This document shows, one piece after another, positions 1 to 64,000 of a DNA stretch of 64,000 nt. The stretch is from an uncultured Pseudomonadales bacterium (GTDB taxonomy: Bacteria > Patescibacteriota > Microgenomatia > UBA1400 > UBA1449), in contig CAYLQQ010000003.1 of the NCBI GenBank assembly GCA_964386355.1, positions 69,880 to 133,879 of the forward strand. Direction: 5' to 3'. How positions within the stretch are numbered: position 1 is the first letter of the stretch; each line of letters opens with the position of its first letter. Made by a program: the position numbers and the translations under genes. The notes below the pieces were generated by a model. The model did not search any database and was not told where the DNA came from. It saw only the letters and a program-made list of their open reading frames with translations.

Positions 1-369
1 ATAGGAGCTCCCCTAAAAATAAAAAGCCTAAAGCCTGACACTCAAAAACCCCTCCCTCCTCAAAATAAAATACCGATATTTACGGAAGATCAGATGCCAC
101 CAACACCAGACTTACCAAATACAATTGTTGGGGCAGTAATGACTCCACAGGGACAACTTCTCCCAAATGCAATTATTGAAATATGCGACAACCACAATTT
201 GCCGGTACGCGCCATTAAATCAAATCGATTGGGGCAGTTTTTTATTGCCACACCATTAGCCAGTGGCACATACACAATGATAATCGAACACGAAACACAT
301 AGCTTTGATACAATTACCATTGAGGCGGCGGGCGGCATAATTGCCCCACTTAAAATAATTTCAAAATAA
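1..369 (+). CDS. Partial CDS (5' end outside window). C-terminal part of a protein with a carboxypeptidase-regulatory-like (CarboxypepD_reg) beta-sandwich repeat
   Basis: The frame is open from nt 1 through the listed ORF 94..369 with no stop. The motif G-A-V-x-TPQGQ-L-P-NA-I...G-FF appears, and APLKI(K/I)S occurs at both ends, indicating internal repeats. Confidence 0.35.
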   Translation: MGAPLKIKSLKPDTQKPLPPQNKIPIFTEDQMPPTPDLPNTIVGAVMTPQGQLLPNAIIEICDNHNLPVRAIKSNRLGQFFIATPLASGTYTMIIEHETHSFDTITIEAAGGIIAPLKIISK

Positions 370-376
370 ATTTGTT

Positions 377-1288
377 ATGGCCAGTTCAATAGTTCCCATA
401 CAGGCAAGCACTCAGGAGCATATAGATATTTTAGATATACTGGATGATATTGTGATCTCCAAGGATGGGTCTTGTTCTATGATCTTACAAGTAACAGCAA
501 TAAATTTTGATCTTCTTTCCCAAACCGAACAAGATGCCATCATCTACGCATACGCAGGATTATTAAATTCACTCACCTTCCCGATTCAAATTATGATCCG
601 CTCGGCAATCAAAGATGTTACTAACTATATTAATCTTATAAAACAACAGGAACAGAAACAAAAAAAACAGCTATTATTGGACCAGTTAAAACAATATCGA
701 AGCTTTGTTGAAACCCTCATTAAAGACAATCGCGTTCTTGATAAGCGCTTTTTTGTTGTGATTCCCTTTTCTAGTCTAGAACTGGGATTGACCCCCACGC
801 TCGCATCATCGTTTAATAAAACAAAAAAATTGCCATACCCCAAGCCATATATTTTAGAGAGGGCAAAAATGAACCTATATCCAAAACGCGACCACCTTAT
901 GAGACAGTTTGCCCGCCTAGGCCTTCAATGTCGACAACTAAATACTCAACAGCTTATTGAGTTGTTTTTTAGTATTTACAACGAAGAGTCTGTGGGTCAA
1001 CGCATAGGAACAAGCAAAGAATACAGTGCACCAATGGTCACAGCCAAACAGGTGGCCAACCCAAAATCAGTTCCCACAATACCCATCTCTCAAGCCCAGG
1101 TTTCGGCTCAAGCCCAACATGCAATACCCGTGACACAACCACGTCCAATCAGTATCGTAGCAGAAACCGCACATACCCCCTCCCCTGTAACCCCAATAAT
1201 CCAACCATCAGAACAAAACATAGCTAATCAATCTCGAGTTGTTTATCAACCAAAAGAAACATCTGGCATACCATACGCCCAAAATTAA
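377..1288 (+). CDS. Hypothetical protein, possibly T4SS-associated; no TM segment and a Q/P/T-rich C-terminus
   Basis: ORF of 303 aa immediately upstream of the VirB4-like ATPase, with a 4-nt gap. No recognisable motif. Confidence 0.3.
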   Translation: MASSIVPIQASTQEHIDILDILDDIVISKDGSCSMILQVTAINFDLLSQTEQDAIIYAYAGLLNSLTFPIQIMIRSAIKDVTNYINLIKQQEQKQKKQLLLDQLKQYRSFVETLIKDNRVLDKRFFVVIPFSSLELGLTPTLASSFNKTKKLPYPKPYILERAKMNLYPKRDHLMRQFARLGLQCRQLNTQQLIELFFSIYNEESVGQRIGTSKEYSAPMVTAKQVANPKSVPTIPISQAQVSAQAQHAIPVTQPRPISIVAETAHTPSPVTPIIQPSEQNIANQSRVVYQPKETSGIPYAQN

Positions 1289-1291
1289 CCT

Positions 1292-3145
1292 ATGTTGTTT
1301 AAACTACCAAAAAAAACCAGCTCAAAAAACCAAACCCAGAACACGGGACCTAACCCAAGGGCGGTAATTGCGCAAGGCCTTACAACTCTGGGTGATATTA
1401 TTGCACCCCCATCCATAGAGGTGGACTTCTCGCATTTAAAAATTGGCAGCCTATTATATAAAACACTATTTGTTGCCGGATATCCGCGCTTTGTAGACGC
1501 TAATTGGCTTTCCCCTCTTATTAATTTCGACTATCCATTATCAATTAGTATGTTTATTCACCCCACCGAAGGAAAGGGCGTACTCGAAGATTTGAAGAGA
1601 AAAATTGGCGAGATGGAGGCAGAGATTCAAACAGATCTCCAGTCTGGTAAAATCGCCAACATCTCCACACAAGTACAACTTGAAGATGCTCGGGCGCTAC
1701 AGGAACAGCTGGCAAAGGGAACGGAGCGGTTCTTTCAATATGGTCTATATGTTAGTTTCTCAGCTTCGAACGAAAAAGAGCTTGAAACCATCTCAAAACA
1801 GATCCAATCGACTCTGGGGGCTTTACTCATCGTTTCCAAGCCCACCACACTCCAAATGGAGGCAGGATTTAAAACAACACTCCCCCTGTGCCGAGACTAT
1901 GTCCAAATTAATAGAAACATGGATACAACCTCTCTTGCTAGCACATTTCCTTTCACCTCATCTGAGCTTACCGATAACAAGGGAATAATGTACGGCATAA
2001 ATGCACACAACGAATCCCTCATTGTTTTTGACAGATTTTCTCTTGAAAATGCTAATTCTGTGGTATTTGCTAAATCTGGAGCAGGCAAATCATATTTTGT
2101 TAAACTAGAGGCCTTACGCTCAATGTTTTTTGACACAGAAGTAATTGTTATTGATCCTGAATCTGAGTACAATAATCTGTGCCAAGTGGTTGGTGGTGAC
2201 CGAATCACCTTTTCATTTAGCTCGCCGGTTCGTATTAACCCATTTGATCTTTCCCAGGTATACGAAGAGGGAGAAAATGAGCTTGGTTTAAAAATTCTCT
2301 CACTACATTCTCTTTTTAAGATCATAATGGGGCAGCTTGACCCAATGGAAGATGCTATTTTGGACCGAGCGCTTGTATCCACCTATAAACAGAAGGGTAT
2401 CACCCCGGAACCTAGAACCCAAAAAAATCCCCCACCTCTTATAGAAGATCTTTACAAGGTATTGATTGGCATGGAAGAGGAAAAATCAGCTTCGCTTGCT
2501 GCTCGCCTGGAAAAATATGTCAAGGGATCGTTGAGGGGCATTATTGACCAACCCTCAAATATCGACCTGCAAAATCAATTTACTGTTTTTGATATAAAAG
2601 ACCTAAGCAATGAGATGCGCCCCTTGGCAATGTATGTGATTTTGGATTTTATCTGGACCAAGATAAAAAAAGATCTTAAACGGCGAATACTTATCGTTGA
2701 CGAGGCCTGGTATCTGATGCAACACCCTGATTCTGCTCTATTTTTGTATGGCATTGCAAAAAGGGCGCGCAAATACTATCTTGGCGTTACTACAATAACT
2801 CAGGATGTTGAAGATTTCTTGGGCACAGACATGGGAAAAGCCATAGTCACAAACTCATCCATCCAAATTCTCCTCAAACAATCTTCAGCAGCTATTGAGC
2901 GCCTAGGGAAGGTTTTTTATCTTTCACAGGGAGAAAAAAACCTACTATTGTCGGCGGGTGTTGGAGAGGGTTTGTTTTTTGCTGGCGCTAACCATGTTGC
3001 AATGCGCATCATTGCCTCACCCCAAGAACACAAACTCATCACATCAAACCCCGCAGAACTCCTAGCTATGAAACAGCAGGCTATGGCAGCATCACAGCAA
3101 CTTCCGGGTGGGGTTCAGTCTGTATTGAGCGAGCTTGGCTACTAA
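1292..3145 (+). CDS. VirB4/TrbE/CagE-like type IV secretion/conjugation ATPase
   Basis: Walker A VVFAKSGAGKSYF, Walker B ILIVDEAWYLM, and overall length and layout typical of VirB4-family ATPases. Confidence 0.6.
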   Translation: MLFKLPKKTSSKNQTQNTGPNPRAVIAQGLTTLGDIIAPPSIEVDFSHLKIGSLLYKTLFVAGYPRFVDANWLSPLINFDYPLSISMFIHPTEGKGVLEDLKRKIGEMEAEIQTDLQSGKIANISTQVQLEDARALQEQLAKGTERFFQYGLYVSFSASNEKELETISKQIQSTLGALLIVSKPTTLQMEAGFKTTLPLCRDYVQINRNMDTTSLASTFPFTSSELTDNKGIMYGINAHNESLIVFDRFSLENANSVVFAKSGAGKSYFVKLEALRSMFFDTEVIVIDPESEYNNLCQVVGGDRITFSFSSPVRINPFDLSQVYEEGENELGLKILSLHSLFKIIMGQLDPMEDAILDRALVSTYKQKGITPEPRTQKNPPPLIEDLYKVLIGMEEEKSASLAARLEKYVKGSLRGIIDQPSNIDLQNQFTVFDIKDLSNEMRPLAMYVILDFIWTKIKKDLKRRILIVDEAWYLMQHPDSALFLYGIAKRARKYYLGVTTITQDVEDFLGTDMGKAIVTNSSIQILLKQSSAAIERLGKVFYLSQGEKNLLLSAGVGEGLFFAGANHVAMRIIASPQEHKLITSNPAELLAMKQQAMAASQQLPGGVQSVLSELGY

Positions 3146-3157
3146 ACATTTTTGGGG

Positions 3158-4267
3158 CTATATTTTCACCGGCATAATTATGTGTAAAGATGTAGTGCTT
3201 TTATTGTCTGAAAACTGCACGGGCGCCAAAGGACCATTACAAGCCATAACAATTTCATCCCCCACGGCTGACTTAACGTACTCCATTAAATATCTATAAT
3301 TAAAGGCAACGGAAAGTGGGTCGCCTTCAACAATTGCATCAACACTTGTTTCTGCTGACCCCCCTACCCCCTCTTTTGTAAAAAATCTTATTGCCTTGTT
3401 TTGAATTTCACACTGCACAATATTGGCTGACTGCCTGGCAAACAATGACACTTGTTTTATTGCCTGGGCGAGATCCCCCTTGTCGAGACGAACAGTCACG
3501 GAGGCTCCGGTGGGTAGTATCTTTTCAAATGGTGGAAAGTCACCCTGGATAAGCCGAATGTAAAACACTCGATCAGAGCCGATGAACCATACCCGACCAC
3601 CCTTTTTATCATAAGAGATTAAAATATCAGACTCACCGCCCCAATTTCGCAACAAACTAGCCAGGGGTTTGTATGGCACCAGCAAAATATCCTCCATCCC
3701 CTTGTCAAGCCGAACAGATGATAGGCTTAGCCTATACCCATCGCTGCCCACAATTTGCATACCCAACCCTTCTCTATATCTCATCAATACTCCTGCAAGA
3801 ACCGGTCGTGACTCGTCGGTTGCGACTGCTATAGACGCCCATTTTATGGCGAAAAGAAATTCCACTACCCCAATTTTGATAGCTCCGTTCTCCCGAGGCA
3901 TTTCCATGACGGGATACTCACTTAACTCAACCGTAGACATGGTGGCTCGACTTTTGCCGCTTTGTATTAAAAGCTTCCCCCTTTCTTCAAAGTCCAACTC
4001 AATCATTCCCCCTGGTAGTGTTGAAATGTATTCAGACAATGTCTGTGGGTTAATATACAGTTCTCCTTGCCCAACGATCTCCCCCTCCATCCACACCACC
4101 ACACCAGAGACTGAGTCACATGCCTCAACCTTTAATTGCCCCTCCCCCCACATAAGTCGTAAGGAAGAAAAAACCGGGTTAGATACATTGCCCTTAACAC
4201 AGCTCAGGGCTATGTTTATTGCATGTAAAAACTTGGATTGTTCAACAGTTGCTTTTTGTTTGCTCAT
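3158..4267 (-). CDS. dnaN: DNA polymerase III beta sliding clamp
   Basis: 369 aa. Immediately downstream of dnaA on the same strand. Three-domain clamp-like sequence with an N-terminus typical of DnaN. Confidence 0.85.
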   Translation of the reverse strand: MSKQKATVEQSKFLHAINIALSCVKGNVSNPVFSSLRLMWGEGQLKVEACDSVSGVVVWMEGEIVGQGELYINPQTLSEYISTLPGGMIELDFEERGKLLIQSGKSRATMSTVELSEYPVMEMPRENGAIKIGVVEFLFAIKWASIAVATDESRPVLAGVLMRYREGLGMQIVGSDGYRLSLSSVRLDKGMEDILLVPYKPLASLLRNWGGESDILISYDKKGGRVWFIGSDRVFYIRLIQGDFPPFEKILPTGASVTVRLDKGDLAQAIKQVSLFARQSANIVQCEIQNKAIRFFTKEGVGGSAETSVDAIVEGDPLSVAFNYRYLMEYVKSAVGDEIVMACNGPLAPVQFSDNKSTTSLHIIMPVKI

Positions 4268-4492
4268 ACGTTTTCAGTTGTATCAGATATTACTATTTTT
4301 TCAATACGCTGTAGTAGTAGGTATGGTGGATATGTGGAAAGGTTGGCACATATATGATTAGTGTGGGTGTGGATTGGGTGTGGTGTTTGTTGTTGGTAAT
4401 TTGGTCGCGCTGTGTATTGTTGAGATTGTCGGGGCGAATCATGTGTTTAGTGTGCGGACAGTTTCGTTTGTTATCAACAGCTTATCCACAAA
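4268..4492. promoter_or_regulatory. Candidate oriC segment / DnaA-box cluster between dnaA and dnaN
   Basis: TTATCCACA at 4482-4490 and TTATCAACA at 4471-4479. Several inverted near-boxes (GTGGATAT, TGTGGAAA, TGTGGATTG) at 4325-4372. AT-rich stretch at 4268-4330. Confidence 0.5.
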
Positions 4493-5875
4493 CTATCCAT
4501 ACATTTCTTTGCGAAGTGTGGATATCTCCATCTGGAGCTTAGGGGAGACACTAATAATTTTTGCAACCTTTTCCACAGCATGCATAACTGTTGTATGGTC
4601 TCTGCCCCCAAACATACGGCCGATTTCCATAAACGACACACCAAGGTCGTTTTTGAGGAGATACATTGCGTATTGGCGGGGAGTGACAATAGGCTTGGAT
4701 CTTCTGGGGCCAATAAGAGCCTGGGTTGGTATATCATAGTATTTTGACACTACCCTTACAACCTCCTTGGGGTTTATGTACGTTTTTGGTTTTGAAAGAC
4801 CATCTGTCGCTTCCTTTTTTAACATTTTTAATATCATTGGTCTTGATATGGGTTCTTTTGTAAATGTGCTTGTGGCAGAAAGTTTTGTTAAAAACCCCTG
4901 AAGCATCCGAGTTGAGGTTATTTCTGAGGCTATTTCCTGTGCCAGGTCCATGGGTAGGTTTATATCCATTTGTTTTGATTTGATAAGTAAAATAGCCGTT
5001 CTTAGTTCAAAATTTGGTTGTTGAATATCAATAATAAGTCCTTCCTCAAACCGCGAACGCAACCTGTCTTCTAAAAGTTGTATTTCCGAGGGTGGTCGGT
5101 CAGAGGTGAGAATGATTTGTCCCCCACTGGATTGTATGGCATTAAACGTATGAAAAAACTCTTCCTGAACTGTATTTTTCCCGGCGATAAACTGAATATC
5201 ATCAATAAGCAATCCGTCTACATGGCGATATTTGTTTCTAAACTGGGGAGTTCGCTTGTTTCGAATTGCCTCAATGATTTCGTTTGTAAAATGTTCTCCG
5301 GGACAGTAAATGAGCTTAAATTCTGGGTTGCGCTCTAGAATCCGTATCCCTATTGCCTGCATAAGGTGGGTTTTGCCAACACCCACATCGCCATATAAAA
5401 ATAATGGGTTATATGACGTCCCTGGATTTTTGGCTACAGCTGTAGCGGCTGCATACGCAACTTCATTGGTTGGAGAAACGGCAAAATTCTCAAAGGTGTG
5501 AGTGGTACGCAAGCCCGATCTTCGGATTGAGTTTTCTACGAGAGATTCTTGTTTTTGTTGATTAACAAATTCTTGCGTTTCTTGGCTAAAAAGATCTGGA
5601 ATTGTAGTTTTTGCTTGCTGGCTTGCGATCTGAAACGACACACTTACGGATTCTCGTAGAAGATTGCTAATGGTGGTGGTGACAAGCTCTAGGTGGTTTT
5701 TTGTCAAATAATCCTGAACAAAAATATTTGGACAGGATATAATGATTGTTGTATCGGCGTCTGTTTTTTTTATTTCCTGGATGTGGGTTTTTGCAAAATA
5801 CAAATTGAAATGGGAAAACGATATGTTTGGCTTTAGCTGTTCGAGTGTATTTGTCCAGAGGTTTTCTGTATTCAT
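4493..5875 (-). CDS. dnaA: Chromosomal replication initiator DnaA
   Basis: Walker A GDVGVGKTHL. C-terminal DnaA DNA-binding helix-turn-helix ...TPRQYAMYLLKNDLGVSFMEIGRMFGGRDHTTVMHA. Confidence 0.9.
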   Translation of the reverse strand: MNTENLWTNTLEQLKPNISFSHFNLYFAKTHIQEIKKTDADTTIIISCPNIFVQDYLTKNHLELVTTTISNLLRESVSVSFQIASQQAKTTIPDLFSQETQEFVNQQKQESLVENSIRRSGLRTTHTFENFAVSPTNEVAYAAATAVAKNPGTSYNPLFLYGDVGVGKTHLMQAIGIRILERNPEFKLIYCPGEHFTNEIIEAIRNKRTPQFRNKYRHVDGLLIDDIQFIAGKNTVQEEFFHTFNAIQSSGGQIILTSDRPPSEIQLLEDRLRSRFEEGLIIDIQQPNFELRTAILLIKSKQMDINLPMDLAQEIASEITSTRMLQGFLTKLSATSTFTKEPISRPMILKMLKKEATDGLSKPKTYINPKEVVRVVSKYYDIPTQALIGPRRSKPIVTPRQYAMYLLKNDLGVSFMEIGRMFGGRDHTTVMHAVEKVAKIISVSPKLQMEISTLRKEMYG

Positions 5876-6017
5876 ATTTCAAGTGTAATGTTGGCTGGCG
5901 CCTTAGATTAGCAAGTTATCCACACTGCGTCAAGTATTGGGGGGCTACGATACACTATTGGATTTGGTATTCGGCCGTGGTATGATATCTCCCTGTAATT
6001 AAGTACATTTATTGCCT
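5876..6017. promoter_or_regulatory. dnaA upstream region with a perfect DnaA box; second oriC candidate and dnaA/rpmH promoters
   Basis: TTATCCACA at 5916-5924. Divergent intergenic region between dnaA (-) and rpmH (+). Confidence 0.4.
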
Positions 6018-6182
6018 ATGTCAATGTCAAAGAGAATGTATCAGCCTAAGAAAAAGAAGCGAATTAGGACGCATGGATTTTTGTTGCGCATGCTTACAAA
6101 ACATGGTCAAGATGTCATAAGGCGCCGCAGGCAAAAAGGCCGGAAAAAACTAACTGTAGTCAAGAAGTTGTGGCATGACTAG
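6018..6182 (+). CDS. rpmH: 50S ribosomal protein L34 (small ORF absent from the ORF track)
   Basis: Translation [54 protein letters not shown] matches the L34 consensus (M.RTYQP.K.KR.RTHGFR.RM.T..GR.VL.RRR.KGR..L). Overlaps the rnpA start as in the canonical rpmH-rnpA arrangement. An alternative start is the ATG at 6024. Confidence 0.8.
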
Positions 6183-6498
6183 AAAGTCCAGGTTGTCCAC
6201 AAATCTAATTCCAATCCTTTTTCAAAGGGGCTTGCGGAAGCATTATCCACTTTTTCGTGCCCATATTTTAAAAGGAACTGGAGATGGGGTATGTGTAGTT
6301 GTTCCCAATCATATTGGATCAGCGGTTAAGAGAAATCGAACAAAACGTCGCCTCTTGTCAGCTCTATCACAGTATGTACGCAATAGTACAAAAGAAACCG
6401 CTATTGTGGTTGTTGCAAATAAAAATGTACTTTATAGTAAGTTTGACGAGCTGGTAGCTAGTTGTTTACAGCTTGATAAAACACTTAAATCATTATGA
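6175..6498 (+). CDS. rnpA: Ribonuclease P protein component
   Basis: 107 aa, basic, with the RNR-like motif KRNRTKRRL. Follows rpmH and precedes yidC. Confidence 0.8.
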
Positions 6499-7307
6499 AT
6501 CTTTGGCATATATTTTTATTTCAACCCCTAGTAAACATTTTGCTCTTCATGTATCAGGCACTGGGTGAGAATTTGGGGATTGCAATAATTGCAACTACAA
6601 TCCTAGTGAGACTATTGCTTATTCCGCTTACTTCTCCCGGAATGAAATCTGCTGCAAAAATGCAAGAGTTAAGGCCAGAGCTAGAAAAACTTAAGGTAAA
6701 ACATGGCAAAGACAAGCAGGCCCTTGCCCAAGCACAGCTTGAGTTATATAAAAAAAACAACATTAATCCTTTTGGAAGCCTACTCCCCACGATTCTTCAA
6801 TTTATATTACTTATTGCCATGTTCCAAGCATTTACTAGTGCGCTTAAACCTGGTCAGGCAATAGGGGAGATTAATAGCATGTTATATTCTTTTATTAGGT
6901 TGCCGGAAAACACTACGATAAATACGCAATTTTTATATTTAGATGTAACAAAACCAGATGTATTTGCTTTGCCAACCCCCCTGGTATTAGGCCCGTTGGT
7001 AATATCTGTTGTTCCTGGAATTTTTTTAATCGGCTCAGCTTTGGTGCAGTACTTGTCTACCAAGCTAATGCTGAAAGCTGGCGCAAAACAACAGGTTAAA
7101 AAATCCACAGGCGAAAATTCTGGTCCCGAAGATATGATGGTTACAATGCAAAAACAGATGATGGTTATTGGACCCATTATGACGCTTGTTATTGGATTCA
7201 ATTTTCCATCAGGCATGGTATTGTATTGGTTTGTAATTTCTCTGACTATGGTGGTTCAGCAGTTGTATATGCAGAGACAAAATAAGGCTGAACTTGAGCA
7301 AAAATAA
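6495..7307 (+). CDS. yidC: Membrane protein insertase YidC/Oxa1 (short form)
   Basis: 270 aa with multiple TM segments. The motif LRLLLIPLT...KMQELRPELEKLK...PFGSLLP is typical of short YidC. Conserved position after rnpA. Confidence 0.85.
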   Translation: MNLWHIFLFQPLVNILLFMYQALGENLGIAIIATTILVRLLLIPLTSPGMKSAAKMQELRPELEKLKVKHGKDKQALAQAQLELYKKNNINPFGSLLPTILQFILLIAMFQAFTSALKPGQAIGEINSMLYSFIRLPENTTINTQFLYLDVTKPDVFALPTPLVLGPLVISVVPGIFLIGSALVQYLSTKLMLKAGAKQQVKKSTGENSGPEDMMVTMQKQMMVIGPIMTLVIGFNFPSGMVLYWFVISLTMVVQQLYMQRQNKAELEQK

Positions 7308-7351
7308 TTTGTTTAAATAATTATAAATTCTCTTGTGGCTGTAAGCCCCAA

Positions 7352-7813
7352 TTGATTCAAAATATGGAGCATATTCAAGATGAAATACTGAGCGTGACTA
7401 AAGAACTTTTATCATTTCTTGAATATGATTGTTCGGTAGATATTATTACAGAAGGGGATGGATATTTAGTTCAGGTTAATACGGAGGATACTGGGGTATT
7501 AATAGGATATCACGGTCAAACGTTATCGGCATTACAAACTATTTTGGGGCACGCTCTTTATAAGCGGACTGGTCAGTGGTTAAAAATAACCTTAAATGTC
7601 AGTGATTACTGGCAAAAACGGCAAGAACAGCTCGAAAATATGGCTAAAAGAGCCGTTGAAGAGGTGTTGCATACCCATACCTCGTATACGCTACCCTATT
7701 TAAACGCAAAAGAAAGACGCCACATTCATATGATTCTTTCAGATGAGCCTGGTATAAAAACAGAATCGGTGGGTGAGGGTAGGGAGCGGCGGTTGGTTGT
7801 CTTTCCCCAATAA
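7352..7813 (+). CDS. jag: Jag/KhpB-like RNA-binding protein (KH + R3H)
   Basis: R3H-like C-terminus (KERRHIHMIL...PGIKTESVGEG..RRLVVFP). Conserved position downstream of yidC. Confidence 0.7.
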   Translation: MIQNMEHIQDEILSVTKELLSFLEYDCSVDIITEGDGYLVQVNTEDTGVLIGYHGQTLSALQTILGHALYKRTGQWLKITLNVSDYWQKRQEQLENMAKRAVEEVLHTHTSYTLPYLNAKERRHIHMILSDEPGIKTESVGEGRERRLVVFPQ

Positions 7814-7857
7814 TAAACTGCTGTTAGCTTGTGGCGCCATAAGATATACTTAAGATT

Positions 7858-9090
7858 ATGGGTTCGCGACACAGTCTTATACTTCTCAAAATTTTTCAAG
7901 TAGTTTTTTTGAGCCTTTTACCTCTTCAGCTTGGTTTACGGTTTTGGCAGGACAACTTACTATTAAGAGGCTATAGAATAGATTATTTAAGTGCATTCAT
8001 ATATCCAGCCGATTTGGTGGCTTTTGTTGCGGCAATATTTATCGGTATATGGTTTAGGGAAGTATGTATTAATAGTTTTGTTGGTAAACTGGCCATGGTA
8101 TTGTTTGTGTGGAATATAGTGCAATTATTGTGGATAGACCAATGGTTAACACACCTTTTTTGGTCCTTTAGATTGTTTTTTGGATTACTGTTGGTAGCCT
8201 CTTTTAAATATACTTTTTTTGAAATAAAAAATTACATTTTAAAAATTTTAATCATACAAATTATATGTATTGCACTTATATCTATTCTTCAAGTATTTAG
8301 CTCTGGCTCGGTAGGTGGAATGTTGCATTTTATTGGAGAAAGGAGATTTACAACAAGTACCCCCGGTATAGCAACTCAGTCAATCATGGGGACAGTTTTG
8401 CTGAGACCGTATGCAATGTTTTCACATCCAAACACCATGGCTGCTTACGTTTTTGTTAGCATGCTTATCATCCACCTAATTACCCAAAAATATAAAATAA
8501 CTAAGTCGACCAAATTGGTATATGTAATAGGAACAGTATTGCTACTTGTCAGCGCATCTCATACGGTCTGGTTAGCTGCTTTAGTCTATATTTTGATCTG
8601 CTTAACAGTATGTAAAAGTAGTAAAAAAGTAAAACATGTTATTGTTTCTTTGTTTTTGCTGTTTTTAGTATTATCTCCATTAATACTCATGTATTTCCCC
8701 ATACAAACCTATGATTTTGTTTCAAGAACAAAAATTATTACATCTCTACAGCTTAACTTCTTGGATTTATTGGTTGGGGTAGGGTGGTTTGGAAGTATTC
8801 TGCATCACATTGATACTATTTCAATACACACACTTCAACCTATCCATAATGCTCTGTGGGAATGTATTGTATCAATTGGAGTGGCTCCAGTACTAATGTT
8901 CTGTGTCCTTATTTTATTAAAAAAAGTTTTATATACTAGTTTCTTTAACAAACAAGCGTACTTAATTGTTTTGCCACTATGTATTATGGCCTCATTGGAC
9001 CATTACTTTATAACCCAACCCCAGACTTTGTATGTTTTGTTGGTTGCGGTTGGAGTAGTAATTAATGTAAAAGAAACTGAAAAAGTTTAA
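7858..9090 (+). CDS. Polytopic membrane protein (about 11 TM); possibly an O-antigen ligase/polymerase-like protein
   Basis: Hydrophobicity pattern only; no catalytic motif recognised. Confidence 0.3.
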   Translation: MGSRHSLILLKIFQVVFLSLLPLQLGLRFWQDNLLLRGYRIDYLSAFIYPADLVAFVAAIFIGIWFREVCINSFVGKLAMVLFVWNIVQLLWIDQWLTHLFWSFRLFFGLLLVASFKYTFFEIKNYILKILIIQIICIALISILQVFSSGSVGGMLHFIGERRFTTSTPGIATQSIMGTVLLRPYAMFSHPNTMAAYVFVSMLIIHLITQKYKITKSTKLVYVIGTVLLLVSASHTVWLAALVYILICLTVCKSSKKVKHVIVSLFLLFLVLSPLILMYFPIQTYDFVSRTKIITSLQLNFLDLLVGVGWFGSILHHIDTISIHTLQPIHNALWECIVSIGVAPVLMFCVLILLKKVLYTSFFNKQAYLIVLPLCIMASLDHYFITQPQTLYVLLVAVGVVINVKETEKV

Positions 9091-9325
9091 CCTACGTGCT
9101 AGCATTGATTGAGATTTACTGTTTTTACATTAGGTTTATAAGTTGAGAGTATGAAGCATACATATTTTCTCTTTAAACTCAAATATGTATACTCTTTAAA
9201 AGTAGTAGTTAAGAATATGGTAAGACGTGAAAGTTTTTGGTTGAAATGGCTCCGAATCTGTTACTCTAAAGATAAGAATTATAATTGATAACCATACTAA
9301 TGTTATTAAACCTATAGTATATAAT

Positions 9326-9757
9326 ATGAGTATAAATGATATAAATAACATAATCATACACAGTGATGGAGGTTCAAGGGGTAATCCCGGACCTTCAGCG
9401 ATAGGATATGTAATTGAACAAAATGGACAGAAAGATACTGAAGAATCTCGTTGTATTGGTTTGGCGACAAACAATGAGGCAGAGCATATCGCCATACAGG
9501 AGGCCCTTAGGTATGTATCAGACAATGGGAGCCTAAAAGCAGAAGTAGATTGTTTCCTTGATTCTGAACTAGTTGTTCGTCAGTTACAGGGTATATATAA
9601 AATTAAAAATGAACGTTTACGTGCAATAGCAGAAAATACATTTAAAATAATCCAAGACATGAAAAATAGGGGCTTTATAGTCCGTTTTACATCAGTTAAG
9701 CGAGAGTATAACGCAAGAGCTGATAGCATGGTTAATAAAGCACTTGATTCTCAATAA
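9326..9757 (+). CDS. rnhA: Ribonuclease HI
   Basis: HSDGGSRGNPGPSAIGYVI, NNEAEHIAIQEAL and ARADSMVNKALD correspond to the RNase H catalytic DEDD-type residues. Confidence 0.8.
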   Translation: MSINDINNIIIHSDGGSRGNPGPSAIGYVIEQNGQKDTEESRCIGLATNNEAEHIAIQEALRYVSDNGSLKAEVDCFLDSELVVRQLQGIYKIKNERLRAIAENTFKIIQDMKNRGFIVRFTSVKREYNARADSMVNKALDSQ

Positions 9758-9855
9758 TCAACTCCATTCCCTTATATTAAAAACAGTTCTTTGATAAAAA
9801 TCGAAGTTTTGTTCTGTTTAAGCTACAATAAGGACATTAGATACTAAATCTGCTC

Positions 9856-12800
9856 ATGCCCAAAAAATTTTCAACAGAATCAAATAATGGAGTTTACTGC
9901 GTAATAGTGGGAAGTGGCGATTTTTTGGGATGTGAGCTTGCACGTCAAATGCTGAGTCAGGGTTGTAGAGTTGTGATTGTGGATGATACCTCTGGAAAAA
10001 CTAATAATAACCTACAACAACTGAAAGAAAATTCAAATTTATCAGTTTTATCCACATCAAATAAAGATTTAGAGATTTTGTTTTCAACTAAACCTGACTA
10101 CATATTTTACCTAGAATTGATTGATTTATATGAACACAGAGATCCTAAGTATATATATCAGGAAACGTATCGCAAATTGGGATTTGAGCGGTACATGAGT
10201 TGGTGTCAAAAAGCTGAAGCAAAACTTCTATTGGGGTGTATTGAATCATTGTATGAAGAAAACGCTTCCTTAGTTAAAGGAAAAGATGTTGGAGATAAAA
10301 CAGAGAGATATTGGGAAATTCAGGAAAAATTTGAATCCCTTGTTTTTGCCTACAGCAAAGCACACGCATTGGATGTGCGTATAGTTCGCATCACGGAGCC
10401 TAGTGGAGCTGGAATGTCCATCGCTTCCAGCAATCCAATTACTAAGTGCTATATTTCAGCCGTGAAACAGGGATGTGTTGAGGTTGTTGGAGATGGAAAT
10501 CAGCTACTATATCCAACCCACATTAGTGACATAGCCTTTGGCATGATAAAGGCTATGTTTTCGCAGAGTTCAAACGGGAAAATGTATGCTCTGGTCAATA
10601 AGGAGGGTTTGTCTTTATTTAATCTCGTAAAATTTATTGAGCAAGCCCTGGGAAAGTCTATACGCATAGTTAACACATTCGAAAAAGAAATTACAGAAAA
10701 ACAAGGATTAACTCAGGCAATGTTGCTTAGTCAGGAAGTGCTTGGATGGTTTCCGCGCTGTAATATTAATACAATCCTACAAAATACGTTTGAGTGGTTA
10801 GGTAAGTCTGTGTCTGTAGACCATCAATATCAACAACCCACCACCCAGACAGTAGCTGAAACTCTCTCTATAAATAATTTACCAATAAAACACAAAGCAT
10901 CTCAAGCAACTGAGGATGGTTATGACTCTAAAAACAGTGACTCTTTTGATAGGATAAATGTTCATAGATTACAAGATGAAGAAGGGAAATTTGATAATCC
11001 CAAGAAATCCCAACCAAACACTGAGCTGCTTATAAACAAAAATTCTAAAAACAAGTTACCTGTGTTTACTATACAGCCGCCAGTACAGATAACCTCACCG
11101 TTTAGTAATGTAATAGGGAGATTGCCTGGCTTTACGGGAATTGCTCATACATCAACCAGGTATGTAATATTTGGCTTTGTGATGATTTTGTTGCTATTTA
11201 TTCTTCCGCAACTACTATTTATAACTGGTTCAAAAATTGCCCGTAATCACAATATTGCAATAACAAACTCACTATTGAAGTCAACCAGCATTAAACCTGA
11301 CTATTGGACAGATTCCATGCTGGTAATGACTGCAGGAAAAATACTGCCATGGGTAGAGTGGCAGCATGCACTGTTTGGTGTTGATACCACACAACAAGCT
11401 GAAGCGTTGTTGGTATACAAAGATCTGCTCGGAGTAGTTTCTGATGCAAATCAGCTTTTTTTACACACTGAGAAGGTTGTGGATGCGATATTTGGACGGG
11501 ATTCAGTAAATATGGTCAATACATTAGATCAGGCAAAACAGAACACGCTGTCATTGTCAGAAAAACTAGCATTTTTAGAAGCTCGCTATAAAAAAAACGA
11601 ATTACAGGACATGTTAGGAAGTGATATTGGGTTACTGAGAGAGTGGAATGTAAATTGGGGTGAAAGCTTAGTTTTGTTGAGCACCAGCATGCTTAGTGAG
11701 CAGCGCAAGATAATTGCTATAGCCATTCAGGACAGTCTTGAACTACGACCAACGGGGGGATATATGGATTCGATCATGTTTTTAACAATCGAGAAGGGTA
11801 AGCTATTGGATGTGCAGGTAAAAAGCGTTGATGAATTGGATGCGTCGTTACAAGGTGTTGTGCAGCCTCCTGATGATATTGCGCCAGTAATTAATGGCCG
11901 CTTAGGAGAGAAACAGTGGTGGCTTCGTGATGCTAATATGTATGCAAATTTTTATGGAAAAAGTGCTCCGCGAATTGCCTGGTTTATTGAAAAAGAGACG
12001 GGGATCAAAGTTAGTGCTGTGATTGCGGTTGACTCTTATTATTTTAAAGATATTTTACATTTGCTTGGCGGAGTATTTATTCCAGAGCTAAATGAAACCA
12101 TTACAGCCGACAATACACTGGAGCGATTATTCAGCCATGCCACATCAGCCATTGGAAGTAATGGAAACAAGCAGACAAGTTTTTTGCAACTGCTTAGTAT
12201 TAGGCTTGTTGAAAAAATAAAATCTATGCCATCTGATCAGGTGATAGGAATACTTCCGGTAATATCTGAACAGGCAAGAAAAAGACATATTATGGTATAT
12301 GATGAATCTTTTATTGATGATGGTCACCAGCTATGGAAAGGAGAAGTGCCAAAAACTATGTCGCAGGTGGTTGAGTTTGGCGATTTGCATATGCCTGGTT
12401 TTATAATGCCCATTGAAGCTAATGTGGGTATTAATAAAAGCAATTATCATATACAAAGAAACCTTGCTGCTAATGTCAAATTGGGAAATACAGGCTCTTC
12501 AGATATACAAGTAAAATATGAATTAAACAATATGAGCCAGACAGAAATGTGGCCATCAGGGAGCTATAAATCCATGGTTTGGTTATATCTTTCTCAAAAT
12601 GCAAACATAAAGAAAGTGGGCGTTACAAATGATAATTTTGAGTACATAGAACTTAAATCAACTGAAATAGAAATAGTTGAAGAGGGTGATAAAAAACGCG
12701 TTGGTTTTTATATTGAGGTACCTCCATTGTCAAAACGTACCATACAGATTGAATATGGCATGGAGGGATCTCAAAAAGATATAAAAAACGTTTCAATGTT

Positions 12801-12972
12801 TATTGCTAAACAATCGGGTGTCGGTGTTATGCCCGTACAGTTAGTGATTGAGTATCCCCCTTTATGGAGACCGGAAAAAATTACACACCAGACAGAGACT
12901 GGCAGTGGATCTTTGAAGCTAGTTAAAGATATTGAAACAGATTTGTTCTTTGCCGTTTCATTTTCTCGATAA
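9856..12972 (+). CDS. Fusion protein: N-terminal NAD(P)-binding epimerase/dehydratase-like Rossmann domain, one TM segment, and a large extracytoplasmic domain containing an LRPTGGYMDS motif (possibly DUF4012-like)
   Basis: VIVGSGDFLGCELARQMLSQGCRVVIVDD matches a GxxGxxG Rossmann fold. A hydrophobic segment follows (YVIFGFVMILLLFILPQLLFI), then about 580 aa of soluble domain. The DUF4012 assignment is from memory of the family motif. Confidence 0.45.
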   Translation: MPKKFSTESNNGVYCVIVGSGDFLGCELARQMLSQGCRVVIVDDTSGKTNNNLQQLKENSNLSVLSTSNKDLEILFSTKPDYIFYLELIDLYEHRDPKYIYQETYRKLGFERYMSWCQKAEAKLLLGCIESLYEENASLVKGKDVGDKTERYWEIQEKFESLVFAYSKAHALDVRIVRITEPSGAGMSIASSNPITKCYISAVKQGCVEVVGDGNQLLYPTHISDIAFGMIKAMFSQSSNGKMYALVNKEGLSLFNLVKFIEQALGKSIRIVNTFEKEITEKQGLTQAMLLSQEVLGWFPRCNINTILQNTFEWLGKSVSVDHQYQQPTTQTVAETLSINNLPIKHKASQATEDGYDSKNSDSFDRINVHRLQDEEGKFDNPKKSQPNTELLINKNSKNKLPVFTIQPPVQITSPFSNVIGRLPGFTGIAHTSTRYVIFGFVMILLLFILPQLLFITGSKIARNHNIAITNSLLKSTSIKPDYWTDSMLVMTAGKILPWVEWQHALFGVDTTQQAEALLVYKDLLGVVSDANQLFLHTEKVVDAIFGRDSVNMVNTLDQAKQNTLSLSEKLAFLEARYKKNELQDMLGSDIGLLREWNVNWGESLVLLSTSMLSEQRKIIAIAIQDSLELRPTGGYMDSIMFLTIEKGKLLDVQVKSVDELDASLQGVVQPPDDIAPVINGRLGEKQWWLRDANMYANFYGKSAPRIAWFIEKETGIKVSAVIAVDSYYFKDILHLLGGVFIPELNETITADNTLERLFSHATSAIGSNGNKQTSFLQLLSIRLVEKIKSMPSDQVIGILPVISEQARKRHIMVYDESFIDDGHQLWKGEVPKTMSQVVEFGDLHMPGFIMPIEANVGINKSNYHIQRNLAANVKLGNTGSSDIQVKYELNNMSQTEMWPSGSYKSMVWLYLSQNANIKKVGVTNDNFEYIELKSTEIEIVEEGDKKRVGFYIEVPPLSKRTIQIEYGMEGSQKDIKNVSMFIAKQSGVGVMPVQLVIEYPPLWRPEKITHQTETGSGSLKLVKDIETDLFFAVSFSR

Positions 12973-13047
12973 ATCTGATAAAATCTACTCTCGAAAATAG
13001 AACTTTTGTATGTTTAGATTTTGGTGTGTAGTAGGGTGATAACCCAA

Positions 13048-13075
13048 CTACTATCTACTATCTACTAACTACTAA
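13048..13075. repeat. Heptanucleotide tandem repeat (CTACTAW)x4 ending 5 bp upstream of the rplY start
   Basis: ctactat ctactat ctactaa ctactaa, read directly from the sequence. Confidence 0.8.
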
Positions 13076-13079
13076 TTGT

Positions 13080-13754
13080 ATGGTTGATAAAATTTCGCTT
13101 ACTGCTCAAAAACGAGAAGTTTTCGGTAGACAGGTAAAAAAACTTCGCAAAGATAAACTGATCCCTGCTAATGTATTTGGAAGCCATATTAATTCAGTGG
13201 CTCTTAGCATATCATTTGACGAGTTTCGGCGCGCATATAGTCAGGCTGGAGAAAGCTCCATCGTGTACCTAGCCATTGAAGGGGAGCCCAAAAACCGTCC
13301 TGTATTGATCAGACCTCCGCAGCTTCACCCAATTACCAGACAGGTTCTACACATTGACTTGCGCCAGGTTAATTTAAAAGAGAAAATTAAAACAATGATA
13401 GACCTGGTTTTGGTTGGGGAAGCACCCGCCCAAACCCAAGGAGCTTTGATTATTCAGCTTAGGGATCAGGTTGAGGTTGAGGCACTACCAACAGATCTGC
13501 CTGAACAAATTGAGGTTGATATTACCAAGCTAGAAAACATTGACGACACAATAGTTGCAAGTGAATTGCAAATAGACCGAACCAAAATAGAAATACAACT
13601 AGAGGACGAAGAGGTAATTGTCAAGGCTGAAGCGCCTAAAGAAGAAGTTGAAGAGGTTGCAGCAGACGAAGCAGCTGCAGAAGGTGAAACAGATGAAGCT
13701 CAGACAGAGCAGGAGAGTGGAGAAAACTCAGAGGAAAAGCCGGCTTCAGAATAA
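13080..13754 (+). CDS. rplY: 50S ribosomal protein L25 / general stress protein Ctc, with an acidic C-terminal tail
   Basis: The N-terminus AQKREVFGRQVKKLRKDKLIPANVFG matches the L25 family. Long E/A-rich C-terminus. Confidence 0.8.
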   Translation: MVDKISLTAQKREVFGRQVKKLRKDKLIPANVFGSHINSVALSISFDEFRRAYSQAGESSIVYLAIEGEPKNRPVLIRPPQLHPITRQVLHIDLRQVNLKEKIKTMIDLVLVGEAPAQTQGALIIQLRDQVEVEALPTDLPEQIEVDITKLENIDDTIVASELQIDRTKIEIQLEDEEVIVKAEAPKEEVEEVAADEAAAEGETDEAQTEQESGENSEEKPASE

Positions 13755-13776
13755 ACATCTAGTGAAAACAAATTAA

Positions 13777-13808
13777 GGGACAAGCTCACAAGGCCTGTCC
13801 CTTTTTTA
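13777..13808 (+). terminator. Rho-independent terminator after rplY
   Basis: GGGACAAG...CTTGTCCC-like stem (gggacaagctcacaaggcctgtccc) followed by TTTTTT. Confidence 0.6.
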
Positions 13809-13826
13809 TGGATAGAGCCAGTTGAT

Positions 13827-14810
13827 TTATTTTGTAGCTACATACTCAGGTGAGTTCCATAGTGGATTTAGCCATTGAGTCTGCTGAAGAGTTGAGTAGT
13901 GTTTTTGTGTATCATACAATTCCTGTTCATAATGAGATTTAAGTGCTAACAGCTGCCAACTATAAGGGTATTTGTCTAATAGTTGGGCAAGTCTAGCAAG
14001 TTGTTCACGTCGTCTCTGAGGAGATTGTAGTAAAGTTTCTGTCTCGTTAAGTGTATTCTTGTATAGCAGCGTACTTATTGGATGAGAAAGTTGTATGTAC
14101 TGTTTAGCTCTTTCAAGCGCTACCCTTGATTCTTCTTCTTGGTTACGTAAAAAATATTGCTTACTTAAGTTAAGCCAGCTACTGGGCAGGGCAGGGTATT
14201 TGTTTATGTTTTTTGTGTAAGGAAATCTTGAATAAAGTTTATTTATATGTGATGTATGGTATGTTTGATTTATAAGCAGTAGGGTTATTATCGTTAAGCA
14301 GGAATAGTACCTCCATCCCCATAATCGACCCGTTACATTTACGCGTTTTCTTATTGTATTCCCAAATTTGAATAACAGTTTATAGTTACTTAATTTGTTT
14401 CGAATGTGTTTTATTGCCCCATAGTGCTTTACTGGTTTTCCATTAAAGCCCGACATAATCACCCTTAGTTTTGGAATGTATGTATCTACTAGTAAGTTAT
14501 GTATGGTATGCAGAATTTGCTTAGGTGTGGTATGTGCTCCAGCCAGTTTGGTATTTTTTGGTTTTACCTGAACTTGTTTGATCTTTTCAATGTTTGTTTG
14601 TGTAGTTTTTGGGGAGTTTTTATCAGTATTGGTAGAACTAATATCTACTGGACTCTCTTGATTGCATGGTTTTACTGGTTCTTTATGTTCATGTGTGATG
14701 GTGCTTACTGTACGTTTAATTATAGAAAATCTATTACGCCATCGTTCTTTCTTTTCTTGGTGTTGCTTGCGTTTCTCTATTAGTTTTCGTCTAGGAGTGT
14801 ATTGTGGCAA
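13827..14810 (-). CDS. Hypothetical basic protein
   Basis: ORF of 327 aa; no motif recognised. Confidence 0.35.
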   Translation of the reverse strand: MPQYTPRRKLIEKRKQHQEKKERWRNRFSIIKRTVSTITHEHKEPVKPCNQESPVDISSTNTDKNSPKTTQTNIEKIKQVQVKPKNTKLAGAHTTPKQILHTIHNLLVDTYIPKLRVIMSGFNGKPVKHYGAIKHIRNKLSNYKLLFKFGNTIRKRVNVTGRLWGWRYYSCLTIITLLLINQTYHTSHINKLYSRFPYTKNINKYPALPSSWLNLSKQYFLRNQEEESRVALERAKQYIQLSHPISTLLYKNTLNETETLLQSPQRRREQLARLAQLLDKYPYSWQLLALKSHYEQELYDTQKHYSTLQQTQWLNPLWNSPEYVATK

Positions 14811-14882
14811 TGTGTATGTTGTAGTTTGTAGGTTGTGAATGTGAGTGTCTAAAACAACCCTACTAACTACTTGGTGTATTAA

Positions 14883-15599
14883 CTATTTACTGTTCCCACC
14901 AAATCTTCTATCCCTTGAAGAAAAATCTCGTAAAATTTCATCAAATTCTTTGATACTAAAATCTGGCATAAGCGTTTTTGTAAAATACAATTCGCTGTAC
15001 TGACACTGCCATGGTAAATAGCCCGAAAGACGGACATCCCCGCCAGTTCTGATAATAATATCAGGGTCAGGCATGTCATACGTATCAAGATATTGGCCAA
15101 AATCACGCTCTGTTAACTGGTTAACCATATCGGGATTAAATTTAGGAGATTGGATCATTTTTTTCATAGCCCTGATTATTTCATCCCTTCCGCCATAGTT
15201 TATGGCAATTGTAACCGTTAGCCGATGTTTGTCGTGAGATCTGTTTTTTAAATTGATTAATTTATTTTGAAGATTGACTGGTAGTTTTGAAATATCACCA
15301 ATGGTATTGAACTTAACCCCAGCTTCTTCATATTTCTGGGTATTTTTATCCAGAGCATAGCCGAGCAAATTAAACAGTTTGTTGACAAACTCCGCCCCCC
15401 GCCTCCAGTTTTCAGTCGAGAATGCCCAAAAAGTAATGTATGGAATACCCAACTCAAGGCTGTGGCAGACTATATTATCAAGGGTTGTATCAACGACGCG
15501 CCTATGTCCTGCAATGCTGGGGAGGTGGTGTTGTTTTGCCCATCGACGGTTGCCATCGACGATAAAGGCGACATGTTTTGGTAGTTGGGAATTCTCCAT
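14883..15599 (-). CDS. uppS: Undecaprenyl diphosphate synthase (cis-isoprenyl transferase)
   Basis: HVAFIVDGNRRWA, ITFWAFSTENWRR and RTGGDVRLSGYLPWQ are hallmark UPPS motifs. Confidence 0.9.
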   Translation of the reverse strand: MENSQLPKHVAFIVDGNRRWAKQHHLPSIAGHRRVVDTTLDNIVCHSLELGIPYITFWAFSTENWRRGAEFVNKLFNLLGYALDKNTQKYEEAGVKFNTIGDISKLPVNLQNKLINLKNRSHDKHRLTVTIAINYGGRDEIIRAMKKMIQSPKFNPDMVNQLTERDFGQYLDTYDMPDPDIIIRTGGDVRLSGYLPWQCQYSELYFTKTLMPDFSIKEFDEILRDFSSRDRRFGGNSK

Positions 15600-15733
15600 A
15601 TGGAGAGCATTATACTGCGCTCATGAAAAAAAAACGACCAAAGTATAAGAAGAGCTAATTAATTAGTTTACGTCAGGCAGTTTATTGGAATTACTTAATC
15701 TTTATATACATAAGATTAAGTAGGGTGTTAGTA

Positions 15734-16120
15734 TCACGGGTTTGATAGTTTTACAGCACCAAAACCCAGGTTGATACCAAAAATAAGTTCCAATAGCTGC
15801 ATAATCCAGTAAGCTAGAAAAATAATGACAAAACCTACTATAGTAGAGGTCATCATAGACTTACCCTTTTGCATCTTGTCCTTGTTTCCAACTGCAGTAA
15901 GTAGGGTAAAACCTGCAGATACAAACAGTACGAATAAAACGATGCCCGCAAAAGCAAAAATGTAGGGAGTAAAAGCTGTGATCATCTGTCCGATTGTTTG
16001 ATTGCTGTTAAACAGGCCTGCGCCAACCTTTGGCAGATCAGCTGGAGCATTATTACCGATAGGATCCGGCACTGGTTTGCCTGGGATTCCCGGTAGTGAA
16101 AAAGCAAGTATATCAGCCAT
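15734..16120 (-). CDS. Small VirB2/TrbC-like pilin-fold membrane protein (TM-hairpin)
   Basis: Two C-terminal TM helices separated by a short charged loop (GNKDKMQKGKSMM). Paralogous to the C-terminus of the adjacent gene. Confidence 0.4.
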   Translation of the reverse strand: MADILAFSLPGIPGKPVPDPIGNNAPADLPKVGAGLFNSNQTIGQMITAFTPYIFAFAGIVLFVLFVSAGFTLLTAVGNKDKMQKGKSMMTSTIVGFVIIFLAYWIMQLLELIFGINLGFGAVKLSNP

Positions 16121-16126
16121 ATGTTT

Positions 16127-17254
16127 TTATCTGCTAAATCCTGGAATTTGTAATATGTCTGTCCCTATGAGTTGGAGTAAAAACACAGAGAATATGATAA
16201 ATACCAAACCAGCTCCTGCGGAAACAAACATCTCTTTACCATTTTTAAGCTTTTCGGGATCACCCGCAGATGTCATGAGTTGAAATGAAGCAAACGCCAT
16301 AAGTAAAAAGGCAATACCACCGCCAAGGCCTATTCCCCATCGAAGCACCCAGCCTATCAATGGAATGGGTTCGTAGGGGATACAACCAAGCGCAGTTTTT
16401 ACACCAGGTTGTGTGGAATCATTATTATAAAAACATGTGTCAGGCTTTATTTTTACCGGAGGACCTTCTGTTGTATTTGTATCCTCAACAGTATCATCTT
16501 CAGGATTACAGACCTCAAGCTTGGTAAATCCGCTTTCGCAGACAATAGAGTCATTATTTTCTAATACTAATTTATGTTGAGTTAGGGAAAGCGAACTGAT
16601 ATCAATTTGTGCGGGAGGGCTTATCGATCCGTTTGATATGTTTACTTTTGTAGCAAAAGCTCTATTATCTATGCGAATAACAAATGGATTGAAAAAACTT
16701 GAATCAACTGGTTGACCCCCCTCTGTAACATTATTGCTAATAACTGTAATATTTTTTGTAGTTAAATCAAAACATGTTTTTGTACCGGCTGCGTTTGTAT
16801 CTGGAGTAATGGTAAGGCTTTCACAGGAGGGATTGACCTGGCCTCGCTTAATCGTATAAAAAGAATGACAAAGTTGTGTGCTACCATCACCGGTATATAC
16901 CCACACTATTCGTTGCCCACTTCTATACCCAAACTCACCAAAAAAGAGTTGTATAGCTCTACTATCAGTGATTGTGACGGGAATGTTATTTTGAACATTC
17001 TGTTCGTAGCGGTTTAGTACGCAGCCATTAATAACGGGATCGCAATTAATTAATACTTTATAAGTTGGCTGTCTTCCGCTGACGGTAAGTTTCATGTTTG
17101 GGGTTACTCGACTATATATTGGATCTGGTTCAACCTGTACTTGGATGTTTGCATCGGCGCATAAAGGGGAGGCATGTATGCGCGAGAGGCTTTCTGTCAA
17201 CAATAAAGTGATGAAGACCAAAGAAATAATAATTCTAACACCTCTTTTAAGCAT
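16127..17254 (-). CDS. Secreted Cys-rich ectodomain protein with a C-terminal VirB2/TrbC-like pilin-fold TM-hairpin; many NxS/T sequons
   Basis: Signal peptide. About 290-aa ectodomain with at least 12 Cys and NITV/NVTE/NISN/NGSI/NDST/NTTE sequons. C-terminal TM-loop(AGDPEKLKNGKEMF)-TM matches the downstream 128-aa protein. Confidence 0.4.
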   Translation of the reverse strand: MLKRGVRIIISLVFITLLLTESLSRIHASPLCADANIQVQVEPDPIYSRVTPNMKLTVSGRQPTYKVLINCDPVINGCVLNRYEQNVQNNIPVTITDSRAIQLFFGEFGYRSGQRIVWVYTGDGSTQLCHSFYTIKRGQVNPSCESLTITPDTNAAGTKTCFDLTTKNITVISNNVTEGGQPVDSSFFNPFVIRIDNRAFATKVNISNGSISPPAQIDISSLSLTQHKLVLENNDSIVCESGFTKLEVCNPEDDTVEDTNTTEGPPVKIKPDTCFYNNDSTQPGVKTALGCIPYEPIPLIGWVLRWGIGLGGGIAFLLMAFASFQLMTSAGDPEKLKNGKEMFVSAGAGLVFIIFSVFLLQLIGTDILQIPGFSR

Positions 17255-17450
17255 ACAATAAACTTAAAACCTTCCTTTGAATAATTAGGATTATTATCTC
17301 ATACTCACTAAAAAAATTGCAGAGGAGGAATATTCGTTGTCCTGCAGAGCTGGATTCCGCTTCGCTCATTGCTTGTTGGTTTTTAGCTAAGAGCTTGATT
17401 TCATAACGTAGGCTTATGTGGATGCGCTACAATAGGAACGAGAGCAATCT

Positions 17451-19235
17451 ATGAACAGAAAGTTACAAGTATCAATTTACAAGTATCAATTTAGAGGCAT
17501 GAAAAGATGTGTCTCAATAATTGCTATTTTGGCGCTTTCCATTACTACTTACTACTTACTACTTACTACTAGTTCTAAAGCTGATGAGTTAGAGGATATT
17601 GGTAAACAAATCGTAGAACTAGAACAAGCTAAAAAGATGAGTGAGGATGCAACTAAACCTCTGGAGATTGAGGCGGGACAGATCGAATTGCGTTTGCGGG
17701 CTATCCAATCGAGTATGGATAGGGCCGCTGAAAATATTAAAAACCTGGAAAAAGATATACAAAAACGAGAAAAAGACCTATCATATCAATATGAATTACT
17801 CTCTATCCGTGCTGAAAACTTATATAAGCAATTGCGCATGCCTAGAGAACTATTAGCTTTCTTTAGTCAGGGATCATTAGGGAGTATTGCCCGCCATTTG
17901 GGGTATCAGCGAGCAGTTGCCAGGCAAGATAAAGATGAAATTATTTCAATTTCGTCAGATTTGACTGATCTTGAGCAGGATAAGCAGAAAGTTGAGCAAG
18001 ACAAGAAAACGCTTGAGAATCTAGGGGAGCGGCTCAAACCCCAACTGGCTTTTTTTCAAAAAGAAATTGAGGGAGCTAAGGCTTACCAGCGCTCACTTGG
18101 GCAAAAAATTACAGAGCTGAGTGTAAAGCAGAAAGAATTATTGGCTAAAAAAACAGAAACATTCCAGACTTCAGTTGGAAGTGTACCTTTAGCTGATGAC
18201 CCTGCTTCCCAACCCGGCTATAACCCAGGATTTTCACCTGCGTTTGCAGCGTTCTCATTTGGTGCTCCCCACTTTAAGGGAATGAGCCAGTATGGTGCGT
18301 ATGGTCGGGCCAAAGAAGGGCAGAGTGTTGAGGATATTCTCAGGGCTTACTATGGGGGTGGTATAGAGATTAAAAAAGATTATGATACCAATATCCAAAT
18401 CAAGGTCGATGGGTATGGTAGTTACTCTTTAGAAGAATATGCCAAGCGGATTTATGAAGTACCAAACGGATGGGGTGATAATGGTGGTATGGCGGCCTTG
18501 CGAGCCCAGGCTGTAGCAGCACGATCGTATGCTTTAGCTCGGACCAATAATGGATCAGGATCAATTTGTGCCACAGAAGCTTGCCAGGTATTCAAACCCG
18601 AGCCAAAAGGAGGCAACTGGGAGCAGGCTGTCAATGATACAAAAGGGTGGGTTTTGATGGCCAATGGGCAGCCATTTTCTGCTTGGTATGCCTCTACGTC
18701 CGGAGGTTATCAGGAAAGCTATAGCCACAATGGTTATAGTACGCCAGGATTTTGGGATACAAAAAATGGCCGTTCAGGATGGACGAACGACGCCTATGAA
18801 AAAATTGGTGGATCGCCCTGGTTTTATAAAGCTTGGTATCGTACCAGGGGAGGGACCACCTGCGGACGTTCCCATCCTTGGTTAAATAGTGATGAGTTTT
18901 CTGATATTGTGAATGCGCTGATTGTATATAAAGCAGATAATGGCACACAAGGACATTTATCTCAGACCGATTCATCCTGTTTTGGCGAATCTATTCCCGA
19001 TACCTGGTCGCGTGAGCAGTTGCGGAATGAGGCCAACAATAGAGGGGGTGCTGTATCATCCGTAAGCTCTGTTTCAGTAACATATAGTAACTCTGGCGTT
19101 ACAGCTGAGGTTGCTGTTGGTACAAACCGTGGCACCTTACGTTTTAGTGGTGATGAATTCTATAAAATATTTAATTTACGTGCTCCCGGAGCCATTCATC
19201 TCACATCAGGATTATTTAATATCGAAAAAAAGTAG
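17451..19235 (+). CDS. SpoIID/LytB-domain protein (peptidoglycan remodelling) with an N-terminal signal/TM segment and a long coiled-coil
   Basis: AQAVAARSYAL and CATEACQVF match the SpoIID/LytB signature. About 200 aa of heptad-like coiled coil at the N-terminus, as in EnvC/M23 activators. Confidence 0.7.
   Translation: MNRKLQVSIYKYQFRGMKRCVSIIAILALSITTYYLLLTTSSKADELEDIGKQIVELEQAKKMSEDATKPLEIEAGQIELRLRAIQSSMDRAAENIKNLEKDIQKREKDLSYQYELLSIRAENLYKQLRMPRELLAFFSQGSLGSIARHLGYQRAVARQDKDEIISISSDLTDLEQDKQKVEQDKKTLENLGERLKPQLAFFQKEIEGAKAYQRSLGQKITELSVKQKELLAKKTETFQTSVGSVPLADDPASQPGYNPGFSPAFAAFSFGAPHFKGMSQYGAYGRAKEGQSVEDILRAYYGGGIEIKKDYDTNIQIKVDGYGSYSLEEYAKRIYEVPNGWGDNGGMAALRAQAVAARSYALARTNNGSGSICATEACQVFKPEPKGGNWEQAVNDTKGWVLMANGQPFSAWYASTSGGYQESYSHNGYSTPGFWDTKNGRSGWTNDAYEKIGGSPWFYKAWYRTRGGTTCGRSHPWLNSDEFSDIVNALIVYKADNGTQGHLSQTDSSCFGESIPDTWSREQLRNEANNRGGAVSSVSSVSVTYSNSGVTAEVAVGTNRGTLRFSGDEFYKIFNLRAPGAIHLTSGLFNIEKK
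17543..17570. repeat. Heptanucleotide tandem repeat (TACTACT)x4 inside the coding sequence of the SpoIID-like gene (encodes TTYYLLLTT)
   Basis: Read directly: tactact x4. Confidence 0.85.
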
Positions 19236-19293
19236 TATTGGTACATTATGTTGAGTTATGAATAGGTAGATTAAATTCTGATATAATATACAT

Positions 19294-19971
19294 ATGGTTC
19301 AAGAAATATACAAAAACCCTTCTTCAACAAAAGCTACCCAGTCAGCAAAGCAATCGTTTCCTCTTAGCCGTACCATGCTTGCCGATCTTGAAAAAGATCT
19401 ACGCCATATGGGTAAAAGTTTTTTTGCTGGTTTTGATAGTTATCCAAAAGCTATTAAATTTGAAAGTCAAGAAACAAAAGAACAGATTATTCTTTTGCTT
19501 CGACGTCATTTTATTACAAATATTCCATGGATTTTAATGGCTGCATTTCTCATTTTTTTATCCTTCCTCTTTCCCTTTTTTGGTGTATTAGAGCTTTTAC
19601 CGGGGCAGTATCAGATGATGACTTACATATTGTGGTATTTATTGGTGGCAGCGTATGTAATAGAAAAGACATTATCATGGCTATATAATGTGTACATCAT
19701 TACGGATGAGCGCATCGTGGATATTGACTTTTACTCGCTTGTCTATAAAAGAATATCTGAGGCAAAAATAGAAAAAATTGAAGATGTAACATATATTCAG
19801 GGCGGATTTATTCAGTCTCTATTTGATTTTGGTACTGTTACTATCCAAACAGCAGCAGAGAAACGAGAATTTGAGATGGAGTTTGTTCCCCAACCATCCC
19901 GTCTGGCAAAAGTACTAAATCAATTAATATTACAGGAAGAACAAGAAAAAATTGAGGGGAGGGTAAATTAA
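19294..19971 (+). CDS. Membrane protein with a bacterial PH (bPH_2/DUF304, YdbT-like) domain
   Basis: Two TM helices followed by ...ITDERIVDIDFYSLVYKRISEAKIEKIEDVTYIQGGFIQSLFDFGTVTIQTA, typical of bPH_2. Confidence 0.5.
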   Translation: MVQEIYKNPSSTKATQSAKQSFPLSRTMLADLEKDLRHMGKSFFAGFDSYPKAIKFESQETKEQIILLLRRHFITNIPWILMAAFLIFLSFLFPFFGVLELLPGQYQMMTYILWYLLVAAYVIEKTLSWLYNVYIITDERIVDIDFYSLVYKRISEAKIEKIEDVTYIQGGFIQSLFDFGTVTIQTAAEKREFEMEFVPQPSRLAKVLNQLILQEEQEKIEGRVN

Positions 19972-19972
19972 T

Positions 19973-20212
19973 ATGGCAAACATAATGGAAACACTTCCTC
20001 CCGAGACAGTTACCGTGGCTTTGTTACTATTAAAACTGATGTATCTTGTTGCAATAGGATTATATGTTGCTTTTGCAGTATTGGTTGTTCGCCAAATATC
20101 ACTAATGACCGGTACTCTTATCAGCTCTTTATCTCAACATATCAAATTAATCGGATTTATCCACCTACTTATCGCAATCGGTGCCTTTATTTTCGCGTTG
20201 GTAATTTTATAA
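19973..20212 (+). CDS. Small two-TM membrane protein
   Basis: 79 aa, hydrophobic, translationally coupled to the upstream gene. Confidence 0.3.
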   Translation: MANIMETLPPETVTVALLLLKLMYLVAIGLYVAFAVLVVRQISLMTGTLISSLSQHIKLIGFIHLLIAIGAFIFALVIL

Positions 20213-20284
20213 ATACGCTTCTTACCAAACTGCAATAATGTAGTTTTTTATCTATTCCGTATACAATGTTTGTAACCCAGCAAT

Positions 20285-22075
20285 GTGGGTTTAATTGTTA
20301 TGCCCATTAATACTACCATTATCCATGGCCTAAAAGAGCAGTTAACTCAAAACCAAACTAATCAATCTCATACAATTGTTGAGTGGCACGAGGCTACTCA
20401 GCGGTTTGTGAGTGTTGAAATGCAACCTTTGCTGTATGGTTTGGATATCACTTCGTATGCAAAACAAATAACTGCTCAATTACAGGCTTCAATTCCAACG
20501 TTTACTCAACTTGTATCTTGGCTGTCTGGCATAGACCCAAAAGTAGTTAAGTGTTCCGTATTAGTAGGACAATTTAAGCAAAAGGGTAATGAAATGCATA
20601 TGGAACTGCAATCATCTACACCGCAAATGGTTTTATTAAAGAGAGGTAGGGAGTTGTATCAGATGATTATTACTGCGGAAGGAGTTTCAGGCACATTCGT
20701 TGCAGGTGATATGTTACTAGCCGGCAACCAGCATATGCTTGAGCGTATAAAATCCATTTCTCAATCGGAGATTGAAAAGCTACAAGCGCTAATCGAAAAC
20801 CTTTCTAAAGCATATCAATTATCCAGCAAAATTATCGTAATGGAAAGCTTCAAGAAGAAGATCAGTCCCCGTGCTCTAATGTGGCTTAAAAGGACAACCT
20901 CTAATCTAATATCAAGAAAAAATATATCAAGTCCTTCAACACTTGTTCCTGATATTTTGCAACGAAAACCAATACTATTGGATAAAAGAAGAAAATATGC
21001 CCTCATTCTATCAATCGTATTTTTAATGCTGCTTACAACTAGTGTTGGTTTGGGTATTTCCAAGCGTCAGCAGTTTATGAAATCTCAAAAAGAGCAACAG
21101 CTTATCGATAATGTACGTTACCGGCTGGAGCAAGCCAAATCACTAGAGCAACTCAACCCAGCAAGAGCTAAGGTGCTGCTTACGGAAGCAAGGCAGGCAT
21201 TGCAAGCGTACAAAACTGAAAACCAGCTATCTTCGCAAATGGTGCAAAATCTAGACCGTGAGGTAGCTCTTGCGTATGAACTTGTATCCGGTCTCATTTT
21301 AGTACAAGAGGTGCCCCAGTATTTTGACCCACTTTTGATAAAAGATGTATTTATACCAACACAAATGACACTTTCAGATGATGAAATAAGTCTATTGGAT
21401 ACATCAAATAAGATTGCAGGAACAGTCTCTTTGGAGTCAAAATCATCTAAAGTGATTGCAGGAAGCTCAGTAATACAGTCAAATTCGAGGATTGCATCAG
21501 TACCAACTTGGCTGTTTCTACTATCAGGAAATAAGCTATCAGTTGTTGATAAACTGAGCCAAAAACAGATTAAGAGCTTTACTCTGTCAAAAACTGAGGT
21601 GTCTGATCTGGTTGGGTATGGGAATAATTTGTATGTTTTGGATGTGCTAGCCGGTCAAGTATTGCGGTTTAGGGGGACCAAAGATGGTTTATCAAAATCT
21701 GAGGAATTTTTTAACGAGCAACAAGACCTAAGTGGGGCGGTAGGTATATCAGTGGATGGGTCTGTTTGGGTGTTATACAAAGATGGTTCACTGGAAAAAT
21801 ACACAAGTGGTTTGAGGGACGCCCTTTTTCCCGATTTTGGTTTGGATAAACCAATACAAGAAGCAAGTTATATTTTTACTGATGAAAATCAAAAAGATGT
21901 ATATATACTAGACAAAAAACAGGGAAGGGTTATTGCTGTAAGCAAGCGCGGTGAATTTGTAGCTGAGTATAGCTGGGAAGGCCTTAAAATGTGTGATGAT
22001 TTTGTCGTATCCGAGGCAATCGGTAAAATTCTGGTCTTAAAAGATGGTAAGATATGGGGAATTGGGTTAAAATAA
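20285..22075 (+). CDS. Hypothetical single-pass membrane protein with a large C-terminal domain
   Basis: 596 aa with a TM around residue 250. No motif recognised. Confidence 0.4.
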   Translation: MGLIVMPINTTIIHGLKEQLTQNQTNQSHTIVEWHEATQRFVSVEMQPLLYGLDITSYAKQITAQLQASIPTFTQLVSWLSGIDPKVVKCSVLVGQFKQKGNEMHMELQSSTPQMVLLKRGRELYQMIITAEGVSGTFVAGDMLLAGNQHMLERIKSISQSEIEKLQALIENLSKAYQLSSKIIVMESFKKKISPRALMWLKRTTSNLISRKNISSPSTLVPDILQRKPILLDKRRKYALILSIVFLMLLTTSVGLGISKRQQFMKSQKEQQLIDNVRYRLEQAKSLEQLNPARAKVLLTEARQALQAYKTENQLSSQMVQNLDREVALAYELVSGLILVQEVPQYFDPLLIKDVFIPTQMTLSDDEISLLDTSNKIAGTVSLESKSSKVIAGSSVIQSNSRIASVPTWLFLLSGNKLSVVDKLSQKQIKSFTLSKTEVSDLVGYGNNLYVLDVLAGQVLRFRGTKDGLSKSEEFFNEQQDLSGAVGISVDGSVWVLYKDGSLEKYTSGLRDALFPDFGLDKPIQEASYIFTDENQKDVYILDKKQGRVIAVSKRGEFVAEYSWEGLKMCDDFVVSEAIGKILVLKDGKIWGIGLK

Positions 22076-22131
22076 CGGGAACAATAGCCATTTTGCCATT
22101 TTATATAAGAAGAAATTGAGTACAAACGAAT

Positions 22132-22569
22132 ATGAAGATTGTGAATAAATATGCAAGTTACGAATTTCAACTTTTTGACCGTTTTGAAGCTGGTATTGTT
22201 CTTATTGGGTCAGAAGTAAAAAGTGTCAAGCTAGGACGGGTATCATTAAAAGATGGCTTTGTAAAAATTGTTGGTGGAGAGCTATTGCTGCTTAATGTTC
22301 TGATCTCTCCTTATTCATTTGCTGATAACGAAAAGTACGAACCTAAACGGACCCGCAAGCTGCTCATGCACAAAAGCGAGATTCTGAAACTTTCCCAAAA
22401 ATTGGATACCAAACGCATGACGCTAGTTCCGACTGCTATGTATGTAAAGCAAGGAAAAATTAAAGTTGAAATAGCTTTGGCAAAAGGGAAAATGGAATTT
22501 GAAAAACGGGATGCAATCCGCAAGCGCGACCAGATGAGAGAGCAAGAAAAAATACTGAAGAGGTTTTAG
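22132..22569 (+). CDS. smpB: SsrA-binding protein
   Basis: FEAGIVLIGSEVKSV...KIVGGELLLLNVLISPY...KRTRKLLMHK matches the SmpB family. Confidence 0.9.
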   Translation: MKIVNKYASYEFQLFDRFEAGIVLIGSEVKSVKLGRVSLKDGFVKIVGGELLLLNVLISPYSFADNEKYEPKRTRKLLMHKSEILKLSQKLDTKRMTLVPTAMYVKQGKIKVEIALAKGKMEFEKRDAIRKRDQMREQEKILKRF

Positions 22570-22638
22570 GTGATAGGTTATAGTAGGGAACGAAAACTTT
22601 CGTTATAGTTTGTTGGGATGATCAGCAACTTGCCCATT

Positions 22639-23154
22639 TTATTTCTTTAAATCAACAGCATTTACAATGCAGACTTTACCAATATTTCTTTTCATTAGTT
22701 CAATCGCGTCTTGATGGAATTTGAGCCCATGGTGTGAAGCGCATAGGTCTTCAATAACTTTCACATTATGATCTTTTTCAAATGCTGCAAATGCGCTGGC
22801 AAGAACACATGCGTCAGTGTCAATTCCGCACAGGTAGAGCTCAACATCTTTCTTATTTGCAAGATACCTAACAAATTCATCTGATCCGAATATTGAAAAT
22901 GTATGTTTATTAAACGTGTGATGCTTGTTGGCATACGGAACTAACTCAGAAGCCAGTTCGACTTCTTTGCCATGCATCATATGGTTCCAAGCGAAAAGTT
23001 TAACAAAGTTAGAATTGGGATGATTTACGTACTGGAAGAAAACAACATCATTAAATACATGGGCTTCTATGCACTCTGCAATAGCCTTGGGAAGATGTAT
23101 TGTATGATCGTTTAGAAAATAGGTTTGGACATCAACAACAACCAAGATCTTCAT
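22639..23154 (-). CDS. Isochorismatase-family cysteine hydrolase
   Basis: MKILVVVDVQTYF and LCGIDTDACV (catalytic Cys) motifs. Confidence 0.65.
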   Translation of the reverse strand: MKILVVVDVQTYFLNDHTIHLPKAIAECIEAHVFNDVVFFQYVNHPNSNFVKLFAWNHMMHGKEVELASELVPYANKHHTFNKHTFSIFGSDEFVRYLANKKDVELYLCGIDTDACVLASAFAAFEKDHNVKVIEDLCASHHGLKFHQDAIELMKRNIGKVCIVNAVDLKK

Positions 23155-23192
23155 GATGATAGTTTATTAGTTTATATTCACTATACAAGACT

Positions 23193-23417
23193 TTAATTCC
23201 TAAACACAAAACCAGAATTTGTCTTTAGATATTTTTCAAAATCAAACGCTTTCTTCTTGGTTTCAAACGCAGCATAGAAAACCAATTCGACAGGTCTTAG
23301 GTTTTTTGTATGACTTACAAATTCTTGGCAATGTTCTTTAATTCTATTTTCCAAATTTGTAGAGAAACCGTGATAATAAGATCCGTTTGCTAATTGAAGA
23401 ATATATGCATAATACAT
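23193..23417 (-). CDS. GIY-YIG domain protein (UPF0213/YhbQ-like); likely start at the internal Met
   Basis: YYAYILQLANGSYYHGFSTNLENRIKEH matches the GIY-YIG core. The listed ORF extends to 23495, but its upstream part overlaps the region downstream of the tmRNA. Confidence 0.55.
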   Translation of the reverse strand: MYYAYILQLANGSYYHGFSTNLENRIKEHCQEFVSHTKNLRPVELVFYAAFETKKKAFDFEKYLKTNSGFVFRN

Positions 23418-23576
23418 GCTTTTACTAAGTTTGAAGTACACAAAATGTACTAAAAGGCAGTCCCACTTCACTTTAAAAAGCTTCGCGGAACACACTCCGC
23501 ATCAATGATCACACTAATACGAAAAATAAGAGTGGCCTGCCACGCGAAGCACTTTCTGTTAAGAAAGTGCGGAGTG

Positions 23577-24002
23577 TGGAGATGGGGGGAATCGCACCCC
23601 CGTCTAGCTTTGACTTCTCAATCGTCTACACACGTAGTTTGCTAGTGTACTGAAAAGATGATTAGCAAACGACTCATGTCTTTTCAGTTTAGCCTAAATT
23701 TGATTCCGCTTGGCAATTACGGAACTACACCTATCGTTTGGTTTCACCCACAATCGACTCCGATAAGAAAAGTTATTGTGAATGTCCTTAGAAGCAATTA
23801 AGCGTATAAAGCATTAACTACTGGTCTTTGGAAACTGGCAACTGTTTCGCGGATACTTTCTTTGGCATCAGCTACTACTCGTTGAACTCCAGTTTTGATG
23901 ACGCGTACGTCAGCATTTGTGTTTTGAAATTGTTTTACGACTACATTTCAAAGTCGGTGTGCAGATTTTCAAAGAACAAAACTGTCGAATCTAGGCATCC
24001 CC
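23577..24002 (-). ncRNA. ssrA: tmRNA (transfer-messenger RNA)
   Basis: The reverse-complement 5' end GGGGATGCCTAGATTCGACAG parallels the canonical GGGGCUGAUUCUGGAUUCGACGGG. The 3' end ...GACGGGGGTGCGATTCCCCCCATCTCCA forms a T-arm plus acceptor that pairs with the 5' GGGGATG, including a G3:U70 wobble. The gene lies about 1 kb from smpB and CCA is not encoded. Confidence 0.7.
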
Positions 24003-24079
24003 ATGGTTTGAATTTCCACACTCTATTATACTGGATGGTGTCAAATATTACTTATGTAAGTAAATTGTGGTTAATTTTT

Positions 24080-24781
24080 ATGTTACTGAGTTTGTTGCAC
24101 CTCATTTTCCCTCCTATTTGCCTCTCATGCGATCGATTTGGATATTTTATATGCCCCACATGCCAAAAGGATATGAGTAAGCTCAATGGTTTCATTTGTC
24201 CTGATTGTCTCAAGGTTTGTCCTGATGGTAATCTTCACAACTCATGCAGGGGTAGTGTCGATGGGCTTATTTCCTGTTGGAATTATGAAAAAGTAACGCA
24301 AAAAATTATCAAAGAAATTAAGTACCGGTTTTACTATGCCAGCATAAAAGAATTGATACATAGATTTATAGGACAGAGACAAACATCACAACCGTTTGAA
24401 GCATTTCTTGAATCAAAACCTCTTATCATTCCGATTCCTCTTCATCCAAAGCGCTTGGGTTATCGGGGATTTAATCAGGCTGAATTAATTGCCAGAGAGC
24501 TTCAAAACGCCTGGCAATTAGCCATTAGCACGAAAATACTGATCCGTACAAAATACACTAAACCTCAGGCAGAGCTGACCAAACAGGAGCGAATGCTTAA
24601 CACTAAAGATATGTTTACAGCTAATCCAAAACTGCTCAAATTAGGCGAAAAACCGCTTGAGGGCAGAAATATACTCTTAGTTGATGACGTCTGGACTACA
24701 GGTTCTACCTGTCAGGCATGTGCTAAAGTACTAAAAGGTTTGGGTGCCGAGAAGGTATGGGTGGTAACAGTGGCGAGATAA
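24080..24781 (+). CDS. comFC: ComF-family protein (phosphoribosyltransferase domain, competence protein ComFC-like)
   Basis: N-terminal Cys cluster (CLSC...CPTC...CPDC) and C-terminal PRTase motif ILLVDDVWTTGST. The start is moved to the internal ATG at 24080 because the upstream part of the listed ORF (23828-) overlaps the tmRNA gene. Confidence 0.7.
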   Translation: MLLSLLHLIFPPICLSCDRFGYFICPTCQKDMSKLNGFICPDCLKVCPDGNLHNSCRGSVDGLISCWNYEKVTQKIIKEIKYRFYYASIKELIHRFIGQRQTSQPFEAFLESKPLIIPIPLHPKRLGYRGFNQAELIARELQNAWQLAISTKILIRTKYTKPQAELTKQERMLNTKDMFTANPKLLKLGEKPLEGRNILLVDDVWTTGSTCQACAKVLKGLGAEKVWVVTVAR

Positions 24782-24784
24782 TAA

Positions 24785-25009
24785 CTACTCAGTTATTCGA
24801 AGATATGTAGCTATTCCCCATAGTAAACCTGCAAAAATATAATACAAACAGTATTTAGTAGAATCTTTACCTGTAATTTCAAGCATAGTGGATACATGTT
24901 TGTCGTACCACCACACTCGTTTCTGAACTAAACCCATTGCACCTATACCTAACAAAAAGATAGTTACGAGTATGCTTCCGCTAAGTAAAATTAAGTATAT
25001 TATGCTCAT
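24785..25009 (-). CDS. Small two-TM membrane protein (hypothetical)
   Basis: ORF of 74 aa, hydrophobic. Confidence 0.25.
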   Translation of the reverse strand: MSIIYLILLSGSILVTIFLLGIGAMGLVQKRVWWYDKHVSTMLEITGKDSTKYCLYYIFAGLLWGIATYLRITE

Positions 25010-25020
25010 AAAATAATCTG

Positions 25021-25103
25021 CGGAAGGGGCGAGATTCGAACTCGCGAAGCTTTCGCTTGCCGGTTTTCAAGACCGGTGCACTCGACCACTATGCGACCCT
25101 TCC
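25021..25103 (-). tRNA. tRNA-Ser (anticodon UGA), class II with a long variable arm
   Basis: Reverse complement GGAAGGGTCGCATAGTGGTCGAGTGCACCGGTCTTGAAAACCGG...GCGAGTTCGAATCTCGCCCCTTCCG folds as a cloverleaf. Anticodon loop CTTGAAA. Confidence 0.85.
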
Positions 25104-25400
25104 ATCAAAATTTCTTGCTTACTGCATTATTTAAACTTACTGATTTGACCACTACCCTGTTGTATTAACAACAGGGCGGCCTGTTCCTATCGGAACATGC
25201 ACGGTGCGACCCTTCCAGATATCCAATTTTCCGAACTTTTCTATCAAACAATCGGATTTGACCACTATACTAAAACTTTCAGTTTCAGCAAGATCTCTCT
25301 GTGCTTTGCACAAAATAGATGCGGTACGATTCTTCCCTGATGTGCTATTTTAACCCGAAACGGACAACTTTTCATCTTGGGTTATCGGCTCAATTTGTGC
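25104..25400. repeat. Three degenerate direct-repeat units, each containing a copy of the tRNA-Ser 5' end (tgcgacccttcc) and ending in gatttgaccac
   Basis: Unit ...ggtgcgacccttccagatatccaattttccgaacttttctatcaaacaatcggatttgaccac at 25203-25265 is about 95% identical to 28938-29003. A weaker copy gcggtacgattcttccctgat is at about 25320. Confidence 0.5.
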
Positions 25401-25414
25401 TATTATAAACTACT

Positions 25415-26041
25415 ATGGATCAAGTACATACTTCTCAAACTGACCCACATACAAACCAAAATTTTGATCCCAACGTAGCTACCTACCAAGAACCAATGCC
25501 TGTGTCTGTAGTTCGTGAACCGATGAAAGTACTTTTGGCATGGAGATCAGCGTCAAGGCCTTTTGAGCGAAAAGACAGGGAATTTTATACGACAGCTGGT
25601 TCAATCATTTTTCTCGTGTGTGTAATTCTGCTATTTATTAAAGAATTTCTTTTTATTATGGCCATCATTGCCATGGCCTTTTTTTATTACATTATTACTT
25701 CGGTTGAGCCTGAAAAAGTTGAACACAGGATCACAAATAAAGGGGTATTTTCTATTGATAAACTGTATGAATGGGCTCAATTAGGACGGTTTTGGTTTGA
25801 AACTAAACTTGGACAGGAAGTAGTAATGATAGAAAATTTTGTTAGCTTGCCACCTCGTCTCATGATTGTGTTAGGAGAACAAAAGAAAGAAGCAATCCAA
25901 TCAATATTAGAAAAATACTTGATCATGGAAAAACCTGAGCTTGGTCAAGTAGAAAAAATGGGTGCCTGGTTACAAAAGAAGGTTAATGTTGAAAGTTCAA
26001 CGCAAACAAAGTCCCCAAATCCACCCCAAACTAAACCCTGA
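25415..26041 (+). CDS. Hypothetical membrane protein
   Basis: ORF of 208 aa with central TM helices. Confidence 0.4.
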   Translation: MDQVHTSQTDPHTNQNFDPNVATYQEPMPVSVVREPMKVLLAWRSASRPFERKDREFYTTAGSIIFLVCVILLFIKEFLFIMAIIAMAFFYYIITSVEPEKVEHRITNKGVFSIDKLYEWAQLGRFWFETKLGQEVVMIENFVSLPPRLMIVLGEQKKEAIQSILEKYLIMEKPELGQVEKMGAWLQKKVNVESSTQTKSPNPPQTKP

Positions 26042-26086
26042 TAAATTGCTTTTAATCTGATAAAATATCGATTGCAGAAATGGATT

Positions 26087-26158
26087 GCTCTCATAGTTCA
26101 ATGGATAGAACAGGGGTTTGCGGAACCTCAGATGCAAGTTCGATTCTTGCTGGGAGCA
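26087..26158 (+). tRNA. tRNA-Arg; the anticodon reads GCG
   Basis: GCTCTCA-TA-GTTC-AATGGATA-GAAC-A-GGGGT-TTGCGGA-ACCTC-AGAT-GCAAG-TTCGATT-CTTGC-TGGGAGC-A. CCA is not encoded. Confidence 0.7.
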
Positions 26159-26164
26159 CTAAAT

Positions 26165-26193
26165 GAGACCGTTAGATTTTGGTCTCTTTTTTT
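26165..26193 (+). terminator. Rho-independent terminator after tRNA-Arg
   Basis: gagacc-gttagattttg-ggtctc followed by TTTTTTT. Confidence 0.5.
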
Positions 26194-26407
26194 ACGAGTT
26201 ATAACTGTATTATCATACCTAATTGCTGTTTCCACTAGGTGAAATGCAATTTTCCTTATCTCATAGTAGGCTTATAAGTAATTCGATTTGTCGTTCTTAG
26301 TTTTATTCTAATCCGTTTCTTTGTGAAACACCCCACTTCTTCAATTGAACTCGTATCTTTATAGTTTCCAATTACGGACTAAAAAACGAGACCGTTTTCT
26401 AACGGTT

Positions 26408-26482
26408 GCGCACTAAATACGTCATATGGATAGAACAGGGGTTTGCGGTCCCGCATATGCGGGACGATTCCAGCTGGGAGCA
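26408..26482 (+). pseudogene. tRNA-like remnant, chimeric: the D/anticodon region is identical to tRNA-Arg(GCG) and the 3' T/acceptor end resembles tRNA-Arg(CCG). It has no pairing 5' acceptor strand
   Basis: atggatagaacaggggtttgcgg is shared with 26099-26122. ...acgattccagctgggagca is shared with the 29618-29640 T-arm/acceptor. The 5' strand gcgcact cannot pair with TGGGAGC. Confidence 0.45.
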
Positions 26483-26500
26483 CGTATTATTGCTAAGCTA

Positions 26501-27280
26501 CTATTTTAGAAAAGATGCAGCCTCCTGATCTATAAATATCTTTACCTTTTCTCCCACATTTCTCAGAGCTGATGCTGGACAATCTTCAGATATAGGATCT
26601 AGTAAGCTTTCTCTAAGCAGCTCGGCATATTTTGTACCATAACAAACCAGTAGTATTTCTTTTGAATCAAGGATGGTCCCAATACCTTGGGTTAGGGCAG
26701 ACTCGGGTGAAGACTGTCCCCGTTCTTTCTGGTCACGCTCAACCGTTTCTTTACATAGTTGTGCGAGGTGAGTTCGCGAGGAAAAAGAAGTACCCCGCTC
26801 GTTAAATCCTATATGACACCCCGGTCCTATTCCGAGTATGGAAAGTTCGATTGGGTGTCGTGCAATCAACTCCTCATAGTGTAATGCCTCTTGTTTCGGA
26901 TCTTGTGCTTCTCCGTTTAGTGAGAAAATGCGTTCAGGAGCAATATGGAAAGGTCGATAAACGAGATCAGTCAGATATTTGACAAAACTGTAGGGCTCAG
27001 TCGGGTTGCATGGGAAATACTCATCAAGGTGAAATGCATATGTGTTACTAAAATCAGTTGTGCCGGATTCGATAAACTTAGATATTTCCTGGTAAACAGC
27101 TATTTTCGAATTGCCTGTAGCGTAACTGACAACCAGATCGGGTTTACTGCCAACCCTATCTGCAATGTAGGAAGCACATCCCTGGGATGTGGCCATCTCA
27201 TCAGAGTAGATGCGAATTTCTTTGATTTCGGGGTGAAAAAATGTTGTGTAGTTCATATATCTATGTATAGCACTACACAT
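26501..27280 (-). CDS. nagB: Glucosamine-6-phosphate deaminase/isomerase family (NagB/6-phosphogluconolactonase fold)
   Basis: VVSYATGNS and AFHLDEYFP motifs. Confidence 0.65.
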   Translation of the reverse strand: MCSAIHRYMNYTTFFHPEIKEIRIYSDEMATSQGCASYIADRVGSKPDLVVSYATGNSKIAVYQEISKFIESGTTDFSNTYAFHLDEYFPCNPTEPYSFVKYLTDLVYRPFHIAPERIFSLNGEAQDPKQEALHYEELIARHPIELSILGIGPGCHIGFNERGTSFSSRTHLAQLCKETVERDQKERGQSSPESALTQGIGTILDSKEILLVCYGTKYAELLRESLLDPISEDCPASALRNVGEKVKIFIDQEAASFLK

Positions 27281-27285
27281 ATATT

Positions 27286-28092
27286 TTATGAAGAGGTTAA
27301 TCCTTTAGATTTTAAAATTACCCGCTTCATATACGCATCAATAATTTTACCTAGTAACTTTTTAAATATACTTAAACGCACGGGATAAAAGTAATCTGAC
27401 TCAAACCAACCCATTTCCTTAAAGTGATTATGGTCTTTATTATCTTGCTGACTGTACTTGTGGCCTGAGCGGGTCAAATGGAAAATAAGAACTCTGAAAA
27501 GACTAGGACTGTATTTATTCACCGATGATAAAGCCCCTTCAATTCTCTGAATCTGTTTTTGCAGACCACGTTCAATCATACGCTGTTCGTTTTTGCTCCA
27601 GGCTAGTCCCGGATTGTATGCACCCGAGGTTAGGGTGAAGATACTTCCTTTCACAAAAATACCGCCCCAGAACCCTACTGTATCTTTGAAGTATTTTTCA
27701 ATCGTATCTCCACCATATACTCCCTGGGTAATGATTGAGGAAAAAACTTTCTTGAAAAAACGAGGTCGGTGATAGACAAATGCAAAGCGGTCAAAGAAAT
27801 TTTTCATCAAACCCGATACGTTTAGAGAGTAATTTGGGGTAGTAAATACAATACAGTCTGCTCTGTCCATCTTTTCTAAGATCATAGTCTTATCGTCTTT
27901 GAGCGGACATAGGTCTTCACCTCTAGAAAGGCAAACGGCACAACCTTTGCACATCTGCAGATTGAGGTCCTTTAAGTAAAGTACTTCGGTTTTGTATCTA
28001 TCTTCTAATAGTTCAACAAAACGTTTGACCACCCGTTGAGATTGACCTATGCGCGGGCTTCCGGCAATGATGAGGATCTTTTTCATATTCAA
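27286..28092 (-). CDS. Flavodoxin-like NAD(P)H-dependent FMN reductase / iron-sulfur flavoprotein family
   Basis: KKILIIAGSPRIGQS (flavodoxin-like P-loop) and CKGCAVCLSRGEDLCP (Cys cluster). Confidence 0.5.
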   Translation of the reverse strand: MNMKKILIIAGSPRIGQSQRVVKRFVELLEDRYKTEVLYLKDLNLQMCKGCAVCLSRGEDLCPLKDDKTMILEKMDRADCIVFTTPNYSLNVSGLMKNFFDRFAFVYHRPRFFKKVFSSIITQGVYGGDTIEKYFKDTVGFWGGIFVKGSIFTLTSGAYNPGLAWSKNEQRMIERGLQKQIQRIEGALSSVNKYSPSLFRVLIFHLTRSGHKYSQQDNKDHNHFKEMGWFESDYFYPVRLSIFKKLLGKIIDAYMKRVILKSKGLTSS

Positions 28093-28123
28093 GTTTTTTA
28101 ATGGATATAGAATTGAGAAAATC

Positions 28124-28810
28124 TTATAGATTTATACTTTTGGCTGCAAATTCTTTTTCTATGGAAATTTTCAAATCATTGAGAAGATATGGAAGGTGAG
28201 ACTTACCAATCTCAGTTTTTACTCTTTTCGGAAACATCTCTCTGAATTCTCCATACACTCGTAGCCACTCTGAGGGTTGGTATTTCTCCTTTAAATGGTC
28301 AATCGTCAACTTACTTAAATTGTCTGCATCAACAATAATTGCCTCGTCGTCAGTATTTGAAGCGTGTTCGTCAGCTGCATGGATAAGACGATTGATGGTT
28401 TTTATGTCCTTTGGCAAGTATTTTAATTTTTTTAAAAAGTTGATTGTGAATTTTTTCGAATTATCGTTAGCTTGTCTCTCAAATTGTAGGAGTTCGTCAA
28501 AAGTAATTTTCTTATCGCTAGACAAAACATCTCTCCAGCCAATATCGTGGATATATGCTGCGCTAATGAGAAGGGGCAAATAATCCCTTCCTTTTCCTAG
28601 TTTTTTCACCCACTCTACGACTCGCCTGGCATGGTTCCAATCGCCAGGACGACATCGTGAAATTTCTTTCTCAGCTTTTGATTTAAAAATGTCTTCATTA
28701 AAATTCATATCATTTGGATAATTTTGACTGGCGGAGGGGGCGAGATTTCCATTCGTCTCACTTCGTTCGCTCAGGATAGCCACGTGCTTTGCACTTGGTT
28801 GACTTCTCAT
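28124..28810 (-). CDS. HD-domain phosphohydrolase; start trimmed because the listed ORF overlaps tRNA-Ser(CGA)
   Basis: AAYIHDIGW and ADEH-type HD motifs. Upstream in-frame Met codons are at about 28708 and 28810; the start is uncertain. Confidence 0.45.
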   Translation of the reverse strand: MRSQPSAKHVAILSERSETNGNLAPSASQNYPNDMNFNEDIFKSKAEKEISRCRPGDWNHARRVVEWVKKLGKGRDYLPLLISAAYIHDIGWRDVLSSDKKITFDELLQFERQANDNSKKFTINFLKKLKYLPKDIKTINRLIHAADEHASNTDDEAIIVDADNLSKLTIDHLKEKYQPSEWLRVYGEFREMFPKRVKTEIGKSHLPYLLNDLKISIEKEFAAKSINL

Positions 28811-28864
28811 CTCGCCTTCATTGAAAAGAAAGAATCGGCATTTGAGCCGACTTTTTCTTTTCAG

Positions 28865-28953
28865 CGGAAGGGGCGAGATTCGAACTCGCGATATACCTTG
28901 CGGCATATGCCGATTTTCGAAATCGGTGCACTCGACCTCTATGCGACCCTTCC
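28865..28953 (-). tRNA. tRNA-Ser (anticodon CGA), class II
   Basis: Reverse complement GGAAGGGTCGCATAGAGGTCGAGTGCACCGATTTCGAAAATCGG...GCGAGTTCGAATCTCGCCCCTTCCG. Anticodon loop TTCGAAA. Confidence 0.85.
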
Positions 28954-29018
28954 AGATATTCAATTTTCCGAACTTTTCTATCAAACAATCGGATTTGACC
29001 ACGGTGCGACCCTTCCAG
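28954..29018. repeat. 49-bp spacer plus a 16-nt duplicate of the tRNA-Ser 5' end (ggtgcgacccttccag), immediately upstream of the tRNA-Ser(CGA) 5' end. Same unit as 25203-25265
   Basis: agatattcaattttccgaacttttctatcaaacaatcggatttgaccac ggtgcgacccttccag. Confidence 0.5.
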
Positions 29019-29162
29019 TATTCATGTATGTTTTTTTCTTTATTAACGCCAATTTTTACATGCCCTTGTTTTTGTTCCTCGCACTGCTTTTCAATCTGGT
29101 GTGACCATTCAATAACACTGGTATTATCTCACACAATCTTAAAAAGGGAGAATTTATGCAGA

Positions 29163-29549
29163 CTATGAGTTGTTACTTATAGACTTTTCGCCATACAGGA
29201 GGCGTGTTTTCATATCCATGTACTCTTTTAAGCCAACAATAGCAATGATTAGACTACTGATCGACAAACTTATGCCAATTACAAGCGAAAAAGTATCAGT
29301 AGAAAATAGTTTTATTACACTGACTCCGGAACCCATCAACATAAGAGATGTACGCACATAAGCTAGGAACGTACGCTTATTTGCCATCCGGGTTCTGTCG
29401 ATAGCTAAGTAATCTCTTAAGATTAGATTGTCTTGGGTGTTTTCACTTTCTGAGTTAGACATACTAGGGTGATTGTAAAGGCATAGACACGGCCATTTCA
29501 ATCCTAAATCTCTTGTCTCATGATATATAATATGTGGAACTGTAATCAT
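29163..29549 (-). CDS. DUF202/YidH-family small membrane protein
   Basis: RDYLAIDRTRMANKRTFLAYVRTSLML motif followed by three TM helices. Confidence 0.6.
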   Translation of the reverse strand: MITVPHIIYHETRDLGLKWPCLCLYNHPSMSNSESENTQDNLILRDYLAIDRTRMANKRTFLAYVRTSLMLMGSGVSVIKLFSTDTFSLVIGISLSISSLIIAIVGLKEYMDMKTRLLYGEKSISNNS

Positions 29550-29568
29550 ATATTATTAGATTAGCAAT

Positions 29569-29640
29569 GCTCTCATAGTTCAATGGATAGAATGTGGGTT
29601 TCCGGAACCTAAGATGCTGGTTCGATTCCAGCTGGGAGCA
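29569..29640 (+). tRNA. tRNA-Arg (anticodon CCG)
   Basis: GCTCTCA-TA-GTTC-AATGGATA-GAAT-G-TGGGT-TTCCGGA-ACCTA-AGAT-GCTGG-TTCGATT-CCAGC-TGGGAGC-A. Confidence 0.85.
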
Positions 29641-29671
29641 CTTTTGTAAAATAATATATAATTAAGTACCT

Positions 29672-30397
29672 ATGGACATTTTTGCAGTTTCGCAGTTCAA
29701 GTTTCCCTACCTTGACCTCAAATTTCCCGGCCAACACAGTGAAGAGCGAATTCTGTTTGTGACACGGGAAGGTTTGATTGTGCTTCGGGCTAAACTCGTT
29801 GCAGCTTTCACTGTACTTACTCTTGCTATGATTCTTGGTATTACTATTCTCTCAAGCTTCTCAATACTCGATTTTACATTTTCAGTTCTTATTCTGCCGT
29901 TTGTGGTTGTGTGGGGATTATTTTTTGTTTTTATTCCCTGGTGGATATATACCGTCTGGCGTAAGACCTTATTTATTGTCACTACGCGTCGTTTGACAAA
30001 ATTTATTCACACAACCCCCTGGTCCAGATATCAAATGTCATTAGGTCTTGATGCTATTTCCGATACAGGTGCCTATCAGAAGGGCTTTTTCCAGATACTG
30101 TTTGGCTTGGGCTATTTTGTAGCCCGTTCTCCCGCTGGGGCTGTTAAAAATTTTAAAATCATCAATATTGGATTTGCAGAGGACCTGCACAATTACGTCA
30201 ACAAATTACTATTTGTTTTTAACGAAAAAAAGCAAGATATTGACAGGTTTCGTCCATTTATTCCCAGCATGAAAGGTGAAATGCGAGATGAGTATGTCCG
30301 CAAAGTCGCTCCCCAGTATAGTAAGCCCAAACGGGTATTACCTCAGGCAGAAGGAGAGTATCTACCGGGTGATCAAACTAAACAACTTCCTCAATAA
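29672..30397 (+). CDS. Hypothetical membrane protein (four TM)
   Basis: ORF of 241 aa; no motif recognised. Confidence 0.4.
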   Translation: MDIFAVSQFKFPYLDLKFPGQHSEERILFVTREGLIVLRAKLVAAFTVLTLAMILGITILSSFSILDFTFSVLILPFVVVWGLFFVFIPWWIYTVWRKTLFIVTTRRLTKFIHTTPWSRYQMSLGLDAISDTGAYQKGFFQILFGLGYFVARSPAGAVKNFKIINIGFAEDLHNYVNKLLFVFNEKKQDIDRFRPFIPSMKGEMRDEYVRKVAPQYSKPKRVLPQAEGEYLPGDQTKQLPQ

Positions 30398-30398
30398 T

Positions 30399-30923
30399 AT
30401 GGACACAAGGGAAGAATTTTCTGCTGGTGGTGTAGTATACGCGTACCAACAACCAACAACCAACAACCAACAACCTATTTTTCTTCTGGGTAAACATTCT
30501 GGGTATCATAAGTGGGTTTTACCGAAAGGGTTAATCGAGCAAGGTGAAAAACCAGAAGAAACAGCTGTGCGGGAAACGGAAGAGGAGATGGGGGTGGTAG
30601 CAAAACTGGCAAAACCTGATCCTATACATATAGAAAGATACTCCTACACTGCTGACTATAAAATACCCCTGGATATTTCACTGCAGACATCACAAAGCTC
30701 ACGGAGAGTAAAGAACTATCAGGAAACTGGTGGAAGTGGAGTGTTAGTCAATAAAACAGTTACGTTATATCTTATGGAGTGGGTGAGCGGTGATCCCCAA
30801 AAAGATCATGGTTGGGAAATGGAAGAAGCAGGATGGTTTGACTACAAAACCAGTCTTGAGATGATGGGGTTTGAGGGGGAGAAGAAAGCACTAGAGAAAG
30901 CAATGGAAATTCTTTTAAAATAA
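30399..30923 (+). CDS. NUDIX hydrolase
   Basis: Nudix box GLIEQGEKPEETAVRETEEEMGV. The start is placed at the ATG at 30399 (MDTREEF), immediately after the upstream gene's stop. Confidence 0.75.
   Translation: MDTREEFSAGGVVYAYQQPTTNNQQPIFLLGKHSGYHKWVLPKGLIEQGEKPEETAVRETEEEMGVVAKLAKPDPIHIERYSYTADYKIPLDISLQTSQSSRRVKNYQETGGSGVLVNKTVTLYLMEWVSGDPQKDHGWEMEEAGWFDYKTSLEMMGFEGEKKALEKAMEILLK
30448..30475. repeat. Heptanucleotide tandem repeat (AACAACC)x4 inside the NUDIX coding sequence (encodes QQPTTNNQQP)
   Basis: Read directly: aacaacc x4, preceded by a partial acc. Confidence 0.85.
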
Positions 30924-31149
30924 AGACTTACCCTTTTTGGTGATAGACGATAAAATACCACCTGAAGCATAAAAGTAAATTGAGCTTTATTTCCCAGACT
31001 ACATGCTTCATAATTCGGTATCTTAATAGGAGGAGTCGCCCCGCGCCAAATCATATTTCAATATGATATGGCCGTCCCGCGAAGTGAAACGAAGCGGGAT
31101 AGTGGTCAAATATGTTTGTTTGATAGTTGAGTAAGTAAAATAAAAACCT

Positions 31150-31237
31150 GGAGGAGTCGCCTAGTGGTTCATGGCGCACGCCTGGAAAGCGTGTATGCTT
31201 CGTGCATTCGCGAGTTCGAATCTCGCCTCCTCCGCCA
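31150..31237 (+). tRNA. tRNA-Ser (anticodon GGA), class II, with CCA encoded
   Basis: GGAGGAG-TC-GCC-TAGTGGTTCAT-GGC-GCACGC-CTGGAAA-GCGTG-(long variable arm)-GCGAG-TTCGAAT-CTCGC-CTCCTCC-G-CCA. Confidence 0.85.
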
Positions 31238-32716
31238 TTCTAAAATATCAGTATTTTTTGGTAAGTCTTTGAGGTAGTCGTAAGGCTTTTTGTATTGTAC
31301 CTTCTGTATTTTCCCATCAGCTATCTCACAGTTCCAAAGTAAGAAATCAAGCAGTTCTTTCTTAACCTGTTTGTTTCCCTTTTTAAACTCAGAATGCAGG
31401 CTAATACAACGTTTTTTAATCTTTTCCAAAAGTTCCAAAGTTTTAGTGGGGTTGGGTGGTGTGTACTTGCTCAGAGCAATCTCGAGGTTGGTTTTCTCCT
31501 CCATTAAGGCTTTCCGTTTCTCCTGGTAGGTCTGTTCATCGAGGCTGTTCTCTAGAAGTAGGTCGAGTAGCCGGTTCAGCTTCTTCTGAATACCGGAGAG
31601 CTCCTGCTGCATCAGCTTGGCTCCATTGAGCTTGTCCTGTTCCCGAACCATTCTATCCTCCATATAGAGCTTGAGTGATAGCGAGGCTAAGTCACCTGGT
31701 AAGGAGGACTGCTTCATCAGACTTTGCAGCAAATCCTGTACCCCCGGCTCATCAAGGTAATCCCGATGCTGGGAACACACCCCTTTTCCGTTAGTGCAGT
31801 AGTAATACACATAGCGCCCTTTTTTAAGGCTAGCGGTTAGCTTGCATCCACACACAGCACATGATAGATACCCACGGTAGAGGAAGTTGTGAGTTTGTTT
31901 CTTGCTTCGGTTAGTCCCATTTAAAACAGTTTGAACTCTATCCCAAAGAGTTTTACTGACTGCTGGTTTGTGTTTACCTTTGTAAAGGATATCGTTTCTT
32001 AGAATTGCTCCATAATAGAATGGGTTTCTCAGACACTTGTGTAAAACCGACTTATGGACTTTTTTATTGCCTAATCTGGTACGTAATCCATCTTTGTACA
32101 GGATAGAAGCAACCTGTTTAAGAGAGTATTCACCTGTTGAGAATAATCTAAACAGCTTTTGAATGTACGTAAATCGCAGAGGATCAGGCACGATCTCTTT
32201 AGTTTCTTTATCGTTTAGGTAACCGATGTATGCCATACCCGGATAGCCGCCTTTTAGAAGTTTGGTTTCATTCCCATGCTTAACCTTGACTGAAAGTTCC
32301 CGGGAATAGTTTGAGGCAAACAGGAAATCAAATCCCATATAGAGTAAATCTTGAACTGATGAATAGATACGGTTAGGAGTTCTGATCTCTTTAAGTTTCC
32401 CTTGTTCGATGAGCTTGGCTATCTTTCCGGCCTCAATCCAGTTTCGACTTAACCTATCCAGGTGAACAGCCAGAATAGCATTGACCTCGCCTGATTCAAT
32501 ACGCTTAAGCATAGATGAGAATTGTGGGCGGTTGTTGTCATCTTTGGCACTGCGAGCTTCCTTAAGGACATCAATCACATTGAGGCCATCTCTGTCAGCT
32601 TGCTCAAGGTTAAGACGTTGCTGGGTTTCCAGTGATTGGATTTGCTTGGTATTTTCATCAGAGGACTTACGACAATAAGCTATATAGCGAAGAGAAGAAT
32701 TATTCATCATGAGCAT
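31169..32716 (-). CDS. Large serine recombinase (resolvase catalytic domain + recombinase domain + zinc ribbon + coiled-coil); its C-terminal codons overlap tRNA-Ser(GGA)
   Basis: RYIAYCRKSSDENTKQIQSLETQ (catalytic Ser), LDRLSRN, and CAVCGCKL...CTNGKGVC zinc ribbon. The start is probably at the MLMM Met cluster (32707-32716); the listed ORF begins at 32776. Confidence 0.75.
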   Translation of the reverse strand: MLMMNNSSLRYIAYCRKSSDENTKQIQSLETQQRLNLEQADRDGLNVIDVLKEARSAKDDNNRPQFSSMLKRIESGEVNAILAVHLDRLSRNWIEAGKIAKLIEQGKLKEIRTPNRIYSSVQDLLYMGFDFLFASNYSRELSVKVKHGNETKLLKGGYPGMAYIGYLNDKETKEIVPDPLRFTYIQKLFRLFSTGEYSLKQVASILYKDGLRTRLGNKKVHKSVLHKCLRNPFYYGAILRNDILYKGKHKPAVSKTLWDRVQTVLNGTNRSKKQTHNFLYRGYLSCAVCGCKLTASLKKGRYVYYYCTNGKGVCSQHRDYLDEPGVQDLLQSLMKQSSLPGDLASLSLKLYMEDRMVREQDKLNGAKLMQQELSGIQKKLNRLLDLLLENSLDEQTYQEKRKALMEEKTNLEIALSKYTPPNPTKTLELLEKIKKRCISLHSEFKKGNKQVKKELLDFLLWNCEIADGKIQKVQYKKPYDYLKDLPKNTDILEWRRRRDSNSRMHEAYTLSRRAP

Positions 32717-33641
32717 CACTCTTTCCGGCAGGCGGATTGTGGTAGCCATTATACTCAAAAAAATATACTTGACCATTCCTCTTACTTACAAACTTGCTAT
32801 TAAACGTAGATTCAATACCATGAGCACCCAACTCATCAAGAATATACTCAGCCTCATCAGAATAATATATTTTAGGTCTATCCAGATTACGGGAAGTAGC
32901 ATAACTACGATGTCCAACAAGTCTTTTGTCTAGAGCATTTTTAATCATGTACTTAGCCAAGTATTGTCCAACATGATCCAAGGTATACACTCGTTCAATT
33001 TTAATAAATCCGAATCCCCAGTATTGCGCAATGGTTTCTTTATCGAGAAAGGGAAAGTCTACCACAAGGTGATAGTGAACTGCTCCTCGTTTTTGAAACT
33101 CAACTACCCAGACATACTTAAACTTCCCATACTGTTTACGCATAGCTTTTAGGAAAGCTCCCATCTTGTCATGACAGACCTCAACATTGGTAATATCAAA
33201 ACTGTTGTGATCATTTAGAGTAAGCGTGAGAAACTTGGTGTGTGGATTGTCTCCAAAATTACCCTGCACAAGGCGTATTAGGTTGTTTGTAGCTCTGACT
33301 GCTGTACGTTTTCGGTACTCTTTACTCCTCTTTGTTTTTCGCTTAAATGGATCTTCAAAGGGTTTTCGCTTCTTAATCTCTTTAATTCGTATCGTTAAGG
33401 GAAACTCATATCGATAGTATTGGATTAAATTATTAATCTTAATTATTTTAATATTTGTCTGTTTGTAGGTGGGAGAGGTATCAAATTTTTCCTGTGCTTT
33501 ATATATGAGTTTTAGTGCTTCATTCCGTTTTGTGACGTTACTATCAAGTAGAGAAGGTGGGAACTGCCTGGGAGCAGTGGTATCCCGACTACCGTCGGGA
33601 TACAAGTGGCGCTCTAATAGTTTTTCTTTAGCCTTATTCAT
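32700..33641 (-). CDS. Rolling-circle replication initiator (HUH endonuclease Rep)
   Basis: Motif I FLTLTL, motif II AVHYHLVV (HUH), and motif III YLAKYMIKN (Y..K). Confidence 0.7.
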   Translation of the reverse strand: MNKAKEKLLERHLYPDGSRDTTAPRQFPPSLLDSNVTKRNEALKLIYKAQEKFDTSPTYKQTNIKIIKINNLIQYYRYEFPLTIRIKEIKKRKPFEDPFKRKTKRSKEYRKRTAVRATNNLIRLVQGNFGDNPHTKFLTLTLNDHNSFDITNVEVCHDKMGAFLKAMRKQYGKFKYVWVVEFQKRGAVHYHLVVDFPFLDKETIAQYWGFGFIKIERVYTLDHVGQYLAKYMIKNALDKRLVGHRSYATSRNLDRPKIYYSDEAEYILDELGAHGIESTFNSKFVSKRNGQVYFFEYNGYHNPPAGKSDAHDE

Positions 33642-33887
33642 ACACCTCCGTTTCCGGTGTATGGTTTAGGTACAAGGCTTTGCCTAAGTGAATGAGGGAT
33701 AACCTAATCTCAAGAAGATCATCGGAAGGTATAGTGATACCGAACGTATTTTGGAAGTATTCCTGTATTTGCTGGTACTGGGTTTCTTCAAGGGACTTGA
33801 CTTGCTTCATATAGCCAGACTAGGCTACGAAGCACAATTACATCAGGGATAAAGCGGGGGATATTTTACGGGGTATATTGTGGGAGA

Positions 33888-34628
33888 TTATGAAATATCA
33901 ATCAATTTATACCCCTCGGAACGGATGGCTACTATACTGTCCATGACCTTAGTTACATCATCTTTTCCAACGCCTGATTCCTTTAACCTTCTGCCAAACC
34001 TCTTTTTAATATCACGAATCAGATCTTGTGCTTGGCTTACATCTAAACCCTTTGTGGATACATTTAAGTTAAGGTAGCTAACAAAATCAATGTAGTTGAT
34101 TACTTTGCCTTTATGTTGAAACAAGTGCATAAAAAATCTAAATTCTCGATTATTAACGTTGATAGTTTTTGATTGGTTGCCTGTATACTGAAATGTAGCT
34201 CTGGTTAAATTGATGGTGATTGGGCCGTGAACATACAATAAATCATCCACACCTCTTATATTAGGTTTTACCAAATGTAATGTGTTATCTTTTTGAGCAG
34301 TTAACTCAGCTAGATCTCTGTCAATTTCCCTAAACGTATGTTCTAGATCATAGGGAAGCGGATAGATATGAGGAATAGTAGAAGCCAAATACTGTAAGTC
34401 CTCTTCAAACGTCTGCTTTGTGGAGTTCCAGTCTTTGATGTGTTCATCAGCTTTGTTAAATAACGAGGGGAAGCTTTTTAATCCCATGATTGGTAATTGA
34501 CGAAACTCAGGACGAATATCAATCACGGTAAATGGCTGTATTATCTGCTGGTATAGATCATCTAATAAATGAGAGGGAAAAATATACTGGTGAGATTGTT
34601 CTGAATATTCACTGTACACACAATCCAA
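33888..34628 (-). CDS. Hypothetical protein with a C-terminal OmpR/PhoB-like winged-helix DNA-binding domain
   Basis: C-terminus ...IRDIKKRFGRR...VMDSIVAIRSEGYKLI resembles trans_reg_C. Confidence 0.35.
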   Translation of the reverse strand: MDCVYSEYSEQSHQYIFPSHLLDDLYQQIIQPFTVIDIRPEFRQLPIMGLKSFPSLFNKADEHIKDWNSTKQTFEEDLQYLASTIPHIYPLPYDLEHTFREIDRDLAELTAQKDNTLHLVKPNIRGVDDLLYVHGPITINLTRATFQYTGNQSKTINVNNREFRFFMHLFQHKGKVINYIDFVSYLNLNVSTKGLDVSQAQDLIRDIKKRFGRRLKESGVGKDDVTKVMDSIVAIRSEGYKLIDIS

Positions 34629-34894
34629 AATCTCGAAAGCCTTTTGATAGAGGACATAATGGTAATACCTGACAGCTTTAAGGTAAAAGGTTTTAGTAGC
34701 TGGGGTTTTGCAATGACGGGGGTATACTCAAGCGGTAATTCATCCCATTCTGAGCTGTTCTTATCAAAGAGACTTAGAAATGTTTCAATAGCTGGAGCAA
34801 AGAAGTTGAGAACCTTATCTTGAAATAATGTTTTAATGTCATCAGTTAGCTTATTCATAAAAAATGTTCGTAATATTGACCAGTAGTATATCAC
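34562..34894 (-). CDS. Hypothetical protein
   Basis: ORF of 110 aa within the element. Confidence 0.25.
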   Translation of the reverse strand: MIYYWSILRTFFMNKLTDDIKTLFQDKVLNFFAPAIETFLSLFDKNSSEWDELPLEYTPVIAKPQLLKPFTLKLSGITIMSSIKRLSRFWIVCTVNIQNNLTSIFFPLIY

Positions 34895-34900
34895 CTCATA

Positions 34901-34928
34901 AAAAGCCTCCGGTTTAGGAGGCTTTTAT
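34901..34928. terminator. Bidirectional rho-independent terminator
   Basis: AAAA-GCCTCC-ggttta-GGAGGC-TTTTAT. Confidence 0.5.
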
Positions 34929-34947
34929 ATTAATCTTTTAAAAAATA

Positions 34948-35616
34948 TTATATTTCTGAACCAATATCTTTATACTCATTAACCGGAGTTGGGACCGGAC
35001 TACTATCTGGTTTTTCTGCAGTACTAGCTCTATGTTCATTAAAGGCTTTATCAATAACAACGCAAGCATCTTTATACGGTAAAGAGGCATAAGAATATTC
35101 AGGTTTAAATCCAATACCTTGACCATAATTACCCACTCTTACTTCGTAAGTAATTCCACCGGGCAAAGAAATATCTACCTGAGGTTCTCTTCCTATACTA
35201 TTACTATTTGGACGGTAGTACTCTGCATCAGCCTGTTGTTTTGCTGCCTGAGCCTTTAATTGAAAGTTGTCTTCACCCCCAACTAACGCATATATTTGTT
35301 CTTTTGTCAAAGAATTCACTCCAAAAGTATATTTCATTTTATTAGGATCGCGCGGGATATGAGCTCTATTATCTCTCTTTTCAAAATCCTCCCACTTACT
35401 CTCATCATCAAAAACTGCGCCTACAGCACAAGGTTGCAGACTTAAAGCATAGTCAGCACCACTTCCTGATTGAATGGCATTTTCTAATGCAGAACCAGAC
35501 CAATTTGTTAATAGTTCCTTCCACATTGCAGTCATATTATTAATGAGCCGATCTGCAGTCTCTTTTTTTGTTTCCTCAATAGTCCCTAACTGTTCTGTCG
35601 TTGTAGTTTCAGTCAT
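34948..35616 (-). CDS. Hypothetical protein (element cargo; possible structural protein)
   Basis: ORF of 222 aa; no motif recognised. Confidence 0.35.
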   Translation of the reverse strand: MTETTTTEQLGTIEETKKETADRLINNMTAMWKELLTNWSGSALENAIQSGSGADYALSLQPCAVGAVFDDESKWEDFEKRDNRAHIPRDPNKMKYTFGVNSLTKEQIYALVGGEDNFQLKAQAAKQQADAEYYRPNSNSIGREPQVDISLPGGITYEVRVGNYGQGIGFKPEYSYASLPYKDACVVIDKAFNEHRASTAEKPDSSPVPTPVNEYKDIGSEI

Positions 35617-35881
35617 ATTTCTCCTTAATATTATTAATATTTATTGAGGTAATATTAACATCGCTAGATCTTTTAAATCAAGGTCTAGAAAATAATTTAA
35701 AATTACTTTTTTCCTCTATAAAAGTTCCAACATCGTCCCATCTCCTCCGCCAGGCGAGACAGAATAGTCTTTATGATTACTCTAGTAATCAATTTAAACA
35801 CTCTGTCTTTGTCAGGGGATTTGTTACAATCATTGGGTACAAAGTTAGAATGTATTGAATTAATAGTAAATAACTAGAGTT

Positions 35882-36352
35882 CTAACAATCACCCCTACCT
35901 ATAAGCACTAATGCTTGATCGATTTCCTGTGCTGCAATCCAAGGTTTGAAATTCTTCGGAATATGAAGAAAGGTGTATCGGGATTTAAGTTGTTTTTGGT
36001 TAATAAGCTTCATAATTTCCCAACTGGTTTGATTACAATAAGAATTACCAATTGCTGTGGCATACTTCATACCAAGAGTTGGTTGCAAAAATGGCTGTAT
36101 TTCTGTGGTTATTAAGTGGTCACTTTCTATCAAATTATTCCTAAACTGATTAGTGCATATTGTTTCAATGCGAATTTTTTCCTGATCAACACCAGAATAT
36201 GAACCTAACCCTACAATATATTCCGGCTGGTCATGCAATAGCATATTTAGATAATGATCAAGGTTATTAGGGAAAACCAGATAACAGCAACTCAGTTGCT
36301 TAAGTCTATATAAAATATGGCCAGTACCACCTAAAGCAAATCCATAAATCAT
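35882..36352 (-). CDS. Pyroglutamyl-peptidase I-like (peptidase C15), compact form
   Basis: DQPEYIVGLGSYSG, IGNSYCNQT (Cys nucleophile region) and TFLHIPKN (His) align with the Pcp active-site blocks. Confidence 0.45.
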   Translation of the reverse strand: MIYGFALGGTGHILYRLKQLSCCYLVFPNNLDHYLNMLLHDQPEYIVGLGSYSGVDQEKIRIETICTNQFRNNLIESDHLITTEIQPFLQPTLGMKYATAIGNSYCNQTSWEIMKLINQKQLKSRYTFLHIPKNFKPWIAAQEIDQALVLIGRGDC

Positions 36353-36357
36353 AAAGT

Positions 36358-38586
36358 TTAAAACAAACTGAGTTGGTCTTCATTGATAACTTTCTTTTTG
36401 ATTGGGCTATTGAGCTTTGATAAACCCAAACTGCGATAGGTTCGTAAGCGTTTATAGTACATGATTTTTAACATTGGCACCTGGTCATCAAAATAATCAT
36501 GAACCACTGCTTGAGTTTTTCCTTCATATGGCCGCTGGACCCGGCCAATATTCTGGATCAATTTCCCCTTCCAGGAAAACGGAAAGGCTAAGAATAGGTG
36601 CGAGACTTCGGGCCAATCAAAACCTTCTCCAATTAGTTTACCGGTAGCAATTAGCAGTTGAAAACGGTCCTGATGTAATCTTTTAGCAATCCGTTCCCGT
36701 TGCTTTTTCGTCATAATACCTGTTGCAACCGCGGCATGAACACCTTTGATCTTTTGGCGAGTCATTTCAAGTAAGGTTTTACAGTGTTCCAGACGTTCGG
36801 ATAGTACCAAACACTTAGCTCCAGTAGCCAAAACAGCGGCAATATCAGTGACAATTTGCTCGTTTCGCTCTTTATCGGCAATTACTAACCGGCTTGCCTC
36901 CTGAAAATCCTCACATTTCGTATTCCCTTTGAATTGTGTTTTACGAGTAACCAATTGAGTTTCGATAGTAGGATTGATCTGAGTAGTTTTCTGTCCAGCT
37001 TCAGGTTCGGCAGTAACGATCTGATCTGATAGGTAGTAATACATTAACTTGTCTAGTTTATCTTTTCGATAGGCGGTAGCCGATAAACCCAATACATATT
37101 TAGCTGGAAATTGCTTAACTACCTGACTAAAGGTATTTGCTGGAACATGGTGGCATTCATCAATAATGACTAGTCCAAAGTCATTCTTAATTTCCTCTAT
37201 TCCTCTTCTGAAAAGAGTCATATAGGAAGCAATAGTGATCTTTTTCCCAACTTTCCATTTATTATCACCAATCAAACCAATGTCGTCCTTTGAAAGCTTG
37301 AAGTAATCACTAATTCGTTTATGCCACTGTTGAAGTAAAGTGTTGGTATGAACAATGATTAATGTCCTTTGCCGTAATTTTTTCATTAAAGCCAAAGCGA
37401 CCATAGTTTTGCCAAATCCAGGATTAGCATTTAAGATTACCCGGTTATACCCAATCAATTGTTTCAGGACTTTTTGCTGATCTTTCCTTAAAATAAGTTT
37501 TGAAGGAAAACTCGTGGTTTTTGTGGTGACCCTCTGATCATCAAAGGTAACTTTTAAATGTTCTTGCTGTGCAAAAGCAATTGTTTTCTCTAAAAAGCCT
37601 ATTGGTGCCAAAATCCCTTCAGGTTGAATTTCGAGAGTCTTAATAAATCGGGGAGTTTGCCAGGTTGAATAACCCAGACGTTCTTTTTCATAGAACTCAG
37701 GATTAGGAAAGTTGAGTTCCTGCTTCAGATATCGGTAGAGTTTATCCGGAAACCAAACGTTCGGAATAAATATACCAGAACTTAAGATTAATTTAGTTTC
37801 CTGCCCTTGAGTGGTAATAACTTTCTCACCGGCTTCAATTGATCCAACATCATCAAGGATGTTTTCGGCTTTCTCTGATTGAGTTTGAGAGGTCATTGTA
37901 ATTGGCTGGATTACAGGTATCTTCAAAATACTATCAATCCTACTGATAGCTATCTTTTTAACGCTGCCCAATATTTTCCACTGATCAGGAAATACCTTAC
38001 CCTCTTCATCAATGAAAGCGGTATACCCCTGTTTTAGGAACTGACCACAAAGAGGCAGGCAAATCAAGTTACCATAACCTTTGCCGGTATGCTCATCAGC
38101 GCTGGGAAACATCCGGTCAAAGGTATGCCGGTTAGTAATCCCGGCTTGGGATAAGAAATATTTACCCAATTGTCTGGCTTTATACCCCTCAACCAATTTC
38201 TCAAAGAAGAACCATAAGTGAGAACCGTTGCCGGATTTTGACCGTTCAATTAAATACGGTAAGTCATAGGTTCGAGCAATATCAGTTACTTTCCTAGTAG
38301 CTTCAAGCCAATTTTGACCATCAAAGTCAAAAGCTAAAAAGGCAGTCGTATTATCCGGAAACAATGGGTAAACACCAATAACCTCTTTGCCTGTCAGATG
38401 AGATTCAATAACCTGATCTGTTAATGCTTGAGGTTGGTGGTTTATAGAGTATACCGGTGTATAACCCGACTTTTTGCCAGAGTAATCTACCCAAAACCTG
38501 GCAAAAACATCCGTTCTAGTCCTAAAAAGTGACCGGGCTAGGTTAATTTGCTCTAAAGTAATAGGATTTCCCATAGAATTACCCAA
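36358..38586 (-). CDS. Fusion of a bifunctional primase-polymerase (AEP/Prim-Pol) N-terminal domain and a C-terminal SF2 helicase (DEAD/ResIII + HelicC)
   Basis: AEP motifs hLtGkeviGvY, AFDFDG and SGNGSHLWFFF. Helicase Walker A NPGFGKT and DExH box VIIDECHH. Confidence 0.65.
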   Translation of the reverse strand: MGNSMGNPITLEQINLARSLFRTRTDVFARFWVDYSGKKSGYTPVYSINHQPQALTDQVIESHLTGKEVIGVYPLFPDNTTAFLAFDFDGQNWLEATRKVTDIARTYDLPYLIERSKSGNGSHLWFFFEKLVEGYKARQLGKYFLSQAGITNRHTFDRMFPSADEHTGKGYGNLICLPLCGQFLKQGYTAFIDEEGKVFPDQWKILGSVKKIAISRIDSILKIPVIQPITMTSQTQSEKAENILDDVGSIEAGEKVITTQGQETKLILSSGIFIPNVWFPDKLYRYLKQELNFPNPEFYEKERLGYSTWQTPRFIKTLEIQPEGILAPIGFLEKTIAFAQQEHLKVTFDDQRVTTKTTSFPSKLILRKDQQKVLKQLIGYNRVILNANPGFGKTMVALALMKKLRQRTLIIVHTNTLLQQWHKRISDYFKLSKDDIGLIGDNKWKVGKKITIASYMTLFRRGIEEIKNDFGLVIIDECHHVPANTFSQVVKQFPAKYVLGLSATAYRKDKLDKLMYYYLSDQIVTAEPEAGQKTTQINPTIETQLVTRKTQFKGNTKCEDFQEASRLVIADKERNEQIVTDIAAVLATGAKCLVLSERLEHCKTLLEMTRQKIKGVHAAVATGIMTKKQRERIAKRLHQDRFQLLIATGKLIGEGFDWPEVSHLFLAFPFSWKGKLIQNIGRVQRPYEGKTQAVVHDYFDDQVPMLKIMYYKRLRTYRSLGLSKLNSPIKKKVINEDQLSLF

Positions 38587-38607
38587 TATTATACCCTATC
38601 ATATAGA

Positions 38608-38665
38608 AGTTTCCTTGACAGAAGGAAACTTATAGTGCATACTTTCCTTTGTACAAGGAAACTTT
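38608..38665. promoter_or_regulatory. Two adjacent operator-like sites in the divergent promoter between the PrimPol-helicase and the AAA ATPase: a perfect inverted repeat, then a TTGTACAA-centred imperfect palindrome; both carry AAGGAAACTT
   Basis: AGTTTCCTT-gacag-AAGGAAACT (38608-38630) and TTTCCTTTGTACAAGGAAACTT (38643-38664). Confidence 0.45.
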
Positions 38666-38696
38666 GTTAATAAATTTCCTAGTACTTAGCTTACCT

Positions 38697-39986
38697 ATGG
38701 CCGATAAAGACATCCTTAAAACCATTATTACAGATAACCAGCAGCGCGTACTCCCCGAAGTTTGGAAGCGGAGTCTAGAGATACCGCTTGAAAGTAGCAA
38801 GATCATTACCTTAAGCGGAGTTAGACGGAGTGGGAAAACGTATCACCTTTTCAACCTCATGAGCCAATTGAAAAATCAGGGAGTAGAAGCTAAACGTATT
38901 CTGTATATTAATTTTGAAGATGAGCGGCTACGCTTATCTGTTGATGAATTGGATTTAATCATTCAAGCTTACCAGGAATTATACCCGGATTTAAAACTAT
39001 CTGAGTGTTATTTTTTCTTTGATGAAATCCAGGAAATTGAAGGTTGGGAAAAATTTATCGCCAGAATCTATGCTTCAATCAGTCAGCATGTTTTTATTAC
39101 CGGTTCAAATGCTAAATTATTATCCAGAGAAATTGCCACCGCTTTACGTGGCCGGACCCTAACGTTTGAAATTTATCCTTTATCATTTACAGAATTTGTT
39201 AAGGTAATATCTCCTGGGTTAAGCCCTTATAGCAGCGCTGACAAAGCCAAGTTAGCGAGCCTGTTTGACCAGTTTCTATGCCAGGGAGGTTTTCCCGAAA
39301 TAATAAAACAGGAAGATAGCTTAAAAGAAAAAGTCTTACAGGAATACTTTAATGTCATGGTCTTTAGGGACTTAATTGAACGCTACCAAATTTCTCAAGC
39401 GACAATTTTGAAATATTTCTGTAAACGGGTAGTGGGGGCTAGTGGCGGAGAATTTAGTGTCAATAAAATCTTTAATGAGCTAAAATCTCAGGGATATCAG
39501 GTGGGAAAAGACACTTTGTATGACTATCAAGGGTACGTGGATGCCATTTATTTAAACCGGTTTATTCCCAGGTACTCACATTCGGTCGTTAAAGCTGAAA
39601 GCTCCCAAAAGAAAACGTATGTGATTGATCAGGGGCTTGGAGTGGCTCTAGATTATAAATTTGCCCAGGATAGAGGAAGACTACTGGAGACTACGGTTGC
39701 TTTAGAGATATTAAAACAAGGTAAGCAGATTGCCTATCAGCAAAATGGCAGTGAATGTGATTTTGTCACAATAGAAAAAGGTGCTGTTACCTCAGCTATA
39801 CAAGTGGCTGCTCAGCTAAGTGATTCTAAAACCAGAGAAAGGGAAATAAAAGGGTTAGTCCAAACCTGTCAGAAATTTAATTTGCCAGAAGGTAGTATAA
39901 TTACTTTTGACCAGATAGAACAACTGGAACAAGATGGTATTCATGTTCAGATAATGCCTGCTTGGCAATGTTTTCTGAAAGTTTAG
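38697..39986 (+). CDS. AAA+ ATPase of the DUF4143/AAA_14 family
   Basis: Walker A GVRRSGKTY and Walker B-like YFFFDEIQ, with the C-terminal DUF4143 region. The start is moved to the ATG at 38697 (MADKDIL), downstream of the palindromes. Confidence 0.6.
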   Translation: MADKDILKTIITDNQQRVLPEVWKRSLEIPLESSKIITLSGVRRSGKTYHLFNLMSQLKNQGVEAKRILYINFEDERLRLSVDELDLIIQAYQELYPDLKLSECYFFFDEIQEIEGWEKFIARIYASISQHVFITGSNAKLLSREIATALRGRTLTFEIYPLSFTEFVKVISPGLSPYSSADKAKLASLFDQFLCQGGFPEIIKQEDSLKEKVLQEYFNVMVFRDLIERYQISQATILKYFCKRVVGASGGEFSVNKIFNELKSQGYQVGKDTLYDYQGYVDAIYLNRFIPRYSHSVVKAESSQKKTYVIDQGLGVALDYKFAQDRGRLLETTVALEILKQGKQIAYQQNGSECDFVTIEKGAVTSAIQVAAQLSDSKTREREIKGLVQTCQKFNLPEGSIITFDQIEQLEQDGIHVQIMPAWQCFLKV

Positions 39987-40096
39987 GAATTAGAATTTAG
40001 TGGTGAATAAATAGCTTCTAAGGATATGGAATTCTCCAAAACCCAAGTTCTAACTTTGTAACAAGTGTACCACCATCTTTCGCTTCTTACACTTCT

Positions 40097-41512
40097 TTGT
40101 TACTATCCCACAGTATGAAGTTCCAATTGCCAGACAAACTCACCTTTGTCGATATCGAAACTACCGGTTGCCATCCCCAAAAAGACAGAATTATTGAGAT
40201 TGGCATATTGCGCGTGGAAGATAATACGCTCGTCCAAAGTTACCAAACGCTTCTCAACCCCCAAACCCATATCTCACCCTTTATCGAGGACCTGACGGGA
40301 ATAAAAGCTACTGATCTGGAACAAGCACCTCTTTTTGAAGATATTCACCACGAACTATTTGACATATTAGATGAATCGGTATTTGTTGCCCATAATGTCA
40401 GGTTTGATTATGGGTTTATACGTAATGAATTTTTACGGTTAGGTAAAAAGTTCAGTGCTGATCATTTTTGTACAGCCAGGCTCTCCAAATCATTGTACCC
40501 ACAATATTCCAGGCATAACCTGGATGAGTTGATGCATAGGTTTGGTTTTGTATGTGAGAGTAGGCATCGGGCATTTGATGATGCTAAGGTATTGTGGGAT
40601 TTTTATCAGCTGGTACAAAAGCAGATCGACAAGGAGCATCTCATCAAGGCAGTGATGATTGGTTTAAAAAAACCAACCATCCCAATCAATTTAAACGAAT
40701 CAGTTCTCAAAGATATTCCTGATTGCCCGGGCGTTTACATTTTTTATGGCCAAAACGGTATGCCGATATACGTTGGGAAAAGTAAGCACTTACATGACCG
40801 GGTTTGCTCCCACTTTAGCGCCGATTACCTCTCGAGTAAAGACATGAAACTGAGCCAGCAGGTGTTTTCTATTGAGATACGCGAAACTGCGGGAGAGTTA
40901 GGGGCGTTACTTCTCGAGTCAAAGCTGGTCAAGCAACTGATGCCTATTTACAACCGCATGCTGCGCAAAGCACGTACACTCATTTTACTGAAACGCACAC
41001 AAAATGAGGATGGGTACTATACGATCTCAATCGGAGAAGCATTGGAAGTAAAACCCGATGAGATACCGGATATCATGGGAGTTTTCAGATCCAAACTTCA
41101 GGCGATCGACTTTCTTGTCAACATTACCAAAGAACACCGATTGTGCCAAAAGCTGTTGGGTTTGGAAAAGAGTGCCAAAAGCTGTTTTGGCTACCAGCTT
41201 AAGACTTGTAAGGGCGCATGTCTGGGTAAAGAAAAACCAGCTAGTTACAATGTTCGGTTAATGGACGCGCTGTCCAAAACTAAACTGCATAGCTGGCCAT
41301 TTGGGGGACCAATTGAGATTATTGAGGAGAACGAAGAATTGAATAGAAAAGATGTTTTTTTGATTGATAATTGGTGTATTGTCAAAACTACAGTCTTCAA
41401 TGGTGAAGTAAAAACAGATGCGTTCCAAAAGAAGCTTGATGTAGATGTGTACAGAATTTTAAAACGGCATGTATACCGCACCCAATCATATATACATTCT
41501 CATTCTGCATAA
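40097..41512 (+). CDS. DnaQ-like DEDDh 3'-5' exonuclease fused to a UvrC/Cho-like GIY-YIG nuclease domain (Cho-like excinuclease)
   Basis: Exo I FVDIETTG, Exo III HRAFDDAKV, and GIY-YIG GVYIFYGQNGMPIYVGKSKHLHDRVCSHF. Confidence 0.6.
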   Translation: MLLSHSMKFQLPDKLTFVDIETTGCHPQKDRIIEIGILRVEDNTLVQSYQTLLNPQTHISPFIEDLTGIKATDLEQAPLFEDIHHELFDILDESVFVAHNVRFDYGFIRNEFLRLGKKFSADHFCTARLSKSLYPQYSRHNLDELMHRFGFVCESRHRAFDDAKVLWDFYQLVQKQIDKEHLIKAVMIGLKKPTIPINLNESVLKDIPDCPGVYIFYGQNGMPIYVGKSKHLHDRVCSHFSADYLSSKDMKLSQQVFSIEIRETAGELGALLLESKLVKQLMPIYNRMLRKARTLILLKRTQNEDGYYTISIGEALEVKPDEIPDIMGVFRSKLQAIDFLVNITKEHRLCQKLLGLEKSAKSCFGYQLKTCKGACLGKEKPASYNVRLMDALSKTKLHSWPFGGPIEIIEENEELNRKDVFLIDNWCIVKTTVFNGEVKTDAFQKKLDVDVYRILKRHVYRTQSYIHSHSA

Positions 41513-41559
41513 ATCCAACTTCCTTTATTCTTTGTCTCTCAACCTTTATACTAAATCTA

Positions 41560-43395
41560 ATGCCCAATTCCGCACAACTGGTTCCGCTGTGGGTCCGTTT
41601 TGCTACAGGAGAGAAACTTACTGGACTCAATGCTCTATCTCTTTTGTATCTACGCACTCAGGATACCGACTACGGTGGTGGGGATTTTGGCAGCCTGTAT
41701 AAACTAATAGATATTACTAGAGAAAATGGCTTATCTAGTATTCAACTTCTACCGCTTTTTGATACCGCGGAATATTCCAGCCCATATATGCCAGTCAGTT
41801 TTTTTGCGCTCAATCCAATTTATCTTTGGGTTGATGACCCCCTATTTGAAGGTTTGGGGGAAAAGCTAAGACAGGAACAAATACAGTGGGTTGACCAGCA
41901 GATTCCCCAATATGTTTTGTACGGGAAATTACGCCAGTTTAAGCTTGATGTGCTCAATCTTGCCTATGGGAAGCTGAAAACCATTCCTGAGTTTGAAACG
42001 TATAAAAAAGAGTGCAGGAGAGATACTCGTACCTGGGCTGAATTTTGCGCTTTTAAAGAGACTCATACGGGTGATTGGCAAAAGTGGCCAAAAACAACCG
42101 GTACAAACTCCAAACGGGTCGACTTTTACCTTTTTGTACAGTGGATTTTAGGAAGACAGTTGCAGTATATAAAACAGTATGCTGAACAAAGAGGTGTATA
42201 TATATGTTTGGACCGCCCGCTATATCCCCAAGTACAAAGCAGTGATGCATGGTCCAGGCAGGAACTGTTTTATTTAAAACCAGATGGATATCCGCAGTAT
42301 GTTTCGGGCTGCAGTAATCCCCAGGATCCGTTTGGTGACCAGGTTTGGGGACATGCAGTATATGATTTTAATACCCACGAACCTAAGATCAGAAGTTGGT
42401 TTGAAGATAGCATTGAGTATATGGTGCAGTTTTGTGATGCGGTGCGCCTCGATCATGTATTAGCTTTGATATGGAAATACTACCTAATAGATCCTCAAAC
42501 AAGTAGGGGTGAGCATAGAGTAGCTCAGGGACGGCGCTTGCTCGAGGACCTTGTGTGCAAATTTCCTCACACGTTCTTTATAGCTGAAGAAACAGGCTAT
42601 GAAAGTGAGGAAGCCGTTGATAAGCCCTTGAGAGAAATTGGGATGTCCGGTGTGCGCTGTATTCAATGGACAACAGAGAGAAACTACGATGTTTTATCAT
42701 ATCCACGTGCAAGTGTTGCGTATACTTCAACTCACGATTCCCAGCCACTTGTCACATGGTTCTCACAAAAAAGACAAACAGATAAAAGTTTGTGGTTACA
42801 AAAAATACGTGCACCATCTTCAATATCTGCTTTTCAGTTGCGCACGTCATTGATACATTCGGTTTTAACGTCCCCGGCACAGTTGTGTATGATCAATATT
42901 ATGGATATTCTGGGTGATACGCGGCGGCTGAATACGCCGGCCACTTCGGATGCTGACAACTGGAAGCTGCGTATGTTGCGTCCACTTGAGAAGGTAAAGT
43001 ATGGAAGTATCACAAATCATTCTAGTTCTGTGAACACGAGCGGAGCAGACCCCCAATCAGCTTATATGACACCCTCATATCCGAGGGTACTACACCTTGA
43101 TAATAATAGTAATTTCTCATTTTACATTGCTTCAAAAAATAAATTTGAGTATATCCAAATACATACAAACTTGCCAGAAATAAGCAAAGATAAAAAGTGG
43201 AGCGTGACCACTATACATGCATCTGAAATTAAACCAATCAAGATGGGGGATTATTATATTTGGAACATATCTATTTCAAAGACCTCCCTTACTGTACCAG
43301 GAACGTATGAGCTAGCTGTTAGCATCAAGTACGAAAATGGCGAATACACGTATCTTCAGAGCATGGGAAAGAATCTGAAAATCAATATATTGTAA
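41560..43395 (+). CDS. malQ: 4-alpha-glucanotransferase (amylomaltase, GH77) with a C-terminal extension
   Basis: LLPLFDTAEYSSPY, WGHAVYDF and ETGYESEEAVD resemble GH77 blocks. Confidence 0.75.
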   Translation: MPNSAQLVPLWVRFATGEKLTGLNALSLLYLRTQDTDYGGGDFGSLYKLIDITRENGLSSIQLLPLFDTAEYSSPYMPVSFFALNPIYLWVDDPLFEGLGEKLRQEQIQWVDQQIPQYVLYGKLRQFKLDVLNLAYGKLKTIPEFETYKKECRRDTRTWAEFCAFKETHTGDWQKWPKTTGTNSKRVDFYLFVQWILGRQLQYIKQYAEQRGVYICLDRPLYPQVQSSDAWSRQELFYLKPDGYPQYVSGCSNPQDPFGDQVWGHAVYDFNTHEPKIRSWFEDSIEYMVQFCDAVRLDHVLALIWKYYLIDPQTSRGEHRVAQGRRLLEDLVCKFPHTFFIAEETGYESEEAVDKPLREIGMSGVRCIQWTTERNYDVLSYPRASVAYTSTHDSQPLVTWFSQKRQTDKSLWLQKIRAPSSISAFQLRTSLIHSVLTSPAQLCMINIMDILGDTRRLNTPATSDADNWKLRMLRPLEKVKYGSITNHSSSVNTSGADPQSAYMTPSYPRVLHLDNNSNFSFYIASKNKFEYIQIHTNLPEISKDKKWSVTTIHASEIKPIKMGDYYIWNISISKTSLTVPGTYELAVSIKYENGEYTYLQSMGKNLKINIL

Positions 43396-43407
43396 GCTAT
43401 TCAAAAT

Positions 43408-44139
43408 ATGTATAATTACAGTATGAAGCTTCGGAAACTTAAACTATTTATTCATAAGTTTTTCCTCTGGAAAAAAACGATCCCCACTGCAAGCCTTTTG
43501 TTATTTGCTGTTTTTGTGTTAGTACTTTTTTTCATCACTCAAGGTATGCGGCAAAAGAAGCAGGTCGCACAACAACCAAAAGGTATAGTGTTTGAAACTT
43601 TTTGGGAGATACTGCAAACTGAAAGTAAAAACTTTTTAAACGGAAGTGATTTGTATATTGCCGGTATTGAAGTAGTAAATTCAGGACAGTTTGTCAGGAG
43701 AGCTGGAAGATCCGCCATATGGCAGGCAAAAATAGTCCGCTGTGAGCAATTTTTTACCCAGCCAACAGAAGAAGACCAAAATAAGCTAAGTTGTGCAGGT
43801 CAGTCAGCGCTAGCAAGCATTGCCGACCCGGAAGCAACTAATTTATCTGGAAATCTTACTATTCAAGCTGACGAAATTCCGTTTTTGGGCACTGTAGTCA
43901 AAGCCTCAGATATCGTAATCGGTCCAAGTGTGGCTGAAGATACTGCAAATAAGCACGTCAACTATTCAGTTACTAAAACAGATGACTACTACTACAAACT
44001 GGTCATCAATCCTACAACCTTAAGACCTCTCTGGCAGATTGCTAAACAATGCAGTATACAGGCTAGGCAGGAAAAAACGTGCGATTCCTCGGAAGATTGG
44101 GTCGTTTTAGTTGATGCTACCTCCGGACAAACTCTCTGA
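43408..44139 (+). CDS. Hypothetical exported/membrane-anchored protein
   Basis: N-terminal TM; 243 aa. Confidence 0.35.
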   Translation: MYNYSMKLRKLKLFIHKFFLWKKTIPTASLLLFAVFVLVLFFITQGMRQKKQVAQQPKGIVFETFWEILQTESKNFLNGSDLYIAGIEVVNSGQFVRRAGRSAIWQAKIVRCEQFFTQPTEEDQNKLSCAGQSALASIADPEATNLSGNLTIQADEIPFLGTVVKASDIVIGPSVAEDTANKHVNYSVTKTDDYYYKLVINPTTLRPLWQIAKQCSIQARQEKTCDSSEDWVVLVDATSGQTL

Positions 44140-44151
44140 TACACTCAAACC

Positions 44152-44820
44152 ATGAAGCCCAATATTAACCACCTGATAAAAATCATATCTCAAATCAATA
44201 CTAGTACTGAACCGGTTGTTGAGATTGGATCATTTCAAGTTCCAGGGCAAGAGCACTATGCCAATTTACGTCCATATTTTGAGGGCAAGCAATACATTGG
44301 CTGCGATATGAGAAAAGGCATGGGTGTTGACCGTATTGAAAATATTGAAAAACTAAGCTTTAAGGATAACTCTGTAGGAACACTGCTCTGTTTAGAAACA
44401 TATGAACATGTGTGGGATATTTTTAAGGCAACTTCAGAAGTAATGCGAGTTTTGAAACCAGGGGGATTACTTGTGTTAAGTACAGTATTTAATCATCCCA
44501 TTCATGACCACCCATCTGATTATTGGCGTTTTACACCCGAGTCTTTGAACCAACTGTATAAAGCACTTAACCCACGACTGGTTGGATGGGAGGGTGAACC
44601 GGAAAACCCGCATACTGTTTTTATAGTAGGGTATAAGCATGGAGATAAAAAACAATCTGCTATTCTTAAAACAATCGCTCAAGCATATACGCAGTATTTT
44701 GATACGAAACCTTCCGAGTCCTTGAGACTACAGCTTCGCAAATGGCGCCACCAACCCATGCAGCAGATACGAAAACATATATCTGTCAAAGAAGAATTTA
44801 ACTTTAGCCTCAACAGTTGA
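44152..44820 (+). CDS. Class I SAM-dependent methyltransferase
   Basis: VVEIGSF...GCD (motif I-like) and VLKPGGLLVLS (motif post II/III). Confidence 0.55.
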   Translation: MKPNINHLIKIISQINTSTEPVVEIGSFQVPGQEHYANLRPYFEGKQYIGCDMRKGMGVDRIENIEKLSFKDNSVGTLLCLETYEHVWDIFKATSEVMRVLKPGGLLVLSTVFNHPIHDHPSDYWRFTPESLNQLYKALNPRLVGWEGEPENPHTVFIVGYKHGDKKQSAILKTIAQAYTQYFDTKPSESLRLQLRKWRHQPMQQIRKHISVKEEFNFSLNS

Positions 44821-45217
44821 CAACTAGCTTAAATTATTCATCTATATAGCCAATTAAACTCACACATACATACTTGTAACAATCTCAGTTATGGTTGGAT
44901 TTTTTTATAATACCCTTCAAGAGCTTGTTGATCAATGCCTAAGTAAGAGTTGAAACAACCAAAGAATTGGTTTACCAATTCTGATTACTCTTCACATAGC
45001 TTTGCACTCAATAATATCTTTATTGGTAAGTTTCTCGTAGCATCAATCAAGCATGATGATTTATTTAGGTATGTATAACTCTCATCAATAATTGCCTTCG
45101 AAGAATTAAATCTAATAATTAATATATCAGTTTATATATCCCTGCTATAATCACGCTATACCTCCTGTTCCGATATATTGGAAATGTAGGTATTTTTATC
45201 ACATTTATAAGGCGCTA

Positions 45218-46987
45218 ATGGCAGGTAAGGACGAGGTAAAGCAAAAGATCGATATAGTTGATTACATAGGCTCGCAAATTCAGCTCAAACGGGCTGGTCG
45301 CAATTTTAAGGGCCTCTGTCCCTTTCACCTCGAGAAAACACCCTCATTCCATGTTTCTTCAGATAGGCAGATATTCAAGTGCTTTGGTTGCGGCAAATCG
45401 GGTGACATTTTCACCTTTTACCAGGAACGAGAGGGTGTGACCTTTTTTGAGGCGCTTAAAGATTTGGCTAAGATTGCCGGTGTAGAGCTTGACAGCTTCG
45501 AACCTAGCGATGAGTATAACCAGAAGCAGCGGTTATTAGAGTTACATGCAGCAGTAGCCAAGCTATTTAACTACCTTTTAATCCAACACCAAATAGGTAA
45601 AAAAGCCTTCCTCTACATCCAGGAGCGGGGTGTTACATCCAGTCAGATCAAAGAATTTAACCTTGGCTACGCTCCTGATAGTTGGCGAACGGTAACCGAT
45701 TATTTGACCAGAAGAAAAGGCTATAAGCCCGAAGAGGTTGAGGCGGCTGGATTGGCTATTCGCAGTTCAAACGGCTGGTACGACCGGTTTAGGGGGCGGA
45801 TCATGTTTCCGCTTACCGATCACAGGGGCAACCTGGTCGGGTTTTCAGGCAGGATACTACCTGATTTGGATGATGGTAAATCAGGCAAGTACATAAACAC
45901 ACCAGAAACAAGCATTTATCACAAAAGCCAGCTTTTATTCCCTTTATACAACCTCAAAGACAGGATTCGGGATGAAAAAAGCGTTGTCGTTGTTGAGGGG
46001 GAGTTTGATGTATTATCCAGTATTCGTGCAAGTGTAAGCAACGTCGTAGCTGTAAAAGGCTCAGCTTTGACAAAAGAACAGATTAGCCTCATCAAACGCT
46101 ACTGCGATACTGTTATTTTATCGCTGGATGCCGATAGCGCTGGCGTAGCAGCCGCTAAGCGCGCTATAAGTACACTTCAGATTCAGGAGCTGACTATCAA
46201 AGTGGTTGAAATACCAAACGGTAAAGATCCGGACGAGCTTGCCAGATCTGATCCCAAAGCTTGGCGGGAGGCTGTGAAACATGCGGTCAATATTTATGAT
46301 TTTTTCCTGGATGTAGCTCTGCGTCAGAATGACCCCAAAACCGTTGAAGGCCAAAAAAAGATGAGTGCCGAGTTATTACCCATTTTTTCAAAAATAGAGA
46401 ATAAAATTGAACAAGATCATTATCTCAAAAAACTGGCAGATACATTAGGCATGGCTAAAACTGTAATAGAAGGGGAAATGGAGCGGTTGGTCAAAAAAAG
46501 CCAGATCAATAGGCAATACATTAGCAGTGATACTAATCAGATTGAGAAAAAACCAAGTAGCCGTTTGGAGGCTTTGCTAGATGAGCAATTGACGCTTGTT
46601 ATACATTACTGGGAGACGGTCAGGATATGGTTTGTACCCGGCAGTCTTTTTGCCCAACAACTTGCAGATTTCCCGAAATCAGCCGTAACCTCGATTATGG
46701 AGCTACTCGTGGATAGGCAGCCTGAAAGTATGATTAGCTTTGCAAAAACCTTACCAATGCAACTTCAACCTAAATTTGATGACTGTTTCTTACAAGAACC
46801 AGAACAGATGTCGGTAGAAAAATTACGTAAATCTATAGAAAATATGCAGGCTGATATTGCAAAAATAGAACTTCGTGATAAACTAAACAAGTTGCGCCGC
46901 GATCTTACCTCGACAACTACCGAGCAGCGAGCAACAGTTGAGCAGCAAATCAATGACGTTTTGCTGCGTTTTCGTGTTTACAACTGA
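45218..46987 (+). CDS. dnaG: DNA primase
   Basis: CHC2 zinc finger CPFHLEKTPSFHV...CFGCGKSGD and TOPRIM (VVVEGEFDVLS...LDADSAG). Confidence 0.85.
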   Translation: MAGKDEVKQKIDIVDYIGSQIQLKRAGRNFKGLCPFHLEKTPSFHVSSDRQIFKCFGCGKSGDIFTFYQEREGVTFFEALKDLAKIAGVELDSFEPSDEYNQKQRLLELHAAVAKLFNYLLIQHQIGKKAFLYIQERGVTSSQIKEFNLGYAPDSWRTVTDYLTRRKGYKPEEVEAAGLAIRSSNGWYDRFRGRIMFPLTDHRGNLVGFSGRILPDLDDGKSGKYINTPETSIYHKSQLLFPLYNLKDRIRDEKSVVVVEGEFDVLSSIRASVSNVVAVKGSALTKEQISLIKRYCDTVILSLDADSAGVAAAKRAISTLQIQELTIKVVEIPNGKDPDELARSDPKAWREAVKHAVNIYDFFLDVALRQNDPKTVEGQKKMSAELLPIFSKIENKIEQDHYLKKLADTLGMAKTVIEGEMERLVKKSQINRQYISSDTNQIEKKPSSRLEALLDEQLTLVIHYWETVRIWFVPGSLFAQQLADFPKSAVTSIMELLVDRQPESMISFAKTLPMQLQPKFDDCFLQEPEQMSVEKLRKSIENMQADIAKIELRDKLNKLRRDLTSTTTEQRATVEQQINDVLLRFRVYN

Positions 46988-47103
46988 TATATAAACATCA
47001 TTCTGGAGTTGCGCTACTTTACTCAGTTAACCAGGTTACGATTGAATCCGGTGGATTCTATCAAATGCCTATAGGCTCTTTCCAGAATGACATTTTTTGA
47101 TTC

Positions 47104-48405
47104 ATGGCTACTAAAACATCCACCCTTACCCCAAAACAGCAGCAGGATATTAAAAACCTGATTGATAAAGCTAAAAAACAGGGCTTCGTCAGCCAGGATG
47201 ATGTCATGATGATTTTTCCTCATGCTGAGGACAATATCGAGGCTGTTGATAAACTCTATGACCAGTTTTATAAACTAGGAGTAGACATTTTTGAGTCAGT
47301 GGCTGAGGAAGAGCAAACTGAAGAGGTGCAGGAATCTTCTGATCTGCAAAAAGAACTGGAACTTCTCATATCTTTGGAAAATAAAAAAATCGCAGATCCT
47401 GTCCGGATGTACCTGCGTGAGATCGGACGTATTCCTCTTTTGACCCGTGAACAAGAGATAGATTTGGCACGTAAAACTGAGGCATATGAGGTAAAGCGTA
47501 AAATTGTGGTTTTAAACAATGCTCGTGTCAAACAGGTTGGCGAGCAGCCAACAGATGAGGAAATTACAAAATTGATCAAGGAAAATTATGAGTATGATAT
47601 TGCTGTTGAAGACGTAAGTGTATGGCGTCAAACGCTTCCTATACAAGGACTAACATATAGCCTTATTCCAAATGATCCAGATAAAAAGGCCAAACAAGAC
47701 TTAACGACTGCCAATCTTCGCCTGGTTGTTTCAATTGCCAAAAAATATATCGGTAGAGGGATGAGCTTTCTAGATCTAATTCAGGAAGGAAACAAAGGGC
47801 TGATCAGGGCTGTAGAAAAATACGACTGGAAACGGGGCTATAAGTTTTCCACGTATGCTACCTGGTGGATCAGGCAAGCCATCACTAGAGCTATAGCTGA
47901 TCAGGCGAGGACCATTCGTATTCCCGTACACATGGTCGAGACGATCAATAAGCTTGTGCGGACCCAAAGACGGCTGATGCAGGAGCTAGGCAGAGAACCT
48001 ACTCCAGAGGAAGTTTCCAAAGACATGGAAATAGAGCCTGATAAAGTTCGTGAGATCATGAAAATCTCTCAAAAAACCACCTCCCTGGAAACTCCCATAG
48101 GTGATGATGAGGATTCATATCTGGGAGATTTTATTGCCGATGAGACAACCGAATCGCCGTACGAAATGACCTCTAAGAGGCTCCTGCGTGAGAATTTGAT
48201 GGAAGTTTTGGGGGCTTTGTCTGACCGTGAAGCAAAAGTGCTTAAAATGCGTTTTGGTTTGGACGGTAAACGGCCAATGACGCTTGAGGAGGTTGGAGCT
48301 GAATTTGGAGTTACTCGCGAGCGTATCAGGCAAATTGAAGCTAAGGCATTGCGTAAGCTCAAGCACCCATCCCGTCGAAAAAAGCTACAAGATTTTTTGG
48401 AATAA
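47104..48405 (+). CDS. rpoD: RNA polymerase sigma-70 factor
   Basis: Region 2.4 [22 protein letters not shown] and region 4 [27 protein letters not shown]. Confidence 0.9.
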
Positions 48406-48438
48406 TTACTTTACCTAAGTTTGTACAGCATTACCTAA

Positions 48439-48882
48439 TTGTTCTATATAATAGGATTGTACCGATTTGATTTGGTACAACTTACGTATATGCTTTCTCC
48501 TCAATTGCAACGAGGCTTATTTGATTTGGTGTACTTTACCTGGCTACACAACAGCGAGGCAATTGCCTACTTTGTAGGTTGTGTGCTGACGCTCATTCTT
48601 CAGTTTATTAGACCTAGGCGGCTTAATTTACTGTTCTTTGTTGGGTTTTTACTCCTTCTTCTCGAGTTTCAATATGTCAAACATATTGTTGAGCCGCTTG
48701 AGCAGCAAACGCTCCAAACAGTACTTCAGCAGGGAGCAACAGGCGCACGCTTTACTAAATTAACCGGTATATTTTTAGAAAAATTGATTCCGTTTGGATT
48801 ATATCTAGGAGGTTGGGGGGCAGTATTCGTAGGGATATGGCTAGGAAATAAACACTTAATTAATACGAACAAGGAAAGTTAA
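48439..48882 (+). CDS. Hypothetical membrane protein
   Basis: 147 aa, four TM. Confidence 0.3.
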   Translation: MFYIIGLYRFDLVQLTYMLSPQLQRGLFDLVYFTWLHNSEAIAYFVGCVLTLILQFIRPRRLNLLFFVGFLLLLLEFQYVKHIVEPLEQQTLQTVLQQGATGARFTKLTGIFLEKLIPFGLYLGGWGAVFVGIWLGNKHLINTNKES

Positions 48883-48907
48883 GTTACATATTGATATGTA
48901 GCTATCT

Positions 48908-49618
48908 ATGTATTATGATTTATACATGGGATATCAAGGAAAATATCAAGAGAAGCAACTAGCAATTAATCTTCGCTCTCAAGGATTGTCGTACTCCGAA
49001 ATATATAAACACATTACAGTGTCAAAAGATACACTAAGCAGATGGTGCAGAGATGTTCTTTTAGACGATAATCAGATCAAATTATTGCAACAAAAAAGGA
49101 TTAATGGCGGTCAAAAAGGAGGTATAGTTGCATCAGAAAATAAAAAAAGAAAACGGATAAAGATAACAGAAAGAATAACCAGGGATGCAATTATTGAAAT
49201 TGGTAGGTTAAATGATAGAGAAATTTTTCTTGTGGGTGTTGCCCTATACTTAGGCGAGGGGTTGAAGGGAGATTGTGAGGTTGGGTTTACCAATGGGAAC
49301 ACTAAGGTTATTGAATTTATGATGTTTTGGTTTAGAAAAGTATGTAAAGTGGCAGAAAGTAAGTTTAGAGGTCAAATATGGATCCACGACAACCTTGACA
49401 TGGTAAAGGCAAAACACTTTTGGCACAAATTAACTGGAATACCCTTAAGTCAGTTTAGGAAAACATATATTGCTAAAAACAATAATAATTCAAAAAAAAT
49501 ACGCAAACAAATCCATGAGAATGGAATATTTGCAATAAAAATATCTGATGTAAAATTACAAAGGAGAATACTGGGATGGTGTGCTGGAATTTTAGATCAA
49601 GTTAAGGTAAAATCGTAA
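48908..49618 (+). CDS. Hypothetical protein with an N-terminal HTH and a LAGLIDADG-like segment; possible homing-endonuclease relative
   Basis: LRSQGLSYSEIYKHITVSKDTLSRWCRDV (HTH) and FLVGVALYLGEGLKGD (weak LAGLIDADG-like). Lies immediately upstream of the intron-containing tRNA-Asn. Confidence 0.3.
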   Translation: MYYDLYMGYQGKYQEKQLAINLRSQGLSYSEIYKHITVSKDTLSRWCRDVLLDDNQIKLLQQKRINGGQKGGIVASENKKRKRIKITERITRDAIIEIGRLNDREIFLVGVALYLGEGLKGDCEVGFTNGNTKVIEFMMFWFRKVCKVAESKFRGQIWIHDNLDMVKAKHFWHKLTGIPLSQFRKTYIAKNNNNSKKIRKQIHENGIFAIKISDVKLQRRILGWCAGILDQVKVKS

Positions 49619-49748
49619 GGTTATTTTAAATTCCCCGATAGCTTCAGCGAAGCAATCCCTGAGGATATTATCCGAAAGGGACAATGGCATTTGCCAGGTT
49701 CGAATTTATGAAAACTGAAGTAAAAGGGAAAGTTTGACAATTTAATAT

Positions 49749-50132
49749 TCCCCGATAGCTCAATGGCAGAGCATTCGCCTGTTAGAAAATAGCAGCGCCT
49801 TGCAGTAATGTGAGGATGAAAAGTGGGTGAATTCAGGGAAACCTAATTCAAAAGTATTGTTCCCTTTTTTTAGTGGAATAGGCGCGAAGCCGCCTTTAGG
49901 GTTTTACCTACAAAATACTTAAGATATGGTAATCCTGAGCCAAGTTTTTCACTATTTTAAAAAATTTAGTGAGAAAAAGGTGCAGAGACTAGCTGATTAC
50001 AGCAGGCTTGGCCTACGGCCAGGCACAGCGCCCACTCTCCAATAGTTTGGAGAAAGAGATAGTCCATGCTGTGGTGAAAGCCATAGGTTACATGTAAGCG
50101 AAGGGTTCCTGGTTCGAGTCCAGGTCGGGGAG
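49749..50132 (+). tRNA. Split tRNA-Asn (anticodon GUU): 5' exon 49749-49782 and 3' exon 50095-50132, interrupted in the anticodon loop by a candidate group I intron of about 312 nt
   Basis: The exons give TCCCCGA-TA-GCTC-AATGGCA-GAGC-A-TTCGC-CTGT|TAA-GCGAA-GGGTT-CCTGG-TTCGAGT-CCAGG-TCGGGGA-G. The acceptor (7/7) and anticodon stem (5/5) pair perfectly across the insertion. The 5' exon ends in U and the insert ends in G (acatg|taagcgaa). GCAG at 49792-49795 can pair with the exon end CUGU as a P1. Confidence 0.55.
49783..50094 (+). ncRNA. Candidate self-splicing (group I-like) intron within tRNA-Asn(GUU)
   Basis: Inference from exon complementarity, insert length and terminal nucleotides. The P3-P9 core could not be verified by eye. 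Confidence 0.4.
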
Positions 50133-50229
50133 CATTTCTATGGATTTCTACGATTTTCTTCGGATTTTTTCATCACCATACACTCATACAAGCGTAGCTT
50201 AATCCTCATATTCTCGGTATAGTAATTAT

Positions 50230-51174
50230 ATGCTTTCTCACCTGTTCATCCTCATTGTGTGTTTTGTGATTATCTGGTTTAGTTCAGGGATTGTGGTTAA
50301 GGGAGTTGAGAAACTGGCATACCGTTTCAAACTATCCCGGTTTGCTGTATCTGTTTTTTTATTGGGAGTAGTTACCTCACTGCCGGAAATCGGAGTGCTG
50401 GTTAACTCGCTTTTGCTTAATACACCGGAAGTATCCTTAGGAAATCTGGTAGGCGGGCAGATGTATATTCTCTTTTTCATTATCCCGCTTTTGGCAATGG
50501 TGGTAGGTAACATCAAACTACATACTGCCCTCAAGGACAAATCCCTGATAATTACCTTACTGGTATTAGGAGCGCCCTTGGGTGTTCTAGTTGATAAACA
50601 GGTAAATATCGGAGAAGCTTGGTTGTTACTTGTCCTATATCTGGTTTTTATTGTGGTGTATTGGAAGAAGATGAGCTTTCTGGAGAGAGTAGAACAAAAG
50701 CTGCATCACGTTAAAAATGGGGATGGGCTACTGCTATTTAAAGTGTTGGGAGGAATGGGATTAATACTTCTGGCCAGTAATCGGATTGTTACCGAGATAC
50801 ACATACTATCTACTTTATTTAGTATTCACGAATTTTTTGTCAGTATGATTATTATGGCAGTGGGCACGAATACCCCGGAATTGTCGCTGATGCTTAGAGG
50901 GGTGGTGGCGAAACGCTACGATGTGGCTTTGGGTAACTATGTCGGTTCCGCAGCTCTTAATTCGCTGTTAATTACCCTGCTGGTGTTAGGTAGAGGTGGA
51001 AGTGTCGCTATCCATATGAACCTGACTATCCTATTCGTTTTAATGGGTGGTATTGTCTGTTTCTGGTACTTTGCCCGTTCCAAGGGAACGATATCCCGAC
51101 TGGAAGGGATTTGTTTACTGGTGTTTTACCTTCTGTTCATTAGTGTCGGTTTCTTTCAGGAAATCACTACATAA
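50230..51174 (+). CDS. CaCA-family cation/Ca2+ antiporter (YrbG-like)
   Basis: Two alpha-repeat motifs, GVVTSLPEIGV and GTNTPELSLML, in a 10-TM protein. Confidence 0.7.
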   Translation: MLSHLFILIVCFVIIWFSSGIVVKGVEKLAYRFKLSRFAVSVFLLGVVTSLPEIGVLVNSLLLNTPEVSLGNLVGGQMYILFFIIPLLAMVVGNIKLHTALKDKSLIITLLVLGAPLGVLVDKQVNIGEAWLLLVLYLVFIVVYWKKMSFLERVEQKLHHVKNGDGLLLFKVLGGMGLILLASNRIVTEIHILSTLFSIHEFFVSMIIMAVGTNTPELSLMLRGVVAKRYDVALGNYVGSAALNSLLITLLVLGRGGSVAIHMNLTILFVLMGGIVCFWYFARSKGTISRLEGICLLVFYLLFISVGFFQEITT

Positions 51175-51343
51175 AGTTGTATTCACGTATTTCAGGCTAC
51201 AGCAGGAACGGGGTTACCTTTTTGTAGCTTCTTAATTTCCTCCCACCGTGTACGTATTAAGCTCATTTGGACCGTGTTTTCAAAGGAAGAAAGCACGGTA
51301 TTTAAGGCAGTTATATAGTCTCTAGGGCAAGGGAGCAATTTCT

Positions 51344-52462
51344 ATGGATTTCATCAACTGCAATAGTCTCGTTTTCGATATAATTATTCCCATGAACAGC
51401 AAAATAAATCTTACGGATTTGGGTTACGATGAGTTCTTTGAATCCGAAAAGAAGGAATCCGGTTTAACAAAGTACCCGGTAGCCAGAGTAATTGCCGAAT
51501 ACAAAGAAGCTTACAGGGTAAAAAATGCTGATGGAGAATACTTGGCAAGGATTACCGGTAAACAAATGTATAAAGCCCAAAAAAGAGAAGACTATCCTGC
51601 TGTCGGTGATTGGGCAGTGATTGACGTTCTTCCTGATAACAAAGCAGTAATACTGGCAACTTTACCGAGAAGAACAATACTAAAGAAACAATACAATGAT
51701 AAACATGACGCACAAATAATTGCTGCAAATATTGATACTGCGTTTATCGTGGAGTCTATGGATAGGGACTATAACCTCAACCGGTTTGAAAGATTTCTTG
51801 TATTGGTAAGCGAAGGTAAAATAAGACCAATTATTGTGCTTAACAAAACAGATTTAATTTCAAAGGCAGAATTGGAATCAAGGATTATCCAGATTAAAGA
51901 CAGATGTAACGATATAGAAATTATTTGCTCCAGTACAGTCAAAGAGCAGGGATTAAACGATATGTCAAATCATATAATCAGAGGGAAAACATATTGTTTT
52001 CTTGGCTCATCAGGAGTAGGCAAATCTTCTCTGATAAACAAATTGCTTGGAAAGGATACAATTAAAACAGGAGAAATAAATTTTGATACTGAAAGAGGCA
52101 GACATACCACCACTACCAGAGAAATGTATTTTTTGGAGAATGGAGGGATTGTTATTGATAATCCGGGAACAAGAGAAGTAGGGATAGCGAATTCTGATAT
52201 TGGTCTGAAGAGCGTATTTGATGAAATAAGTCTTTTATCTAATAAATGCAAGTATGCCAATTGTACTCATACGCATGAGCCAGATTGTGCTGTTTTGAAA
52301 GCTACAGAAAAAAAGGAACTAGATAAAGGGAAATATGATAACTACATCAAATTAAAAAAAGAATCTGAGTTCTACAAAATGAACGAAATGGAGAAAAGAG
52401 CAAAAGACCGCAAATTCGGACAAATGGTAAAAAAATATCATGATTTGTTTAAGGACAATTAA
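51344..52462 (+). CDS. rsgA: Ribosome small-subunit biogenesis GTPase RsgA (YjeQ)
   Basis: Circularly permuted GTPase motifs: G4 LNKTD, G1 GSSGVGKSSL, G3 DNPG. C-terminal zinc finger CKYANCTHTHEPDCAV. AGGGAG SD upstream. Confidence 0.8.
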   Translation: MDFINCNSLVFDIIIPMNSKINLTDLGYDEFFESEKKESGLTKYPVARVIAEYKEAYRVKNADGEYLARITGKQMYKAQKREDYPAVGDWAVIDVLPDNKAVILATLPRRTILKKQYNDKHDAQIIAANIDTAFIVESMDRDYNLNRFERFLVLVSEGKIRPIIVLNKTDLISKAELESRIIQIKDRCNDIEIICSSTVKEQGLNDMSNHIIRGKTYCFLGSSGVGKSSLINKLLGKDTIKTGEINFDTERGRHTTTTREMYFLENGGIVIDNPGTREVGIANSDIGLKSVFDEISLLSNKCKYANCTHTHEPDCAVLKATEKKELDKGKYDNYIKLKKESEFYKMNEMEKRAKDRKFGQMVKKYHDLFKDN

Positions 52463-52763
52463 ACTCTATTTGCTTTTTAGTTTCTTTATTTCTTCCCCAT
52501 TTATCTTAACTCACTAATATACCTCAGTTTCTGAAAAGCTTTGATTAATGTATTGCCGGGGGTATCTGCAATTTCTTAATCTCATTCCATCTCACCCTTA
52601 TCAAACTCATCTGGATTGGGTTTTGGAATAAGCGCATGATGTTATCAAACGCAGTTATTGGGAGTTCAAGGCTAGGGAGCATTGATATATAAAGATATAG
52701 TATATTGAAAGACTCTCCTCGTGTTTATTATACTTTATTAAAGTTGTGACGTAATATATCTCC

Positions 52764-53081
52764 ATGACTAAAATTAATATTTCAGGCGGAGTTGTACACA
52801 CAGTTCCAGCGGATTTACAGGAAGCTTTATCTTCTGATCCAAATATTATAGCAATGTGGGAAGGGCTCACACCGCTTGCGCGTAATGAATGGATCTGTTG
52901 GGTTACCTTTGTTAAGAAAGATGAGACCAGAAGGAATCATATTAAAAGATTAGTGAGTGAACTCAAGAAAAATAAACGTAGACCTTGTTGTTGGATAGGG
53001 TGTATCCATAGAACAGATAAACCACTTAGCCCTTCTGTAAAAAACATACTCTTCAGGGATTCTAAAAAGGACTCAAAGTGA
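52764..53081 (+). CDS. YdeI/OmpD-associated family protein
   Basis: The pattern ...PADLQEAL..DPN...W..LTPLARNEWICWV...KKDETRRNHIKRLVSEL fits PF13376-type proteins. Confidence 0.5.
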   Translation: MTKINISGGVVHTVPADLQEALSSDPNIIAMWEGLTPLARNEWICWVTFVKKDETRRNHIKRLVSELKKNKRRPCCWIGCIHRTDKPLSPSVKNILFRDSKKDSK

Positions 53082-53146
53082 TGTAAAGTAAGGTACTTCT
53101 TCAAGCTATCAACACTTTATAGTTTGTATGCTAAGATAGGAAATAT

Positions 53147-53455
53147 ATGAACATACCCAAACAAATCAACCAGTCTATTCAAATACAAGAAGGATCAGTT
53201 GTTAGCAGAGAAATAATCAGTAAGCCAACAGGGACTGTTACCTTGTTTGCTTTCGATAAGGGGCAGGGACTGAGCGAGCACAAAACGCCCTACGATGCTT
53301 TGGTGGTGGTCACAGAAGGAGTTGCCGAAATTACAATCTCAGGTACGGTGCACGAAGTGAAAATGGGAGAGATGCTACTCATGCCAGCCAATGAACCTCA
53401 CGCAGTCAAGGCCGTTGGTTCGTTTAAGATGATGTTGACTATGGTTAAGTCATAA
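53147..53455 (+). CDS. Cupin-domain protein
   Basis: LSEHKTPYDALVVV..G...I..G.VHEV..GEMLLMPANEPHAV fits the cupin_2 two-motif pattern. Confidence 0.6.
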   Translation: MNIPKQINQSIQIQEGSVVSREIISKPTGTVTLFAFDKGQGLSEHKTPYDALVVVTEGVAEITISGTVHEVKMGEMLLMPANEPHAVKAVGSFKMMLTMVKS

Positions 53456-53458
53456 ATT

Positions 53459-54097
53459 ATGAAATTCAATCTCCATACACTATTATTGCTTCTGGTAATC
53501 ATACTTTTATCAATATTGATCTATCTAATTACTAAAAAAGAAAATAATTCCTTTTCAAACAATTCTACCCAAACACCAGATGAAACAGAAATTGTTGTAA
53601 GCTCAGATACAAAGACTGCTGATATTGTTGTCACGCCATTACCGGAGAAAGAAACAAAGAGCTTAAAGGTTTATACGGATAGTGAGCGGGGTTTTTCAGT
53701 TGAGTATCCTGATAATATTAAGCCTGAGAATATGCAAAGCGGAGAAGTGACTTTCACCGTATGGGGGCCTACGCAGGCTGAGGACACAGAATTTTATGAC
53801 GGTATCCTGATCAGCTTCCAGTCCATATCATTTGATGGTTTGGATCTAAAAGAGCGGGTCGAAGAAGAGCGGGAAATGCTTGCAGATCTCTATGGTGAGC
53901 CTCTCTCAGAAATTGACCCCATTACTATTGATGGACAGGAGGGGTATATCTATAACGATCACATAGCCCAATACATCTATGTGCCTCAAGCGGGGCAACG
54001 TTACCTCTATATTGTCAATATGACAAAAGACCCAGGCAATATGGGATACAAAGATACAGTGTACAAAATGATAGAAAGTATTAAAATTCTCGAATAA
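53459..54097 (+). CDS. Hypothetical secreted protein
   Basis: Signal/TM anchor followed by an acidic soluble domain. Confidence 0.35.
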   Translation: MKFNLHTLLLLLVIILLSILIYLITKKENNSFSNNSTQTPDETEIVVSSDTKTADIVVTPLPEKETKSLKVYTDSERGFSVEYPDNIKPENMQSGEVTFTVWGPTQAEDTEFYDGILISFQSISFDGLDLKERVEEEREMLADLYGEPLSEIDPITIDGQEGYIYNDHIAQYIYVPQAGQRYLYIVNMTKDPGNMGYKDTVYKMIESIKILE

Positions 54098-54112
54098 AAT
54101 ATCTGTAATTAA

Positions 54113-54958
54113 ATGTTTGTTCAACTTAATATGAAACATAAAAAATCCATTCTCATTGCTCTTTTAGTGCTGTTAATACTGGTATGCATTCTGGGTTATG
54201 CTTGGATAGGTAAAGAATCAAGAGGATCTCAACAGACTGGAAGTAAAACAACCAATAGTACAGTAGCAACTCAAAACAAGGCTGTTACATCAGAAGATTA
54301 TTTACTAGAGGGTTATCCCAGTAAGACCGTACCTCTGTACAAATCTAAAAAAGTCAGCGCTTCGAAATTCTTTGTAAATAAAGACCCACAGCGTTTTGCA
54401 GGCTATTTTGGCAAGACGGTCAACTATTTCAATGTAGTCTTTGAAACCGAAGCAACACCACAAGAGTATCTAAACTACTACCGATCCCTGATGAGTGAGG
54501 CAAACGAAGAATCGGTCTCCGATTCCCAGATCGAGGGTACGATCGGCAAGTACAAAGTAGAAGCTTCCCATTATGGAGATAACCCTGAAAACTATGGCTA
54601 CCTGCAAGTGTATCTGCCAGAAGATGAGTACCAGTCAGACAATCGCTATTTCCAGAATTATCCCAACCTGGTGGAGTTTGACCAGACCACGCCCGAGTAT
54701 GAGAGCAGCTATGGGTTGCTTAACCAGAAGGGTGGCGAGGTCGAATATACTCAGTACTTCCTGATGCCCCAAAAAGATGAAGATAGGGATGCATTGATAC
54801 AGGTCTATCAGGAGAAACATCAGGCAGAGCAAGGCTACAGTTTTGATGAAGAGAGCGGTACTATGAAGTGGCAAAAGAATGGATTTACCGTGACTATGAC
54901 ATTTTCCAAAGACCACGGGAGGATCTACTTAATGATCCGAAAACCGATGGATAAATAA
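54113..54958 (+). CDS. Hypothetical secreted protein
   Basis: Signal/TM anchor; Y/E/Q-rich. Confidence 0.35.
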   Translation: MFVQLNMKHKKSILIALLVLLILVCILGYAWIGKESRGSQQTGSKTTNSTVATQNKAVTSEDYLLEGYPSKTVPLYKSKKVSASKFFVNKDPQRFAGYFGKTVNYFNVVFETEATPQEYLNYYRSLMSEANEESVSDSQIEGTIGKYKVEASHYGDNPENYGYLQVYLPEDEYQSDNRYFQNYPNLVEFDQTTPEYESSYGLLNQKGGEVEYTQYFLMPQKDEDRDALIQVYQEKHQAEQGYSFDEESGTMKWQKNGFTVTMTFSKDHGRIYLMIRKPMDK

Positions 54959-54962
54959 AGCC

Positions 54963-55382
54963 ATGAACTCCTTTTACAAAAAATCAATTCTCTTCTGGTT
55001 TGTATTGCTGGTACTAGCTTTAATCAATGCAACGATCCGTGAAACGACGTACAAACCTTTGCTTACCCCTAGTATCGGCACGCTGTGGGCTCACCAGATT
55101 AGTTTAGTGACTGGAATTCTGCTGTTTTTTGCTGCCATTTATTACTTCCTCAAGCATGTAAAGGATCCGTACTCAAAAAAAGACCTCATCCTTGTTGGAT
55201 TACTGTGGATCGGGATGACTGTCGTATTTGAAACCTTTATGAACGCACAAATCCGCAAGCTGAGTCTGCAAGAAGTGCTTGAAACCTACTATTTTTGGCG
55301 AGGAGATACCTGGGTATTTGTCTTGCTGTCCCTGCTCATCTCTCCCCTGGTTGCTGATACGCGTATCCACAAAACTAGCTAA
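54963..55382 (+). CDS. Hypothetical four-TM membrane protein
   Basis: Hydrophobicity only. Confidence 0.3.
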   Translation: MNSFYKKSILFWFVLLVLALINATIRETTYKPLLTPSIGTLWAHQISLVTGILLFFAAIYYFLKHVKDPYSKKDLILVGLLWIGMTVVFETFMNAQIRKLSLQEVLETYYFWRGDTWVFVLLSLLISPLVADTRIHKTS

Positions 55383-55402
55383 AACATATCACCGCGTATT
55401 TA

Positions 55403-56473
55403 CTATTTGAAAACCTTTTTAGTTATATGTTCTAAAGCCACTGCAATCATAAACGAAATTGCGAGTGTAACAATAAATCTGATGCAGAACTGAAAAATAT
55501 CCGATACAGGTAAAATTGGAAATAGTTTATATTTTGAACCTAAATACAAGATCAGCATATGGATTAAGTATATACCGTAGCTTGACTTACCAAGCTTTGA
55601 CGCAAACCGATTGACTATCAGCCAGTGAGGATATTTAAAAAGCAATAAGGCAAGACAAGTAAAAAAGATACTAAACAGGTAGTGTCCGGAGATAATTTCG
55701 AGAGGTAACAGCAGCTGCACAGCTACAAGAATAAAAATACCAAATCCAAATAATAGTATGGTGCGCTTATCTTGATCAGAAATTTGGGATTTTTTCAGAA
55801 TATGAGCCAAAGTCAGACCGACACAAAAGACAGGCAGCTGGGATATGGGAAACAGGTAGCTAAAATCAGACCACAGGGACTGATTTGAAGTAAGAGGATT
55901 TTCCAAGAGAAATAACCGTATACCCTGAGATACTAAAAAACTTACCATAAGCAGTAGGCCTGCTTTTTTTAGATCTGCAAACAGGGGATACAGGAAAGGA
56001 AACAGAAGTGAAAAGAAAATCAGCACAGGAATAAACCAGCTACCGGGGAAAATAATATTAAAAAGCGAAGGTATAAAGCTATTAGCAAAGGTTAAAATTG
56101 CAATTATTTGGGGAATATGTAGCGGTGGGGCATTGATTACCAGCCATATGGCAAGTGTGAGATAGTAAGGCGGAGCGAGTCTTTTTAGGCGATGAAAACA
56201 GAAGTGAAGGTAATTACTCAAACCTACACAGTACTTTTGCCATGATAGACTGAGACTGATGGCGCTGAGAATAAAGAAAACCTGTACTCCCCGCGATCCC
56301 TGGCTGATAAAAGTTTGTACATACGAAGGCAGCACCAGATCTGAAAATGAAGTGCTGTGAAACAGGACAATACCCAGGATTGCCCAGCCTTTGAGCGAGT
56401 CTAATACTACATTTCTACTATTATGCTCGATTAATGGTGGCATAATGAGGAATTTCTGAGCAACCATGCTCAT
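55403..56473 (-). CDS. Acyltransferase family 3 (OafA/YrhL-like) integral membrane acyltransferase
   Basis: 10-11 TM helices with the N-terminal GWAILGIVLFHS-type motif. Confidence 0.6.
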   Translation of the reverse strand: MSMVAQKFLIMPPLIEHNSRNVVLDSLKGWAILGIVLFHSTSFSDLVLPSYVQTFISQGSRGVQVFFILSAISLSLSWQKYCVGLSNYLHFCFHRLKRLAPPYYLTLAIWLVINAPPLHIPQIIAILTFANSFIPSLFNIIFPGSWFIPVLIFFSLLFPFLYPLFADLKKAGLLLMVSFLVSQGIRLFLLENPLTSNQSLWSDFSYLFPISQLPVFCVGLTLAHILKKSQISDQDKRTILLFGFGIFILVAVQLLLPLEIISGHYLFSIFFTCLALLLFKYPHWLIVNRFASKLGKSSYGIYLIHMLILYLGSKYKLFPILPVSDIFQFCIRFIVTLAISFMIAVALEHITKKVFK

Positions 56474-56569
56474 ACCAGCTCTATAGCATTCACAAGCAAA
56501 TAGTTTCTTATATTCCTGTGATGGTTTCTATTCTATAGCTGAGTATAATACAATTAGTATACGGTTACT

Positions 56570-57115
56570 ATGAAAAATTTGAGGTATCCAGTGAATGGGT
56601 ATACTCATGTATATATGGCAGAAAAACAAAGTAAATCCACAGAAGAAAAAGTTACAAGCAAAGAGCCTTCAAAACTGACCAAAATTCGTTATAATCGCAA
56701 GTTTCGTCTAGGATTAATCTTAGTACTTATGGCTATCGTGGCTGTGCTTTTCTTTCTGTGGGAAAAGGCCAGGATAGCTCTGGCAATTGCCTTTGTGGCT
56801 TTGCTGGCTGCTCTTGGTTTGGAAGTATCTCAAAATGATTGGGATCTGGGTAAGCTATGGGAAACTAAATCATTTCAGGAGTCGAAAGTCAGCAGAGATG
56901 AGTCAGGTAATATTCTCTTTGACAAACTGGGCAACATCACCACCGATAGCAGCATAGGTAAAAAAGCAGATGATTACAACTGCGATGATTTTGCTACCCA
57001 GCCTGAGTCTCAGGCATTTTTCCAAAAAGTCGGGGGTGTAGGAAATGATGTCAACCGACTCGATGGAGACAAAGATGGCGAAGCCTGCGAATCGTTACCC
57101 ATAGGAAAAGAATAG
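56570..57115 (+). CDS. Membrane-anchored protein with a C-terminal Excalibur calcium-binding domain
   Basis: [16 protein letters not shown] matches the Excalibur DxDxDGxxCE motif. Single N-terminal TM. Confidence 0.6.
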
Positions 57116-57150
57116 GGATTGATGTAATAAAACTACGCACTTTCTAATCT

Positions 57151-57906
57151 ATGAAACTTGTCATGGCTATTGCGTACGTTATGATGATAGTAGTCAACGC
57201 TTTGGCTAACATTTTGCCGATCAATGGGTTTACTACCGGTGAGGTATCTGACTTGTACCCAAACCTCTTTGCCCCTGCTGGGATCACTTTTTCAATTTGG
57301 GGACTGATCTACCTGCTTCTGGGGGTATATGTGGTGAGCCAGTTTTTAGGCAAAAATAGCCAAGATACAGAGGCGACACGTAAGGTGAACCTATACTTTA
57401 CAATCTCATCAATTATAAACAGTTTCTGGATTCTAGCCTGGCATTACCGGTGGATTGGTTTGACTGTAGTTTTAATGTTGGCTCTGCTTTATTGCTTGAT
57501 TAAAATTGCTGATCTTTCTCACGATATGTCTTTGAATGTATCCGAAAAACTGCTGATCAAAATTCCCTTCGGCGTCTATTTTGGCTGGATCACAGTGGCT
57601 ACCATTGCCAACATCACTGCCTTTTTGGTCAGTATCGGTTGGAAAGATTTCATTTTTCCTGATTATATATGGATGATCATCGTGCTTTTTGTCTGGGTTG
57701 GGATTTCGATCTGGAGGACATGGAAGGATAAAAATCTCGCTTACGGTCTGGTTCCCGTCTGGGCGTACCTGGGGATTTATCTAAAACATACATCTCTGTC
57801 AGGATTTAATGGGCAATATCCACATGTGATCACAGCTGTGATCATTTGCCTGATCATTTTATTAGCTTCAAATGCCTATATGGTCTTTAAAAAGAGGTAT
57901 TTTTAA
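57151..57906 (+). CDS. Trp-rich multi-TM membrane protein, possibly TspO/MBR-related
   Basis: Weak resemblance only (P..I.FSIWGLIYLLLG...W). Confidence 0.3.
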   Translation: MKLVMAIAYVMMIVVNALANILPINGFTTGEVSDLYPNLFAPAGITFSIWGLIYLLLGVYVVSQFLGKNSQDTEATRKVNLYFTISSIINSFWILAWHYRWIGLTVVLMLALLYCLIKIADLSHDMSLNVSEKLLIKIPFGVYFGWITVATIANITAFLVSIGWKDFIFPDYIWMIIVLFVWVGISIWRTWKDKNLAYGLVPVWAYLGIYLKHTSLSGFNGQYPHVITAVIICLIILLASNAYMVFKKRYF

Positions 57907-58195
57907 TCTTTTAAACACATGTTTCGATTATCATGAAGTCATCTTTATTTGTGTAAGATCAGTTTATTGAGATGATGGTAAAAAATACAACTTACAAAAA
58001 CTAAAATATGACAAATGATATACAACCTTGAAAAGATGTAAGTATTTTGGGACTATGAATTATAGATGAGTCATGAACGCCACCCATGTAAAGATGCCAT
58101 TTATTTTTCCCTCTCAGAGACCAGATCTTTAAACTGTTTTTTAGAAGCATATAAAAATCACCTTCAAGGTCCTGTTTATATTCAAAACCATACGG

Positions 58196-58894
58196 GTGAT
58201 GTTAAGTGTCAATCTCCGAAAAAAAATGTGCGAGGCAAGAGCTATAAACCTGCAATCTTACTTTCTTAATCCTTATGCCGACATACATACATACGAATGG
58301 GGCAGGACTATCTGGGCTGAGATCTTTGTTGTTGATCTGCTTAGGAAAGTATATGGAGGTAAGCTAATAGAGAGAGGGTTTCAGGTCATGTTAGCTCAGG
58401 ATACCTTGGACCATTCTTCAAATACTGATCCGATCCAAAAAGGAGCAGATATTATTATTGTTGATACTAAGAACTACTCAAAAACAGCAATAGGAACAGG
58501 AGTGTGTGGTATTGATGTCACAACAGGAGGTAAAAGTATGGTCCGGTGGAAACTACGTGGCAGACCTTCGTTTCAAGCTCAAACAGCCATTCCAGTTTTA
58601 GTCCTGCCAACCAGCAGATTGCTTGCATACTGTGGAGATGATGGGATGAAAGTACTGCATCATATTGATGATTCCAGAAATGTAGTTACAGGTACAGGAG
58701 CAACATCAGTTATGGATGGAATGAATGGGGATACATTTACCGAATGGCAACAGGGAACTAGCTATGCTTTACAGGAAGCTGTGGGTCATTGTTATACAAA
58801 CTTGCAAAAAAATTGGCAAGCTTCTTTAAATGCGTTTGTGTATGGTGATCATGTAATGCGTATGCTTAAAATCACTCAGTCTTTATTTCAGTAA
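58196..58894 (+). CDS. Hypothetical protein
   Basis: ORF of 232 aa; no motif recognised. Confidence 0.3.
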   Translation: MMLSVNLRKKMCEARAINLQSYFLNPYADIHTYEWGRTIWAEIFVVDLLRKVYGGKLIERGFQVMLAQDTLDHSSNTDPIQKGADIIIVDTKNYSKTAIGTGVCGIDVTTGGKSMVRWKLRGRPSFQAQTAIPVLVLPTSRLLAYCGDDGMKVLHHIDDSRNVVTGTGATSVMDGMNGDTFTEWQQGTSYALQEAVGHCYTNLQKNWQASLNAFVYGDHVMRMLKITQSLFQ

Positions 58895-58900
58895 TTTCAT

Positions 58901-59548
58901 TCATCTACAGACTATTCGATCCTTACATGAAGCCGACCCTAACCACGTGTGCGGGTTGCCTTCCCAGCACCAGCCAAGGTTGGGTTGTTTTGCGGAGTTA
59001 ATCCAGATAGCAGGAACACATTTATTATCGGATTTTCGTGAGGCAAGCAGGGAAAAACAGTTGTTTTTGATCAAAAACTCGGGGTAGTGGGTTAGGATAG
59101 CTATTCCCTCATCAATAGATAAGGGAGAGCGGTCTTGTTTTATGATAAATTCAAATGCATCCTTGGGTGCCATATTTAATGTCTCTTCACCTCTGTCTAT
59201 ATCAACTAAAAGGTAGGCTTCACTCTTTGGAGGTTTGATCTTCTCAATATTTGAAAAGTCGGACGATTGGTGGGGGAAAAGTTTGGTGATACCTCTTTTT
59301 CCGTTTTTCTCAACCTTTGACATCATAGTTTCTGAGGGGATTAGATTACTGTTAATCACAATAACAAAGGGTAAGTAGCCTTGTTCTATATCAGGAGCTT
59401 TAAGGTTAAAGGGATTAACTTTTTCTTTCAAAAGTGATATTTGTGACACAAACTGGGATTCACTCATGCCAGCTAAACTCGGGTAGCCTTTGCTGACGAG
59501 ACTAATTATTTGTTTTTGGAATTCGGATTCTGGATCAAAGTCAACCAT
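58901..59548 (-). CDS. Hypothetical protein
   Basis: ORF of 215 aa with a Cys/Trp-rich C-terminus. Confidence 0.3.
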   Translation of the reverse strand: MVDFDPESEFQKQIISLVSKGYPSLAGMSESQFVSQISLLKEKVNPFNLKAPDIEQGYLPFVIVINSNLIPSETMMSKVEKNGKRGITKLFPHQSSDFSNIEKIKPPKSEAYLLVDIDRGEETLNMAPKDAFEFIIKQDRSPLSIDEGIAILTHYPEFLIKNNCFSLLASRKSDNKCVPAIWINSAKQPNLGWCWEGNPHTWLGSASCKDRIVCR

Positions 59549-59659
59549 TCTATGATTTTAGCACTTAGTCATTTTAGTGGTAATAGAATATTTTATTTTG
59601 TAAGATAATAAATCGTAAAACTATCGAAAGAAGGTGGTTTATACTGTTAAAATAAGTGT

Positions 59660-60541
59660 ATGAAACTGAAGGCATACCTTGATCTGCTTCGCGCCCACTT
59701 TATTCCTGCCTGGATTCTCATCTTTACCGCAGGGTATATGACGGCTGTACACTTGTTTGACGGGTTTGATCCAATCACACTAATTAAAGTCATTTTAATA
59801 GCTGTGTTTGGATTTGAGGCTGGGATGGTCTTAAACGATTACGTTGATAGAGACCTAGACAGGAGAGATATTGACAGTTCACTTACCAGATACTTCCGCC
59901 CGTTTAAAACACGACCTCTAGCCAGTGGCGAGCTCAAGCCGGAAATTGCCCTTTATACGTTTATAGTCTTTGCTGCCATCGCATCGGGAATTATTCTCAT
60001 GCTTCCATCTCCCCACCGCTGGTACGTTATGGTCATCATGGTCTACTCGTATGTGGTTGAGTACTTTTATCAGGTTAAAAAACGTAGGCAGTCTTTTCCT
60101 TGGGCACAGCTTATCGGTAGGACTGACTTCTCACTCTTTCCGGTTGCCGGCTACCTGGTTCTTGCCAAGCCTGACCTGAATGTACTTATGTACTTTCTCT
60201 ACTTTTATCCGCTAGCTCAAGCTCACCTAGCGGTCAATGATCTGGCCGATCTGGAAAACGATAAAGTACGCAAGCTTCAGTCTGTACCAATCTTATGGGG
60301 AGTAAAGGGGACTGTGTGGTGGATTATCCTGTTTATCTTAGCACATATTATTACGGCAAGTACATTTGTATTACAAGTAAATCCAGCAGCTTTACCAGGT
60401 TTTATCATTAGTTTTATCATTTTGCTATTTGCTGCTGCTTCAATATATCGCAAATCAATTCCATTAGTGTCCCTAAAGGTGCTTCCGTTGGTACATCTGT
60501 GTATGGCAATCCAAGCGATTGCACTTATATTCTTAAAATAA
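59660..60541 (+). CDS. UbiA-family prenyltransferase
   Basis: NDYVDRDLDRRD and NDLADLENDK Asp-rich motifs in an 8-9-TM protein. Confidence 0.75.
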   Translation: MKLKAYLDLLRAHFIPAWILIFTAGYMTAVHLFDGFDPITLIKVILIAVFGFEAGMVLNDYVDRDLDRRDIDSSLTRYFRPFKTRPLASGELKPEIALYTFIVFAAIASGIILMLPSPHRWYVMVIMVYSYVVEYFYQVKKRRQSFPWAQLIGRTDFSLFPVAGYLVLAKPDLNVLMYFLYFYPLAQAHLAVNDLADLENDKVRKLQSVPILWGVKGTVWWIILFILAHIITASTFVLQVNPAALPGFIISFIILLFAAASIYRKSIPLVSLKVLPLVHLCMAIQAIALIFLK

Positions 60542-60563
60542 TACGTTAATCTCTTATAGATTT

Positions 60564-60905
60564 ATGCAAACCATTGATGAGTATATTAAACAGTTTTTTC
60601 CATCCCTACGAACACAGCTTGAGTTATTGCGAAAAACTATTCTGGAGGTAGCACCTCAAGCCACTGAAGCTATCAAGTATGGGATGCCTACGTTTGTACT
60701 AAGGGATAATTTAGTCCACTTCGCAGCATATAAAAGCCATATCGGGTTGTATCCGGCACCATCTGCAATTGAGGCATTTAATGAAGAACTGAAACCATAT
60801 AAAACCTCAAAAGGTGCCATCCAGTTTCCTATAAACCAACCTTTACCGTTAGATATCATCCGCAGGATAGTTGAGTTTCGGGTCAGGGAACAGCTTGGCA
60901 AGTAA
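60564..60905 (+). CDS. DUF1801 (YdhG-like) domain protein
   Basis: The pattern ...EAIKYGMPTF.....LVHFAAYKSHIGLYP fits the DUF1801 family. Confidence 0.55.
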   Translation: MQTIDEYIKQFFPSLRTQLELLRKTILEVAPQATEAIKYGMPTFVLRDNLVHFAAYKSHIGLYPAPSAIEAFNEELKPYKTSKGAIQFPINQPLPLDIIRRIVEFRVREQLGK

Positions 60906-60949
60906 TATTGATTGTAAATAATAATCATTGGGAGTAGTACCATATAGCC

Positions 60950-61573
60950 ATGACTATCAAGCAACTCTACCGAGAGTACCAAATACCTAAAAACCTTCAG
61001 GAGCATATGCTGCGGGTGGCAGCTCTGGCTCAGATCATTTGTGAAAATTGGAACGAGGATATTGATAGTGATGCGGTCGTTAAAGCCTGTTGTCTGCATG
61101 ATATAGCCAAGCCAATGACGTTTGATATAGGGAAGCAAGCTCAATTCGGGATGGCAACAGAGGATATTGCTAAACTCAATAAACTTCAGAAACGACTGAA
61201 AAAGGGATATGGAGATGATGAGTATAAAGCTACGTTCGGGATTTGCAAGGAAGTTGGGTGTAATGCTTCAACACTAAATATTATAAGAAGATTGGAATGG
61301 GATTATACACCCCAATTACTTCACGAAAATTATAGGGAAGGGCTAATTTTCATTTACTGTGATATGCGGATCGGGCCTGATGGCATTTTACCTGTACAGG
61401 AACGAATACATGAGTGCCATGCCCGTACTCAAAGTTATTTGCTCGATACCTATCTTCACTATAGCAGTTTAGTCGAGCCAGAAATTGTAAAGCAAGTTCG
61501 AGTGGATGTACTTTCCATAACTGATCAGGACTTGTATGACAGGTTTGGTATGCTTTTAGATACAAAGATTTAA
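60950..61573 (+). CDS. HD-domain protein
   Basis: HML...CCLHDIAKP matches an H..HD motif. Confidence 0.5.
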   Translation: MTIKQLYREYQIPKNLQEHMLRVAALAQIICENWNEDIDSDAVVKACCLHDIAKPMTFDIGKQAQFGMATEDIAKLNKLQKRLKKGYGDDEYKATFGICKEVGCNASTLNIIRRLEWDYTPQLLHENYREGLIFIYCDMRIGPDGILPVQERIHECHARTQSYLLDTYLHYSSLVEPEIVKQVRVDVLSITDQDLYDRFGMLLDTKI

Positions 61574-61671
61574 CCAATATTCTCCCCATTTTCGAGTACT
61601 CAGAACTGATGTTACTATAAAATGTATAAAATACTTTACAAAAAGAATAAAATGTTATACATTTATAGTAT

Positions 61672-62067
61672 ATGAACATCAAACAGTACAAACAAGTCAG
61701 GGTAGTGGTTGCTCTTTTTATCTCATTCATTGTTGCATCTGCGCTCACCCGTGATAGTAACCTTTTGGCAATTATTGCGGTTTTTACTGGCATGCTGTTT
61801 ATGACGGTTGCCCGTAAACGTACCAAGATCATGGTTGATGAGCGAGAGAAGACAATCAGGGAGAAAGCAGCCCAGATGACATATGCTATCTTTACTCCTA
61901 CGATTGGCCTGGGTTCATTCTTTCTGTTTATTTTAAGCTCCCGCAATCCGTACCCCTTCCTATTCTCACTGGGTCAGGTTTTGGCATATTTAACATTATT
62001 TATCCTAGCTCTGTACTCGATTTTGTATCATTTCCTAAACCGGAAGTATGGAGGTTCGGATGAATAA
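61672..62067 (+). CDS. Membrane protein of the kind commonly paired with YozG-like XRE regulators (DUF2178-like)
   Basis: Four TM; its 3' end overlaps the downstream HTH gene. Confidence 0.4.
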   Translation: MNIKQYKQVRVVVALFISFIVASALTRDSNLLAIIAVFTGMLFMTVARKRTKIMVDEREKTIREKAAQMTYAIFTPTIGLGSFFLFILSSRNPYPFLFSLGQVLAYLTLFILALYSILYHFLNRKYGGSDE

Positions 62068-62269
62068 TAAGATCAAGGTCTTGCGGGCAATACACGACCT
62101 AACTCAGGAGCAACTGGCAGAGAAACTGGGAGTGAGCCGGCAGACGGTTTTAGCAATTGAAGCTAATAAATACCTGCCTTCACTGGGGTTGGCATTTAAG
62201 ATCGCCAGGCTCTTTGCGGTCCCTATCGAAGATATATTTATATATGAGGAGGCGTATGAAGATCAGTAA
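62048..62269 (+). CDS. XRE-family HTH transcriptional regulator (YozG-like)
   Basis: LTQEQLAEKLGVSRQTVLAIEANKYLPSLGLAFKIARLF. Confidence 0.8.
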   Translation: MEVRMNNKIKVLRAIHDLTQEQLAEKLGVSRQTVLAIEANKYLPSLGLAFKIARLFAVPIEDIFIYEEAYEDQ

Positions 62270-62672
62270 ACTCAAACAGTTTCTTATGTATGCATTTGCG
62301 CTTGGGGCAAGCAGCGCTTTATTCTTGTTTATTATTAGTTGTGTCTGGATAGAATTTGAAGTGAAACAGCAGTGCTTTACTGCCAAACAGGAATATAAAG
62401 GGGATTGTGTAGAAGCACTTACTGCAGTCTTGAGGGATGAAAGTAAACCTTACGGGCAGCGAAACTCTGCCATTTGGGCTTTGGGGCAGCTGGGGGATAG
62501 CCGGGCGCTTCCAGTTATGGAAACGTATTACACAGGTAATATACCGGCTCGTGAACCTTGGGATGGAGTGATGAGCCAGTATGAACTGAAAAAAGCGATC
62601 AACTTAGCAAGGGGCGGGACGAACATCGGGGCGTGGGTGTGGAGATATGATATTGATGACAAATTACCTTAA
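62256..62672 (+). CDS. HEAT-repeat (PBS-lyase type) protein with an N-terminal TM
   Basis: AIWALGQLGDSRALPVM repeat signature. The start is moved to MKISKLKQ because the listed ORF start overlaps the HTH gene. Confidence 0.45.
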   Translation: MKISKLKQFLMYAFALGASSALFLFIISCVWIEFEVKQQCFTAKQEYKGDCVEALTAVLRDESKPYGQRNSAIWALGQLGDSRALPVMETYYTGNIPAREPWDGVMSQYELKKAINLARGGTNIGAWVWRYDIDDKLP

Positions 62673-63163
62673 TACTTTTTCAGCAAGCTTTCCATAACTG
62701 CAATTTCTTTCTGTTGAGACTCAATTATTTGGGTGCATAGCTGTTGGATCTGGGGATCAGTCAGGTCTGACCGTTCACACATGAGGATGGCGCCTGAGTG
62801 GTGAGGGATCATGGAAACAAGAAACTGCTTATCACTTATCAAAGTTTGATTACGGATAAACAGAAAAAAGACGACAAAAAGGATTAAACTTCCCCAAAAA
62901 ATCAGCTTCTTGCCCATGGTGTTTTTATACATAGACCCCATGAGGAGTATTTCTAAAGCCAGCATTGGTGCGGTCATGATGGCAGCCATATATGCCTGAT
63001 TGAGACTAGGAAGTACACTTGACCAGCTATTCACCATAGAGAACATCAGCATATACATGATCAGAAAATGGAACAAACCCATAGCCAGTAGGCGGTTAAG
63101 GCTCATAGTGTGCATACAGCTAGGATATAGTTCTTTGGTAATAAATCCTGAAGGTGCAAGCAA
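62669..63163 (-). CDS. DUF305-family protein
   Basis: MIPHHSGAILM and EIAVMESLL match DUF305 conserved blocks. Confidence 0.6.
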   Translation of the reverse strand: MLAPSGFITKELYPSCMHTMSLNRLLAMGLFHFLIMYMLMFSMVNSWSSVLPSLNQAYMAAIMTAPMLALEILLMGSMYKNTMGKKLIFWGSLILFVVFFLFIRNQTLISDKQFLVSMIPHHSGAILMCERSDLTDPQIQQLCTQIIESQQKEIAVMESLLKKY

Positions 63164-63180
63164 GCAAGAAGCAAGAGTAT

Positions 63181-63208
63181 AAAAACCCCCGGCCAGGAGC
63201 CGGGGGTA
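63181..63208 (-). terminator. Rho-independent terminator for the minus-strand gene ending at 63232
   Basis: CCCCCGGC-cagga-GCCGGGGG stem; on the minus strand it is followed by TTTTTAT. Confidence 0.55.
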
Positions 63209-63231
63209 ATAAGAAACATGTGTGGTCTAGA

Positions 63232-64000
63232 CTACTCTTCCGGTGTAGGTTCAGGCTCAGTAGTCGGAGAAACCTGAGGGGAAGCCGAAGCCGTTGGCCT
63301 TGCAGTTGGCGAGACCTTGACAGTCGGACTGGCAGAGGGCTTTGCTGATGCAGTTGCTGAACTAGAAGGCTTAGGTAGGGCACTGGCAGAAGCGCTGGGA
63401 ACTGCAATCGGGTTTTTGGTTAGTATCCCAGTAGCTTTGCCAGGAATAATGTGTATCCTAAAAGCCAAAAGACCTAGCTCATTCTGGGTACCAGCAGCGG
63501 CTACCCGCATGCCAACTGCCAATTGGGCAGAACCGCTAGCTTCACCGCCCTTGCCAGACACAAGCGTATTGGCGTTATAGTAGACAGTAAAGGTTCTGTC
63601 TCTTTGGATCTGGTGAACTAAGGTAATCGTGTCTTCACTGACTGCAGTGATAATGCCTGAAACAGCGTTTCGTTTGAGAACTGCACTGCCGCTTGCCTGG
63701 TAGGCATAGGTTTTAGTAATTTTAAGTTTTTTTGCAGCTGCACTCCCCGTACTTTCTGATGAGGAGAGTTGTAATAGTTTAGCAGCACCGACCTTTTCTG
63801 ATTTTTGTACTGTCTTTTTGGCTGTTACAAAGGTTTTAACTTCTTTTTCCAGAGTTGCTTTGGATTTGGGAGTAGGACTGGCTTCTGCTTTTTTAGCTAC
63901 TGCAGCTTTGGTCGCTTTGGGTTCCTGAGTAGGTTTGCCTGTAACTTTTTCAGCTTGTTGGGCGTTAACTTCAGCGACTTTGGGATTTTTATTTGTTTTA
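63232..64000 (-). CDS. Partial CDS (N-terminus outside window): K/A-rich protein with a P/T/S/A-rich low-complexity C-terminus
   Basis: The minus-strand frame stays open from 63232 to the window edge. The listed 109-aa ORF is its C-terminal part. The region is locally GC-rich. Confidence 0.4.
   Translation of the reverse strand, partial: KTNKNPKVAEVNAQQAEKVTGKPTQEPKATKAAVAKKAEASPTPKSKATLEKEVKTFVTAKKTVQKSEKVGAAKLLQLSSSESTGSAAAKKLKITKTYAYQASGSAVLKRNAVSGIITAVSEDTITLVHQIQRDRTFTVYYNANTLVSGKGGEASGSAQLAVGMRVAAAGTQNELGLLAFRIHIIPGKATGILTKNPIAVPSASASALPKPSSSATASAKPSASPTVKVSPTARPTASASPQVSPTTEPEPTPEE

Follow-up and report, generated by a model that had tools for sequence, protein, structure and literature searches.

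Tandem T4SS_pilin genes in the replication-origin region of a Microgenomatia bacterium: a conserved membrane hairpin pair, one member of which carries a variable cysteine-rich ectodomain

Two adjacent genes on the minus strand of a 64,000-nucleotide stretch of DNA (hereafter the window) raise the question of whether their products are components of a T4SS and, if so, what role might be played by a large domain that is carried by one of the two. The shorter protein, P2 (128 aa), is encoded at 15734..16120 and the longer, P1 (375 aa), at 16127..17254, with 6 nt between the genes. An earlier note on this DNA had described them as adjacent minus-strand genes sharing a C-terminal hairpin with the topology of T4SS pilins, and its coordinates proved exact. 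The analysis described below addresses the family to which the proteins belong, their counterparts in related genomes, the locus in which they lie and their probable biological role.

The loop peptides AGDPEKLKNGKEM and GNKDKMQKGKSMM were confirmed in the two proteins, and Kyte-Doolittle hydropathy places two hydrophobic segments, with a short charged loop between them, at both C-termini. The P1 and P2 hairpins are homologous and align in BLASTP with an E-value of 2e-8 (33% identity over 54 residues). When a profile of the C-termini of the family was compared with 612 six-frame ORFs of the window, only P1 and P2 were retrieved (E 4e-43 and 3e-12, respectively; next E 0.75), and another profile, for which 354 small pilins were used, again identified these two proteins only over the window.

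The top Pfam family for both proteins is PF18895 (T4SS_pilin), with scores that reach or exceed the curated gathering cut-off of 26.6 bits. P2 scores 30.2 bits (E 4.8e-7), and residues 307-363 of P1 score 26.6 bits (E 6.4e-6), exactly the cut-off. PF18895 is also present in the precomputed annotation of the database proteins identical to P1 and P2, and both proteins show, by hydropathy and in AF2 models, the pair of hydrophobic helices with a short polar or charged loop between them that is expected of the family. Members of the orthologous pilin arrays of ten genomes behave similarly: PF18895 was matched by 78 of 80 proteins and PF04956 (TrbC/VirB2) by seven (best E 2e-6), and all eight array positions of a complete Woesebacteria genome match PF18895. 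P1 and P2 themselves have no match to PF04956 at E-values up to 1, and a minimal pilin of array position 1 matches TrbC below the cut-off (E 6e-4). On these profile matches P1 and P2 belong to the T4SS_pilin family, and the pilin assignment of the earlier note is borne out. Relatives of the hairpin with solved structures, pilus subunits such as TraA, VirB2 and CedA1 included, were found neither by HMM search of PDB sequences nor, at significant scores, by Foldseek; this null result is uninformative rather than negative because the fold is so simple. Type IV pilus pilin was a separate candidate and was rejected, as direct reading revealed no G/FTLxE class III motif and the hydrophobic hairpin is C-terminal.

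P2 is a VirB2-like protein with no cysteine and without a hydrophobic signal peptide. Its N-terminal tail of 42 residues is Pro/Gly-rich, non-hydrophobic and disordered in the AF2 model, and contains a conserved L-x-LPG motif. The hairpin (residues 43-114; 15779..15994, minus strand) is modelled as helices 43-75 and 80-114 (pLDDT 76-85), with the loop GNKDKMQKGKS, whose net charge is +3. As the loop is net positive, the positive-inside rule predicts that it is cytoplasmic and that both termini are outside; P2 should then have the same predicted orientation as P1. Among the 14 homologues of P2 that were aligned, one bears the NCBI name 'pilin'.

P1 combines four regions on the minus strand: a predicted Sec signal peptide (residues 1-28; 17171..17254), a variable ectodomain (residues 29-273; 16436..17170), a Cys-bracketed motif, C274...GVKTALGC291IP, lying just outside the first helix (residues 274-295; 16370..16435), and a VirB2-like two-helix membrane hairpin with the loop SAGDPEKLKNGKEM (residues 296-367; 16154..16369), which is followed at the C-terminus by a conserved DILQIPGF tail. 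The N-terminus, MLKRGVR-IIISLVFITLLL-TESLSRIHA/SP, passes from basic residues through a hydrophobic stretch to IHA/SP, where the predicted cleavage site was read off the sequence. It is signal-peptide-like by hydropathy, in agreement with the earlier note, and forms a helix at residues 3-22 in the AF2 model; a comparable hydrophobic N-terminus was found in all 52 homologues examined, to which the overall architecture is common. The hairpin helices (296-328 and 333-367) are modelled with confidence, and direct comparison of the hairpin module with 15 homologues gave identities of 41-77%. Residues 273-293 form a small beta-hairpin in the AF2 model, bracketed by C274 and C291, and these two cysteines together with G290 are invariant or nearly so in 52 sequences.

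The ectodomain differs in several details from its first description. It spans about 245-265 aa, as against the roughly 290 aa proposed earlier, and P1 has a total of 10 cysteines instead of at least 12 and seven NxS/T sequons instead of six; eight of the cysteines and all seven sequons lie within residues 29-273. Shuffled sequences have a mean of 3.8 sequons (p ~0.065), and sequons were dropped as evidence because this enrichment is not significant. Structure prediction was informative for one part of the domain: AF2 models residues 30-139 as a confident beta-sandwich (pLDDT ~90), whereas residues 140-262, about half of the ectodomain, have pLDDT values below 50 and the model there is not confident. 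Foldseek comparison of the beta-sandwich with the PDB returned generic, weak matches to FN3/Ig-like domains (best E 2.4e-3, target TM 0.56). The ectodomain matches no family of Pfam, NCBIfam or PHROGs, and a homology search with the ectodomain by itself returned the P1 ectodomain as the sole match.

The evolutionary context of the pair was examined in a sample of 80 related genomic loci. Exactly eight pilin genes are present in 39 of these, while 23 have, as in the window, two pilin genes only (within 6 kb). Position-specific HMMs, trained on 20 genomes, gave the correct array position to every one of 152 held-out proteins. Hairpins of the same position in different genomes share 54% identity, those of different positions in a single genome 28%. 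P1 scores 149.6 bits with the position-1 HMM and 37 or less with those of the other positions, and the best HMM for P2 is that of position 2 (88.6 bits). By these profile comparisons P1 and P2 are shown to be orthologues of positions 1 and 2 in a fixed eight-paralogue array. Position 1 is the only Cys-rich position, with a median of eight cysteines against none elsewhere. The family comprises 4,581 cluster representatives (clusters defined at 50% identity) at E-values up to 1e-30 and 26,217 at E-values up to 1e-3, and the P1/P2 pair of the window is one ordinary instance of this large family.

The longest proteins of position 1 have 482 aa and the shortest about 120 aa, the latter being virtually devoid of an insert. 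This minimal form has the make-up of a classical prepilin, consisting of a signal peptide, a C-x-TAIGCIP motif and the hairpin, and the ectodomain is therefore an insertion, differing in size from protein to protein, that separates the signal peptide from the Cys-bracketed motif. The minimal pilins of about 120 aa retain exactly the two cysteines of the motif, and 131 of the 168 family members have a TA[IL]GC[IV]P-like form of it. Among 52 homologues the ectodomains are 16.4% identical, versus 16.3% for shuffled sequences, and the hairpin modules 50.5%. Homologues with hairpin identities of 74-77% have an ectodomain that is either related (33%) or unrelated and of different length. For the closest genome, identity amounts to 48-86% in the flanking genes and 73% in the P1 hairpin; the ectodomain there has 14% identity and is shorter by 115 aa. 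The pattern resembles what replacement of the domain or very rapid divergence would leave, although the hypervariability could also have arisen from weak constraint and not from selection. Of 52 homologues 48, and of 168 family members 152, have an even number of cysteines, which fits the presence of disulfides, and the MdbA/VKOR disulfide machinery has been reported to be enriched in CPR genomes (bioRxiv 10.1101/335083). A role of the P1 ectodomain as an adhesin, as suggested in the earlier note, is a plausible hypothesis.

The homologues of P1 and P2 are all from Patescibacteria, and the named lineages (Woese-, Gottesman-, Shapiro-, Beckwith-, Davies- and Levybacteria) all belong to Microgenomatia. 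The source organism is a member of the ultra-small Patescibacteria, class Microgenomatia, in accordance with the episymbiont that the earlier note had supposed. The window covers a replication-origin region with dnaA, dnaN, rnpA, yidC and jag. A VirB4-type T4SS ATPase of 617 aa is encoded on the plus strand at 1292..3145, where the earlier note had placed it (PF19044 P-loop_TraG, 9e-29; PF12846 AAA_10, 9e-11), adjoining dnaN and dnaA at 3158-5875. It is preceded at 377..1288, on the same strand, by the gene for a TrsD/TraC-like protein of 303 aa (precomputed PF26593), a relative of the VirB4 N-terminal region, before which, just off the left edge, lies the gene for a PrgI/VirB3-like protein of 369 aa (PF12666, 27.6 bits; cut-off 27). 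The combination of VirB4, TrsD and PrgI near dnaA that is typical of Patescibacteria is present here, and so is a tandem pilin array in the sense used for this phylum (at least two T4SS_pilin genes, adjacent or with one gene between them).

The wider T4SS envisaged in the earlier note was recovered in part. The TrsD/TraC-like and PrgI/VirB3-like genes were found, but VirB6 and VirD4, along with VirB8, VirB1 and a relaxase, were not detected when about 47 further ORFs of the window were scanned with Pfam, and no relaxase or coupling protein was seen near P1 and P2 within it. The pilin genes lie 12.6 kb (11-12 genes) from virB4, with housekeeping genes around them, and have uppS and a SpoIID-domain gene as neighbours; VirB4 is presumed to be the motor of the system to which P1 and P2 belong. 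Neither array positions 3-8 nor the lysozyme-like secreted protein of 700-1000 aa that comes after full arrays was found in the 64-kb window or in the 8.7 kb to its left, so that positions 1 and 2 alone represent the eight-member complement in this region, and it is possible that the pilin set is incomplete or differently organised here. A scan for promoters and terminators around the two genes gave counts at the level of chance and was uninformative.

The nearest known counterparts are the pilin arrays of other Patescibacteria. In Southlakia epibionticum, a T4SS and an array of six PF18895 pilins (SEML1_0014-0019) are essential for epibiotic growth (PMC10633639, Wang et al. 2023), and 441 arrays of 2-11 VirB2-like genes have been described, most commonly in Microgenomatia and Saccharimonadia, with TrsD as the commonest Patescibacteria T4SS component (PMC12102498, Quinonero-Coronel et al. 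2025). The present genes resemble these arrays (PMC10633639, PMC12102498) in their PF18895 membership, tandem arrangement, chromosomal location and closeness to dnaA and a PrgI-TrsD-VirB4 core, and the order PrgI/TrsD/VirB4 is that of the essential genes SEML1_0010/0009/0008 of S. epibionticum. The lack of a nearby relaxase or coupling protein in the window is a further resemblance. They differ from the S. epibionticum array in being two in number and not contiguous with virB4; further, the pilins of that species are of about 125-185 aa, whereas P1 has a putatively disulfide-rich ectodomain of about 245 aa. The feature kind is thus already known from reports of 2023-2025 on VirB2-like arrays close to dnaA in this phylum.

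Likeness to more distant systems is partial. With TrbC/VirB2/TraA (F, RP4 and the T-pilus; PF04956) the proteins share small size, two hydrophobic helices and a short basic loop and, as in these diderm systems, there is a precursor with a signal-peptide-like N-terminus (position 1) and a VirB4 in the genome, and some orthologues match PF04956. However, the present organism is monoderm, P2 has no cleavable signal peptide, both P1 and P2 fall short of PF04956, a large N-terminal domain like that of P1 is unknown in classical VirB2, and VirB5, VirB7, VirB9 and VirB10 were not found here. The membrane proteins of monoderm conjugation systems typified by Mbov_0395 of a Mycoplasma ICE and by pLS20_p028 (NF045849, NF045890) show weak profile similarity to the hairpin (E 2e-5 to 6e-3), the Mycoplasma family being weakly matched by both P1 and P2, and pLS20_p028 is likewise long (a 377-position profile) with a pilin-like hairpin; the scores are nevertheless far under the cut-offs (24 versus 40 and 15.6 versus 150 bits), and the mobile elements that carry those families have relaxases. 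The VirB5 tip adhesins and the Gram-positive PrgB are alike in proposed role only, that of an exposed, variable target-binding module. They have no sequence or fold similarity to P1, in which the putative binding domain is not a protein of its own but is fused to the pilin hairpin.

The reading that we favour, and regard as probable, is that P1 and P2 are positions 1 and 2 of the pilin set of a chromosomal, origin-proximal Patescibacteria T4SS, operating through the following mechanism. P1 would be exported by Sec and its signal peptide cleaved; the ectodomain would fold outside the cell with five disulfides, and the hairpin would reside in the membrane with its charged loop in the cytoplasm, P2 being inserted in the same orientation. 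In VirB2-type systems VirB4 takes pilins out of the membrane for assembly, and the VirB4 machine would here pull the pilins from the membrane into a heteromeric surface or pilus-like structure. In an assembly of this kind the N-terminal domain would face outward. P1 would be a minority subunit whose exposed N-terminal domain binds a lineage-specific ligand, probably on the surface of the host cell. That one subunit among eight bears an ectodomain suggests a minor or tip-like role, by functional analogy with VirB5 or PrgB. To our knowledge no pilus has been observed for any Patescibacteria system of this type. Other points against this reading are the distance of the pilin genes from virB4, the housekeeping genes around them, the absence of positions 3-8 from the region covered, the failure of P1 and P2 to match PF04956 and the generic character of the beta-sandwich match. 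A bolder form of the proposal, put forward tentatively, is that Microgenomatia build a surface filament that is heteromeric and T4SS-dependent, made of eight fixed VirB2-like paralogues, in which P1 is a pilin-adhesin fusion whose disulfide-rich N-terminal domain would determine host specificity and would be swapped or rapidly diversified between lineages.

The main rival to the favoured reading holds that the T4SS_pilin paralogues do not polymerise and constitute an eight-subunit ring or channel in the membrane, belonging to a monoderm T4SS or to another envelope complex, with the P1 ectodomain acting as an anchor or spacer at the wall or S-layer of the cell itself and not at a host. Eight anciently diverged positional orthologues suit a fixed stoichiometry better than a homopolymer, and Gram-positive T4SSs are normally without pili (PMC12102498, PMC12857230). 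An action on the wall is also indicated by the genes around the arrays, a SpoIID-domain cell-wall protein being encoded divergently to the array in 70 of the 80 loci and a lysozyme-like secreted protein after it in 27. However, hypervariability or replacement of the P1 ectodomain is unexpected if its target is the conserved envelope of its own cell, and the TrbC matches relate the family to true pilus subunits; we consider this rival rather unlikely.

A second alternative views the tandem pilins as interchangeable variants for antigenic or host-range variation, with two such variants in the window. Antigenic variation has been raised for arrays averaging 25% identity, by comparison with the VirB2 paralogues of Bartonella and Anaplasma (PMC12102498), and the differences between the P1 ectodomains of different lineages agree with it. 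The array members are, however, not recent duplicates but position-wise subfamilies in constant order across Microgenomatia, and the variability sits in one domain of one position and not across the paralogues. Positional orthology of the array members thus disfavours this alternative, which we hold to be improbable. A reading of the hairpin as a holin-like or other generic two-TM membrane anchor with no relation to secretion systems is very improbable and largely refuted, for although a helical hairpin is a simple fold, Foldseek gave no significant pilin match and assorted membrane families gave weak sub-threshold Pfam matches, PF18895 is the top family for both proteins and for nearly all of the orthologous array members, the same family forms the essential array within the S. 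epibionticum T4SS cluster, and no holin family was matched by P1 or P2 in Pfam or PHROGs (the best PHROG match, E 7e-4, is to a family of function unknown), nor is there any phage context. Neither of the two outcomes that the earlier note had set against its pilin reading, namely a want of similarity to pilin profiles or a holin match in its place, was therefore observed.

In the literature searched, no description was found of the ectodomain fusion or of the fixed eight-position organisation. The ectodomain-fused, hypervariable position-1 pilin of the favoured reading appears to be previously undescribed; the eight fixed orthologous positions, the confinement of the insert to position 1 and the divergence of the ectodomain against a conserved hairpin are new here. 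The T4SS of Patescibacteria is essential for epibiotic growth in one tested species, and its function has been called completely unknown (PMC11665869, PMC12857230); no PrgB-like adhesin is detectable in the phylum (PMC12102498). A hypervariable exposed domain on a conserved hairpin is a candidate for the missing target-recognition part of this system. As the eight subunits are fixed orthologues, studies of co-assembly, rather than of antigenic variation, make sense, and since the family is large, typing of the ectodomain could serve as a metagenomic marker of host range. If true, the pilin-adhesin filament would be the first case in which a VirB2-type pilin is fused to a binding domain, and it would offer a molecular means of approaching the question of which host is used by each uncultured Patescibacterium for attachment.

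Position-2 VirB2-like pilins, represented in the window by the 128-aa product of 15734-16120 (minus strand) and elsewhere by the homologues P0054-P0066, are without a hydrophobic signal peptide and share the N-terminal motif M-x(2-8)-L-A-(Q)-x-L-x-L-P-G, in which L9 and P10 are invariant and which may serve as a site for processing or recognition. One of the homologues, P0056 (201 aa), has instead acquired both a signal peptide and an insert rich in Cys.

In several genomes the eight-gene pilin array is interrupted after position 2 by uppS or by a few kb of other genes, and positions 3-8 then resume; such split arrays were found in the loci L014, L038, L041, L046 and L013, which were compared with window positions 14883-15599. 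After uppS, both the window and the Beckwithbacteria locus L005 have hyp327, L25 and the gene of a DUF4012 protein where positions 3-8 would otherwise follow. It therefore seems that the lineage of the window has lost the distal part of the array or carries it elsewhere. The plus-strand gene at 9856-12972 encodes a 1038-aa protein in which an NAD-dependent epimerase/dehydratase domain is fused to DUF4012; its place beside L25 is conserved in L005.

Many of the 'binchicken' MAG records with clearly patescibacterial loci (L004, L008, L010 and others) bear the title 'uncultured Gammaproteobacteria' or 'uncultured Pseudomonadales', apparently as a placeholder or by mislabelling. The window also carries a mobile-element-like island (31169-39986), which encodes a large serine recombinase (31169-32776), a Rep ORF2/G2P-type replication protein (32700-33641), several small ORFs without annotation, an AEP-TOTE primase fused to a ResIII/DEAD helicase (36358-38586) and an AAA_14/DUF4143 ATPase (38649-39986).

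The PrgI/VirB3-like protein encoded immediately beyond the left edge of the window (L001:7969-9078) is unusually long, at 369 aa. Two TM helices at its N-terminus are followed by a long linker rich in Pro and Gln, and its C-terminal part is a CarboxypepD_reg-like beta domain (E 6e-4).

The VirB1 function is mostly absent according to the 2025 survey of Patescibacteria (PMC12102498). Immediately past the eighth pilin gene, 27 loci (L016:8790-11264, L008:8815-12009 and 25 others) encode a secreted Cys-rich protein of 700-1060 aa with weak lysozyme-like matches (SLT_3, PF18896, E 1e-3; SLT_4, E 0.07). No homologue of this protein was found in the window; where present, it is a candidate VirB1-like component.

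Divergent from the position-1 pilin (375 aa; 16127-17254, minus strand), a conserved gene block was observed at 17451-22569 on the plus strand and compared across the loci L002-L081. Its members adjoin the position-1 pilin in most of the 80 related loci, namely a 594-aa coiled-coil SpoIID-domain protein in 70, a 225-aa bPH_2 membrane protein in 68, a 596-aa single-TM protein without annotation in 60 and SmpB in 48. This conservation may be mere backbone synteny. The SpoIID-type cell-wall enzyme could, alternatively, serve as a substitute for the VirB1 function.

Follow-up and report, generated by a model that had tools for sequence, protein, structure and literature searches.

A heptanucleotide tract in the signal-peptide region of a SpoIID-like gene from a Microgenomates-group bacterium is probably a tolerated microsatellite of a lineage-wide array class

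Introduction

The CTCTT tracts of the Neisseria opa genes are long, differ between strains as well as within clones, and leave most gene copies OFF at any time. Among tracts with 7-nt units, those documented in Haemophilus influenzae vary from strain to strain between 1 and 38 units, and frameshifted alleles have been observed; they include the TGAAAGA repeats upstream of hmw1A and hmw2A and, at the gene of a TonB-dependent receptor, an AACAACC tract (PMC2651432). An asymmetry of arrays between the N- and C-terminal ends of genes has been read by Lin & Kussell as a signature of phase variation (PMC3315296). Heptameric simple sequence repeats (SSRs) are also over-represented in many bacteria, as PMC4692102 relates from Mrazek et al. 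2007, and a polymerase-slippage hypothesis has been proposed for them in the same account, which gives four units as the mode in Xanthomonas. Known examples are GGGAATC in Xanthomonas, GGGGA(C/T)T in Nostoc and the cyanobacterial heptanucleotide repeats of Calothrix.

Here we describe a tract with a 7-nt unit, (TACTACT)x4, in a 64,000-nt stretch of DNA (the window; GC ~39%) from a Microgenomates-group CPR bacterium. A first-pass annotation had proposed that this tract, by gain or loss of one unit, acts as a phase-variation switch for a SpoIID/LytB-like gene. We have examined the tract, its counterparts in related species and the arrays of 131 related loci, and the comparative data fit a tolerated microsatellite better than phase variation at SpoIID.

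Results

As read directly and as detected by TRF, the unit TACTACT occurs four times with no mismatch at 17543-17570, within an uninterrupted period-7 run (17542-17570) of 4.1 copies and 100% matches. When perfect tandem repeats with periods of 2-15 are tallied across the window, units longer than 2 nt reach four copies at period 7 only. The ORF that contains the tract in frame matches Pfam SpoIID (PF08486) with E=1.4e-12 and 48.5 bits vs. a gathering cutoff of 23, which, together with the sequence and TRF, bears out the annotated tract and its place near the 5' end of a SpoIID-like ORF. The features of this locus are as follows.

17421 to 17433, forward strand: conserved box GATGCGCTACAAT, common to the window and four related species, a putative -10-like element
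17451 to 19235, forward strand: SpoIID/LytB-like gene with a Pfam SpoIID match, coding for a putative secreted peptidoglycan hydrolase of 594 aa
17463 to 17493, forward strand: 14-nt array x2.2 (TTACAAG TATCAAT, i.e. two diverged heptamers), from TRF
17499 to 17582, forward strand: candidate signal-peptide-coding segment MKRCVSIIAILALSITTYYLLLTTSSKA, recognized by sequence features, its final ~40-42 nt homologous to the ~6-unit heptamer block of the clade
17543 to 17570, forward strand: perfect heptanucleotide array (TACTACT)x4

In the frame of the ORF, the tract reads TTYYLLLTT (in the context I-TTYYLLLTT-SS) and lies after the hydrophobic core (VSIIAILALSI) and before the predicted cleavage site (between SKA and DE) of a putative signal peptide, as judged from sequence features only. 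There are two candidate starts. The ATG at 17499, in frame and giving 578 aa, is aligned to the start of relatives in a MAFFT alignment, while the start at 17451 is used in public gene calls and carries ATGAACAGAAAG, similar to the MNRK/MNKK start of relatives. The tract remains coding from either start, at a distance of 44-92 nt, and is a perfect non-triplet SSR close to the 5' end; the 17463-17493 array is leader sequence or, if the start is 17451, an N-terminal extension. A scan for sigma-70 consensus promoters on the forward strand upstream of the gene found no match, which leaves the conserved GATGCGCTACAAT/GCTACAAT box as a putative -10-like element. On both sides of the locus lie genes for type IV secretion pilins.

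A search with the SpoIID-like protein gave 4502 homologs, those named coming from Beckwithbacteria, Roizmanbacteria and the 'Patescibacteria group', and its gene is thus a highly conserved core gene. The closest relatives are P0001 (94%), P0002 (85%), and P0003 and P0004 (~73%), and searches of genome and metagenome contig collections yielded nothing closer than 61%. The 594-aa protein is recorded in NCBI and in Logan, with a 90% cluster made up of itself and P0001 only. For the view that the tract is a chance occurrence or an assembly or sequencing artefact, one can cite the general caveat that the sequences are metagenome assemblies. That view is refuted by the following: 1) a perfect 29-nt periodic run is unexpected by chance, and shuffled sequence yields no such array (see below); 2) the sequence recurs, tract included, in a Logan assembly recorded separately, whose contig L083 matches the window at 100% identity over 9294-25253; 3) arrays lie in frame in conserved genes in assemblies from NCBI, JGI, ENA and Logan that span many lineages.

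The two further x4 heptamer tracts that had been annotated upstream of rplY and in a NUDIX gene are present as well, and a degenerate array lies between the former and the SpoIID-like gene.

13048 to 13075, forward strand: heptamer array CTACTAT x2 plus CTACTAA x2, in the 5' leader of rplY (L25), 4 nt before the ATG (13080)
14813 to 14836, reverse strand: degenerate heptamer array ACAACCT ACAAACT ACAACAT ACA, from TRF
30445 to 30475, forward strand: (ACCAACA)x4.4 array, 46 nt past the start of the NUDIX gene (30399-30923)

The window has three to four arrays over its 64 kb and is part of an array-rich lineage. The NUDIX tract lengthens an N-terminal loop by 3-5 aa compared with orthologs. The 14813-14836 array stops 1 nt short of a TTG (14810) at which a 327-aa gene starts, and it supplies the 3' arm for a hairpin of 15 bp (z=-2.68). 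A TAGTAGGGT motif upstream of two leader arrays was considered and dropped, as it has three exact copies in the window and a one-mismatch count not clearly above chance.

Placements of this kind bring up the possibility that the arrays function in cis at gene starts, on the DNA or RNA level, as promoter-start rheostat spacers, unstructured initiation regions or hairpin arms, with coding being incidental. The hairpin at 14813-14836 is consistent with such a role, as is the modulation of expression by the heptanucleotide repeats upstream of H. influenzae hmw (PMC2651432), but the hairpin of the rplY leader is not significant (z=-1.44). The region of the SpoIID tract is no more structured than its shuffles (z=+0.8, -0.1), which would suit an unstructured initiation region; by the same values, and with an Rfam search of the tract that matched no RNA family, we rejected an RNA structure or known RNA family at this site.

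The annotation had reasoned that, 7 not being a multiple of 3, a change of unit number would change the frame. In silico, this holds: with 2, 3, 5 or 6 units, translation stops after 19-51 aa, in both alternative frames, and the ORF stays open with 1 or 7 units. The SpoIID tract thus has what a switch needs mechanically, in that one unit more or less would truncate the protein. A perfect non-triplet SSR early in an ORF with such an effect is what one would see in a true contingency locus, i.e. a tract kept as a slipped-strand ON/OFF switch for a secreted SpoIID-like hydrolase in the manner of the Neisseria opa CTCTT repeats, possibly within a wider CPR 'phasome'. General accounts of CPR bacteria would lend this some plausibility, as they are thought to be small-genome episymbionts, a lifestyle with common contingency loci.

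Variation among natural sequences points the other way. An exact-flank search of metagenome contigs for 2-6 units of the tract gave no hit, the window species being represented by one strain; no length variant is present in the 90% protein cluster, comprising the protein and P0001 only, and the tract in L083 is identical. Over the whole lineage, no unit-number change was found between orthologous loci that are near-identical or 96-98% identical, where the pairs with 100% identity are for the most part probably not independent of each other, and the arrays in five samples of the P0003 species are identical. These comparisons are of consensus assemblies, which hide minority alleles. Of the SpoIID orthologs whose 5' end is complete (~155), none lacks an in-frame start and a hydrophobic N-terminus, as an OFF allele would, and when ~70 arrays were lengthened or shortened by one unit in silico, no convincing OFF allele emerged. 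One apparent OFF allele (L104 3878) proved to be the junction of two adjacent genes that is out of frame in orthologs as well. Four units is also short compared with the 6-38 units of documented heptanucleotide phase-variable tracts (PMC2651432), and the core status of the gene, with its 4502 homologs, likewise speaks against a contingency locus.

To place the tract in its history, we compared the signal-peptide DNA of the clade. All five species carry a ~6-unit heptamer block at the same signal-peptide position, i.e. in the last ~42 nt and in the same register, with lag-7 identities of 18-28/35 vs. at most 11 at lags 5, 6, 8 and 9. At 84 nt, the signal-peptide DNA of the window is slightly shorter than the 87 nt of the other four species. 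Within this conserved position, the units are species-specific: TTACTAC in the window (CTACTTA x3, perfect), YTACCAC in L167 (CTACCAC x3.6), TTACAAC in L002 (TCACAAC TTACAAC TTACAAC CTATAAC), the same unit as L002 but further decayed in L164, and TAATTAC TAATTAC CAACTTC TAACTAC in L001. At position 5 of the unit, the window and L001 have T, L002 and L164 have A, and L167 has C, uniformly within each species; as successive units fall in all three codon phases, this single change results in an entirely different peptide (YYLLLTT / YNLQPIT / YHLPPTT). Parallel changes at position 5 cannot be accounted for by protein-level selection, which argues that the array has been homogenised at the DNA level, in other words by concerted evolution. 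Similarly, the arrays of L018 (AGGAGAG) and L006 (AGGAGAT) differ in every unit, and the perfect array of L151 has three substitutions within the tract in L142, with identical flanks.

Changes of unit number were seen in the 5' leaders of the clade, where, in every member, heptamer arrays fill part of the distance from the conserved box to the ATG; the leader of L002 is exactly one AGAACTT unit shorter than that of L164. Taken together, these unit-level changes between relatives indicate that slippage or conversion does occur over evolutionary time, and that it alters unit number outside reading frames and unit sequence only inside them. Concerted evolution amounts to turnover of the array, as would be anticipated of a contingency locus, and leader arrays that sit between a -10-like box and the ATG and shift the leader by one unit would suit a cis-acting spacer. 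Set against the first of these is the state of the SpoIID array itself, which is degenerate in three of the five clade species (L001, L002 and L164) with a total length static at ~42 nt, implying that its purity and mutability are not being maintained. Considering the features of contingency loci together, the SpoIID tract has the non-triplet SSR near the 5' end and the loss of full-length product upon unit change; OFF alleles in some genomes and tracts kept long and perfect among relatives were not found in the comparisons made. The proposed phase variation of the SpoIID tract is therefore mechanically valid but unsupported, and we consider a true contingency locus at this site unlikely.

We also asked how common such arrays are by gathering 160 loci around SpoIID orthologs, which comprised 131 loci and 1.86 Mb after removal of near-duplicates; arrays were called at a threshold of >=19/21 periodic matches, with triplet-shuffled sequence (three replicates) as the control. 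The arrays are specific for period 7 (54 arrays), followed by period 8 (16), 14 (5), 9 (4), and 12 and 15 (2 each), with none at periods 4-6, 10, 11 and 13, and counts of perfect repeats agree in that period 7 is dominant. No array of any period appeared in the shuffled 1.86 Mb, in keeping with the annotated view that heptamer tracts are commoner than chance. The period-7 arrays of the 131 loci are 28-42 nt long, with a maximum of 6 units, and amount to 29 per Mb over the 1.86 Mb; all 54 are confined to 25 loci out of 131, which means that arrays abound in some lineages and are absent from most. Their units vary across loci and species and are mostly A/T-rich, even though a unit can be reused inside a genome, as evidenced by TATTCAG at several sites in the Collierbacteria loci L007 and L039.

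The arrays are also concentrated at gene starts, from about -75 to +130 around the start codon, and several of them adjoin the ATG. Forty-one of the 54 period-7 arrays sit within ORFs, 27 of them no more than 150 nt from the first possible start and 1 no more than 150 nt from the stop, vs. ~20% expected at each end from random positions (binomial p=1.7e-10); from N- to C-terminus, the decile counts are 17, 9, 3, 0, 1, 2, 7, 1, 1 and 0. Most N-terminal arrays code for part of a putative signal peptide of the form M-K/R...hydrophobic...A, the A preceding the cleavage site. SpoIID signal peptides of distant lineages are among them, with arrays of period 7 (L144/L047, L148, L157, L094 and L105, and also L002) or 8 (L086, L091 and L154), for a rough estimate of ~11 of 131 orthologs; arrays are possibly more frequent in SpoIID signal peptides than in those of other secreted proteins, with denominators that are uncertain. 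True 5' leader arrays adjoining a start codon are found in L079, L043, L060 and at rplY of the window. Two readings of individual arrays were discarded. Arrays called intergenic by a crude ORF caller were actually in-frame signal peptides or true leaders, and the AGGAGAG/AGGAGAT arrays upstream of SpoIID (L018, L023 and L006), which resemble tandem Shine-Dalgarno sites, belong to a pilin-like gene transcribed in the divergent direction, where they lie in the signal-peptide region.

A strong N-terminal bias across the lineage is the pattern taken as a phase-variation signature in PMC3315296, and the recurrence of SpoIID signal-peptide arrays at periods 7 and 8 in distant lineages would also be in line with a contingency locus. 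Extending this argument, the heptamer arrays at many gene 5' ends in Microgenomates-group CPR bacteria could form a genome-wide contingency set ('phasome') that includes the SpoIID-like hydrolase, with N-terminal bias and concerted evolution as the footprints of slippage; we regard such a set as improbable. The clustering around starts would also suit the cis elements considered above. However, the units vary so widely between loci and species that there is no common binding motif, and arrays are also found deep in genes, i.e. in loops of UppS and of a kinase. We think it improbable, too, that the arrays serve as cis elements.

These internal arrays also bear on the switch, because arrays of the same appearance occupy loops of essential cytoplasmic enzymes (UppS and a TsaD-like protein), which speaks against phase variation as their common role. 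Arrays in the UppS loop occur in L007, L030, L039, L067, L081 and L091; the loop is 38 aa in most orthologs vs. 39, 42, 42, 52 and 72 aa with arrays (MWU p=4.5e-4, based only on those array-bearing orthologs whose loops could be measured). Two kinase arrays share one loop (L043 and L059), and L056 has an array in a TsaD-like protein. All coding arrays are in frame. The arrays in UppS, kinase, TsaD-like and NUDIX loops are hence in-frame expansions, found wherever the protein tolerates them.

Discussion

Our data favor the reading that the tract is a tolerated, slippage-prone heptanucleotide microsatellite in the signal-peptide region, one of a lineage-wide class of arrays, and we consider this reading probable. 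The tract would represent the currently homogenised state of an old ~6-unit array that spans the hydrophobic core to the cleavage site, and would belong to a population of short (28-42 nt) arrays, mostly of period 7 and less often of period 8, in the genomes of Microgenomates-group CPR bacteria. We surmise that the arrays are born and re-homogenised via slipped-strand mispairing or intra-array conversion, in line with the polymerase-slippage hypothesis of heptameric SSRs in bacteria, that they persist only where nearly any sequence is tolerated, as in 5' leaders, signal peptides and surface loops, and that purifying selection keeps the total array length in frame. A single-unit slip would be a null mutation of SpoIID; accordingly, the tract is a local frameshift hotspot and a liability, not a demonstrated regulated or selected switch.

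Two observations sit uneasily with tolerance alone. One is the 27:1 asymmetry between N- and C-terminal arrays, which exceeds simple structural tolerance; signal peptides explain ~17 of the 27 N-terminal arrays. We speculate that arrays may arise in leaders, where single-unit steps are free, and then enter ORFs via a shift of the start codon. The other is that homogenisation of a coding array by single units implies frameshifted intermediates. With slippage at ~1e-4 to 1e-6 and large populations, double events could cross such short-lived deleterious intermediates, in which case concerted evolution of a coding array needs no viable OFF state.

Our study cautions that a non-triplet repeat in the 5' coding region is insufficient to call phase variation. 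It describes period-7-specific short arrays in Microgenomates, with an overall density of ~29 per Mb that some lineages far exceed. The arrays insert residues in frame into signal peptides and enzyme loops, and they evolve in concert. They are a source of protein-length variation in minimal-genome organisms and offer a natural system in which to test polymerase slippage as the cause of the unexplained heptamer excess of bacteria. Heptameric microsatellites are known as a class in bacteria; the literature that we searched holds no report of heptanucleotide repeats in CPR bacteria. Heterogeneity at the read level, if found, would give a first indication of contingency loci in this group.

In comparison with described systems, the SpoIID tract resembles Neisseria opa CTCTT in being a non-triplet SSR in the code of a leader peptide where a unit change shifts the frame and aborts translation. 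Unlike opa, it has four units, no variation or OFF alleles were seen, and it resides in a conserved single-copy hydrolase instead of a multigene adhesin family. The arrays of H. influenzae share with the present ones the 7-nt unit and a position upstream of or within ORFs; their leader or promoter placement resembles that of our leader arrays, and AACAACC is also the unit of the NUDIX tract of the window. In contrast to H. influenzae, no such range of lengths between strains and no frameshifted alleles were seen here.

The known heptameric SSRs are mainly intergenic, each genome having one conserved G-rich unit, whereas about three quarters of the present arrays (41/54) are in ORFs, with diverse and mostly A/T-rich units, a CPR host and no more than 6 units, and thus show neither intergenic predominance nor one unit per genome. 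What the two have in common is a period-7 excess over neighboring periods, an occurrence at many loci, a restriction to certain lineages, a mode of ~4 units, and a length and sequence at the same locus that differ between related species.

Period-7 and period-8 arrays in related loci

Among the loci collected around SpoIID orthologs in related genomes (L-numbers, each followed by locus positions), we found that one surface loop of undecaprenyl-diphosphate synthase (UppS) carries heptamer or octamer arrays in 6 lineages, with units that differ from one another, and that loops with an array exceed 38 aa, the length of this loop in most orthologs. Arrays were also found in the signal peptides of secreted proteins and in one longer tract:

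UppS-loop arrays: L007 7545; L030 7374; L039 7210; L067 8763; L081 7943; L091 6395
Secreted-protein signal-peptide arrays: L104 462-499; L044 1585-1622
(CCATGAAG)x8, 65 nt, period 8: L091 15050-15114

The secreted proteins of L104 and L044 are orthologous, both adjoin pilin-like genes, and have the heptamer units GTACTAT and TTCTACT at one shared signal-peptide position, mirroring the SpoIID case. The (CCATGAAG)x8 array, the longest among all loci examined, does not lie within any ORF of at least 80 aa.

Arrays and structures in leader regions

In two samples of the P0003 species, one of the closest relatives (L170, ~300-440; L166, 1216-1280), the region of the SpoIID leader is altered: in one, a 36-nt deletion removes the conserved CATGCGCTACAAT box that adjoins the leader array, and in the other the scaffold is interrupted there by a gap of 65 N. 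The cause may be population heterogeneity or an assembly break at the promoter/leader.

Within the window, the following features were noted:

17463-17493: perfect 14-nt tandem array x2.2, unit TTACAAG TATCAAT (two diverged heptamers)
14813-14880, minus strand: degenerate heptamer array with hairpin, folding z=-2.68 vs shuffled sequence
49773-50086, plus strand: group I intron, full length (Rfam RF00028, 96 bits)
23574-24002, minus strand: tmRNA gene (Rfam, 94 bits)
30445-30475: NUDIX heptamer tract, unit AACAACC

The 14-nt array lies closely 5' of the (TACTACT)x4 tract; if the start is at 17451, it is a portion of a 48-nt in-frame insertion following codon 4, as judged against relatives. The degenerate heptamer array ends 1 base ahead of the TTG start codon of a gene encoding 327 aa, and pairs with upstream GTAGTTAGTAGGGTTG in a 15-bp hairpin of which the array is the 3' arm. 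Given its position directly past the UppS stop, this hairpin could act either as a terminator or as a leader structure. A weaker counterpart is present in the rplY leader (z=-1.44).

RNA elements and the NUDIX tract

Around the group I intron, ARAGORN found no tRNA gene, and no rRNA match was reported within the window. An SmpB gene lies ~1 kb from the tmRNA gene, an ordinary proximity.

The unit of the NUDIX tract is identical to AACAACC, a documented phase-variable heptanucleotide SSR unit of Haemophilus influenzae (PMC2651432), a match that is most likely coincidental.

Follow-up and report, generated by a model that had tools for sequence, protein, structure and literature searches.

Displaced tRNA-Ser 5' ends and candidate insertion scars of very small hairpin-rich units in a member of the Patescibacteria

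The scars that mobile elements leave at tRNA genes are nearly always 3' fragments lying beside large islands. In Patescibacteria, very few mobile elements have, to our knowledge, been characterised. For the 5' side, Islander counts displaced 5' tDNA fragments in 159 cases, versus 3760 islands with 3' fragments (PMC4383910), and the pTN3-type integrases of archaea (Thermococcales) displace the 5' tDNA upon integration (PMC8371274). The tycheposons of Prochlorococcus are elements with an integrase and a replication module that sit beside tRNAs, including tRNA-Ser(UGA); older ones are pushed away and partial tRNAs are left behind (bioRxiv 10.1101/2020.12.28.424599).

Here, a 64-kb stretch of DNA (the window) was analysed, in which all three tRNA-Ser genes are preceded by a sense copy of their own nucleotides 1-12. 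It is thus the 5' end that is copied and not the 3' end, as the first-pass annotation of this DNA had pointed out. The DNA covered for the source genome was the window and 10 kb to its left; the three genes are those inside the window. The names carried by homologues suggest a CPR bacterium close to Candidatus Beckwithbacteria. At tRNA-Ser(UGA), the copies form an array, which we read, with somewhat more belief than doubt and from the sequence, as stacked insertion scars of very small, hairpin-rich and non-coding modules specific for the tRNA-Ser 5' end.

The positions of the genes, the units and the neighbouring features are collected in Table 1. Two tRNA-Arg genes and the tmRNA gene are also present in the window, and comF, a competence gene recognised in the Pfam scan of the ORFs, adjoins the array neighbourhood. 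When tRNA-Ser(CGA) was compared with tRNA-Ser(UGA), the first 30 nt were 97% identical and the last 28 nt 100% identical. As the genome encodes the RNase P protein, a long tRNA leader would be removable.

Table 1. tRNA-Ser genes, upstream units and associated features of the window (positions in the window; parts are given in the sense of the tRNA).
Feature	Position	Strand	Parts and basis
tRNA-Ser(UGA), intact	25020..25103	-	ARAGORN; Rfam tRNA, 58.8 bits
Unit A2, proximal, type I	25104..25216	-	tRNA-Ser(UGA); exact 12-mer GGAAGGGTCGCA 25205-25216, CC, 50-nt block 25153-25202, GTGGTCAAAT 25143-25152, 39-nt linker to tRNA +1; fold z -3.7; left part similar to the proximal L157 unit
Unit A3, distal, type II	25217..25336	-	upstream of A2; decayed 12-mer GGAAGAATCGTA 25325-25336, CC, 57-nt block 25266-25322, GTGGTCAAAT 25256-25265, 39-nt linker to the A2 12-mer
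Native tRNA-Ser(UGA) promoter region	25337..25375	-	ATGAAA, 17-nt spacer, TAAAAT, 10 nt to the decayed 12-mer; promoter scan hit 25375-25347
3'-side scar	28728..28863	-	about 113 nt, then displaced tRNA-Ser 3' end ATCTCGCCCCCTCCGCCA 28728-28746
tRNA-Ser(CGA), intact	28864..28953	-	tRNA and Rfam scans
Unit B1, short form without hairpin block	28954..29016	-	tRNA-Ser(CGA); 12-mer 29005-29016, CC, GTGGTCAAAT 28993-29002, 39-nt linker
Unit C1, type I	31029..31149	+	upstream of tRNA-Ser(GGA); 12-mer GGAGGAGTCGCC 31029-31040, CC, 59-nt two-hairpin block, GTGGTCAAAT 31102-31111, 38-nt linker containing TAAAAT; fold z -3.3
tRNA-Ser(GGA), intact	31150..31237	+	tRNA and Rfam scans
Integrated element at the tRNA-Ser(GGA) 3' end, separate from the 5' units	31169..35752	-	Pfam; tblastn to L157

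When read in the sense of the tRNA, the units follow one plan: a copy of nt 1-12, the dinucleotide CC, a block of 50-59 nt that forms two hairpins, the motif GTGGTCAAAT and an A/T-rich linker of 38-39 nt, the end of which coincides exactly with the next 12-mer or with position +1 of the tRNA. The two-hairpin block is missing from unit B1, which, on inspection of the sequence, corresponds to an A2-type unit that has lost this block by deletion between a pair of GTG triplets. The first-pass annotation had rightly described the 5' copy and a conserved tail but had omitted the hairpin block that separates the 12-mer and CC from GTGGTCAAAT; likewise, it had named the units at the UGA and CGA genes but not the one at the third gene, tRNA-Ser(GGA). 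The close resemblance that it reported between the first two loci was found again, 25205-25265 (61 nt) being 98% identical to 28942-29002.

The 12-mer GGARGRGTCGCM occurs 6 times in the 64 kb, against 0.74 occurrences expected: three of these are real tRNA 5' ends and the three others are the upstream copies heading units A2, B1 and C1. The motif GTGGTCAAAT has exactly four occurrences in the window, all in tRNA sense and upstream of a tRNA-Ser. Each upstream 12-mer is that of its own downstream tRNA (GGAAGGGTCGCA at the UGA and CGA genes, GGAGGAGTCGCC at the GGA gene), the 12-mers of the isoacceptors differing at 3 of 12 positions. In all six units, coming from three loci and two species, the junction separates tRNA nt 12 from nt 13, and CCG opens the insert. 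Furthermore, five units have an intact motif, and in these GTGGTCAAAT (or GCGGTCAAAC, in the proximal unit of the second species, locus L157) lies 48-49 nt from the next +1; in the distal L157 unit, the equivalent stretch is degenerate and reads only GGTCAACAG.

The inserts measure 100-109 bp, or 51 bp in the deleted form, and contain no credible gene. They start with CCGYG and end with ATCT, and no terminal inverted repeats were found in them in the alignment of the units. The direct repeat that flanks them is 12-13 nt long, constant within the family, and starts at tRNA +1, while an unrelated analogue described below has 23 nt. The array is not a CRISPR array, in agreement with the first-pass annotation: the repeats are derived from the tRNA, the would-be spacers are homologous to each other, and no cas genes were present among the scanned ORFs.

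The hairpin blocks fold far better than do shuffled sequences (z -3.3 to -6.1), and in the consensus fold, built from only three type I units, 7 of 31 pairs carry compensatory changes. The third hairpin of this fold is a 9-6-9 palindrome, YGGTCAAAY-N6-GTTTGAYAG, of which GTGGTCAAAT is the left arm and which, by direct reading, is perfect over 7 bp in L157. No Rfam family matched the units, whether the gathering threshold was applied or a limit of E<=5. The promoter scan called neither a -35/-10 pair of the sigma-70 type nor a terminator within the units, and direct reading of the sequence revealed a -10-like TAAAAT, TAATAT or GAAAAT located 8-9 nt before most 12-mers. Hairpins of the form CCCGC...GCGGG were considered as a signature of the family and rejected, since ordinary GC hairpins of this kind are also found beside other tRNAs. 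The units are not decayed whole tRNA pseudogenes, as no match to the tRNA covariance model was obtained and the D-loop-like GTGGTCAAAT is a feature of the family, independent of the local tRNA. A coding role was also rejected: the linker ORF is open in A3 and B1 and stopped in C1 and L157.

In order to establish the arrangement from which the array at tRNA-Ser(UGA) arose, relatives were found by means of orthologues of the neighbouring 208-aa gene (about 70% protein identity). In three of them (L001, L127 and L128), the distance from tRNA-Ser(UGA) to this gene is 90 nt, versus 311 nt in the window. The segment 25337-25420 of the window aligns with the intergenic DNA of the relatives, including the promoter and the 10-nt gap to the tRNA start (z 15-17). 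In the window, however, the native promoter leads not into a tRNA but into the decayed 12-mer GGAAGAATCGTA, matching at 9 of 12 positions, and then into unit A3. The order of the locus is thus native promoter, decayed 12-mer, A3, exact 12-mer, A2 and tRNA, and taking away both units, about 220 bp of DNA added in two steps, gives back exactly the arrangement of the relatives.

As the most distal copy stands on the conserved native promoter, it represents the ancestral 5' end of the gene, which the alignments show to have been displaced twice. The distal 12-mers are decayed in both species, with 3 of 12 positions changed, and the proximal ones are perfect, which is the pattern expected for successive events. 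The first-pass annotation had counted at least three units at this place; the array of exact and decayed copies is real, but it consists of two inserted units, the supposed third copy being the ancestral end. An independent Logan assembly (L156) contains the promoter and A3, identical base for base, before it breaks inside the repeat, which makes an assembly artefact unlikely.

The occurrence of such copies elsewhere was then scored by asking, for each tRNA in the fetched loci, whether its first 12 nt recurred in sense orientation, with at most one mismatch, within 400 nt upstream. This was the case for 3 of 3 tRNA-Ser genes in the window versus 3 of 58 in related loci, the latter representing two independent events; the sole genuine case at a tRNA other than tRNA-Ser was a tRNA-Arg in L127. 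A hidden Markov model built on the units matched only the window genome, including the independent Logan contig, and one other species (L157, L158 and L003), and gave no match in about 35 other related loci. No units precede tRNA-Ser(UGA) in L001, L127, L128, L007 and L165.

In the second species, whose 241-aa orthologue is 75% identical to that of the window, tRNA-Ser(GGA) is preceded by two units. The proximal one has a perfect 12-mer; the distal one is longer, and its decayed 12-mer, GAGGAGCCGCT, stands directly on a native TAAAAT promoter. An identical two-unit array was present in two JGI samples (L157 and L158). The distribution of the units is therefore patchy as far as these loci show it, the second species having two units at the GGA gene versus one in the window, and none at the UGA gene versus two. 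The presence of the family in two species indicates that it is older than the window genome.

Wider scans were made with motifs. The strict scans of JGI metagenomes and IMG/VR gave no match, with a pattern too strict for the L157 variant, and the looser scans of IMG/VR returned chance matches only. A scan of a genome collection with GTGGTCAAATN{2,10}TTTGATAG was too loose, giving about 119 chance matches in unrelated phyla, and the loci obtained in this way were kept solely as random controls.

The units form one homologous family, in which two mosaic subtypes (type I and type II) can be distinguished across the two species. The left half of A2 resembles the proximal L157 unit (z 17.8), and so does the right part of C1 (48/54, z 22.6), while the left end of A3 is common to the distal L157 unit, with which it has CCGCATCTATTTT, a hairpin and AGAGATC in common. 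Over the right part, the similarity of units between the species reaches 89%, versus a mean column identity of about 73% in the alignment of the native promoter and tRNA start.

Comparable events were found in the clade. In L146, an exact copy of the first 23 nt of tRNA-Ser(GCU) lies 130 nt upstream of the gene, separated from it by an unrelated 107-nt insert with two strong hairpins. In L127, an insert with the gene for a small GIY-YIG protein has pushed the native promoter of tRNA-Arg(GCG), together with about 64 nt of the 5' end in the form of a degenerate copy, 338 nt upstream, and L128 represents the uninterrupted state. The classic opposite case is seen in L002, where a different tRNA-Ser(UGA) has come in with a toxin-antitoxin pair and the 3' half of the old gene is found immediately downstream. 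These three events indicate that tRNA genes are recurrent targets of recombination, on both sides, in these genomes. The length of the 5' duplication depends on the event (12, 23 or 64 nt) and its start is always tRNA +1. Such a boundary is expected if the incoming DNA must rebuild a working tRNA, as identity is then needed from +1 to the crossover and not upstream of it.

At the 3' side of the tRNA-Ser genes, larger elements and their traces are present. The element joined to tRNA-Ser(GGA) contains a large serine recombinase (31169-32776), an HUH Rep and two ORFs without assignment, and an AEP primase-helicase is found further on. The window has no other recombinase; an Xer-like tyrosine recombinase is encoded elsewhere in the same genome (L155, 2175-3038). 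The last 23 codons of the large serine recombinase are the antisense of tRNA-Ser(GGA) nt 20-88, and the same overlap exists in L157 (46% identity by tblastn). Recombinase and Rep abut the tRNA in two species. A remnant of the recombinase adjoins tRNA-Ser(UGA) in L003, and a relative of it abuts tRNA-Asn in L163. Judged on its sequence, the element, integrated at the tRNA 3' end, is probably of the tycheposon type, with a candidate tRNA 3' fragment at its far end, ATCTCCTCCGCCA (35740-35752), that is short and has a BLAST E value near 1. A search of IMG/VR for a free form of the element returned only a relative of 22% identity. The unit model had no match inside the element, and for its recombinase, considered as the agent of the 5' units, no link could be shown, the element being attached to the tRNA 3' end. 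The scar adjoining the 3' end of tRNA-Ser(CGA) contains the GTGCAAAGCAC hairpin and the TCCTGAGCGAACGAAGTGAG motif, both of which also occur in type II units, and it matches the distal L157 unit at 26/29 positions (z 9.8). Unit-like sequence is thus present at 3' scars too, a hint that the units might derive from the arms of larger 3'-integrating elements. The block between the UGA and CGA genes, for which the first-pass annotation had suggested a check for variable presence, is absent from the relatives in its 26.2-28.9 kb part.

In the explanation that we prefer, stacked insertion, a module enters the tRNA-Ser gene exactly between nt 12 and 13. The resident promoter with nt 1-12 is left upstream as a dead fragment, and a fresh copy of nt 1-12 is placed before nt 13-88, so that the tRNA gene stays intact. 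A second insertion into the regenerated gene then pushes the first unit further upstream. The sequence comparisons show the insertions with their order and precise placement, the homology of the units, their patchy occurrence and the decay of the older fragments. The insertion would be site-specific, and its agent could be a recombinase for which the first 12 bp of the tRNA serve as identity core, with an attP made of linker, 12-mer, CC and hairpins, or else an enzyme that duplicates a 12-bp target. Since both flanking 12-mers match the local isoacceptor, target duplication, or sub-families adapted to their targets, is favoured over a fixed attP core. The hairpins and the 9-6-9 palindrome are candidate cis-acting sites for an enzyme supplied in trans. 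Transcription of the tRNA would probably still begin at the native promoter and run across the array, with RNase P removing the leader, and the -10-like boxes may add weak transcription starts. The idea of stacked integration scars put forward by the first-pass annotation holds in so far as 5' fragments have been displaced and the oldest is decayed on the native promoter, but there is neither an integrase nor a gene in the 51-109 bp islands.

As the inserts are homologous and rich in hairpins, with compensatory changes in the stems, the repeated entity is a small module and not a random leftover of large islands. A more specific proposal, to which we give clearly less credence than to insertion scars in general, is that of an undescribed miniature mobile module of about 110 bp that targets the first 12 bp of tRNA-Ser, inserts between nt 12 and 13, carries hairpins as its only cargo, and moves between isoacceptors and CPR species by means of an enzyme acting in trans. 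Several points count against the insertion explanation as a whole. At a size of 63-120 bp, a free excised circle is implausible. No recombinase or ORF was found in the units, and no full-length parent element in the IMG/VR scans. Terminal inverted repeats are lacking and the family was reached in two species only. Finally, an RNA or regulatory function could equally account for the structural conservation of the hairpins and for the unit that the two species have in common at the GGA gene.

Among the alternatives to insertion, the one that survives best does without any mobile element, although we consider it unlikely: the upstream region together with nt 1-12 would have been duplicated locally, in tandem or by slippage, and the units spread among paralogues and species, either through gene conversion or through homology-facilitated recombination that followed the uptake of DNA. 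The CGA locus indeed amounts to 1.2 copies of a 63-nt repeat, and the UGA and CGA loci are 98% identical from GTGGTCAAAT to the end of the next 12-mer. The mosaic units, with comF next door, and the appearance of tRNA-Ser(CGA) as a recent derivative of tRNA-Ser(UGA) point in the same direction. However, no homology was detectable between the units and either the local native promoter or native upstream regions (404 comparisons), and the similarity of the linker to the native promoter or to any native tRNA upstream region was not significant, so that the linker could not be taken for such a copy. As the units are unrelated to local or any sampled native upstream DNA, a simple local duplication is improbable. 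Furthermore, a stretch of 12 nt is very little for homologous exchange, the passage of units between isoacceptors whose 12-mers differ would convert the tRNA or damage it, and a junction placed exactly at nt 12/13 in six units points to site specificity.

Rather less probable again is a function of the units as a structured 5' leader, or as tandem promoter/operator modules, of tRNA-Ser, in which the hairpins and the palindrome, as RNA elements or protein-binding sites, would control transcription or processing and the upstream 12-mer might act as a competitor for the 3' acceptor strand. The retention of hairpins through compensatory changes would be understood in this way, as would the 89% identity of the right part at the same locus of two species, the constant 48-49 nt to +1, the -10-like box before most 12-mers and the presence of a unit at all three tRNA-Ser genes of the window. 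On the other hand, units are missing at the orthologous loci of most relatives, the copy number is 0, 1, 2 or 3, and the distal 12-mers decay and are thus not maintained. The lack of an Rfam match even at E<=5 and of a sigma-70-type pair in the units also speaks against a leader, and so does B1, which has no hairpin block while its tRNA is nonetheless intact. The first-pass annotation had proposed that conservation of number and position across divergent relatives would suggest such a leader, and had recommended a comparison of unit numbers among sister genomes; the number varies, and the position is kept only at one locus in one relative.

We regard as improbable the derivation of the units from kb-sized tycheposon or large-serine-recombinase islands that crossed over at the 5' side and were then almost completely deleted. 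It is true that a recombinase-Rep element occupies tRNA-Ser(GGA) in both unit-bearing species, with a recombinase remnant in L003, that the type II hairpin motif adjoins the displaced 3' fragment of the 28728-28863 scar, and that the 5'-displacing insert of L127 still bears a gene. Nevertheless, five independent, near-total deletions would be required, each leaving homologous arms of near-equal length (100-109 bp), and the recombinase element of the window is attached to the 3' side of its tRNA, with a possible 3' fragment of its own, and is blank for the unit model. Chance similarity or misassembly is scarcely credible, for although tRNA repeats can break or mis-join metagenome assemblies and L156 does end inside the repeat, the 12-mer is found 6 times where 0.74 is expected, an independent assembly gives A3 exactly, and the L157 and L158 arrays agree from two JGI samples.

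Should insertion of such units be the correct reading, island-finding tools that need an integrase would miss them. The units would offer a defined 12-bp target and candidate cis-sites, the hairpins and the 9-6-9 palindrome, for a site-specific insertion activity in Patescibacteria, and they would explain assembly breaks at these tRNA genes. The module of about 110 bp, if true, would be the tRNA-5'-end counterpart of MITEs, harmless to its host by design.

Compared with known systems, the array is closest to the islands that displace the 5' end. In both, a displaced copy of the 5' part lies ahead of an intact tRNA and points the same way, the dead fragment keeps the native promoter, and repeated integrations build up a stack; here, the orthologous site is also variably occupied among relatives. 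In those cases, however, a kb-sized island with its integrase lies between fragment and tRNA, whereas here the interval is a non-coding hairpin repeat family of 51-109 bp, without a linked integrase, the sole recombinase of the window being 3' of tRNA-Ser(GGA). Since the known 5' cases hold an integrase-bearing island and the present units do not, membership among these islands fails on the integrase. The crossover differs as well, being placed at nt 12/13 in the D-loop and not in the anticodon or T-loop. When set against pTN3-like integration, in which the integrase gene is split and the regenerated tRNA is expressed from a promoter on the element, the units lie at the 5' location (nt 1-12); they contain no integrase gene, split or whole, and of promoter signals only a -10-like box.

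The tycheposon picture fits the element with recombinase, Rep and primase-helicase beside tRNA-Ser(GGA). The units themselves differ from it, as tycheposon scars are 3' partial tRNAs split by gene-bearing elements, and the units are gene-free and lie on the 5' side. With MITEs, att-flanked elements of the CIME type that are mobilised in trans, and hairpin-ended REP and IS200/IS605-derived elements, they share small size, the absence of coding sequence, homologous copies, conserved hairpins as possible recognition sites of an enzyme, and flanking direct repeats. They depart from these in having no terminal inverted repeats, in their single target at tRNA-Ser nt 12/13 and in a repeat that starts at +1, and no cognate transposase, RAYT or integrase was identified for them. 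Displaced 5' tDNA fragments are thus already known but rare; what is new at this locus is that the 5'-displacing tDNA inserts are miniature and gene-free.

The region 26160-29560 of the window, which surrounds tRNA-Ser(CGA), was compared with the locus of L128, a relative without units. In L128, the distance between the 208-aa and 241-aa genes, which have orthologues in relatives, is 457 nt, and the window was found to hold about 3.1 kb more DNA. The genes carried by this extra DNA (listed in the table) were not found at any related locus. Furthermore, the orientation of tRNA-Ser(CGA) is inverted in the window with respect to the comparison loci L004 and L005, and the gene itself seems to have arisen recently from tRNA-Ser(UGA).

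Features of the window and of comparison loci, with their coordinates
Feature	Locus	Positions	Strand	Remarks
GIY-YIG protein gene, 100 aa	window	23193-23495		directly downstream of tmRNA gene (23574-24002)
Extra-DNA genes	window	26160-29560		glucosamine-6-P isomerase-like, FMN reductase, HD-domain, DUF202
Pseudo-tRNA-Arg	window; L127	26426-26483; 1517-1576
Displaced tRNA-Ser 3' end with CCA, ATCTCGCCCCCTCCGCCA	window	28728-28863		113 nt downstream of tRNA-Ser(CGA)
ATGGTCACACCAGATTGAAAAG	window	29087-29108	(-)	about 70 nt upstream of unit B1; likeness to GTGGTCAAATCCGATTG...AAAAG
Integrated element	window	31169-38586		adjoins 3' end of tRNA-Ser(GGA)
HTH-domain ORF	window	48908-49618		just upstream of group I intron-split tRNA
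Group I intron in tRNA anticodon loop	window	about 49750-50135		Rfam 96 bits, intron match 49773-50086
tRNA-Ser(GCU) 5' duplication	L146	5701-5915	(-)
Replaced tRNA-Ser(UGA), L157 species	L002; L003	9150-9400; 182-355

The displaced 3' end downstream of tRNA-Ser(CGA) is of the sequence type of the tRNA-Ser(CGA) of L004, and an inverted copy, GGCGAGAT, is located about 70 nt upstream of it. On the other side, beyond the short unit B1, ATGGTCACACCAGATTGAAAAG may be what is left of a unit of even greater age, although its likeness to GTGGTCAAATCCGATTG...AAAAG was not significant in alignment tests.

The element at tRNA-Ser(GGA) contains a large serine recombinase, a HUH Rep (PF23343), three unknown ORFs and an AEP-TOTE primase-helicase, and the C-terminus of the recombinase is encoded by the antisense strand of the tRNA gene. 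A putative tRNA 3' fragment at 35740-35752 may represent the far end of this element. In L157, which belongs to another unit-bearing species, the recombinase-Rep pair was present at the same tRNA, with 46% and 40% identity to the proteins of the window.

In the L157 species, a very different tRNA-Ser(UGA) and an MNT/HepT toxin-antitoxin pair occupy the place of the former tRNA-Ser(UGA), the old 3' half of which (anticodon loop to CCA) persists 38 nt downstream; a recombinase C-terminal remnant lies nearby. In the distant relative L146 (38% identity), the 5' end of tRNA-Ser(GCU) was found to have an exact 23-nt duplicate 130 nt upstream of the gene. The 107-nt insert separating the two forms two strong hairpins (fold z -5.1) and is unrelated in sequence to the units of the window.

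Elsewhere in the window, the exons of the intron-interrupted tRNA are TCCCCGATAGCTCAATGGCAGAGCATTCGCCT... and ...GGTTCGAGTCCAGGTCGGGGAGCA; ARAGORN made no call for this tRNA. In the replication origin region (377-5875), dnaN and dnaA directly adjoin TraC-like and TraG/VirB4-like ATPase genes, as assigned from Pfam calls on the same genes in L155, a contig of the same genome.

A GC hairpin, TCCCGCATATGCGGGA, stands in place of three parts of the pseudo-tRNA-Arg: the 3' side of the anticodon stem, the variable region and the 5' side of the T stem. This hairpin-substituted form is common to the window and the relative L127 (alignment z 21.9); in L127 it constitutes the displaced 5' copy that precedes an insert encoding a GIY-YIG protein. 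Small GIY-YIG ORFs homologous to that of the window adjoin tRNA genes in L127, L136, L144, L146 and L151.

What the first reader, a model, noticed from the sequence alone, without database searches (positions are those of the whole stretch)
31150..35752. Compact integrated element (serine recombinase + rolling-circle Rep) inserted at the 3' end of tRNA-Ser(GGA)
The last 11 nt of tRNA-Ser(GGA), CTCCTCCGCCA at 31227-31237, recur exactly at 35742-35752; about 0.03 chance matches of that length are expected in this window. Between the two copies every gene is on the opposite strand to the tRNA. The first is a large serine recombinase (RKSS catalytic Ser, zinc ribbon) whose last roughly 23 codons run into the tRNA gene. 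The second is a Rep with all three rolling-circle motifs (FLTLTL, HYHLVV, YLAKYMIKN). A winged-helix protein and two unknown ORFs (110 and 222 aa) complete it. This looks like an integrated RCR plasmid or ssDNA-phage-like episome. Pairing a serine recombinase with an 11-bp tRNA-derived direct repeat is atypical: serine integrases usually leave only a 2-bp crossover. So the recombination chemistry or the true att boundaries deserve a look. A further 12-nt copy of the tRNA 5' end (GGAGGAGTCGCC) sits at 31029-31040.
Basis: partly seen in the sequence, partly recalled or inferred. Interest (0 to 1): 0.75.

Follow-up and report, generated by a model that had tools for sequence, protein, structure and literature searches.

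The report
Small tRNA-inserting plasmid-like element
A 4.5-kb mobile DNA element that carries its own copying enzyme and its own insertion enzyme sits at the end of a serine tRNA gene, and it belongs to a widespread family in ultra-small (CPR) bacteria that I could not find described, whose insertion enzyme always targets the tail end of tRNA genes.

Summary
tRNA-Ser(GGA) is at 31150-31237. Its last 11 nt recur exactly once, at 35742-35752. Every gene in between lies on the minus strand.

It encodes:
- a large serine recombinase (LSR);
- an HUH rolling-circle Rep;
- a conserved 58-aa protein;
- one 323-aa gene, read as two ORFs (110 and 246 aa) because of a 1-nt deletion;
- an orphan 222-aa protein.

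Related LSRs were collected from about 50 loci, almost all CPR/Patescibacteria MAGs. In 36 of the 45 with a complete LSR 3' end, the LSR gene ends in fixed register inside the 3' end of an antisense tRNA gene (Ser, Gln, Ala, Trp, Asp, Pro, Val or Arg).

A consensus built from other elements (AAGTTCCAAC.TCGTCCCA) hits the window once, directly abutting the right-hand repeat. It resembles the tRNA T-loop and lies 5 bp further out, which fits the known LSR attP/attB rule.

One relative is a circular 5.3-kb contig with an intact attP. No empty site or circle was found for this copy.

No capsid or assembly gene was detected, so I read it as an integrative rolling-circle plasmid-like element. It is a new variant of known kinds. 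The closest precedent is phage phiRSM.

The parts
31150..31237 (+). tRNA-Ser(GGA), the integration target. It is intact, with an encoded CCA. I infer it is rebuilt at the left junction (attL) from host DNA up to the crossover and element DNA after it.
   Evidence: ARAGORN; Rfam tRNA 57.4 bits.
31227..31237 (+). attL copy of the 11-bp common core, CTCCTCCGCCA (acceptor 3' strand, discriminator and CCA). By inference the crossover lies in the last 6 nt, most likely at CC 31232-31233.
   Evidence: Exact repeat. The cores of eight mapped elements overlap only in the last 6 nt of the tRNA. A 7-bp inverted repeat (31221-31227 and 35753-35759) is centred on 31232/31233.
31238..31265 (+). P' arm of attP. 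It lies inside the 3' end of the recombinase coding sequence (antisense ...KNTDILE).
   Evidence: The pattern N6-A(A/T)(A/T)ATC...TTTTTG is conserved at the same register next to the tRNA end in about 20 loci.
31169..32749 (-). Large serine recombinase. The called product is 526 aa and the likely start is 32710. The last 22 codons (31237 down to 31172) are antisense tRNA. In the excised form they would be replaced by ...WRRRWDDVGTFIEEKSNFKLFSRP.
   Evidence: Pfam PF00239, PF07508 and PF13408; PHROG 95 integrase at 2e-69. Alignment shows an invariant R-K-S-S motif and four Cys. Tails reconstructed.
32700..33641 (-). HUH rolling-circle replication initiator (FLTLTL, HYHLVV, YLAKYMIKN). Its stop overlaps the recombinase start.
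   Evidence: PF23343 at 77.7 bits; PHROG 3419 and 3584. 775 homologues, many on contigs of 1-10 kb. Closest annotated relatives are Reps of small Firmicutes plasmids.
33542..33548 (-). Candidate nick site of the double-strand origin, CTTGATA, followed by GTAACGTCACAA. It lies 93 nt into rep.
   Evidence: The same block, CTTGATA(A/G)TA.CGT, sits 57-131 nt into rep in 8 of 18 elements examined, with invariant Leu CTT and Asp GAT codons. CTTGATA is the dso nick site of Rep_1/pC194-type plasmids (PMC10378824).
33634..33810 (-). Conserved 58-aa protein that overlaps the rep start by 8 nt. Candidate recombination directionality factor or rep regulator.
   Evidence: Homologues sit in the same position in 20 loci, including L006, which has the recombinase but no Rep. 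No Pfam or PDB match.
33888..34894 (-). One 323-aa gene of unknown function, split in this copy into ORFs 34562-34894 and 33888-34628 by a 1-nt deletion at 34691-34694.
   Evidence: Intact 323-aa versions are P0130 (SRR8925812, 99.76% DNA identity) and P0123 (67% aa identity). A 25%-identical homologue (E 2e-15) is on the circular relative L075. No Pfam hit; AlphaFold pLDDT 38.
34900..34926 (-). GC-rich hairpin followed by a T-run. It looks like an intrinsic terminator downstream of the 222-aa gene.
   Evidence: Read from the sequence. The only database hit is a weak Rfam leader/terminator-like match.
34948..35616 (-). Orphan 222-aa cargo protein of unknown function.
35722..35741 (+). P arm of attP: AAGTTCCAACATCGTCCCA(T). 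I infer it is a recombinase-binding site that mimics the tRNA T-loop.
   Evidence: A consensus taken from other elements matches the window only here (0.04 expected). GTTCCAA lies 22 nt from the tRNA-end copy in 12 or more independent junctions, while the T-loop GTTCGAA lies at 17 nt.
35742..35752 (+). attR copy of the 11-bp core, which is the displaced host tRNA 3' end. Host DNA resumes at 35753.
   Evidence: The host flank, attR and P arm are 99.94% identical in a second sample (L065).

Best explanation
This is an integrated copy of a small (4,515 bp) plasmid-like mobile element. It belongs to a family of 2.6-6.6 kb elements found almost only in CPR/Patescibacteria genomes.

**Proposed life cycle**
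- As a free circle, the element replicates by the rolling-circle mechanism. Its HUH Rep would nick a CTTG/ATA origin that lies inside the 5' part of rep.
- Its large serine recombinase binds an attP site that straddles the recombinase's own stop region. The site consists of a P arm (AAGTTCCAAC.TCGTCCCA), a core that copies the tRNA tail, and a P' arm inside the recombinase coding sequence.
- The recombinase recombines attP with an attB formed by the T-arm, acceptor and CCA end of tRNA-Ser(GGA).
- The 2-bp crossover lies within the last 6 nt of the tRNA gene, most likely at acceptor positions 71-72 (CC, 31232-31233).
- Because attP carries the same discriminator and CCA, the tRNA stays intact. 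The displaced 11 nt mark the far end.
- Integration also swaps the recombinase's C-terminal 20-25 residues.
- Excision presumably needs a directionality factor, and the conserved 58-aa protein is the candidate.

**Shown**
- The boundaries and the gene identities.
- The family-wide fixed register between the recombinase gene and a tRNA.
- The conserved P arm and its 5-bp offset relative to the T-loop.
- A circular relative with an intact attP.

**Inferred**
- The crossover position and the origin.
- The role of the 58-aa protein.
- Whether this particular copy is still active.
- How the element moves between cells.
For: **Element and gene identities**
- The repeat is exact and unique.
- The LSR has all three Pfam domains, an invariant catalytic R-K-S-S motif and four zinc-ribbon Cys.
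- The Rep has PF23343 and all three motifs.

**Family-wide target pattern**
- Of 45 related loci with a complete LSR 3' end, 36 have an antisense tRNA at a fixed register. The offset is -29 or -27 in 31 of them and ranges from -20 to -45 in the other five.
- The target tRNAs are Ser x20, Gln x8, Ala x2, Trp x2, and one each of Asp, Pro, Val and Arg.

**Shared gene module**
- The module 58-aa protein, Rep, LSR recurs. Rep is in 22 loci and the 58-aa protein in 20.

**Far-end (P-arm) motif**
- The P-arm motif lies exactly 22 nt from the tRNA-end copy, or 20 nt where the tRNA has no encoded CCA. This holds in WIN, L006, L015, L017, L019, L022, L024, L026, L027, L028, L032 and L038, and in the contiguous attP-like junctions of L012, L020, L039, L041 and L046.
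- The consensus hits the window only at 35722-35740.
- The T-loop GTTCGAA lies at 17 nt (or 15 nt), so the offset is 5 bp. This matches the zinc-ribbon motif rule for LI integrase attP versus attB (PMC3783163).

**Free and integrated forms in relatives**
- L075 is a 5,428-nt contig with a 127-nt terminal overlap, which makes it a circle. It carries the 58-aa homologue, Rep, LSR, a contiguous attP and a homologue of the 323-aa protein.
- L076 is an element whose contig begins at the P arm and ends in the tRNA.

**Origin candidate**
- A conserved CTTGATA block lies within rep, and CTTGATA is a known dso nick site.
Against: - No empty tRNA-Ser(GGA) site and no circular junction was found for this particular element. 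The second sample that contains this host also carries it.
- An attP-pattern scan of JGI metagenomes returned only scars without an LSR.
- The 323-aa gene is frameshifted in this copy, so the copy may be impaired.
- Simple dyad-symmetry scoring did not pick out a crossover centre, and the B' half-site shows no conserved motif.
- P-arm and origin conservation are confounded with coding. In the attP state the LSR ORF reads through the P arm, and the CTTGATA block lies inside rep.
- No transfer function is identifiable.
- The host assignment to CPR is inferred from the relatives, not shown for the window itself.
Confidence: 0.85

Rival explanations
1. It is an integrated ssDNA virus (a provirus). 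The 222-aa and/or 323-aa proteins would be unrecognised structural proteins, and the Rep would make ssDNA for packaging.
For: The Rep family is shared with ssDNA phages. Matches include Spiroplasma plectrovirus SVTS2 and 'bajarodino' inovirus-like genomes at 26-35% identity. Two proteins have no assignable function. The size is viral-like.
Confidence: 0.08
2. It is a satellite or mobilisable element. It can integrate, excise and replicate on its own, but it depends on a helper (a co-resident phage or the host's DNA-uptake or pilus machinery) to move between cells.
For: No transfer or packaging gene fits in 4.5 kb. Cargo between the P arm and the core module varies between elements (p222 here; a LexA-like gene plus another gene in L075; a methylase plus HNH in L076). 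Several tRNAs carry tandem arrays and scars.
Against: No helper, no packaging signal and no relaxase or oriT was identified. This differs from the best explanation only in the transfer step, which is untested either way.
Confidence: 0.3
3. It is a decaying, immobile remnant that is inherited vertically. The repeats are relics of an old insertion.
For: The 323-aa gene is frameshifted in this copy. The same insertion at the same site appears in two samples. No free form of this element was found.
Against: The LSR, Rep and 58-aa ORFs are intact with all catalytic motifs. Both att arms match the family consensus perfectly. The frameshift is a single base in a homopolymer and is absent from the sister copy, which is 99.76% identical.
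Confidence: 0.12
4. The 11-bp repeat is a coincidence, and the genes are ordinary chromosomal genes or part of a larger island that includes the neighbouring TOTE defence genes.
For: The GC content of the element (0.387) equals that of the rest of the window (0.395). A defence locus lies immediately to the right.
Against: The repeat is unique. The family P-arm consensus abuts it exactly. The same architecture recurs at 12 different tRNA species in dozens of genomes. No related element carries TOTE.
Confidence: 0.01

Closest known systems
Ralstonia filamentous phages phiRSM1/phiRSM3 (Inoviridae), with ORF14 as the integrase
   Same: A small rolling-circle replicon encodes a serine recombinase. 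Its attP/attB core is the 3' end of a tRNA-Ser gene in reverse orientation next to the recombinase gene. The phiRSM core is the 13 nt TGGCGGAGAGGGT; the core here is TGGCGGAGGAG (PMC3816273).
   Different: The phiRSM integrase is a small resolvase/invertase-type enzyme, whereas this one is a 490-530 aa large serine recombinase with recombinase and zinc-ribbon domains. phiRSM is a 9-kb virus with coat and assembly modules, and none is present here. In phiRSM attP lies between genes, while here it overlaps the end of the recombinase gene. The hosts are Proteobacteria there and CPR here.
Phage large serine integrases (A118/LI, SPbeta SprA, Bxb1, phiC31)
   Same: The domain architecture matches (Resolvase, Recombinase, Zn ribbon). 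The closest solved relative is the SPbeta integrase, at E 4e-9. Short att sites are present, and a distal motif lies 5 bp closer to the centre in attB than in attP (PMC3783163).
   Different: From memory, the known enzymes mostly target protein-coding genes. This clade consistently targets the 3' end of tRNA genes on the opposite strand. Its attP lies within its own 3' coding end, so integration changes its C-terminal tail. It is carried by 3-7 kb Rep elements rather than by tailed phages.
Actinomycete integrative elements of the pSAM2 type (AICEs)
   Same: These are integrative plasmids with a rolling-circle initiator that insert at the 3' end of tRNA genes and regenerate the tRNA (PMC2440964 abstract). 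The Rep here gives only a weak RepSA-like match.
   Different: AICEs use tyrosine integrases with Xis, are 9-24 kb, and encode FtsK-like transfer and spread genes. None of these is present here.
Small cryptic rolling-circle plasmids of Firmicutes (Bacillus cereus group, Brevibacillus; pC194-like origins)
   Same: These carry the closest annotated Reps, at 32-36% identity over the catalytic core. They share the two-tyrosine YxxKY motif, the candidate CTTGATA nick site and the 1.4-10 kb size range.
   Different: I did not examine these plasmid records for integration genes, so the absence of an integrase or att site in them is an assumption. They come from a different host phylum.
tRNA-gene genomic islands as catalogued by Islander
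   Same: An intact tRNA, a displaced 3' fragment as a direct repeat, and an integrase next to the tRNA.
   Different: Islander describes this pattern as catalysed by tyrosine integrases (PMC4383910 abstract). Here the enzyme is a serine recombinase.

Membership tests
Large serine recombinase (serine integrase) | N-terminal resolvase catalytic domain with the nucleophilic serine | tested here: met
   PF00239 at 53.4 bits against a cutoff of 23.3. The Y..R-K-S-S motif is invariant in a 4-way alignment.
Large serine recombinase (serine integrase) | Recombinase domain followed by a zinc-ribbon domain with four Cys | tested here: met
   PF07508 at 42.1 bits and PF13408 at 27.1 bits against a cutoff of 25.3. 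C297, C300, C318 and C325 are invariant.
Large serine recombinase (serine integrase) | Coiled-coil motif inserted in the zinc-ribbon domain | not tested
   A segment of about 100 aa follows the Cys cluster and aligns across the family. No coiled-coil prediction was run.
Large serine recombinase (serine integrase) | attP and attB share a distal binding motif that lies 5 bp closer to the centre in attB | tested here: met
   This was shown for one half-site pair. GTTCCAA lies 22 nt (or 20) from the tRNA end in P arms, and GTTCGAA lies at 17 nt (or 15) in the tRNA. The rule comes from PMC3783163. No motif was found in B', and P' is only weakly symmetric.
Large serine recombinase (serine integrase) | 2-bp staggered crossover at a non-palindromic central dinucleotide, with unidirectional attP x attB recombination and an RDF for excision | not testable with these tools
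   The crossover can only be bounded to the last 6 nt of the tRNA. CC or CA at positions 71-72 would be non-palindromic.
HUH rolling-circle Rep (PF23343 REP_ORF2-G2P; phiX174/pC194-like superfamily) | Motif I, the HUH motif and a tyrosine motif in the correct order | tested here: met
   FLTLTL, HYHLVV and YLAKYMIKN appear in the translation. PF23343 scores 77.7 bits against a cutoff of 27.8.
HUH rolling-circle Rep (PF23343 REP_ORF2-G2P; phiX174/pC194-like superfamily) | A cognate double-strand origin with a nick site | tested here: inconclusive
   A CTTGATA block is conserved in 8 of 18 elements inside rep, and the motif is known for pC194-type plasmids. Because it lies in coding sequence, conservation is confounded.
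HUH rolling-circle Rep (PF23343 REP_ORF2-G2P; phiX174/pC194-like superfamily) | Existence as a free circular replicon | tested here: inconclusive
   Not found for this element. It was found for the relative L075, a 5.3-kb circle with a 127-nt terminal overlap.
Inoviridae / Plectroviridae provirus (phiRSM-like) | Zot/pI morphogenesis ATPase and small membrane coat proteins | tested here: not met
   No Pfam or PHROG hit on any element ORF other than the LSR and Rep. The remaining coding space is one 323-aa and one 222-aa gene.
Microviridae-like or other ssDNA provirus | A capsid protein | tested here: not met
AICE (pSAM2-type integrative conjugative element) | Tyrosine integrase with Xis, plus an FtsK-like Tra protein | tested here: not met
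   The recombinase is of the serine type, and no FtsK/Tra domain is present.
tRNA-gene integrative island (Islander definition) | Intact tRNA plus a displaced 3' fragment as a direct repeat flanking the island, with the integrase gene inside | tested here: met
   The usual tyrosine integrase is replaced by a serine recombinase.

The most novel reading that the evidence does not exclude
This recombinase clade may use the universally conserved tRNA T-loop (GTTCGAA) as the zinc-ribbon recognition motif of its attB. In that case a change of only the 6-19 bp core in attP would retarget it to any tRNA, which would explain the 12 tRNA species used across the family.

In addition, attP lies inside the recombinase's own 3' end. 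Integration therefore swaps a conserved C-terminal peptide (W-D/Y-x-V/L/I-G-T, encoded by the P arm) for a tRNA-antisense tail. This could act as a built-in sensor of the integrated versus free state that tunes directionality or stability.
Probability: 0.25. Interest if true: 0.8.

Novelty: new variant of a known kind. Interest (0 to 1): 0.6.

Why it matters
- **Mobile elements of CPR bacteria.** I found nothing describing this family in eight full-text searches of the held library. Here is a widespread, minimal, self-replicating and self-integrating element family with mapped ends. From memory, genetic tools for CPR/Patescibacteria are scarce, so it is an obvious starting point for a vector.
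- **tRNA targeting by a serine enzyme.** Insertion into tRNA genes is described as the domain of tyrosine integrases (PMC4383910). A whole clade of large serine recombinases that does the same by different chemistry shows convergent use of tRNA 3' ends. It gives a compact enzyme/att pair whose target motif is present in every genome, which may interest people who engineer serine integrases.
- **Limits.** The individual copy in this window is an ordinary member of the family, and nothing about its chemistry appears exceptional.

Tried and rejected
**Searches for other states of this element**
- Empty site or free circle: exact-protein look-ups for Rep, p222 and p156 found only the same integrated configuration, in two samples. 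The NUDIX look-up failed because there was no exact match.
- A degenerate attP pattern found nothing in viral contigs. It gave 8 hits in JGI metagenomes, and none had an LSR or Rep next to it. These are scars or attR-like junctions.

**Unknown proteins**
- p246/p323: no Pfam, NCBIfam or PHROG hit. The AlphaFold model was too poor to search.
- p323 is not homologous to the ~255-aa 'famA' protein that occupies the same position in 14 other elements (hmmsearch; hhalign probability 0.2).
- The 58-aa family has no Pfam or PDB similarity.

**Site analyses**
- Dyad-symmetry scoring of reconstructed attP and attB sites did not identify a crossover centre. The attB maximum is simply the T-arm hairpin.
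- The promoter/terminator scan was no better than shuffles.
- Rfam found nothing in the element apart from the tRNA.

**Readings considered and rejected**
- That the tRNA-antisense extension of the ORF is itself functional. The tails differ in length and sequence between loci.
- That contiguous attP-like junctions in large contigs are free forms. L012 is a tandem array.

Full report
**1. Observation**

ARAGORN finds tRNA-Ser(GGA) at 31150-31237 on the plus strand with an encoded CCA, and Rfam agrees. The 11-mer CTCCTCCGCCA occurs exactly twice, at 31227-31237 and 35742-35752. With one mismatch allowed there are 3 hits against 0.35 expected. The 12-mer copy of the tRNA 5' end at 31029-31040 is also real.

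All ORFs between the repeats are on the minus strand. They are:
- a large serine recombinase (LSR) with Pfam Resolvase, Recombinase and Zn_ribbon_recom and PHROG 'integrase' at 2e-69;
- an HUH Rep (PF23343, 77.7 bits) containing FLTLTL, HYHLVV and YLAKYMIKN;
- a 58-aa ORF;
- ORFs of 246 and 110 aa;
- a 222-aa ORF.

The LSR ORF runs 22 codons plus the stop into the tRNA gene on the opposite strand.

**2. Correction to the gene list**

The 110-aa and 246-aa ORFs are one gene. A contig from another sample (L074, SRR8925812) matches window 35649-33176 at 99.76% identity. It has one extra A in the run at 34691-34694, which gives an intact 323-aa protein. A 67%-identical 323-aa homologue exists in a JGI metagenome.

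The 323-aa protein has no Pfam or NCBIfam hit even at E<=10. Its AlphaFold model is unusable at pLDDT 38. The 'winged-helix' label is therefore unverified.

**3. The element belongs to a family, and the family defines its ends**

The closest Rep homologues (34-41% identity) sit in the same module. The order is a gene of about 250 aa, a gene of about 60 aa, Rep, then LSR.

A scan of 185,579 species genomes with an LSR alignment returned 53 loci. By record title most are CPR/Patescibacteria MAGs:
- Gottesmanbacteria, Saccharibacteria and WWE3;
- Woese-, Ames-, Pace-, Falkow- and Harrisonbacteria.

Among the 45 loci from all sources in which the LSR 3' end is present, 36 have an antisense tRNA gene. 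Its 3' end sits at a near-constant register from the conserved LSR C-terminus (offset -29 or -27 in 31 of the 36). The tRNAs are:

| tRNA | Loci |
|---|---|
| Ser (GGA 9, CGA 5, TGA 4, GCT 2) | 20 |
| Gln | 8 |
| Ala | 2 |
| Trp | 2 |
| Asp, Pro, Val, Arg | 1 each |

Rep lies immediately upstream of the LSR in 22 loci, and a homologue of the 58-aa protein in 20. L006 has the 58-aa homologue and the LSR but no Rep.

The far ends carry a conserved motif, AAGTTCCAAC.TCGTCCCA. GTTCCAA lies exactly 22 nt before the copy of the tRNA end, or 20 nt where the tRNA has no encoded CCA. This holds in the window and in L006, L015, L017, L019, L022, L024, L026, L027, L028, L032 and L038. It gives element sizes of 2.6-6.6 kb.

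Searched back against the window with up to 3 mismatches, this consensus matches once, at 35722-35740, flush against the right repeat (0.04 expected). They are defined by a recombinase-site architecture and not only by an 11-mer.

**4. Why there is an 11-bp repeat**

Reconstructed cores in the family range from 6 bp (L015, L017) to 19 bp (L028). They overlap only in the last 6 nt of the tRNA gene. The crossover must lie there.

Three soft lines of evidence point to tRNA positions 71-72 (CC, 31232-31233).
- In the LI-integrase structure paper, the zinc-ribbon motif occupies half-site positions 16-24 in attP and 11-19 in attB (PMC3783163). Placing GTTCCAA (P arm) and GTTCGAA (T-loop) at those positions puts the centre about 6 nt inside the tRNA.
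- The reconstructed window attB has a perfect 7-bp inverted repeat, TCTCGCC and GGCGAGA, centred on that dinucleotide.
- CC and CA at that position are non-palindromic.

This placement is inference, and simple symmetry scoring did not confirm it.

What is solid is the 5-bp offset between the P-arm motif and the T-loop, which appears in both subfamilies (22 versus 17 nt, and 20 versus 15 nt). Under this model, the tRNA 3' tail to the right of the crossover is supplied by attP, so the tRNA stays intact. The extended identity is therefore expected and does not indicate unusual chemistry.

A published precedent exists. Ralstonia phage phiRSM integrates with a serine recombinase at a 13-nt core equal to the 3' end of tRNA-Ser(UCG), in reverse orientation next to the recombinase gene (PMC3816273).

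**5. Free and integrated states**

- L075 is a 5,428-nt JGI contig with a 127-nt terminal overlap, which makes it a circle of about 5.3 kb.
  - It carries a 63-aa homologue of the 58-aa protein, Rep (36% identity, full length) and LSR (47% identity).
  - It has a contiguous P arm, core and P' arm (an intact attP).
  - It also carries a homologue of the window's 323-aa protein (25% identity, E 2e-15).
- L076 is a contig that begins at a P arm and ends inside a tRNA-Pro. The assembly broke at both att sites.
- Contiguous attP-like junctions also occur in L012, L020, L039, L041, L046 and L058. At least L012 is a tandem array rather than a free form. L022, L027 and L058 carry several P-arm/core scars.
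- For the window's own element I found neither an empty site nor a circle. The only other sample with this host (L065, 99.94% identity) has the same attR.

**6. Replication module**

The closest annotated Reps come from small cryptic plasmids of Bacillus, Brevibacillus and relatives (32-36% identity). More distant matches are inovirus-like and plectrovirus Reps.

A DNA block, CTTGATA(A/G)TA.CGT, lies 57-131 nt into rep in 8 of 18 elements examined. In the window it is at 33542-33548 on the minus strand. The Leu CTT and Asp GAT codons in the block are invariant even though the Reps are only 35-40% identical. CTTGATA is the known dso nick site of pC194-type Rep_1 plasmids (PMC10378824). From memory, it is also the nick site of phiX174. 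This is a candidate origin only.

**7. A by-product worth noting**

In every reconstructed or contiguous attP, the LSR ORF reads through the core and the P arm. The result is a C-terminal peptide, W-D/Y-x-V/L/I-G-T-F/Y. In the integrated state the tail is tRNA antisense (...RDSNP...).

Conservation is stronger at the DNA level than at the protein level. For example, Gly changes to Arg where the motif becomes TTCGAAC or TTAGAAC. I therefore read the P arm primarily as a DNA site. A regulatory role for the tail swap is not excluded.

**8. What it is not**

- No capsid, coat or Zot-like ATPase was detected, so a provirus reading has no positive support.
- The neighbouring 156-aa ORF and the TOTE primase-helicase gene (35882-38586) lie outside attR and are not found in related elements.

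**9. Novelty**

Eight full-text searches found no description of LSR-plus-Rep elements in CPR bacteria or of an LSR clade dedicated to tRNA 3' ends. The library is incomplete, so this is not proof of absence.

The components and the logic are all known: an LSR, an HUH Rep, regeneration of the tRNA tail, and the phiRSM precedent. I therefore rate it a new variant of a known kind and of moderate interest.

Noticed in passing
window 28729-28750 (-), downstream of tRNA-Ser(CGA) 28864-28953 (-): A fragment that looks like a tRNA 3' end (GAAATCTCGCCCCCTCCGCCA) lies about 115 nt downstream of the intact tRNA-Ser(CGA). It may be the scar of an old, almost fully deleted insertion at a second serine tRNA.
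   Followed up: partly
window 31029-31040 and 31099-31126: The 12-mer GGAGGAGTCGCC equals the first 12 nt of tRNA-Ser(GGA) and lies 110 nt upstream of it, outside the element. No further similarity follows and its origin is unexplained. The nearby 31099-31126 segment recurs upstream of tRNA-Ser(TGA) and tRNA-Ser(CGA), so it is probably a shared tRNA promoter.
   Followed up: partly
window 33342-33365 and 34045-34068: A 24-nt inverted repeat, 88% complementary, brackets the rep 5' end, the 58-aa gene and the 3' end of the 323-aa gene. My rough estimate is about 0.01 such pairs expected by chance. Its function is unknown.
   Followed up: no
window 35882-38586 and beyond: Immediately right of the element lie a 156-aa ORF with no family, a TOTE conflict-system primase-helicase (PF22548 at 6e-62) and an AAA_14/DUF4143 ATPase. 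This is a defence-type neighbourhood next to the tRNA hotspot.
   Followed up: partly
window ~35638-35649; L065 end and L074 start: In sample SRR8925812 the same element carries extra sequence between the P arm and the 222-aa gene. It includes a GC-rich hairpin (CTCCCCGCCGCCAAGCGGTCGGGGA), and both contigs break there.
   Followed up: no
L022 (Woesebacteria CP011214), L027, L058, L012: Several tRNAs carry arrays of two to four P-arm/core copies, or two different elements in tandem. This suggests repeated insertion into the regenerated tRNA followed by decay.
   Followed up: partly
L013 5130-13025; L023 1563-14672: L013 keeps the window's order of tRNA-Ser and tRNA-Arg genes and L023 a similar one. 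L013 has a 50%-identical LSR at the same tRNA-Ser(GGA). L023 (Gottesmanbacteria) has its element at tRNA-Ser(CGA), and its tRNA-Ser(GGA) looks unoccupied.
   Followed up: partly
L071, L072, L067, L073 (JGI metagenome contigs): These contigs contain attP-like junctions (P arm, core and about 18-30 nt of P' arm) with no recombinase gene beside them. They may be decayed elements or miniature derivatives.
   Followed up: no
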